Positions 1-24,801 of a stretch of 24,801 nt of DNA are shown piece after piece (within the stretch, counting starts at the first letter, position 1; each line of letters begins with the position of its first letter). The notes beneath the pieces are model-generated. The model saw nothing but the letters and a program-made list of their open reading frames with translations, did not search any database and was not told where the DNA came from. The position numbers and the translations under genes were made by a program. The stretch is from IMG/VR virus record IMGVR_UViG_3300025769_000082. One strand, given 5' to 3'. Source of the DNA: an uncultured virus (IMG/VR IMGVR_UViG_3300025769_000082) (Duplodnaviria > Heunggongvirae > Uroviricota > Caudoviricetes).

Positions 1-172
1 AGTACCCATCGTCGCCAATCTGTGTCCGAACGAAATCAACAATGTCAGCGATCCGCCCCCGGTGGTGGGCAAACTCCGCGTCGAGTTTGTCTCCGGGCTG
101 TTGATCCGTCGGATTACTCGTTGAGTAATCTTCAAAATCATATTGCTGTGTGGGTGCTGTAGGGGCCGCCAT
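1..172 (-). CDS. Phage virion/tail-associated protein, N-terminal part (runs off window)
   Basis: Not in the ORF track. Reads MAAPTAPTQQYDFEDYSTSNPTDQQPGDKLDAEFAHHRGRIADIVDFVRTQIGDDGY..., open to the edge, with a GGAGG RBS just upstream. Resembles N-termini of podovirus tail-fibre-like proteins. Confidence 0.7.
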   Translation of the reverse strand, partial: MAAPTAPTQQYDFEDYSTSNPTDQQPGDKLDAEFAHHRGRIADIVDFVRTQIGDDGY

Positions 173-386
173 CCAAATGCCTCCCGCCGGGTTAGGGTCG
201 GTCATGTCTCCCGGGCGCGACTACGGGTTGGGTCTGGACGCGGATGAATTTGAGGTGATTTTAGTGCTTTTTGTGTCTTGGCGCAATAGTTTGTGTCGCG
301 AGACACAGTCTTCGTGTCTCGGGGGGTGATTTTTTAAGTGAGGGGTGGTGGATGCGCTGTAAAAACTCTTTGGGGTTTTTCCAGCT

Positions 387-493
387 ACAGCTTTTTACAG
401 TTTGTTGAAAAGTTTGAAATCCAGAAATTTTCTCGGACAGCTTTTCACAGTTTGTTGAAAAGTTTGAAATCCAGAAATTTTCTCGGACAGCTT
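387..493. repeat. 50-bp AT-rich tandem duplication (2 copies plus a partial third)
   Basis: ACAGCTTTT(T/C)ACAGTTTGTTGAAAAGTTTGAAATCCAGAAATTTTCTCGG at 387-436 and 437-486 with one mismatch; ACAGCTT again at 487-493. Confidence 0.95.
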
Positions 494-499
494 ACGCGC

Positions 500-775
500 G
501 ACGCCGCGCTCCCCCCGGGCTCCCCCCGGGGGGTCGGGTCGGCGGCGGGCCGTGTCTCGGCCCCGTGTCTCGGCGTCTCGGTCTCGGCGTCTCGGTCTCG
601 GCCCCGTCTCGCCGCGCCGGGCTCGACGCCGCGCGTCGTCGCCGGGCTCGACGTCGTCGGTCGGCGGGTCGGGCCCGGGTCTCGCCCCGGGATAGGGCGG
701 GCTCTCGCCCGGGTCTCGGCGGGTCTCGGGCCGGGTCGCGGCACTAATCGCGGCGCGTCTCGGTCTCGGCGTCTC
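500..775. repeat. GC-rich low-complexity tract of GTCTCGG/CGTC units
   Basis: Many GTCTCG(G) units, e.g. 554-610 and 710-775; no credible coding frame. Confidence 0.75.
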
Positions 776-998
776 AATCTCGACCGGCGAGGGCGTCTAA
801 TTCGGCGTCGATCTCGGCGAGACTCATATCGCCCGCCGCCCGGGTGCCGGGTCGGGTCGGCGCGTCTTGGTGCTTGCCCAATAGGCCCGCGATCTCGGCG
901 AGCGTTCGCGCCGCTTGGACCCGCGCGGCGGCGGCGGCGGTCTTATCGTTTATGACGTCGCGCAAAGCGGCGAGGATAATATCACTATCTGTTTGCAT
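774..998 (-). CDS. Terminase small subunit-like protein (74 aa)
   Basis: ARVQAARTLAEIAG and DMSLAEIDAEL resemble motifs of phage small-terminase-like proteins; overlaps the end of the upstream HGGxSTG-like gene. Confidence 0.5.
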   Translation of the reverse strand: MQTDSDIILAALRDVINDKTAAAAARVQAARTLAEIAGLLGKHQDAPTRPGTRAAGDMSLAEIDAELDALAGRD

Positions 999-1413
999 TA
1001 TAACGCCCCGTTAGGTCGGCCCACGCCCGACCGTCGCCCGCTTGGGCGGCGACATAGGCGAGAACGACGGCGGCCCTCTCGGCGAGAGACCGGGCCGCCC
1101 GATATACCGGCAAGCGTAAGACGTCGGGCGGCGCGTCTTGGATTGCGTCGAGCGCCGCTTGTCGGCGGGCGTGTCGGGCTCGACGCTCGGGCGTCGGTTT
1201 ATGGTCGGGATTGTTTCGCAAGGCCGCGCGGTCGGCCCCGGTCAAATGATACCGGCAATGTTCGAGGCCCCACGCCGCCCGGTTCCGACATGGTCGGTCG
1301 TTTTGTCGCGACCAACCGGCGCACGTCTTGGCGGTCGCGAACGGCGACCCAAAACCGGCGGCGGCCCGCTTGGTTTTGAACGTCTCGGATTGCGTCGGGT
1401 TTTTGTTTGCCAT
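985..1413 (-). CDS. HGGxSTG-like Cys/His zinc-finger protein (142 aa)
   Basis: CAGWSRQNDRPCRNRAAWGLEHCRYH gives C-x10-C-x10-C-x2-H, like the HGGxSTG domain often found beside packaging genes; the HGG tail is not conserved. Confidence 0.6.
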   Translation of the reverse strand: MANKNPTQSETFKTKRAAAGFGSPFATAKTCAGWSRQNDRPCRNRAAWGLEHCRYHLTGADRAALRNNPDHKPTPERRARHARRQAALDAIQDAPPDVLRLPVYRAARSLAERAAVVLAYVAAQAGDGRAWADLTGRYNANR

Positions 1414-1439
1414 GCCCGGGATGATACCCGACGCCGCGC

Positions 1440-1470
1440 TTGCGTTCTATATCACACATTGTTATATATT
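1440..1470 (+). promoter_or_regulatory. Sigma70-like promoter of the AAA/vWA operon, overlapped by an operator-like dyad
   Basis: TTGCGT (1440-1445), 17 nt, TATATA with upstream TG; an AT-rich patch in the divergent gap. ATCAC-ACATT-GTTAT at 1451-1465. Confidence 0.55.
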
Positions 1471-1537
1471 GACGTGTCGGGCGACGCCGCCCGACGGCAA
1501 ACACTCGAACCGACTAAACACAAGGAACCAACAAACC

Positions 1538-3070
1538 ATGACAAACACATACACAAGCGAAGGCCGCACGGCTTTAAAAGCGGCGATCACAAACAGCCCG
1601 GCATGGGGCGACTATAAAGATGCGCACGGCGTCACGTCGGGCGGCCTTACGGTCGCCGGTCTCGAAAAGGCCGCCGCCGCCCTCGGTATCGACGCCCGGC
1701 AATATGCGAAAGACGTTTTCGCCCCGGCAACGCCGCCGGTCGCCGCGCCGGTCGCCGCCCCGGTCGAGGTCGAGGCCGCCCCGGTCGTCGAGGTCGAGGC
1801 CGCCCCGGTCGAGACCCAAGACGGCGAGACCGCCGACGCAATCGCCCGCGATATTTTGAGCGGTTCAATCGCCGACATGGCCGCCCGGGTCGAGACCTTG
1901 GCCGCCCGGGCCCTCGACGCCGAGACCGCCGCCGCCGAGACGTCGGCACGTCTCGCCGCCGCAATGGCGGCCCCGGGCTCGAACGTCGTCGCAATGCCGA
2001 CGCCCGCCGCGCCGGTCGCAAAGGCCCCGACGGTCGCCCCGGCCCGGGTCGTCGAGACCAAAACCCGGAAAGACGTTTTCGGCCTTACGCTCGACGGGTC
2101 TGATTTCCCGGTTTCAATATGGAACGCCGCCGACGCCCCGGCCCGCGATAAAAAGATGGCATGGGATAAAACAGTCTTATCCTATGCCCTCGCCGTTTGG
2201 CGGCGCGGGAAAAATATCTGGTTGCACGGCCCGCGCGGCGTCGGCAAGACGACGTTTTGCGAACAGGTCGCCGCTTGGACCGGTCGCCCGCACGTTCGCA
2301 TTGGTTTTCACGCCGATATGGAACCAGTGCATCTTTTCGGTATGGTCGTCCCCGAACCGACCGGCGGCGTCGTTTGGCAAGACGGCGTTCTGGTCGCCGC
2401 CATGCGCCGCCCGGGCACGATAATTTTGCTCGACGAACCGACCCTTGCGCCGGTCGGCATGTTACACGCCCTTCAAACGGTTCTGGACACTCGGCGCGTT
2501 ACGCTCGAAACCGGCGAGGTCGTCGAGGCCGCCGAGGGCGTCGTCTTTGCAATCGCCGACAATACCGCCGGGCATGGCGACGATACCGGCGAGTATCACG
2601 GGACCGGCCCTATGAACGCCGCTTTCCTCGACCGCGCCGCCGTCTCAATTCCGGTCGGTTATTTGCCCAAGGCCAAAGAGGTCGCGCTTGTCGAGGCCCG
2701 CACGGGTTTAAACCGGGCGACCGCCGACAAGCTGGTCACGTTCGCGGGCCTGACCCGGCAAAAAGGCAACGATTGCGCCGGGCTCTCGCCCCGTCGCGTT
2801 TTTGCTTGGGCCGAACTTGTCGCCGACGGTTTCCCAAGCGCCGAAGCTTTCAATATGGCGGTCGTCAATTTGGCCGACCCGGCGCACGTCGAGATATACC
2901 GGCAACTTGAGATCGGCGACGGCGTCGGCGGGCTCGATCACGCCGTTATTGACGCCCTCGCCCGGGGCGAGGCTTTACCGTCGCCCGACGGCGCGGCCCC
3001 GCAATCGACCGACGACGTCGAGACCCGCTTGGGCTTTGACGCCCTCGATCTCGACAACGTGAACGCATAA
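1538..3070 (+). CDS. MoxR/CbbQ/CobS-like AAA+ ATPase (510 aa)
   Basis: Start reassigned to ATG 1538 (AAGGAA RBS at 1522-1527). Walker A GPRGVGKT, Walker B IILLDE, ADNT sensor, MNAAFLDR arginine-finger region, LSPR sensor 2; long Ala/Pro-rich N-terminal extension. Confidence 0.9.
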   Translation: MTNTYTSEGRTALKAAITNSPAWGDYKDAHGVTSGGLTVAGLEKAAAALGIDARQYAKDVFAPATPPVAAPVAAPVEVEAAPVVEVEAAPVETQDGETADAIARDILSGSIADMAARVETLAARALDAETAAAETSARLAAAMAAPGSNVVAMPTPAAPVAKAPTVAPARVVETKTRKDVFGLTLDGSDFPVSIWNAADAPARDKKMAWDKTVLSYALAVWRRGKNIWLHGPRGVGKTTFCEQVAAWTGRPHVRIGFHADMEPVHLFGMVVPEPTGGVVWQDGVLVAAMRRPGTIILLDEPTLAPVGMLHALQTVLDTRRVTLETGEVVEAAEGVVFAIADNTAGHGDDTGEYHGTGPMNAAFLDRAAVSIPVGYLPKAKEVALVEARTGLNRATADKLVTFAGLTRQKGNDCAGLSPRRVFAWAELVADGFPSAEAFNMAVVNLADPAHVEIYRQLEIGDGVGGLDHAVIDALARGEALPSPDGAAPQSTDDVETRLGFDALDLDNVNA

Positions 3071-3083
3071 GGGGGGCGAGACC

Positions 3084-4979
3084 ATGAAGGTTAAAAACAC
3101 CGATTTCCTCGCCGCCGTCGGCCCGACCGCCCAAAAATTTTTGGCGCGGGCGGGCGTCAAGGCAAAGGTCAAAGTGCTTTGCTCGGGCTCGACCGCTTGG
3201 ACCCGTTTTTACGGGTCCGGGCGCGACGGCTCGACCATGCGCGTCGATTTAAACATGCCCGCTTTGCCGGTCGCCGGGTCTATGACCCGCGACCAAGCCG
3301 ACATGTTCACGGCGTATATTCTGCACGAAATTTCGCACAACCTTTGGACCGACACCGAGGCATGGGACGAGGCCGTGCGTGCGGTCGAGTATCGCAAACA
3401 AACGGCTTTCCATCGTATTATAAACGCCCTCGAAGACGTGCGAATTGAACGTGTTTCAATTCGCGAAAAGGTCGCCGGTCGGTTCCGCGATTGTCTCGAA
3501 CGTTTGATCGACCAGTTACACGCCGACGCCGTGCGCGGCGGGTTTAACCCGAACGGCCCGGGCGGGGCCCTTTGGACCCTTTGCGTTTTGGGTCGGGTCG
3601 ATTTGTGCGGTTATAACGTGCCCGCCGCCGCCGGGCTCGCCGGGGCTCTCGGCCCGGCGCAATCGGCAATCGTCCGCGATACGCTCGACCGGCTCGACCG
3701 GGCGGGCTCGACCGCCGACGTCGTCGCAATCGCTCGCGATTTGCTCGACCTTTTCGACGCCGACCAGCAAGGCCCCGAACCGCAACCCGGGCCCGGCGAA
3801 AAGGGCGACGACCAGGGCGACGACCAGGGCGACCAGGGCGACCAGGGCGACCAGGGCGACGACCAGGGCGACCAGGGCGACCAGGGCGACCAGGGCGACC
3901 AGGGCGACCAGGGCGACGACCAGGGCGACGACCAGGGCGACGACCAGGGCGACCAGGGCGACGACCAGGGCGACCAGGGCGACGACCAGGGCGACGACCA
4001 GGGCGACGACCAGGGCGACGACCAGGGCGACCAGGGCGACCAGGGCGACAAGCCCGGCGACGGCGCGGGCAAGGGCGGCGACGATTGGACCGGCGGCGGG
4101 CTCGACAATTTGCAAGACGCCGAACCGACCGCCGACGGCGTCGCCGCCGACCTTGGCATTGACGCCGACGGCGTTGACGTCTGGAACGGCATTTTGACCC
4201 GGTCGCCGGTCTCTCGCGAGATACAGAAAACTTTTCGAGGTTCCGACATGGCCGCCGGGGCCGACCGGGCCAAGGCCGACATTGCCGTGCCGTCGAAACT
4301 GAAAACCCAAGTCCGGGCGATTGTCCGGGCCCCGGGCCGAACCGACAGGCGGCGCTGGCAAGACGCCGGGCGTCTCGACGTTCGCGCAATCCCGGCAATG
4401 CGGGCGGGCCGAAAAAACGTCTTTCGGACCCGGCGCAAACAAGACGCCGTCAATAGCGTCGTTTCGCTCATACTCGACCTTTCGCCGAGCATGGGGGGCC
4501 GTCGTATCCACGCCGCTTGCGGTCTCGCCGTTCACTTGGGCGAGGCTTTAAAGGCCGCCGGGGTGCCGTTCGAGATCATGGGTTTTCGCGGCGGCGAAAC
4601 CGTTTACGCCGTCAAAACCTTGGCCGAGGCTTGGAACCGGGCGGCGGTCGAGAATATCGGCAAGGCCGAATATTCTCTCGGCGGCGGAACGAATATCACG
4701 TCGTCGGTCGTCGCCGGGGCCTTGCGCTTGCGCGACGTCGCGAACGTGAACCGGCGGATCATGCTAGTCTTGACCGACGGCGGGTGCGGGTGCGGCCCTT
4801 GGGCCTTGCGGGCGGCGGTCGATTATGCCGAGAGCGTCGGCGTCGAGGTCGCCGGGCTCGGCATCGGCGGCGGGTCCGACGTGCGGGCGTTCAAGGTCGC
4901 CCAAAAAATCGACGACGTGCGCGACCTTGGGGCCGCCGGTCTCGACATTCTCGCCCGGCAATTGGGGGCCGCCCGGTGA
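3084..4979 (+). CDS. CobT-like protein: HExxH metallopeptidase-like N-domain, acidic repeat linker, C-terminal vWA domain (631 aa)
   Basis: HEISH plus downstream NALEDVRIE; GRLD motif; MIDAS DLSPS...GGT...LTDG. Confidence 0.88.
   Translation: MKVKNTDFLAAVGPTAQKFLARAGVKAKVKVLCSGSTAWTRFYGSGRDGSTMRVDLNMPALPVAGSMTRDQADMFTAYILHEISHNLWTDTEAWDEAVRAVEYRKQTAFHRIINALEDVRIERVSIREKVAGRFRDCLERLIDQLHADAVRGGFNPNGPGGALWTLCVLGRVDLCGYNVPAAAGLAGALGPAQSAIVRDTLDRLDRAGSTADVVAIARDLLDLFDADQQGPEPQPGPGEKGDDQGDDQGDQGDQGDQGDDQGDQGDQGDQGDQGDQGDDQGDDQGDDQGDQGDDQGDQGDDQGDDQGDDQGDDQGDQGDQGDKPGDGAGKGGDDWTGGGLDNLQDAEPTADGVAADLGIDADGVDVWNGILTRSPVSREIQKTFRGSDMAAGADRAKADIAVPSKLKTQVRAIVRAPGRTDRRRWQDAGRLDVRAIPAMRAGRKNVFRTRRKQDAVNSVVSLILDLSPSMGGRRIHAACGLAVHLGEALKAAGVPFEIMGFRGGETVYAVKTLAEAWNRAAVENIGKAEYSLGGGTNITSSVVAGALRLRDVANVNRRIMLVLTDGGCGCGPWALRAAVDYAESVGVEVAGLGIGGGSDVRAFKVAQKIDDVRDLGAAGLDILARQLGAAR
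3804..4049 (+). repeat. Coding minisatellite: 12 x GGCGACCAG (GDQ) and 11 x GGCGACGACCAG (GDDQ)
   Basis: Counted from the translation: 82 codons, with no synonymous variation between units. Confidence 0.95.
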
Positions 4980-5080
4980 TTATACCGGCGGCCCTTGGGG
5001 CCCTCGCCGTTTTGGTCGGGGCCCTATGCGCCGAGGTCGGGCACGTCGCCCGGCGACGGCGTCGAGGTCGGAAAAAATAA
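4976..5080 (+). CDS. Small single-pass membrane peptide (34 aa)
   Basis: GTG start overlaps the vWA stop (GTGA). MIIPAALGALAVLVGALCAEVGHVARRRRRGRKK; ends 11 nt before the terminator. Confidence 0.6.
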   Translation: MIIPAALGALAVLVGALCAEVGHVARRRRRGRKK

Positions 5081-5091
5081 GACGCCCGCCG

Positions 5092-5128
5092 AGGGCCCCG
5101 GGTCGAGAGACCCGGGGCCCTTTTTTTT
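5092..5128 (+). terminator. Intrinsic terminator closing the AAA/vWA operon
   Basis: AGGGCCCCGGGTC-GAGA-GACCCGGGGCCCT, a perfect stem with a GNRA loop, running into T8. Confidence 0.92.
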
Positions 5129-5307
5129 ACCCGCACGGGGCCGAGAGGGCCCCGGGGCGGGTCGAGGCCCCGGCGGGCCCTTGTCGGCCCTTGGCGGGCC
5201 ATTTTTGGGCGTCTCTCGCCCCGCTCGACGTCGCGCGGCGGGCCCCGGGGCGGCGAGATCGGCGAGAGACGCCGCCGAGGGCGGGCGGCCCTATCCCGGC
5301 CCCGCCG

Positions 5308-5661
5308 TCGGCGGCGGGCCCGGGCACGTCGGCCCCGGGGCGGCGACCGGGTCGAGGTCGGCGACCGGGTCGAGGTCGGCGACCGGGTCGAGGTCGGCGA
5401 CCGGGTCGAGGTCGGCGACCGGGTCGAGGTCGAGATCGGCGGCGGGCCCGGGCACGTCGGCCCCGGGGCGGCGACCGGGTCGAGATCGGCGACCGGGTCG
5501 AGCGCCGCCGGGTCGAGATCGGCGACCGGGTCGAGCGCCGCCGGGTCGAGATCGGCGACCGGGTCGAGGTCGAGCGCCGCCGGGTCGAGGTCGAGCGCCG
5601 CCGGGTCGAGGTCGAGATCGGCGACCGGGTCGAGGTCGAGCGCCGCCGGGTCGAGATCGAG
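5308..5661. repeat. Non-coding GC-rich compound repeat array
   Basis: 5 tandem CGGCGACCGGGTCGAGGT (5341-5430); 49-bp direct repeat at 5308-5356 and 5436-5484; further CGGCGACCGGGTCGAG and CGCCGCCGGGTCGAG units to ~5661. Confidence 0.92.
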
Positions 5662-5737
5662 AAAAAAAACCGGGGCCGGGTCGTAAGATTTTTGACGCCG
5701 GAACGTCGCGCGGCGGTTTTAGTTTTAACGCCCGGGG

Positions 5738-5782
5738 CGGCGTCTCGCCGTCTCGGTCTCGGGCCGAGACGGCGAGACGCCG
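5738..5782. repeat. Perfect 19-bp inverted repeat (hairpin/cruciform)
   Basis: CGGCGTCTCGCCGTCTCGG, 7-nt loop, CCGAGACGGCGAGACGCCG. Confidence 0.9.
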
Positions 5783-5859
5783 TCTTGAGACACGCGCGGC
5801 CGCCGCGCGGGCCCGGGCGGGAGCGAGGCCTGCCCCTCCGCCGCCGCGCCTGATTTCAA

Positions 5860-5943
5860 AGATTGTACGAGGTACGAAAATTCGGAGATTGTACGCGGTA
5901 CGAAAATTCCAAAATTTCCGAGATTGTACGAGGTACGAAAATT
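5860..5943. repeat. Three 23-bp direct repeats
   Basis: AGATTGTACG(A/C)GGTACGAAAATT at 5860-5882, 5886-5908 and 5921-5943. Confidence 0.95.
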
Positions 5944-5973
5944 ATCACACTTCGTTAGATAACACATAGTTAT
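5944..5973. promoter_or_regulatory. Two abutting operator-like dyads
   Basis: ATCAC-ACTTC-GTTAG (5944-5958) and the perfect ATAAC-ACATA-GTTAT (5959-5973). Confidence 0.6.
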
Positions 5974-6053
5974 ACTCGCCGCCTAACGTCCCCCCGGGAG
6001 GCACCCCACCCCTCTATGGGGGGTGCCACCGGGGACGTCAAGGCGTTTTGACC

Positions 6054-6207
6054 AACCATGTCGAACCATGTAGCTTTAAAATCAATGACTTAGCCCTTAT
6101 CCATGTAACCATGTCGGAACCATGTCGAAAATGAACCATGTCGTAATGATTTCAATGACTTAACCCTTAACCTTGTAACCATGTAGCAACCATGTCGTGA
6201 ACCATGT
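6054..6207. repeat. Iteron-like AACCATGT array with IHF-consensus sites; candidate replication origin
   Basis: 8 perfect and 2 one-mismatch AACCATGT copies, with 70-bp higher-order periodicity. AATCAATGACTTA (6080-6092) matches WATCAAN4TTR, with a near match at 6150-6162. Lies just downstream of the primase-helicase gene. Confidence 0.7.
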
Positions 6208-6420
6208 CGAGAAAAAATACGTTTTGTTATGCTACATCTTGTAAATCCGCCCTAAAAACAACACCCAGCACATCACAAACTGTTAAAAACTGTAGCACCA
6301 CCCACCCCCCAAAAACCCCATCTGAGACAAGAGAAAACCCCGCATCCGAGACATGGGGTTTCCCCAACCTAACAACAAGTTATGTATTACCCTGTGAATT
6401 ACGGGGAAAACCCGACCCCA

Positions 6421-8754
6421 TCAATCGAAAGGATTTGGCATCTGCGCCCGGGAAACAACCACAACACCCTGACCCGAGCGCCCCGTCGGTGTCTTCCAGC
6501 CCAGATCGCCGGTATCCAATTCGCCCCTCTCGCGCATCCGCTCCATGACCAATTCGATCTCGTCCAAACGATAGACCTGTGCCCGGTGAACCCGAGCCTT
6601 ACACCACGCCGGGAGCCACTTGTCGTGACCGGCTTTCTTGGAGAACGACAGCGCGTGTTTCTTGTCTTCGGCCAATATGATCCCGTCTTCGATAATGCCT
6701 TCGATCTCGGTCTCGGCTTCTGTCTTGCCTGTGATCGGGTCGATTTCCCCGGCAGTGACTTGGCGCACTACCTTGAAAGCCCCCTTGTCCCATTCCAAGA
6801 TTTTGTCTGTCTCTGAGCCTGACGCCGAATAGTTGGACTTGACCCGAGACAAGCGCCTCAAGTTGTTTCGGCCCCCTAAAACCCCTGACGGATCGTTGTC
6901 GTCCATCGAAGAAAGATACCACCTACTCCTGACAGAGTTGTTCCAAGCAGTTGAACCTGAGAAACCTTGCCCGGAGGACTTACCGGCTTGAGACGGGTGG
7001 GCTAGGAACAAGACGGAGCCATTTATGTCTTGGGCGAGACCCAAGAGCGCCCGTTGCACAAACTGTCTGACTTCCAGCCGAGACACTTCGTTGCCGCCGA
7101 ATACATCAGCCAGCGTGTCCAAAACAATTACATCCGCTTTCATCGCAACAGCCGCGTCTCGGAGGTTTACCCAGAAATCCGTGAGAGTTCCGATGCCGGA
7201 GCCGTCAAACGTCATCAATAAGTTATCTTCGCCTTCGCGGCACATATAGGCCAGCGTGTCTTTGTCTGGCCCGTCCCATGTATTCATGTCCAAGACATAG
7301 TGGTTGTTAATGTCATCCTGACGCCGCCAGATTTCATCCGCGTCGTCTTCACACAGCACCGCCAGTACCCGGGACTTCTGAGTTTTCTCGCCGAGCCAAT
7401 CGCCACCAACAGAGAGACAGGTCGCCAACATTTGCGCGACCAGTGTCTTACCCAAGCCCCCGTCTCCATACAGAGACGTGACCTTGCCTTTGGGCAGCCA
7501 ATCTTCCACCACCCACTCACGCTGCGGAGGGGTCTTACCTGACCATTCGCCGGGGCGGGTGATAACCAGCCCCCCGGTGGACTTGTGGACACGCTCTGTC
7601 TCGGCGGCGTCTTCAATGTCTTGTATGACACTTTCGGGCACCCCACAGAGAACATCCCACTTGTCTACCAACCTGTCATATTGTAGCGGGTCCAAAACCT
7701 GTAAATGCGCCAACCAGCCCCGATGCGCCTCAATGGTTTCCCTGTCTTTCCATGTCTGCGCGATCTCAAAGGGCCAGCGGTTATTCTCGTCAAACTCATG
7801 CACCATCTGAGCCCACTCGACAGACTTCTTTGAGCCGGGCAATTTGGCGTCAATGTGGTCGATCAGGTCGCCGTAGTGGCGTTGCTCACAGTGCCCGTGG
7901 TGGCACCTAAACCCGAACGGAGACAGATACGCCGCGCCGCTATCAGCCGCGCCGGTATGCTCATGCACCCAAGGGCACTCGATGTCGTAGGTGTCGGGTT
8001 TGATCTTGCCTTTGAAAATCCCGACCTGAGACAGTAGGGGCACAATCGGGTCTTTGTCTTCGTCGATCCCGGAACCGTACTTAGACGTCTTGGCTGAGAC
8101 ATTCGTCACGTCGATCCCAAAGGGCCGGGCCAAATCTTCCAGCCGGTGTTTCAAATCCGGTTCCCATTTCGTGAGTTTACACTTGAAGGGTTTGCCGTAT
8201 TTCTTTTTGGTGTTTGACCCGACAGGCAGCCGAACATATCGGGTGACGCCTTTCATGCCGGGGTCTTTCATGTCATCAGCGATCCCAGCAGCAACCAGCC
8301 CATTTAAGAGCGCGTCTACCCGTTCTTGCCGTGTCTCCGGTGTCTCAAGGATGAAGCCCCATTGCTCGTTACCCGACGACGTCTCCAAGATATAACTCGG
8401 CTCTGGTAGGTTTTTGATATTCTCCGCCGGGACTTTGTCGTGAACGTCATCAATGGTTATCACATACGTTGCGTCGTGGAGGTCTTTGCGGCGGCGGGCT
8501 TTGCCGTCTTCCGCCAGTTCAAACAGGGAGATCACAAAATATGTGTTCCGATCCCCGAGACAGTACGGAAGTTGTGTCTTCGCGGGGCCGCCGCCCCAGT
8601 AGTGCCTGAGACCCAGATTATCCAGATCATACGGGTCTTCTTTGAAACTCGTAACGTGGGCCCGTTCCCATTCGTTACCGAAGATGCCTTTGAGGAAGTC
8701 TTCGTTCGTGAGATCGACCCGCTTCGCCATTGTTACCACGTTTTCACCGCCCAT
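6421..8754 (-). CDS. Primase-helicase (RepB-like primase domain, Zn module, AAA_25/RepA-type helicase)
   Basis: TIDDV and ETSSGNEQW primase motifs; CPWVHEH...CHHGHC; Walker A GDGGLGKT; Walker B IVLDT; LAHPS. Start uncertain (8754, 8730 or 8796). Confidence 0.88.
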   Translation of the reverse strand: MGGENVVTMAKRVDLTNEDFLKGIFGNEWERAHVTSFKEDPYDLDNLGLRHYWGGGPAKTQLPYCLGDRNTYFVISLFELAEDGKARRRKDLHDATYVITIDDVHDKVPAENIKNLPEPSYILETSSGNEQWGFILETPETRQERVDALLNGLVAAGIADDMKDPGMKGVTRYVRLPVGSNTKKKYGKPFKCKLTKWEPDLKHRLEDLARPFGIDVTNVSAKTSKYGSGIDEDKDPIVPLLSQVGIFKGKIKPDTYDIECPWVHEHTGAADSGAAYLSPFGFRCHHGHCEQRHYGDLIDHIDAKLPGSKKSVEWAQMVHEFDENNRWPFEIAQTWKDRETIEAHRGWLAHLQVLDPLQYDRLVDKWDVLCGVPESVIQDIEDAAETERVHKSTGGLVITRPGEWSGKTPPQREWVVEDWLPKGKVTSLYGDGGLGKTLVAQMLATCLSVGGDWLGEKTQKSRVLAVLCEDDADEIWRRQDDINNHYVLDMNTWDGPDKDTLAYMCREGEDNLLMTFDGSGIGTLTDFWVNLRDAAVAMKADVIVLDTLADVFGGNEVSRLEVRQFVQRALLGLAQDINGSVLFLAHPSQAGKSSGQGFSGSTAWNNSVRSRWYLSSMDDNDPSGVLGGRNNLRRLSRVKSNYSASGSETDKILEWDKGAFKVVRQVTAGEIDPITGKTEAETEIEGIIEDGIILAEDKKHALSFSKKAGHDKWLPAWCKARVHRAQVYRLDEIELVMERMRERGELDTGDLGWKTPTGRSGQGVVVVSRAQMPNPFD

Positions 8755-8755
8755 T

Positions 8756-8827
8756 TCACGCCCCCAAAAATGATAAGTTTTGAGGGTTGTCGCCAACAGT
8801 CGGTGAGGGTATATTTAGGCCGGGCAT
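8756..8827 (-). CDS. 23-aa leader ORF upstream of the primase-helicase
   Basis: AAAGGAACC RBS precedes ATG 8827; MPGLNIPSPTVGDNPQNLSFLGA; stop lies 1 nt before ATG 8754. Confidence 0.45.
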   Translation of the reverse strand: MPGLNIPSPTVGDNPQNLSFLGA

Positions 8828-8897
8828 TGGAGGTTCCTTTCATTGTCTTTCGAGTGTTTTGAGGCCCGGGGAGTGGTTCCCCCGGGCCTCTTGCCGT

Positions 8898-9110
8898 TTA
8901 AGCGAAGGGTTTTAAGAGTAATGTCTTTAAGTGTTTGGCGCAATAGCCGACAGGGCCGACAAAGACGTAGAGCCTTCGCCCCAGTTCCCGCAGAAGTCTG
9001 CCAATAGGGCCCACAGAAGGTGTGCCCCCGAGAAATTTAATTTCCTCGACCAAACAATAATCCAGCGATCCGTCGTCGTAGCGGGTCCAGATAGCGACAG
9101 GTTTTTTCAT
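8898..9110 (-). CDS. Hypothetical protein (70 aa)
   Basis: ATG 9110 overlaps the upstream stop (TGATG); fills the operon gap. Confidence 0.5.
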   Translation of the reverse strand: MKKPVAIWTRYDDGSLDYCLVEEIKFLGGTPSVGPIGRLLRELGRRLYVFVGPVGYCAKHLKTLLLKPFA

Positions 9111-9328
9111 CACTTGTGCCCCACAGAATAACTCTCGGCGACCATTGATCCGAAAATCCCGGTGTCTTTGCATGATCCGCAGATGCGTTGCCCGATCCAT
9201 TCACTAAAGAAACTCCGGCGGCACTTGAGACATATCCGTGTCTTGGCTTGTCCCGAATAGTCCCTCTCGGGTTTGGGCTTCTTCTTGTCTTCGTATGGGT
9301 CTCGGGGTGTCTTAAATACATTTCTCAT
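9110..9328 (-). CDS. Small CxxC...CxxC zinc-finger protein
   Basis: CLKC-x13-CGSC; starts 3 nt after the polymerase stop. Confidence 0.75.
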   Translation of the reverse strand: MRNVFKTPRDPYEDKKKPKPERDYSGQAKTRICLKCRRSFFSEWIGQRICGSCKDTGIFGSMVAESYSVGHK

Positions 9329-9331
9329 GTG

Positions 9332-11275
9332 TTATTTCCTATATCTGGTCCCGACCCAGCCTTCGCAGTCGGTTGGGAGACCGTCTGCCCAAGCCGGGTT
9401 GATACGGATGATGTCTTTGATGTTTTTTAGGTGGTCGATGTCTGCGTCTGTCTCGACGATCAGTTCGTCATGCACAGTCAGCAAAATCCTGTACCCGGCT
9501 TTGTCGAGACGCAGCAGCGCGGCGATCATCAGGTCTCGGGCGATAGCCTGAGTGATGTTCTCGACGAGTTTCCCGCCCCATGTGTCTTGGCGTTCCCATT
9601 TCCGGGTGTACTGGTTGACCCCCATATAAGTAACTCTGGGCCGGTTCTTCTCGTCGTGTTCGATCTGAGCCTCTCGGTAAACCAGATACCGCCCCGATGG
9701 CAGCCGACAGACCAGATTGCTCCCCATCATGGCGTAATCGACCTTGCCGACGTTGTAGATTTTGGGCCGGAGAGCGTTGCGTTTGCTTTCGATGGCCTTG
9801 ATGGCAGCTTCTTGGCAGTCGTACCAAAACCCCACGATGTAGGGGTTGGCTTTACGCCAGCCCGAGACCACTTCGGCGGCAAACTCTGTCTCCAAGGTGA
9901 GACCGTACCCCAGCGCCGTCTCGACGAATTTGTTCGCTCCCATGCCGTAGCCGAGACCGAGACGACAGACTTTGCCCAAGGCGCGGTTGTCCGATCCGAT
10001 CTGAGTGGCGTCGTAGACATACACGTCTTCACCGTTGGCGAAGACATTCAAGATGTCTTGCTGGTCAGCTTCCCACGCCAACACTCTCGCTTCGATCTGC
10101 GAGAAATCGACCACAGTTAGCGACATATTGTTAGGCGCGGCCAGACACCCCCTGAGACACGAAGACACGACAGACATAACCGGCCCGAACGTGAGTTCGA
10201 TCATGTCGGCGTCCACCCCTCTGAGCATCCAGCTAATCGCGCGGTCCACATCTTTGATCTCGCCGCGCGGCATGTTCTGGGGTTGGATCAGTCTGCCCGC
10301 GTGTCTCCCGGTCCTAAAAGCGCCGTAGTATTGAAGCATCCCACGGACCCGAGACCCCTCGCCGACACAGTTGAGCATGGCGGTCAGTTTGGCAGTTGAA
10401 GACTTGGCCGCGATCTGGCGCAGTTCTACAGCGCGTCTCGCCGCCCCGGTCAAATGTGGCGACTTTAAGGCTTTCGCCATGTTTGCCTTATCAAGAGAGT
10501 TCACCCCCGGATAACTCTTGCGAACAAAATCCAAGAGTTTGCCCACCTGAGAACAGGTCGTGACTTCGCCATCAGTGATTTGAGCCATCCGGGCGTCGAG
10601 TTTCTTCTTAGACGCGTCGGCGTACCGAGACATGGCGGTCACTAGGTCTTGGTCTAGGAACACCCCCCGGTCGTTGAGGCGTTGGTCTACCTGATAGACT
10701 TTTACTTCCTCGGGCGGCAGCGGTGGGATTTGATAACAAATACCCCGCTCCGCTTCGACGTCTTGGGCACAGTAATCTTGGAGACGGGCGTATCGCTGCG
10801 GATCGTCCAAGTGCCACCATTCATGTGTGCCGTCTTTGTTTGTCTTACGGGGCCGAGACATGCGGAGCATTAACGAGTGCCCCTCTTTGTCTTTTGGGGG
10901 CCCGCCCAGTGCGTCTGATGCCATGTCCAACGACAGCGGCAGCCCCCAATAGGCAGCTTGCGCCATCGTGCAGACGAATTGCTCGGGTTTGATGTCGGGC
11001 CAGTTGTGTTTCGGGCCCAAGACATATTTCCAGATCAACCGCTCAAACTGCGCGTTCCAAGCGGCGACTTTGCCGCCAGCCTGGACATGCGCGATGATCT
11101 CGTCGGGGACCGGCATGGACGGGAGCCAGCCACGGACTTTGCCCGTCTCGCCAAAGGCACAGAAAGCCATGATGCAATCCGTGTCTTTGTCTTGAGCGTA
11201 CCGGTAGGCTCCCGTCTTGTTGAGGTCGAGAACGGCGACCGTCTCGACATCCAAGTGCAACAGTGTCTCCGTCAT
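9332..11275 (-). CDS. Family A DNA polymerase (APSE-like) with 3'-5' exonuclease domain
   Basis: LDVET, WNAQFE and YCAQDV exonuclease motifs; motif A DFSQIEAR; motif B RALGKVCRLGLGYG; motif C VHDE. Start reassigned to MTETLL. Confidence 0.95.
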   Translation of the reverse strand: MTETLLHLDVETVAVLDLNKTGAYRYAQDKDTDCIMAFCAFGETGKVRGWLPSMPVPDEIIAHVQAGGKVAAWNAQFERLIWKYVLGPKHNWPDIKPEQFVCTMAQAAYWGLPLSLDMASDALGGPPKDKEGHSLMLRMSRPRKTNKDGTHEWWHLDDPQRYARLQDYCAQDVEAERGICYQIPPLPPEEVKVYQVDQRLNDRGVFLDQDLVTAMSRYADASKKKLDARMAQITDGEVTTCSQVGKLLDFVRKSYPGVNSLDKANMAKALKSPHLTGAARRAVELRQIAAKSSTAKLTAMLNCVGEGSRVRGMLQYYGAFRTGRHAGRLIQPQNMPRGEIKDVDRAISWMLRGVDADMIELTFGPVMSVVSSCLRGCLAAPNNMSLTVVDFSQIEARVLAWEADQQDILNVFANGEDVYVYDATQIGSDNRALGKVCRLGLGYGMGANKFVETALGYGLTLETEFAAEVVSGWRKANPYIVGFWYDCQEAAIKAIESKRNALRPKIYNVGKVDYAMMGSNLVCRLPSGRYLVYREAQIEHDEKNRPRVTYMGVNQYTRKWERQDTWGGKLVENITQAIARDLMIAALLRLDKAGYRILLTVHDELIVETDADIDHLKNIKDIIRINPAWADGLPTDCEGWVGTRYRK

Positions 11276-11279
11276 GGGA

Positions 11280-11504
11280 CTACAGTGGGAGTTCGAGTTG
11301 CTCGGCGGGCGTCTCGGCACCCTCTTTCTTGTCTTCCAAGACAGTCGTCACAAAATTCAGTTCCAACATGAGAAACTGGGCGTAATCCCGTAACGTCGGG
11401 GTTATGTTGGCAGTGGGAAGATCGTTGATGTGGGCCAACCGGGCCTTGAGCCAGCGAGACAAGAGTTCGAGTTCTTCGATGGAAAATTCGTTTTCGTCAG
11501 ACAT
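11280..11504 (-). CDS. Hypothetical protein (74 aa)
   Basis: AAAGGAAACC RBS; in operon; ends in QLELPL, which resembles a beta-clamp-binding motif. Confidence 0.7.
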   Translation of the reverse strand: MSDENEFSIEELELLSRWLKARLAHINDLPTANITPTLRDYAQFLMLELNFVTTVLEDKKEGAETPAEQLELPL

Positions 11505-11591
11505 TTTGGTTTCCTTTGTTTTCGAGTGTTTGCCGGTATTCCCGACACGCCATACAAAAAATATATGACGTGCCGGGAAAGTTCCAGAGAC

Positions 11592-12164
11592 TTAGCTATC
11601 GAACGGATCGGCGCTATCGGTTTCGATTTCTGCGTCCGGGTTGGGATCAGCCTCGTCGAGAGCGTCGAAGTCGCTAGACGCAGCGCGTTTGCCGTCGAGA
11701 CGCGGCATGTCTTTCTTCACGATCTGGATGTTTTGCAGACCGAACGAGACACCACGGTTGCCCGAGTTGTCGTAGGCGAAGGGACGCACAGTTGCGCGAA
11801 CCAGTTGCCCCGGGAAGACGTCGTCAGCGGCAAGCACGTCTTGGAGACGCCCGTCAACGATACCCGGCTTCTGTTTCGACCACGGATTGATGTAGATCAT
11901 CCCGTCTTCATAACCGGCGTAGTCTTTCTCGCCAGCGTCACGGAACGGAGAGCGCAAGCCCGACGGGACTTTGTCGCCCCACTTTTCTTTGACGCAAGCG
12001 TTCACAGCGGCTTTGAGGGCCTTGTACTCGGGAGAGTTCTGCGCCTCTTTGTCGAACAGGATGTTCATCGAAAAGCGCGGTTCTGCCCCCGGGGACGGAG
12101 CCCGAGCGGTGAACAGGTGGACGAAAGAGGACATGCCAACAGGGGTGCGAAGTGTGTCAGCCAT
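11592..12164 (-). CDS. Single-stranded DNA-binding protein (DUF2815/gp2.5-like)
   Basis: SFVHLF, SPFRDAGEK, NRGVSFGLQNIQ, acidic C-terminal tail; canonical position between nuclease and PolA. Confidence 0.9.
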   Translation of the reverse strand: MADTLRTPVGMSSFVHLFTARAPSPGAEPRFSMNILFDKEAQNSPEYKALKAAVNACVKEKWGDKVPSGLRSPFRDAGEKDYAGYEDGMIYINPWSKQKPGIVDGRLQDVLAADDVFPGQLVRATVRPFAYDNSGNRGVSFGLQNIQIVKKDMPRLDGKRAASSDFDALDEADPNPDAEIETDSADPFDS

Positions 12165-12203
12165 TTTCTACGTTTCCTTTCTACGTTTGGCTAGAAGTTG
12201 GTC

Positions 12204-13412
12204 TTAATCGACCGGGTCAAAATCCGATGCGGGCCCAGCCGCAGCGGCTTGTCTCGGGTCCAGTTCTCGGACGAGAGTGGTCCCGCTACTGTCTTTTGAG
12301 ATATGATCCGTCAGTGTCTCGAAAGCCTCTTTGTCTTTGAGGAGTTTTTCGATCTGGGCCGGAGACTTGAGTTTCACAGAGACCGCTTTGTCTTCCGGTA
12401 GCCCCATGTCTTCCAGTTTTCCCAACACTAACTTTTCATTATCCCACTTTCGGATGCCGCGCTTCTGCACCAGTTTCCAGCCCGGGACTTTACCGCCCCG
12501 GTCAATTCGGCTGGATGCTTCGCCGCGAACACCGTCTATGAACGCCCGAATGATCTCCGTCTTGTCGAGGATAGCCCCGAGTTCGGCGTCAGATAAATCG
12601 ACCGGTTGAGGCGGCAGCGCGTCAAACTCGACCCGTGCCGTCTCTTGCGCGACCTGTCTCAAGGCCGGGCACCGCCCCCGAGCCGGGCACCAGCGGCACC
12701 CGTCTCCGACGACGGCTTTGGGGTTGCCCGAGAAACAAGCCTCGGCCCCCGGTTTCAGTGTCTCATGTCCCCAAGCAAGCAAATCCAAGGTGGAAATACT
12801 GGCCTTGCGGATCGGACCCAATGGGTGATCCGCTCGGGGTTGGCAGACATAAACGTCCACCCAGAGGGGTCGGGCGTCTCCGTCTTTGATCGACAGTAAG
12901 ACACCCAGAGCGTAATAGAGAAGTTGAGGGTTGAGTTTCCCCAGCTTCTCCACGTCAACAGCGACCCCCTTCCCATATTTGAAATCCACAATGCTGAGAC
13001 GGCGATCTTTCGTGCCCCAAGCTGCGAAATCAGAAGTGCCGAACATGTCGGCGGGTTGGGAGCCGTCGGCCCACAGGTCGTTGACGTCTACCTGTTTCTC
13101 GACTTCACAGAATTTGGCGGCTTTACCAATCTCGCGGCAAAGTTCCAGATAAACGAAGGCGGCGTCTGCCATTTCCTCGTCTACTTCGATGGGGCCGAGT
13201 TCCGACTGAAATTCATCCCCGATGTACGAATACGGGTCATCGTCCTGGATGAAACACATTTCAGTCAGCGCGTGGGCGGCTTGGCCTTCCGCAGCATATG
13301 TTGACGTTGCGGATTGCTGCCCCGCCGACAGCAAGACACTGGCGGGACACTCTAGCCACCTTTCGGCACTAGAGGCCCCCAGTATGGAGTGGGCGGGGCG
13401 ATCCTGAGACAT
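12204..13412 (-). CDS. DUF2800 Cas4-like PD-(D/E)XK exonuclease
   Basis: HSILGASSAERWLECP, GTSD, IVDFKYGKG, QLLYYA, CRWCPARGRC (four Cys in total); TAATG overlap sets the start at 13412. Confidence 0.9.
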   Translation of the reverse strand: MSQDRPAHSILGASSAERWLECPASVLLSAGQQSATSTYAAEGQAAHALTEMCFIQDDDPYSYIGDEFQSELGPIEVDEEMADAAFVYLELCREIGKAAKFCEVEKQVDVNDLWADGSQPADMFGTSDFAAWGTKDRRLSIVDFKYGKGVAVDVEKLGKLNPQLLYYALGVLLSIKDGDARPLWVDVYVCQPRADHPLGPIRKASISTLDLLAWGHETLKPGAEACFSGNPKAVVGDGCRWCPARGRCPALRQVAQETARVEFDALPPQPVDLSDAELGAILDKTEIIRAFIDGVRGEASSRIDRGGKVPGWKLVQKRGIRKWDNEKLVLGKLEDMGLPEDKAVSVKLKSPAQIEKLLKDKEAFETLTDHISKDSSGTTLVRELDPRQAAAAGPASDFDPVD

Positions 13413-13927
13413 TACGCCACCCCACAATCCACAGCGATCTTACGCGCCGCTTTCAACAAATCAGGCCCGTTCGACGGGTCGATGTCGGCGAAACGCTGGA
13501 CGTCGTACTTTTTGACCAGCGCCATGACGGCAGCTTTCCCGTCGTCTTGCCCGTAGCACTCGGAAAGAAGTTCCAGCGCAGCATCGAAATCGGCTTTTGG
13601 GCTATCGCCGTCTTCCGTGTCTCCGGTGTCTTCGTCTTCCGGTTCCTCTGTCTCGGGTTCTTCCTCGACTTCCGGCTCTGGCTCGGGTTCTTCTTTCTTC
13701 GCCTTCTTCGGCGCGGCTTTTTTCTTCTCCGGTTTCGTTTCCGGTTCCGCTTTGTTGTCCACGATCACACACTCCATGCCCTCGGGCAGTTGCGCGTTGA
13801 TGGCGGTCAGCATTGCGTCCACAGACACGGGGCCCGCCTCTGGCGAAGACATAGCAGTTGCGACTTCGGCCATTTTAGCCAACAGGTCGGTAGCGTTGTT
13901 CGCAACAATCTTAACTTCCACAGTCAT
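13412..13927 (-). CDS. Conserved phage replication-module protein with an acidic/Pro/Lys linker
   Basis: AAAGGAACC RBS; C-terminal ALVKKYDVQRFADI helical module typical of genes preceding DUF2800. Confidence 0.75.
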   Translation of the reverse strand: MTVEVKIVANNATDLLAKMAEVATAMSSPEAGPVSVDAMLTAINAQLPEGMECVIVDNKAEPETKPEKKKAAPKKAKKEEPEPEPEVEEEPETEEPEDEDTGDTEDGDSPKADFDAALELLSECYGQDDGKAAVMALVKKYDVQRFADIDPSNGPDLLKAARKIAVDCGVA

Positions 13928-13943
13928 TCCATCTGGTTCCTTT

Positions 13944-15329
13944 CTATCCAAACAGTTCGGTGAGTTCCCGGGTCTTGCGAACCAAGGCCCGGTTGATGAT
14001 GTCGTCGATTGAGTTGGGTAGGGTCAGAAACCGAGCGACGACGCCCCGGGTCTGGGTAAATCGGTGGGCCCGAGACAGGGCTTGATAGTTGTTTGACGGC
14101 ACCCAATCGGCCTCGAAAAACGCGACGTCTGATGCAGCGGTCAGCGTGAGCGCAGTTCCCGCCGCCGCAATCTGTCCAACAATTAACTTGCAATTCGGGT
14201 CTTTCATAAATACTTGTTCCGCCCGATCCCTGTCTTTAGCAGTGTCTCGCCCGTCGATCTTAACCGGGTTGAACGCCGCCATGTGTTCGACTATCTTGTC
14301 GATCACTTCATGGTGGATGGCGAACACGATGTATTTGTTTCCCGACGCCATCTCCGTCTTTAACCATTCGAGACAAACGGGCAGTTTTAAAAGGCCAGTA
14401 TGACGGCGATATGTGGCTAATTCGGTCGCATGTGATTTCATAAAATCAACGAGGTCGTTCTCGGACATGTTCTCGGCAGCGTCGGCCAAGTGTTTCGCGT
14501 CTGAGTGCGACGACAGCGCCTTATTCATGTCTTCGCCGTCCATTTCCTTGAGAGACACCGGCACAGACGTAACCGTCACGGGCGGCAAGTCTTTCAGAAC
14601 ATCTTTCTTGAGACGACGCATATAAAACCCGGCCATCCGGCGACGCAGTTCTTTCATGTCTTTTGAACCGACGACGTTGACGCCCCAGTTGGTCACTTCG
14701 ACCCGGCAATAGTTCCCGATGTATTCTTGTTCGCCCATTGGCTTGCCCGAGACACCCGGGATTGCTTGCGGGTACAGCGCCCGCAAATGGGTCCAGAGTT
14801 CCCCGGCGTGGTTGGGGGCGGGCGTACCCGTCAATATCCAAGTGCGTTTGGCTTTCGCGGCGAGGGATTTCCCCTTTAAGTCACAGCGGGTGCCGTACAC
14901 AGCCTTGGTACGCTTCGCGCCTTTGGATTTCAGAAAGTGCGCCTCGTCAACGATCAGGACGTCCCAATCGTGATTAAACAGCGTGTCGAGGGTGCCCGCA
15001 TCTGTCAGCAAATCGTGAGATACAATCACGACAGCTTTGTTCGCGATTTTGATCGGCGCGGGGAGCCCTGTCTTGAGTTTCGAGGTAACTACGAATGTAG
15101 TAGCGTTCGCATCGAACCAGCGCCGGGTCTCCCGCTCCCAGTTGTACCGGGCGACCGCAGGGCAAACGACGAGGATAGATTTCGCGTCTACGTCTTTCGC
15201 AGCGGTCAGTGATTGTGGGGTCTTCCCGAGGCCGCAGTCATCAAATAAACCGGCGCGGTCGTTCGAGGCTAAAAAAGATGCCCCTTCGACTTGATACGGT
15301 CTGAGGGGCGGAGTTACAGGGAGGTTCAT
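13944..15329 (-). CDS. SNF2-family (HARP-like) helicase
   Basis: LRPYQ, DDCGLGKT, DEAH, LTGTP, QALSRAHR. Confidence 0.93.
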   Translation of the reverse strand: MNLPVTPPLRPYQVEGASFLASNDRAGLFDDCGLGKTPQSLTAAKDVDAKSILVVCPAVARYNWERETRRWFDANATTFVVTSKLKTGLPAPIKIANKAVVIVSHDLLTDAGTLDTLFNHDWDVLIVDEAHFLKSKGAKRTKAVYGTRCDLKGKSLAAKAKRTWILTGTPAPNHAGELWTHLRALYPQAIPGVSGKPMGEQEYIGNYCRVEVTNWGVNVVGSKDMKELRRRMAGFYMRRLKKDVLKDLPPVTVTSVPVSLKEMDGEDMNKALSSHSDAKHLADAAENMSENDLVDFMKSHATELATYRRHTGLLKLPVCLEWLKTEMASGNKYIVFAIHHEVIDKIVEHMAAFNPVKIDGRDTAKDRDRAEQVFMKDPNCKLIVGQIAAAGTALTLTAASDVAFFEADWVPSNNYQALSRAHRFTQTRGVVARFLTLPNSIDDIINRALVRKTRELTELFG

Positions 15330-15393
15330 CAAGAGAGTTCCGGTTAGCGTTTCTACAGTTCTACGAGAGCGCCGATGAAGGGCGTCTGATCGT

Positions 15394-15422
15394 TAAATAG
15401 TACAGGTTGTTATGTTTGACAA
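15394..15422 (-). promoter_or_regulatory. Promoter-like element for the replication genes with an operator in the spacer
   Basis: Minus strand TTGTCA-17 nt-TATTTA; dyad AGTAC-AGGTT-GTTAT at 15399-15413; same layout as the leftward switch promoter. Confidence 0.5.
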
Positions 15423-15917
15423 TCATTTTTTGTCGTGTTCAGTAATTTTGTTGGCCGCCATAGCCAACAAACAAGCGTCGGCGCGACCGTCATCCTTTTT
15501 ACGGGCGAACAAATCTGCCTGAGACGGGAATAATTTTGCTGCCAGCGCCCGGGACGCATCTTTGCCTTGCCCGACACGAACGAGTTTTTTCCACTCTTGA
15601 GGTCGCATCGTATCGAACGGGATACCGACCCCGGCCAAGACGCCAGTGCAAATCCCGAAACTCATTCCAAAAGTGAACGTACTCGCCACCCCCTGTTTGG
15701 GCATGGAGTTCACCTGTTCGACCAGCGCGAAGACATCGCGGGTCAGATACCAGCCCCGGAGAATGTCAGCGAAGACGGGCTCCATGACACGGTTGCGGTT
15801 CTTGCCCGAGACACGCATCGTCGCCACCGGCATGTCTCGGACTTCCACTTTCTGTGTCTTGGGGTCGTAGAGCGCAATCGCCCCTGAGACCCCGGGGTCG
15901 ATACCTATAAAAAACAT
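15423..15917 (-). CDS. RuvC-like Holliday junction resolvase
   Basis: IGIDPG, VEQV, FTFG, PQEWKK, DDGRADA. Confidence 0.9.
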   Translation of the reverse strand: MFFIGIDPGVSGAIALYDPKTQKVEVRDMPVATMRVSGKNRNRVMEPVFADILRGWYLTRDVFALVEQVNSMPKQGVASTFTFGMSFGICTGVLAGVGIPFDTMRPQEWKKLVRVGQGKDASRALAAKLFPSQADLFARKKDDGRADACLLAMAANKITEHDKK

Positions 15918-15918
15918 C

Positions 15919-16119
15919 CTAAGTTTCGTTCCCTTCTATGATTTCGTTGACGATCTCCCATGCGTGGCTGCCGGGGGGCAGCGCGTTACGCATGGCGACC
16001 GCGCGGGTGTGGACCGCCGTGACTTTGGTCACGGCTTCCCGGAAGTGTTCTGCGATTTCGGCGCACTGTTGACAGCGTTCCTTGCGTTCCATCGCACGGA
16101 CTATATCAATTAAGGACAC
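15919..16119 (-). CDS. Hypothetical protein (~66 aa)
   Basis: GTG 16119 with GAGGG RBS; CQQC; abuts the resolvase start. Confidence 0.5.
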   Translation of the reverse strand: MSLIDIVRAMERKERCQQCAEIAEHFREAVTKVTAVHTRAVAMRNALPPGSHAWEIVNEIIEGNET

Positions 16120-16516
16120 TGTGCCCTCGCCCACTGAGACACTTCCGCATCGCAGTTTCTTCGTCGAGATCGTAGCGTTCAGCCAACCACCCACAGTGCA
16201 TTTCGTCGAGTTGCGCGTCTTGGGCTTTGGGGCCCGAGGCTTTGAGGTCGATCACGGGCCGGAAATCCGAGCAACCAACCAGAGACACCAAGACACACAA
16301 CGATGCCGCAATCCGTCTAAGCTGAGACATAAGGTTTAACACTCCGCGTCTGTCGCTGGGGCTCCACGGGACCGGAAGTTTCACCGATCTGGATTTTCCG
16401 TGGATCAGCAATTTGCGGTGTTTGCCACCTGGCACAAACTCCCAGCCGGTGACACTCTTCGCGTCATCCAGTATTTTCGCTATCGCTTGGTTGTACTGTT
16501 TTCTTAATCCGCTCAT
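16106..16516 (-). CDS. HicA-like domain fused to a lipoprotein-like domain
   Basis: GW...GGKHRKL...PSDRR...NLMSQLRR, then hydrophobic IAASLCVLVSLVGC lipobox and a two-Cys domain ending CLSGRGHSVLN. Confidence 0.6.
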   Translation of the reverse strand: MSGLRKQYNQAIAKILDDAKSVTGWEFVPGGKHRKLLIHGKSRSVKLPVPWSPSDRRGVLNLMSQLRRIAASLCVLVSLVGCSDFRPVIDLKASGPKAQDAQLDEMHCGWLAERYDLDEETAMRKCLSGRGHSVLN

Positions 16517-16862
16517 GGTCTGTGGTTCCTTTCATGTCTCGGATCATCAATTCAAGACGCGCCAGCGCGTTCCAAGCGGTCTGCGCCGCGTGAAACATGC
16601 CGCTGTCTTGGTCGATCAGTTCGCCTTTGCACTCCGCAAGGAAGTGTCTCAGCATCGCGTCGGTGTATCGGGACTGACCGTCGGGGACTTTGAGCCAGCC
16701 GAACTCTGTGTATTTGTTGGCCCCAAAAGTACCCACCCGAGACACCTGTTCTAGGGCGTTCGGGAAACCCCCCAAGACAAGACCCACCCGGGTCTTGCCT
16801 TCGTCGAGTTTTGCACCGGGCTCATGCTGTTCGATGCCGTGCGGGTCTTTTTCGTCACTCAT
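16464..16862 (-). CDS. DUF5664 dATP/dGTP diphosphohydrolase-domain protein
   Basis: GAKLDEGK, GANKY..GW, RYTDAMLRH, DQDSG.HAA..AWNALA. Confidence 0.85.
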   Translation of the reverse strand: MSDEKDPHGIEQHEPGAKLDEGKTRVGLVLGGFPNALEQVSRVGTFGANKYTEFGWLKVPDGQSRYTDAMLRHFLAECKGELIDQDSGMFHAAQTAWNALARLELMIRDMKGTTDHERIKKTVQPSDSENTG

Positions 16863-17064
16863 TGCCGTAAAGCTCTTTCAAGAGTTCCGACGTCTCTTTC
16901 GGGTCTTGGAGAGCCAGTTCGACCGCCTTACAGGCTTCTGCGACCCGCCCGGCATTGACACTCAGGATCGCCGCGACGTCATGTTGTTTGACGCCGAGGA
17001 TAAAGTGGGCGTGGGCGGCCCGTAGACGTTGCTCGAAATTGAGGCTCGGAGAATTGTCGGACAT
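16855..17064 (-). CDS. Small helix-turn-helix protein (69 aa)
   Basis: GVKQHDVAAILSVNAGRVAE HTH pattern; AGGA RBS. Confidence 0.7.
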   Translation of the reverse strand: MSDNSPSLNFEQRLRAAHAHFILGVKQHDVAAILSVNAGRVAEACKAVELALQDPKETSELLKELYGNE

Positions 17065-17079
17065 TCGTGTCTTTCCTGT

Positions 17080-17472
17080 TCAAAAGAGTTTCCAATCCGA
17101 GACGGGGTGCCGCTCGGAGACGCATTGTTTGTAAAGCTGGGTGTTCTTCTTCTCAGCGACCGCCCAAGCCATGATGGCGACGGAGCCCGCAGCGACCAGC
17201 GCCGCGACCCCCGCCCATCCTTCTTGAGACATGTCGTTTTGGGTGTCGTCTGCGTACCCAAGAGCCGCACCCCCAAGAGCCCCCGCGCCAGCCGCATACA
17301 TCGTGTATTTGGCTTGCGGGTGCCCAAAGTCGCGGGCGAGTTTCTCGCAGTACATTATGGTTTCGTCGAGTTTGTCGGCCTGATCGTCTTCATGGAGAAA
17401 GACGACCGGGCGCGGAAACGAACATGCGGATGCCAGAAGACACGCCGCCGTGATTGCAGCGACCTTTTTCAT
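17080..17472 (-). CDS. Glycine-zipper lipoprotein (130 aa)
   Basis: ATGA overlap start; MKKVAAITAACLLASAC signal peptide/lipobox; AAGAGALGGAALG zipper; second hydrophobic segment. Confidence 0.75.
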   Translation of the reverse strand: MKKVAAITAACLLASACSFPRPVVFLHEDDQADKLDETIMYCEKLARDFGHPQAKYTMYAAGAGALGGAALGYADDTQNDMSQEGWAGVAALVAAGSVAIMAWAVAEKKNTQLYKQCVSERHPVSDWKLF

Positions 17473-17690
17473 TGGACCGCTGCCCGAGCCCAGAGACCGT
17501 TTGAGCCAACGACCCATTCGTAGCCTTCGTCGCGGAGCCAATCGGCGGCGTCACGGAGCCGGGAAAAACTCGAATGTTTCTCGGTATTGACGCCTGTCAC
17601 TTTGATGGTGTAAGGGTCGTTGACGACGCGCAGTCTCACGACGTCGGGTTTGCGGTTCCAGAATGGCCGGAGATCAATCAAGTTGGACAT
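17469..17690 (-). CDS. Hypothetical protein (73 aa)
   Basis: AAAGGAACC RBS; coupled to the downstream gene. Confidence 0.7.
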   Translation of the reverse strand: MSNLIDLRPFWNRKPDVVRLRVVNDPYTIKVTGVNTEKHSSFSRLRDAADWLRDEGYEWVVGSNGLWARAAVQ

Positions 17691-17727
17691 GGTGTGGTTC
17701 CTTTTTTTTGTCGAGTGTGTCTTGGGT

Positions 17728-18006
17728 TTAAGCGAAGGGGTCGAAGTCTTCGACCAGTGCGTCTGGGTCGATCTCTACGTTGTTCATCACCTGACGTGGC
17801 GCGGCGACTTCGCCACGGGCGTCTGCAATAACCAACAAAATCGCGACCCAATCGGCGGGGATACTGTCCCGGTTCTGCCACATATAGATTTGGGCAGAAG
17901 ACGGCATTTTGATCCCCAATTCTGCGGCAGTGCGGCGGATGCCAGTCGGCCCGCCAGCCCGCTTTATCAGTTCTTGGGTGTCCCACTCGGGGCTCGGATT
18001 TGTCAT
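17728..18006 (-). CDS. Cro-like HTH regulator
   Basis: LIKRAGG...QIYMWQNRDSIPADW; AAGGAA RBS before ATG 18006; divergent from the repressor. Confidence 0.8.
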   Translation of the reverse strand: MTNPSPEWDTQELIKRAGGPTGIRRTAAELGIKMPSSAQIYMWQNRDSIPADWVAILLVIADARGEVAAPRQVMNNVEIDPDALVEDFDPFA

Positions 18007-18053
18007 TCTAAGTTCCTTGTGTTTGGCTTTGTCGTGCGTCATTCACAACACCT

Positions 18054-18146
18054 TAAATACACGATCTGTTAGACCTGTCAACCGTAATATCACATTTTGT
18101 TTGGTTTGTTGCTTGACATTGCCGACAACATATAACATCTTGTGGG
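18054..18146. promoter_or_regulatory. Lysis/lysogeny switch: divergent promoters and three operator-like dyads
   Basis: TTGACA on the minus strand (18081-18076), 16 nt, TATTTA; TTGACA on the plus strand (18113-18118). Dyads at 18058-18072, 18089-18103 and 18132-18146. Confidence 0.7.
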
Positions 18147-18224
18147 CAATCGGGCAGCGAGACCTGTTTTTATAAGAGGCGGCGGCAGTTCGCTCTAAAC
18201 CCTCAACCCAGAGAGAAAGACATC

Positions 18225-18689
18225 ATGTCAAAATCACCAAAGCGCCTAATGGCTCCAACAGGAGGACGTACACAAGTCGAGAAACTGGAAATGGACCGCT
18301 TCGCTCGGCGGTTATACGAAATGATGAACGAGCGCGGTCTGTCACAGTCCGATCTAGCCCGGAAAGCCTTCGGGACAAAAACCGACAAGAGGGGCTATGA
18401 AGTAGCCCGCAACCGGGACCGAATAAGTGTCTATCTGAAAGGCACGTCTTTACCGGACCCAAAGAACCTACAAAAGATCGCTGACGCCTTGGGGGTGGAC
18501 CCCGACGAGTTGGCCCCCGAGATCGCAGCGTCAACAATCGACAGGGAGAACCCAGAGGTCGCGTTGACCGCCATCGCGGGGCACGGAGACAAAGTGCATC
18601 TGCAAGTGAACAAACTGCTACCGCTGTCTCTGGCGTCAAAGATCGTTTCGATGATCGCGGCGCACGATGATACTAATAACGCAAAGTGA
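18225..18689 (+). CDS. CI-like XRE-family repressor
   Basis: RGLSQSDLAR...ISVYLKGTSLP...LQKIADALGV; no S24 peptidase domain evident. Confidence 0.88.
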   Translation: MSKSPKRLMAPTGGRTQVEKLEMDRFARRLYEMMNERGLSQSDLARKAFGTKTDKRGYEVARNRDRISVYLKGTSLPDPKNLQKIADALGVDPDELAPEIAASTIDRENPEVALTAIAGHGDKVHLQVNKLLPLSLASKIVSMIAAHDDTNNAK

Positions 18690-18993
18690 GGCCGCGACCC
18701 TTGCCCGGGTCTCGACACGGACCATCAAAAGGTGGCGATACGCCGGGCAGTTGCCTTACTACCCCGGGAGACCGGTTAGGATAAATCTGGTCGATCTGCT
18801 CGACCTACTCGAAAGGAACAAGACATGCTCAACCCAACCCTCGCAAAGAACCGGAGCGGCAGATTTGAAATCCGTTACTCCGAAAAGCGCCCCGACGGGT
18901 CATACCGTTCCCGCACTCAAAGCACGGGCACGAAAAGCCTCGGTGAAGCGAAACTTATCCTCGCTGAGTTCATTAAACAGGAGCAAGAGATAG
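18667..18993 (+). CDS. Excisionase-like winged-HTH protein
   Basis: LITQSEAATLARVSTRTIKRWRYAGQLP..GRPVRI; its tail overlaps the integrase gene by 169 nt. Confidence 0.8.
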   Translation: MILITQSEAATLARVSTRTIKRWRYAGQLPYYPGRPVRINLVDLLDLLERNKTCSTQPSQRTGAADLKSVTPKSAPTGHTVPALKARARKASVKRNLSSLSSLNRSKR

Positions 18994-19838
18994 CCCGTTC
19001 GCTCTCCGACCCGACGGTGCGAGACTTGGGCGAACAGTATTTGGCCGCCGCCAAGGCTCGGGGCGTAAAAGACGGGCAACAGCGGTCTGCCGCCGTGGTC
19101 ATGGGCTTTTTCGGAGACATGACGCCCCGGGAAATCACCCCTGACGTTTTTTTAAAATTCCGCGTGTCTCGAAATGTGGCAGACAGTTCCCTACGTCGCG
19201 ACTTATCGGTCTTGAAAACCATTTTTGGGTTTGGCGTCAAACACAAGCTGATCGACCCCAAAGACGTGCCGTATGTCGATTTACCCCCCACTGGGCAGCC
19301 CCGCGACGTCTGGCTGGACGAGAAACAAGAAAACGAGTTCTTAGCCCTCGCGTATGGGCATAGCCTTGGAGAGCCCCGTCTGACCCGCCTGACCCGCTTC
19401 GTGGCGATTGCGCTCGACACAGGTGCCCGCAAAAAGGCGATTGAGGGCCTGACTTGGGATCGCGTTGACCTGACGGGCAAACTTATCGACTTCCGCGACT
19501 CGTCAATGAGTGTGAGTAAAAAGCGCCGGGTGCCGGTGCCTATTTCCGACCGCCTGATGCCTGTCTTGGAACGGGCGAAACGTGAACGCCAAACACAGTT
19601 CGTTTTGGATCACCCCGGGGCAATTCGGAAGACGTTCGAGACATGGAGACACGGCGCGGGCTTCGATTGGGTGACGCCCCACGTCATGCGCCACACCGCC
19701 GCGACGCTCATGTTACGCGCCGGGGTCTCGATTTGGAATGTCGCCGGGGTCTTGGGAGACACCGTCGAAACCGTAACCCGCGTCTACGGACACCATTCGC
19801 CCGATTATCTGATCGACGCCGTGAACAGGAGAGCCTGA
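18825..19838 (+). CDS. int: Tyrosine recombinase (phage integrase)
   Basis: TGAR, HVMRHT, LGD, RVYGH catalytic motifs. Confidence 0.95.
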   Translation: MLNPTLAKNRSGRFEIRYSEKRPDGSYRSRTQSTGTKSLGEAKLILAEFIKQEQEIARSLSDPTVRDLGEQYLAAAKARGVKDGQQRSAAVVMGFFGDMTPREITPDVFLKFRVSRNVADSSLRRDLSVLKTIFGFGVKHKLIDPKDVPYVDLPPTGQPRDVWLDEKQENEFLALAYGHSLGEPRLTRLTRFVAIALDTGARKKAIEGLTWDRVDLTGKLIDFRDSSMSVSKKRRVPVPISDRLMPVLERAKRERQTQFVLDHPGAIRKTFETWRHGAGFDWVTPHVMRHTAATLMLRAGVSIWNVAGVLGDTVETVTRVYGHHSPDYLIDAVNRRA

Positions 19839-19839
19839 C

Positions 19840-20379
19840 ATGAAAGTTTATCACCACACTTCTCTCGCCCATCTGCCGTATATCTTCGCCGAGGGGGCCC
19901 TGATTGGCAGCCCGGCGAACGCCGATTGGCCCGGCGACTACGTTTGGGCGACGTCAAACCCCAACGGAGACCGCACGGTCGCGGCTTGTTGCCAGAAGGA
20001 AATCCCCCGGGTTCGGATCGGCTTCGATGCCGCCGAGTTCGAGCCGTGGGAAGCCGCTATCGACGCAAACCCGGAGTGGGAACCGGCCCACAAAGGGACT
20101 TTGCTGCATTACGCGGCGAACCTCGGACAGTTGGATACAGACTGTTGGTTTGTCGCCAAGGGGCCCGTGTCTCTGGACCGCGTCTTGACCGTTGAGATCA
20201 AGACTTGGTCGGGCCCGTGGCGCACCGCGCAACCCATCTTGGAGAAAGTTCGTTACGCGGGTAACGCGGTGGAGTTCGTCTGTTTTGGAAAAGGGTATTT
20301 CGTCGAACGAGCCCGGCAACCCGACCGATTGGGGGTCGAGAGGATGCACTACGGGCTCAAAATCCTCGACGCAGCATAG
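19840..20379 (+). CDS. Putative ADP-ribosyltransferase-fold protein (DarT/Tpt1-like N-terminus)
   Basis: YHHT...LPYI..EGAL, then YVWAT, and a later WFV..GPV; starts 1 nt after the int stop. Confidence 0.5.
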   Translation: MKVYHHTSLAHLPYIFAEGALIGSPANADWPGDYVWATSNPNGDRTVAACCQKEIPRVRIGFDAAEFEPWEAAIDANPEWEPAHKGTLLHYAANLGQLDTDCWFVAKGPVSLDRVLTVEIKTWSGPWRTAQPILEKVRYAGNAVEFVCFGKGYFVERARQPDRLGVERMHYGLKILDAA

Positions 20380-20408
20380 GTGCCGCGTTGCTGCACAAAC
20401 ACCCTAAC

Positions 20409-20433
20409 AGTGCCGCAAAACGGCACTTTTTCT
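20409..20433 (+). terminator. Intrinsic terminator after the cI-xis-int-ART operon
   Basis: AGTGCCG-CAAAA-CGGCACT followed by TTTTCT. Confidence 0.7.
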
Positions 20434-20614
20434 GTCCGTTTTGTCTTGTTCTGTCACTTTAGGATATAACAAAACGTGTTGAACTGGCTCAATTCCTTGT
20501 GTCTTGTGTGTCGGGAGCATATTCTTGGTAACAATGCGTCACCGGGGCTAAGACATTGAAGACACAAGGGTTTTGCGATCTAACAGTACCGCATCGCAGC
20601 AGATAACAGATTGT

Positions 20615-20689
20615 GCCGCAGTAACTCAGGGGTAGAGTACCCCCTTGGTAAGGGGGAAGTCGGGAGTTCAAATCTCCCCTGCGGCACCA
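20615..20689 (+). tRNA. tRNA-Thr(GGT), complete with encoded CCA; likely contains the attP core
   Basis: GCCGCAG/CTGCGGC acceptor stem; ACTC/GAGT D-stem; CCCCC-TTGGTAA-GGGGG anticodon arm; GGGAG-TTCAAAT-CTCCC T-arm; ACCA end. Confidence 0.96.
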
Positions 20690-20691
20690 TT

Positions 20692-21138
20692 CTAACGCTG
20701 AGACTGAAGACGGGCGCGGAGAGTGTCCACGAAAGCCTTCTGGTCCCCGGTCGGCGTCCCCGCAGATGGATCGCCACTAAATATGCGGGCGGCGATTGTC
20801 TCCCGTTGGTCCTGTAACGGGGCGCTCGAATACGTCGTCCCTTGCAGTTTATTTAGTTGGTCAGGTGTCAGGGAGAAATTTGGCCGAACTTGTTCATACC
20901 CGGGCAACATACCGCGCATGTAGAGCCGCGCGACCTCATTGGCGTACACGCTGTTTTGGTTCACTTCTGCCGGGGCCCACGGGTTGAGAATAACCCGCCC
21001 GTCTTCCGCCGCCATCCCGGAGACACTCGGATTTTTTCGGAAGAAAGCCTCCTCCCCCGGGTACAGTTGCTTGCGAAGAACGTCAGGGAGGGCGTTGGGG
21101 CCCGCAAGAACGTCGGCCAACCGATTATTTCGCTCCAT
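20692..21138 (-). CDS. Hypothetical phage protein (148 aa)
   Basis: Clean ORF, last of the leftward late genes; converges on the tRNA 3' end with a 2-nt gap. Confidence 0.75.
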   Translation of the reverse strand: MERNNRLADVLAGPNALPDVLRKQLYPGEEAFFRKNPSVSGMAAEDGRVILNPWAPAEVNQNSVYANEVARLYMRGMLPGYEQVRPNFSLTPDQLNKLQGTTYSSAPLQDQRETIAARIFSGDPSAGTPTGDQKAFVDTLRARLQSQR

Positions 21139-21168
21139 CTTGACCCCCTAAAGCCCGCAGCACCACTG

Positions 21169-21558
21169 TTAGCCCCCATATTTCCGTAAAAGCTGCATCG
21201 CGTCTTCATTACTGAACAAACCCTGCCCGCCCGGTTGCGGGGCCCGCATCGACCCACGACGACGTTGCTCTTGCAAGTCGATTTGCGTCGGCATCGGGGC
21301 CATACGCATTTCCGGGACAGGTGCTTGTGGCATCGGAACCGGTGGGATTGGCGGTTGCATGTTCGGCATGGGCATCGGAACGGGTCGCATTTCTTGTGCG
21401 TTCTGATATTGCGGGCCCCCCGGTGGCGGCGCGTATGGGCCACTTGTCATCTGGGGCGGACCACCACGATACAAGAGGTCTTGCATCTGTTGTACGCCGC
21501 CGTTTCCGACAAACTGAGACAGGATGTCTCCGAGGCTCGGTGTCTTGTTGTTTTCCAT
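21169..21558 (-). CDS. Pro/Gln/Met-rich low-complexity protein (129 aa)
   Basis: TGATG overlap with the upstream gene; GGAG RBS. Confidence 0.7.
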   Translation of the reverse strand: MENNKTPSLGDILSQFVGNGGVQQMQDLLYRGGPPQMTSGPYAPPPGGPQYQNAQEMRPVPMPMPNMQPPIPPVPMPQAPVPEMRMAPMPTQIDLQEQRRRGSMRAPQPGGQGLFSNEDAMQLLRKYGG

Positions 21559-22445
21559 CAGAATAACTCCTGCCAGTTCAGACCAATATCAATTTCAGTT
21601 GCAGACGAACTCTCTGCCGAGAACGTCATTGTTTGCCCCGGATAGAGCCGGAACCTAAAGGGCGTCATGTCCAAGACACGGCTATCGACCTTCGCCAGTG
21701 GGATCGCCAAGACAGTTGACCCCCCGGTGACTGTCGTCCCGGCGGTGTCGATGCTGGCGACGCTGTTCGTGGCGTCGATGTCGCTAAACGACGGTGTCCC
21801 GCCCAGTGTTACGCCCTGCTTGATGTAAACTGTCGCAGTTTTCGTGCCATCGGACGCACAAGAGAAGATCGTACCTTCGACCACGATCCGGTTCGTGAAC
21901 CCTTGGAACGTCGAGGCGTTTTGCAGAGAAATGATGTTGGTCTCGGTGGTGATGCCGGATTTAATGTTCGCCGCAGCGAAAGGCCGCGCAGAGGTGTCGG
22001 TCGTTCCACCGCCGATACGCCCGGCAGACCAAGAACATGTCTTGACGGTGGCTTCGCCCGACCCACTGAGACGTGTCGCGTCCATGTGGACGGGCTGAGA
22101 CGGCTGTAGGATCGACGGAGCAGTCGTGCCCGCAAGCCCCACGTCGATTGTACCCCCGGAGAACGCCGCCGTGAACAGCGCGTAACCGTCGAAACCCGGT
22201 TGATACCGCAGAGGCTCTACGCTTTCGAGTTCACACTTGCCAACGCCCGCGCCCGTCGAGATGGTCGCGACCCCCTGAGAGTGAGAGGCCGCGCCGGTCC
22301 CCGAGGTAGTCGTAGTAACGTCGCGATTTGAAATGTTGTATTGGAACTGCACCGTGACGTCGGGGAACCTCTGGCCGACCATCCGGTCGCCAAAGATGGC
22401 GTTTTGCCCCTGTCTTCCGGCGTAATCAATGTCTTGGGTCGCCAT
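21558..22445 (-). CDS. Thr/Gly/Ser-rich beta-structured virion-associated protein (295 aa)
   Basis: GGAG RBS; RYQPG motif and terminal LNWQEL, as in phage structural/tail-associated proteins. Confidence 0.7.
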   Translation of the reverse strand: MATQDIDYAGRQGQNAIFGDRMVGQRFPDVTVQFQYNISNRDVTTTTSGTGAASHSQGVATISTGAGVGKCELESVEPLRYQPGFDGYALFTAAFSGGTIDVGLAGTTAPSILQPSQPVHMDATRLSGSGEATVKTCSWSAGRIGGGTTDTSARPFAAANIKSGITTETNIISLQNASTFQGFTNRIVVEGTIFSCASDGTKTATVYIKQGVTLGGTPSFSDIDATNSVASIDTAGTTVTGGSTVLAIPLAKVDSRVLDMTPFRFRLYPGQTMTFSAESSSATEIDIGLNWQELF

Positions 22446-22484
22446 GTTCGTGTCTCCGTCGTGTCTCGGTGCTGAAAATCGGAG

Positions 22485-22512
22485 CAGGGGGAGGAGAAAT
22501 CCCCTCCCCCTG
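22485..22512 (-). terminator. Stem-loop between late genes (weak terminator or mRNA stabiliser)
   Basis: CAGGGGGAGG...CCTCCCCCTG stem; the U-tract is displaced from the stem. Confidence 0.4.
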
Positions 22513-22519
22513 ATCTGAG

Positions 22520-22723
22520 TTAAGCGGCGGTCGTTGCCCCCGTATCGACGGCGATCCAGTTAGTACCATCGTAGAAAACCAAACAGCCGGTGCCGTTGGT
22601 GGCAGTTTCGCCAGCTTTCCGAGCGTCGGAAGCGTAGGCGACGTCGCCTTCTTCGCCGGTCGGCAGGGTGGCAACGGTGTAAACGCCGACGTTCGGCTGG
22701 GGATGTCCTTTAGTGCGTGTCAT
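22520..22723 (-). CDS. Small head-fibre/decoration-like protein (67 aa)
   Basis: GGAG RBS; YTVATLP...AYASD...VFYDGTNW motif typical of phage fibre/decoration modules. Confidence 0.7.
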   Translation of the reverse strand: MTRTKGHPQPNVGVYTVATLPTGEEGDVAYASDARKAGETATNGTGCLVFYDGTNWIAVDTGATTAA

Positions 22724-22777
22724 TGTGTGAACTCCATTCACTTTCGGGGGGCGCGGTCCCCCGGGAAAAGGGCCGCG

Positions 22778-24801
22778 CTACTCGTCCGTGCGGGACACGG
22801 GTGAAACATTCGCATCCTCGGCTTCCTCTTGTCCTTGGATGCCGGGGATGTTGTTGAGCAAATACGTCTTCAATTTTGCCCGGTGGGCGTTCGTGTCTTT
22901 CAACAGAAGCATTTTCGCGAACTCAGGGTCCAAGACGAGGTTGTCAATCGCCCCGGCTGTGAGTTCTTTGGGGTTGGCCCCCGTGATGTTTTGGAGCAGT
23001 TCTGTGATACGGAAAACGCCGCGACCTTTGACGATCCCAAAGTAGGACGCCGCCAAAATCCTAACACTCTCGGAGGATTTCGCGATAATGGTCGCGGTGT
23101 CGGACCCCCCGGTAACTTTCTGATCTATCCGGGCCATTTCTTGAAGGCGGGAATACGCCCCGTCGAGGGCTTTCATTTCTGTTTCGGTTATCCCGGAAGA
23201 TAACAAGGCTTCGCGTGTCTTGGGGTCTTTTATGACGTTCTTGAGTTTAGCCATAGAGATCGCCTCTTGGCCCGCCTCTCCGCCTGTCTCACGAAGACCT
23301 CTGGCGTTTCGCAAAACCCACTGCCGGGCGGCAGTCTTAACCCCTTCTTGGGCCTGTTCGTTGTCCCCGACTGCATCCAAGATTTCCGCCATCTTCCGTT
23401 TCGGGTTCCGAGCCTTCAATGCCGCGCCGACCGCTTCAACTGGGTCAGCGCCGTCTAGCATCAACCGGGCGGCGGAGTTTTTGTGTTCCGCTTCCGTCAT
23501 CTTGAGGTTGCTGTTGGCGTTGTCGAGAGCCTGTCTCGCATCATCAGAGATTTTGACCCCAGAGGCGGCTTGGTTCCGAACTCGGTTCAGTTCGTCCAAG
23601 ACATCGGGGAAATCTTTGAGGACGGATTTCCGTGTCTCAATGATCTTTTCCAGCGCCGAGACATTGATCGTGCCGTCGGCGCGAACTGCGCCGCTTGCAG
23701 CAATCTCGGAGAACACATGGTCTCGAACAGCTTGTCTCGCCGCTTTCGGGTCTTTGACGCGCTTAATGGTCTCGGCCAACTGCGCCGACCCCTCGGGGCT
23801 GCCGAGGTATTTTCTGGCGGTTTGGGACGCATTGGACCGAGCCGGGTCCGTCCGAATATCTGCCGCCATCTTGCCGCCCACGCCGTCGCGTTGGATCGGG
23901 GCAAATTCATCAGCGAAGTAATCTTTCGCCTTCTGCGCCCGGCGACCCGCCTGTTTCGAGCCGGGGGTGTTCGCCATTTGGGTCAAAACACTGTCGTACT
24001 GGGATTTGACGGTCGTCAGGTGTTGAACGACGTCACCGGCACCAGCGCGTTTTGCTTCTTCAATGGCACCACTGAGGGTGCCGCGAAGGTTATTCATGTC
24101 TTGGAACGTGACCGCCTGAGACAGGTCGTCCAAGACGTCTTTGGCATACTTGTCGATCCGCTTGACCGTCGAACCCGGCAACGTCTGTCTCAAGTTGTTG
24201 ATCGTACCGGCCATAGCGTTGTTCGCCGGGACAGAGACGCGGTTATTGGGGTCAATCGCGTCAAACTTGTCCGACTTTGTTTTGGTCATGTCTCGGTTGA
24301 GGTCAACCAACTGGTCGTCGAGTTGCTGGCTCGCGGCGGGGCCATTCCCACGGTTTGCGGCCAGATCAGCCCCCTGTTGGAGGTTCGCCGCATCCGCAGC
24401 GTTTACGGCTTGCTGTGCGCTGGACACGTCAGCTTGCCGGGCCGCGATGTCTGCGTTCTGGTTGACACGGATCGCATCAATGCTTGTCTCAGGGGACGCC
24501 ATCCCCTGCGTGTTTGTCGCGTTTTCAACCGTATCCGCAATAGCCGCCCGGTTTTGCTGGGTTCGACCCAATGCCTCGGGAGAAGTTGACGCTTTCTTTT
24601 CCAACGCCAGCAGCATCGGATCGTTCGTAGCGGTGCCAGTAGTCGGTTGGAAACCGTCGTCGGCAGAGCGGGCGACACTTTCGTCGATGTTTTGCGTGAT
24701 ACGTTGGATCGCCTCGTCTCGGGTCTCCCCGGGGCGCACGATGATACTATTTTGCATTTCTTTTGCGAGTTTATTTTCGATGTTCGCGGCAGATGCTCCG
24801 C
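22778..24801 (-). CDS. Large alpha-helical internal virion/DNA-ejection-like protein, C-terminal part
   Basis: The frame stays open upstream of ATG 24757 to the window edge; Ala/Gln/Asn-rich and helical; located at the end of the virion module. Confidence 0.65.
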   Translation of the reverse strand, partial: GASAANIENKLAKEMQNSIIVRPGETRDEAIQRITQNIDESVARSADDGFQPTTGTATNDPMLLALEKKASTSPEALGRTQQNRAAIADTVENATNTQGMASPETSIDAIRVNQNADIAARQADVSSAQQAVNAADAANLQQGADLAANRGNGPAASQQLDDQLVDLNRDMTKTKSDKFDAIDPNNRVSVPANNAMAGTINNLRQTLPGSTVKRIDKYAKDVLDDLSQAVTFQDMNNLRGTLSGAIEEAKRAGAGDVVQHLTTVKSQYDSVLTQMANTPGSKQAGRRAQKAKDYFADEFAPIQRDGVGGKMAADIRTDPARSNASQTARKYLGSPEGSAQLAETIKRVKDPKAARQAVRDHVFSEIAASGAVRADGTINVSALEKIIETRKSVLKDFPDVLDELNRVRNQAASGVKISDDARQALDNANSNLKMTEAEHKNSAARLMLDGADPVEAVGAALKARNPKRKMAEILDAVGDNEQAQEGVKTAARQWVLRNARGLRETGGEAGQEAISMAKLKNVIKDPKTREALLSSGITETEMKALDGAYSRLQEMARIDQKVTGGSDTATIIAKSSESVRILAASYFGIVKGRGVFRITELLQNITGANPKELTAGAIDNLVLDPEFAKMLLLKDTNAHRAKLKTYLLNNIPGIQGQEEAEDANVSPVSRTDE

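Follow-up and report, generated by a model that had tools for sequence, protein, structure and literature searches.

A sharply bounded cobS-cobT module with its own restricted DNA dialect in an uncultured temperate tailed phage

Temperate phages carry morons, independently transcribed accessory units in the concept of Hendrix and colleagues, which are usually sporadic and recently acquired. In phages of the T7 type, short repeat arrays border the direct terminal repeats, which are themselves short. Clusters of cobS and cobT genes are widespread in tailed phages and their products are thought to work with the host CobN, according to the available portions of the account by Liu et al. (2021, PLoS Biol, PMC8651126). 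The Microcystis phage Mae-Yong1326-1 has fixed termini mapped with PhageTerm and a 366-bp direct terminal repeat, as given in the accessible part of its description (PMC9503304). In T5 the first-step-transfer segment alone is exposed to nucleases, according to the sections at hand of a preprint by Davison (10.1101/866236).

Our analysis of the window, i.e. the whole stretch of 24,801 nucleotides from an uncultured virus of the class Caudoviricetes, reveals between positions 494 and 5850 a sharply bounded island of about 5.4 kb with its own restricted DNA "dialect". An earlier note on this DNA had placed abrupt switches of composition by eye at ~494 and ~5850. In an edge scan by second-order Markov likelihood ratio (trained on 1001-3700 and 4101-5000 against 7001-41792), the cumulative curve bottoms out at 527 and peaks at 5850. 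The flanks left out of training (501-1000 and 5001-5800) score positive, and none of the ~140 500-bp windows that cover the 41.8-kb reconstruction from 6501 onwards does so; within these 41.8 kb of phage genome the dialect is unique to the island. The overall GC content of 68.3% (56.0% in 5851-24801 of the window, 56-57% elsewhere) agrees with the note's ~70%, but it is uneven: conserved coding parts have 58-66%, and only repeats and low-complexity segments reach 72-82%. In 300-bp windows the GC fraction is 0.56-0.82 within 451-5850 and 0.44-0.66 outside. Part of the excess is plain amino-acid content, since 46% of the residues are Ala, Gly, Asp or Val and GC1 is 0.72 as against 0.60. The restricted vocabulary is evident from 1563 distinct 6-mers, compared with 2294-2602 in equal-sized windows elsewhere; relative to a dinucleotide-preserving simulation the 6-mer count is 0.75 in the island, 0.78 when tandem arrays are removed, and 0.92 in the rest. 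Sliding-window GC and corrected k-mer counts, which the note had proposed as checks, confirm both the switch and the depletion.

Table 1. Features in and around the island (positions in the window; strand left empty where none applies).
Position	Strand	Feature	Remarks
295..325		inverted repeat with GTCTCG/CGAGAC word	outside the island, upstream of a leftward late tail-fibre-like gene
387..493		AT-rich tandem repeat	50 bp x 2.1; directly outside left edge
487..494		sole difference between window and L056	in 650 aligned bases; exactly on the composition edge
494..773		GC-rich (81%) non-coding edge	C-run/G-run element ~514-546, then GTCTCGG heptamer arrays 554-769
774..998	-	ORF74, small conserved protein	homologue in L053
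985..1413	-	ORF142, small protein with Cys/His cluster	57% identical to L053:9473-9880
1414..1537		conserved divergent control region	AT-rich block (TATATCAC...TTGTTATAT); GC hairpin 5' of cobS
1538..3070	+	cobS-like MoxR-class AAA+ ATPase	acidic low-complexity N-terminal half
3084..4979	+	cobT-like VWA protein	Pfam CobT_C 3.4e-11; phrog_17276; solved CobT 2.9e-9
4976..5080	+	34-aa small ORF, hydrophobic then basic	overlaps cobT stop
5091..5122	+	strong intrinsic-terminator-like hairpin	14 pairs, 11 G-C, then T run
5130..5850		GC-rich (76%) non-coding tandem arrays	periods 18, 21, 33, 36
5851..5943		AT-rich repeat	about three units of 26-35 bp; directly outside right edge
6054..6207	+	iterons, eight same-strand copies of AACCATGT	8 found, 0.48 expected
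6421-8796	-	primase/helicase gene	AAA_25 4.9e-31 and primase/helicase PHROGs

The genes of the island (Table 1) are cobS-like and cobT-like and not, as had been proposed, of the packaging type; TerL lies ~30 kb away. The cobS product, whose start was taken from the family alignment, matches Pfam AAA_5 (1.4e-15) and CbbQ_C (4.3e-8), phrog_249 (1.1e-49) and the solved CobS (4e-24). In cobT, an acidic D/Q/G tandem repeat (3795-4050) differs in copy number among assemblies, with variants in L057, L058 and L056, the last being a second assembly of the same phage. ORF74 resembles ORF1 of Mae-Yong1326-1 (49% identity over 63 aa, E 1e-9), a gene overlapping the terminal repeat of that phage; neither ORF74 nor ORF142 has a Pfam or PHROG match, and for ORF142 the protein atlas returns unnamed viral clusters only. 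The control region has a mean column identity of 74% across four lineages, whose cobS synonymous sites differ at 57-78%; a sigma-70 consensus scan gave no match in it. The hairpin at 5091..5122 closes the cobS-cobT unit, and the related phage L123 has an equivalent hairpin 3' of cobT as well as, read by eye, an equivalent of the 34-aa ORF. As far as the genome has been seen, two units oppose the direction of the other genes, namely the cobS-cobT operon and the integrase/repressor block.

Repeat-rich ends with AT-rich arrays just outside, also described in the note, are indeed present, the outer arrays at 387-493 and 5860-5943 and the GC-rich ones inside at 504-782 and 5308-5674. No frame is open throughout the arrays at 5130..5850, and L123 carries its own, different array at the matching position; at the site equivalent to 387..493, L053 has a different array (33-bp x 2.5). 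The inverted repeat at 295..325 has its equivalent at L053:8690-8720, beside a gene matching tail-fibre PHROGs. The 20-nt C-run/G-run element occurs in 4 of 124 loci (L054, L055, L056 and L121), with a one-base variant in L053, and 494..773 is a candidate terminus or terminase-recognition region. The iterons probably represent a replication origin adjoining the primase/helicase gene. Read from the left, the module comprises a GC-rich heptamer array with the C-run/G-run element, two leftward genes, the divergent control region, the rightward cobS-cobT operon, a tiny membrane-type ORF, a strong terminator and a second GC-rich array, beyond which lie the probable replication origin and the replication genes.

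The island differs mainly in dinucleotide use, and GC content alone is insufficient to describe it: CpG is at 1.5, CA/TG at 0.58, AG/CT at 0.56 and AA/TT at 1.8. The signature is even across the small genes, both halves of cobS and both conserved domains of cobT (CG 1.48-1.64, CA/TG 0.57-0.70, AG/CT 0.45-0.54). At codon junctions the observed-to-expected ratios are C|G 1.32, A|G 0.42, T|G 0.32, C|T 0.40, C|A 0.57, A|A 2.76 and T|T 3.70, while in 17 backbone genes all 16 ratios stay within 0.71-1.30. The dialect is a neighbour-dependent rule, by which C is followed by G or C and seldom by A or T, G seldom follows A or T, and A and T cluster; the bias is present in all three codon phases and in genes on both strands. 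The non-coding arrays lack strong depletion (AG/CT 0.73-0.92) and, consisting of few units repeated often, lend little independent support to a rule that covers non-coding DNA.

Individual words are depleted after synonymous shuffles that preserve amino acids and codon usage: 35 GGA/TCC against 95 expected, 0 GGAG/CTCC against 16.6, and 41 CAG/CTG against 77. Heterogeneity of GC inside genes could inflate such values, but the conserved domains alone give the same result, and the depletion persists once GC, amino acids and codon usage are corrected for. GGAG (once, at 5820) and CTCC (three times, at 509, 520 and 5836) are confined to the edges of the island, as compared with 150 and 101 copies, respectively, in the remaining 35.9 kb, so that their reported lack in the interior is correct; so are the single CTG (3321) and CAG (3513) within 3084-3520. 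The statement that Gln is mostly CAA fails, as cobS and cobT together have 27 CAG and 19 CAA codons; 24 of the 31 CAG words in the island fall within the acidic repeat of cobT (3765-4041).

Translational selection could produce such a pattern if the codons and codon pairs of the four genes were tuned for rapid expression, early or in lysogeny, and if GGAG were avoided for its likeness to a ribosome-binding site; the symmetry of the DNA would then be a by-product of GNC-type codons. GNC codons dominate (GCC 66%, GGC 68%, GAC 85% and GTC 69% of their families), GC3 is raised (0.78 vs 0.67), the sense strand is free of GGAG, and the strong terminator and conserved leader suggest a tightly controlled unit. 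However, the antisense words CTCC and TCC are depleted as much as the sense words, and CTG, which in GC-rich bacteria is usually the optimal codon for Leu, is avoided (6 of 84 Leu codons in cobS and cobT, as against 27% in 17 backbone genes). The capsid and terminase gene regions, expected to be well expressed, lack the dialect, which argues against plain translational optimisation, and we give translational selection little credence as the cause.

The note had suggested looking for an equivalent island in relatives, and both module and dialect are found in three related lineages, the gene order being common to the window, L053, L054/L055 and L059. At 52-61% GC the modules of the relatives show CG at 1.58-1.68, CA at 0.66-0.73 and AG at 0.46-0.55, with the same junction bias and mostly the same depleted words; in the four lineages including the window GGAG/CTCC occurs 2 times against ~37 expected and GCAG/CTGC 10 times against ~65. 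Not all depleted words recur in every lineage, since in L059 GGA/TCC is undepleted (38 observed, 39 expected). The values of dS for cobS among lineages are 1.07-2.0 or saturated, and the dialect tracks the GC content of each lineage with a roughly constant offset. Its retention over a divergence of about one substitution per synonymous site or more, at 52-61% GC, indicates that it is maintained and not recently imported. The trees of TerL and cobS branch alike, L053 and the L055 type being closest and the window outside, so TerL has had equal residence time, yet it lacks the dialect. From this persistence under drifting overall GC we infer that the dialect is actively maintained by a pressure specific to the module. 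The same junction bias is present, more weakly, in the backbones of L053 and L055, and therefore the pressure may be genome-wide and merely stronger in the island.

These data also bear on plain mosaicism, by which the module would retain the composition of a donor, host or other phage lineage, with a genome-wide signature. The sharp edges at gene-module boundaries are typical of mosaic joints, in 17 of 24 loci from phages or metagenomes (some of them near-duplicates) the cobS region stands at least 4 GC points above its flanks, a lineage with a replication module 70% identical to that of the window (L002/L003) carries a different gene beside the primase, and the weak bias of the two backbones would fit as well. 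Nonetheless, we detected no close cellular homologue: among 35 matches in a search of 5.8 billion proteins, identities above 40% occur only on contigs of at most 48.6 kb, some phage-sized, and larger contigs (164 and 664 kb) hold only two matches, at 29-38% identity; 185,579 species genomes, scanned twice, yielded nothing. The cassette and TerL have diverged together, the cassette's signature persists at saturated or nearly saturated synonymous sites and follows lineage GC, and avoidance of restriction-type palindromes is common to island and backbone; accordingly the earlier view that the island is not simply foreign stands, and a donor or host signature appears quite unlikely as the cause.

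The position of the module is best judged against Mae-Yong1326-1, the nearest cultured relative, in which TerL is 56% identical and the module syntenic. Its record (OP028995.1), in which the 366-bp terminal repeat is visible, begins 113 bp beyond the ORF74 homologue, with a C4G6 run 31 nt from the mapped end, and since the module adjoins that PhageTerm-mapped end, a terminal position is plausible here too. Judging from this synteny and the conserved boundary element, the left edge (~494) is most likely a chromosome end or concatemer junction, which would place the module opposite the terminase-proximal late genes. In phages examined to date, that end enters the capsid last and leaves it first, and by analogy the module end may be ejected first; a terminal, possibly first-entering segment is plausible. 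A fixed end near 5850, which the note had named among its checks, finds no counterpart in the relative, where the module simply runs on into small ORFs and the helicase.

The same comparison disfavours a T5-type long terminal repeat, in which the whole 5.4 kb would stand at both chromosome ends and be collapsed in assembly. Such a collapsed repeat would sit sharp-edged between two unique ends, as the island does, and several assemblies break at or inside it (G001 at 846, L056-L058 near 5250-5300, and L121, L053 and G010 in the arrays). But the breaks coincide with tandem arrays of 75-82% GC, and extreme GC plus tandem repeats explain them as well as real ends do; the relative's repeat is far shorter, the sequence gives no sign of duplication, and Pfam and PHROG scans of the island ORFs found no homologues of T5 pre-early genes. 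Genome size is non-discriminating, a near-identical 40.9-kb record rated 85% complete implying ~48 kb. We consider this reading very improbable.

The note had explained the dialect by a leading segment purged of non-palindromic defence target motifs. In its full form, this model takes the island as the first DNA to be injected, cleared of short, mostly non-palindromic host-defence words because it is exposed before phage proteins are made; the right arrays might pause entry like the T5 injection stop. The depletion is real, survives correction and recurs in the three lineages; its symmetry on the two strands (sense-strand CA 0.69 and TG 0.65, AG 0.41 and CT 0.59) indicates that it acts at the DNA level; and the module adjoins the mapped end in the relative, its operon being transcribed away from that side. 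In the accessible text on T5 (10.1101/866236), EcoRI cuts targets in the first-step-transfer segment and CRISPR-Cas attacks them there, the remainder of the DNA being protected, and repeat-rich untranslated DNA bounds that segment. Purging, however, is weakened by the form of the bias, a dinucleotide rule and not discrete sites, and by the backbone, which is equally purged of palindromes (GANTC 1 against 57 expected, CCWGG 8 against 66, eight GC-rich 6-mers 0-2 against 5-16 each) and hence not sheltered. The island retains 23 CCAGG sites, all in the one repeat of cobT, where L053 avoids this word; the DnaA-box consensus, unlike in the T5 stop signal, occurs 0 times in the window; and entry order here comes by analogy. 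Mae-Yong1326-1, with a proven terminal module, has a uniform 72% GC and neither dialect nor word depletion, which shows that terminal position alone does not impose the dialect. Purging of defence motifs is thus one possible cause only, and the model in this full form seems unlikely.

We favour the view of the island as a discrete accessory module that a temperate tailed phage has inherited vertically, and as neither a terminal repeat nor a packaging region; taken as a whole, this explanation has about an even chance of being right. Two origins of the dialect are put forward with the same weight, both tentatively: selection at the DNA level linked to being the first DNA that enters and is expressed, and a local mutational or other cause.

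Like the tailed-virus cobS-cobT clusters in the available portions of PMC8651126, the module has two genes side by side in one orientation, predicted to encode a MoxR-class AAA+ ATPase and a protein that carries a VWA domain at its C terminus; the clade described here adds the oligonucleotide grammar, flanking tandem arrays and two small genes, which do not appear in those portions, and its cobS has a long acidic N-terminal extension. Mae-Yong1326-1 shares, in the same order and on the same strands, the ORF74-like gene, a second small leftward gene, cobS, cobT and the convergent helicase, as well as a short phage-specific word repeated around the module and a C/G-run beside the boundary; it differs in its uniform composition, devoid of an island, and in having termini mapped experimentally, whereas ours are predicted. 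With the T5 first-step-transfer segment, as presented in the sections at hand of 10.1101/866236, the island shares repeat-rich untranslated borders and a similar portion of the genome (~8% in T5, ~12% of an estimated ~46 kb here), but duplication, DnaA boxes and pre-early homologues are not seen here and the phage is temperate, so that two-step DNA entry would be pure speculation. The relative's short terminal repeat and the heptamer arrays next to the presumed end resemble the arrangement in T7-type phages, although phage type and terminase differ. Finally, the module is moron-like in having its own control region and terminator, lying on the opposite strand and differing in composition from its neighbours, but unlike typical morons it is conserved and co-diverging within the clade, and its composition is maintained.

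The island at about 494-5850 of the window, described in the earlier note as a sharply bounded, GC-rich segment with a restricted vocabulary, is a real and unusual feature. In 300-bp windows the GC fraction is 0.56-0.82 within 451-5850 versus 0.44-0.66 elsewhere (68.3% in the island versus 56.0% in the remainder of the window), and the AT-rich arrays claimed to lie immediately outside both edges are indeed present. The island has 1563 distinct 6-mers versus 2294-2602 per equal-sized piece elsewhere, and its 6-mer diversity, with the tandem arrays left out, is 0.78 of the dinucleotide-matched expectation. The reported absence of GGAG/CTCC from the interior also holds (the single GGAG and the three CTCC are confined to the edges), and we confirmed the count of a single CTG and a single CAG in 3084-3520. 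The statement that Gln is mostly encoded by CAA turned out to be wrong (27 CAG versus 19 CAA codons); 24 of the 31 CAG trinucleotides of the island are in one repeat. We also analyzed a 41,792-base reconstruction, in which the window was joined by script to the far part of the near-identical virus record G001 (40,947 bp; 100% identical to the window across 846-6000). Its first six 1-kb windows, five of them wholly island and the first taking in 493 flanking bases, are distinct (CpG odds 1.40-1.54, CA/TG 0.24-0.71, AG/CT 0.47-0.73) from the other 35 (0.92-1.35, 0.83-1.20 and 0.68-1.01, respectively). A likelihood-ratio scan of the reconstruction places the island edges at 527 and 5850 and reveals no positive 500-bp window outside the island.

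The distinct base usage of the island, termed here the dialect, is a nearest-neighbor rule more than a list of motifs. The odds of CA/TG and AG/CT are approximately 0.57, of CpG 1.47 and of AA/TT 1.76, with similar dinucleotide values in the small leftward genes, both halves of the cobS-like gene and both conserved domains of the cobT-like gene, and the bias is symmetric on the sense strand. At codon junctions in the island C-to-G is favored (1.32), A-to-G, T-to-G, C-to-T and C-to-A are avoided (0.32-0.57), and A-to-A and T-to-T are enriched approximately three-fold, while in 17 genes of the remaining phage genome (the backbone) all 16 junction ratios are 0.71-1.30. We shuffled synonymous codons within cobS and cobT, keeping the protein sequence and the codon usage, and found depletion of GGA/TCC (35 observed vs 95 expected), GGAG/CTCC (0 vs 16.6), CAG/CTG (41 vs 77), CAC/GTG (44 vs 70) and ACT/AGT (16 vs 32); the same words are depleted when only the conserved domains are shuffled, and in the backbone the depletion of GGA/TCC is merely mild (636 vs 768). 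The k-mer depletion thus persists after correction for amino-acid content and codon usage, so the refutation that the earlier note had itself proposed, its disappearance upon such a correction, does not apply. The GC excess, on the other hand, is partly due to amino-acid content (46% of the residues are Ala, Gly, Asp or Val; GC1 is 0.72 vs 0.60 and GC3 0.78 vs 0.67). With the common PAM and UV sequence contexts as a reference, avoidance of CRISPR PAMs and a UV signature were set aside, as GAG/CTC and TC/GA are enriched, not depleted.

Features of the island and of other parts of the window
Feature	Position	Strand	Description
Tail-fibre-like gene	outside left edge		first of leftward late genes
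GC-rich left edge			81% GC, non-coding; C-run/G-run element and GTCTCGG arrays
ORF74	774-998	-	small gene
ORF142	985-1413	-	small gene
Divergent control region	1414-1537		124 bp, between ORF142 and cobS
cobS-like MoxR-class AAA+	1538-3070	+	AAA_5 1.4e-15, CbbQ_C 4.3e-8
cobT-like VWA protein	3084-4979	+	CobT_C 3.4e-11, phrog_17276, solved CobT 2.9e-9
Acidic D/Q/G repeat of cobT	3795-4050		
Small ORF	4976-5080	+	34 aa, hydrophobic-then-basic, overlaps cobT stop
Terminator hairpin	after cobT unit		14 pairs
Right GC-rich tandem arrays			~700 bp, spanned by no reading frame
AT-rich short repeat	outside right edge		
Iterons AACCATGT	6054-6207		8 same-strand copies in two ~65-bp blocks, near primase/helicase gene
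N-terminal domain of dATP/dGTP diphosphohydrolases	16464-16862	-	early region; PF18909, 3.6e-26
tRNA-Thr (anticodon GGT)	20615-20689	+	complete, just downstream of integrase block

The genes of the island are not of the packaging type, as had been proposed, but cobS- and cobT-like; the terminase large subunit (TerL) gene is about 30 kb off, in the part covered by G001, which also holds the lysis, portal and capsid genes, and the remaining window comprises a replication module, an integrase/repressor block and structural genes. The cobS-like protein matches phrog_249 (1.1e-49) and the solved CobS (4e-24 over 273 residues), and in the cobT-like protein the VWA_2 match (3.8e-4) falls short of the Pfam cut-off. 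The copy number of the acidic repeat varies among L056, L057 and L058, which are assemblies of the window's own phage. For ORF74 and ORF142 we detected no family match, and ORF142 falls only in unnamed clusters of the protein atlas; the 34-aa ORF has an equivalent in a related phage (L123). The stretch 4980-5850 is taken as non-coding, because in six-frame translation its open frames are repeat-driven, shift phase and have no starts. The region between ORF142 and cobS is AT-rich, with a GC hairpin right before cobS, and is 74% identical across four lineages (L053:9870-10010, L055, L059 and the window); it is probably a regulated promoter or leader. A consensus scan detected no sigma-70 match in it, and an Rfam scan no known RNA family in it or in the island, the sole match being a tRNA. 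This tRNA-Thr could be an attachment-site marker or a tRNA of the phage; its codon, ACC, is the one that the island prefers for Thr. Apart from the diphosphohydrolase domain, no signs of a modified-base pathway were found among the ORFs scanned. The iterons (8 found vs 0.48 expected) lie next to the primase/helicase gene and therefore probably constitute the replication origin.

Restriction-type palindromes are avoided by the whole phage. In the 17 backbone genes GANTC occurs once (57 expected), CCWGG 8 times (66 expected), and each of eight GC-rich 6-bp palindromes 0-2 times (5-16 expected). The conserved coding parts of the island contain none of these palindromes (the expectation being <3 for four of the eight 6-mers), and therefore share the avoidance history of the backbone. 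The exception is the acidic repeat of cobT with 23 copies of CCAGG, a word rare in the rest of the genome; the related lineage L053 writes the same repeat with CAA and without CCAGG. The earlier note had explained the island as a leading segment purged of defense targets. This explanation is weakened, as restriction-type palindromes are purged from the backbone just as strongly, the CCAGG array is present in the island, and the bias follows a dinucleotide rule and not particular sites. GANTC is the CcrM-type site linked to alphaproteobacteria, and its avoidance may hint at an alphaproteobacterial host.

A search of 5.8 billion proteins yielded 35 matches, including seven relatives with 57-73% identity and an eighth that is the window's own protein. 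Several matches of 40-69% identity are on contigs of 46-49 kb, and only two, with 29-38% identity, on larger ones (164 and 664 kb). Scanning the species genomes twice, once with the cobS alignment and once with TerL, revealed no host or donor locus, an 8 kb nucleotide search against 50,697 phage records gave no match, and a cobS single-protein scan of viral contigs found none; matches from a cobT scan were dropped as they involved only the low-complexity repeat. Three related lineages share the gene order, namely L053 (the L118/G010 phage), L054/L055 (L121-type) and L059. Their cassettes carry the same signature and the same junction bias at just 52-61% GC, i.e. the relatives possess the equivalent island that the earlier note had proposed to look for; their backbones have 46-52% GC and a weak junction bias. 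With the window counted as the fourth lineage, GGAG/CTCC totals 2 occurrences (~37 expected) and GCAG/CTGC 10 (~65 expected). The relatives share most of the depleted words, although in L059 the count of GGA/TCC is close to expectation (38 vs 39).

The synonymous divergence (dS) of cobS between these lineages ranges from 1.07 to saturated, and TerL and cobS exhibit an identical branching order, which indicates that the cassette and the backbone travelled together. Neither TerL nor the capsid gene has the dialect. Amelioration, by which the dialect would reflect residence time in the host, was rejected, because TerL co-diverges with cobS yet lacks it. Taken together, the shared travel and the dialect-free TerL and capsid genes argue against recent import, differing residence time and simple expression optimization, and argue for a module-specific force, still acting, behind the dialect. 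The claim that the island is not simply foreign is upheld by this co-divergence and by the palindrome avoidance shared with the backbone. The CA/TG depletion is absent from cobS-bearing phages that are more distantly related; even there, cobS is at least 4 GC points above its flanks in 17 of 24 loci, with near-duplicates among these. It is the architecture that is conserved, not the repeat units: L053 has its own AT-rich repeat and a differing right-hand array, but shares the C/G-run element, GC-rich arrays in which the same word GAGAC occurs, the control region, the small ORF and the terminator. In another lineage (L002:12329-12592 and L003), with replication genes ~70% identical to those of the window, a different convergent gene directly follows the primase, and the iterons and the AT-rich repeat are absent; the arrangement at this joint points to modular exchange.

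The nearest cultured relative is the Microcystis phage Mae-Yong1326-1 (OP028995.1; TerL 56% identical, cobS domain 46%), in which the module has the same order and strands as the island, and ORF1 is homologous to ORF74 (49% over 63 aa, E 1e-9). This phage is described as having fixed termini, determined by PhageTerm, with a direct terminal repeat of 366 bp (PMC9503304), and the reading of the island as a long terminal repeat is not supported. We found the 366-bp repeat at both ends of the record, which begins 113 bp beyond ORF1; hence, the cobS-cobT module constitutes the first 4.3 kb of the Mae-Yong1326-1 chromosome. A C4G6 run is located 31 nt from its module-side end, and a C6G6 run about 25-30 nt inside the composition edge of the window, within a 20-nt element conserved in L054, L055, L056 and L121 and present as a one-base variant in L053. 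Across 650 bases the window and L056 differ only in 7-8 bases at 487-494, exactly on the composition edge. Based on the synteny and the conserved boundary element, the left edge is probably a chromosome end or a concatemer junction. Contig ends were not used as evidence of a terminus, as they fall where GC is extreme and tandem arrays occur, which explains just as well why contigs stop inside the island. Two IMG/VR contigs labelled "complete" have cobS close to their ends, and the CRP-810 record has it close to its start; these were likewise disregarded, as the starts look arbitrary. In λ, T7, T5 and SPP1 the end distant from the head/terminase genes is packaged last and leaves first, and by analogy the module would be the leading end. 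The view of the island as a terminal, perhaps first-entering segment gains indirect support. Mae-Yong1326-1 has uniformly 72% GC and no dialect, so terminal position alone does not create the dialect. The phage was isolated on a culture of Microcystis, a low-GC host; its true host may be a heterotroph associated with that culture.

We classify the island as an accessory module of cobS and cobT that is conserved and whose DNA grammar, so far unexplained, is apparently under active maintenance. A more speculative scenario, which we regard as improbable, is that a clade of temperate tailed phages keeps the first few kilobases beside one chromosome end in a special grammar because they enter first and must survive, or be read, while phage proteins are still absent, with the lineage-specific arrays at the inner edge as a pause or hand-over point; this would amount to T5-like staged entry in an unrelated type of temperate phage, with cobS/cobT-like first products. 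The grammar in question is CpG-rich and nearly devoid of C-then-A/T and A/T-then-G steps, a scarcity that makes GGAG, GCAG, CAG/CTG and GGA/TCC rare on both strands. An island of deviating composition in a phage genome is usually taken for a recent import. The present island carries ordinary accessory genes, yet four lineages have kept its neighbor-dependent rule although their synonymous divergence is saturated and their GC has drifted. This suggests a local force, either selective or mutational; narrow word searches of the literature found no description of such a force for phage genomes. If the force is tied to DNA entry, sequence alone could reveal, for uncultured phages, which ends lead and which DNA is exposed early, and the widespread, unexplained viral cobS-cobT pair would belong to the genes that act first. 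Should the pattern instead be an artefact of mutation or a signature of the host, composition-based calls of horizontal transfer would need to be treated with caution.

Comparison with known systems reveals both differences and similarities. Unlike the first-step-transfer DNA of T5, whose stop signal has ordered DnaA boxes, the window contains no match to the DnaA-box consensus (TTWTNCACA, 0), and unlike the T5 long terminal repeat, the island shows no pre-early takeover genes, its ORFs belonging to the cobS/cobT families or having no match. It resembles a moron-type unit in that its composition differs from that of the flanking phage genes. Of the terminator and promoter that such units possess, a clear terminator is present, and the AT-rich control region is conserved, with no match in it to the sigma-70 consensus. 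As to the sporadic presence typical of such units, the module is found in L053-, L055- and L059-type phages and in Mae-Yong1326-1, and L002/L003 have another gene beside the primase, those contigs ending 200-260 bp further on. In gene content the island agrees with the viral cobS-cobT clusters, adjacent pairs of which are described as widespread in tailed viruses (PMC8651126): the island encodes a CobS-type MoxR AAA+ ATPase with a CbbQ/NorQ C-terminal domain and a CobT-type partner with a C-terminal VWA domain, and the two genes are adjacent and co-oriented, as they are in L053, G010 and Mae-Yong1326-1.
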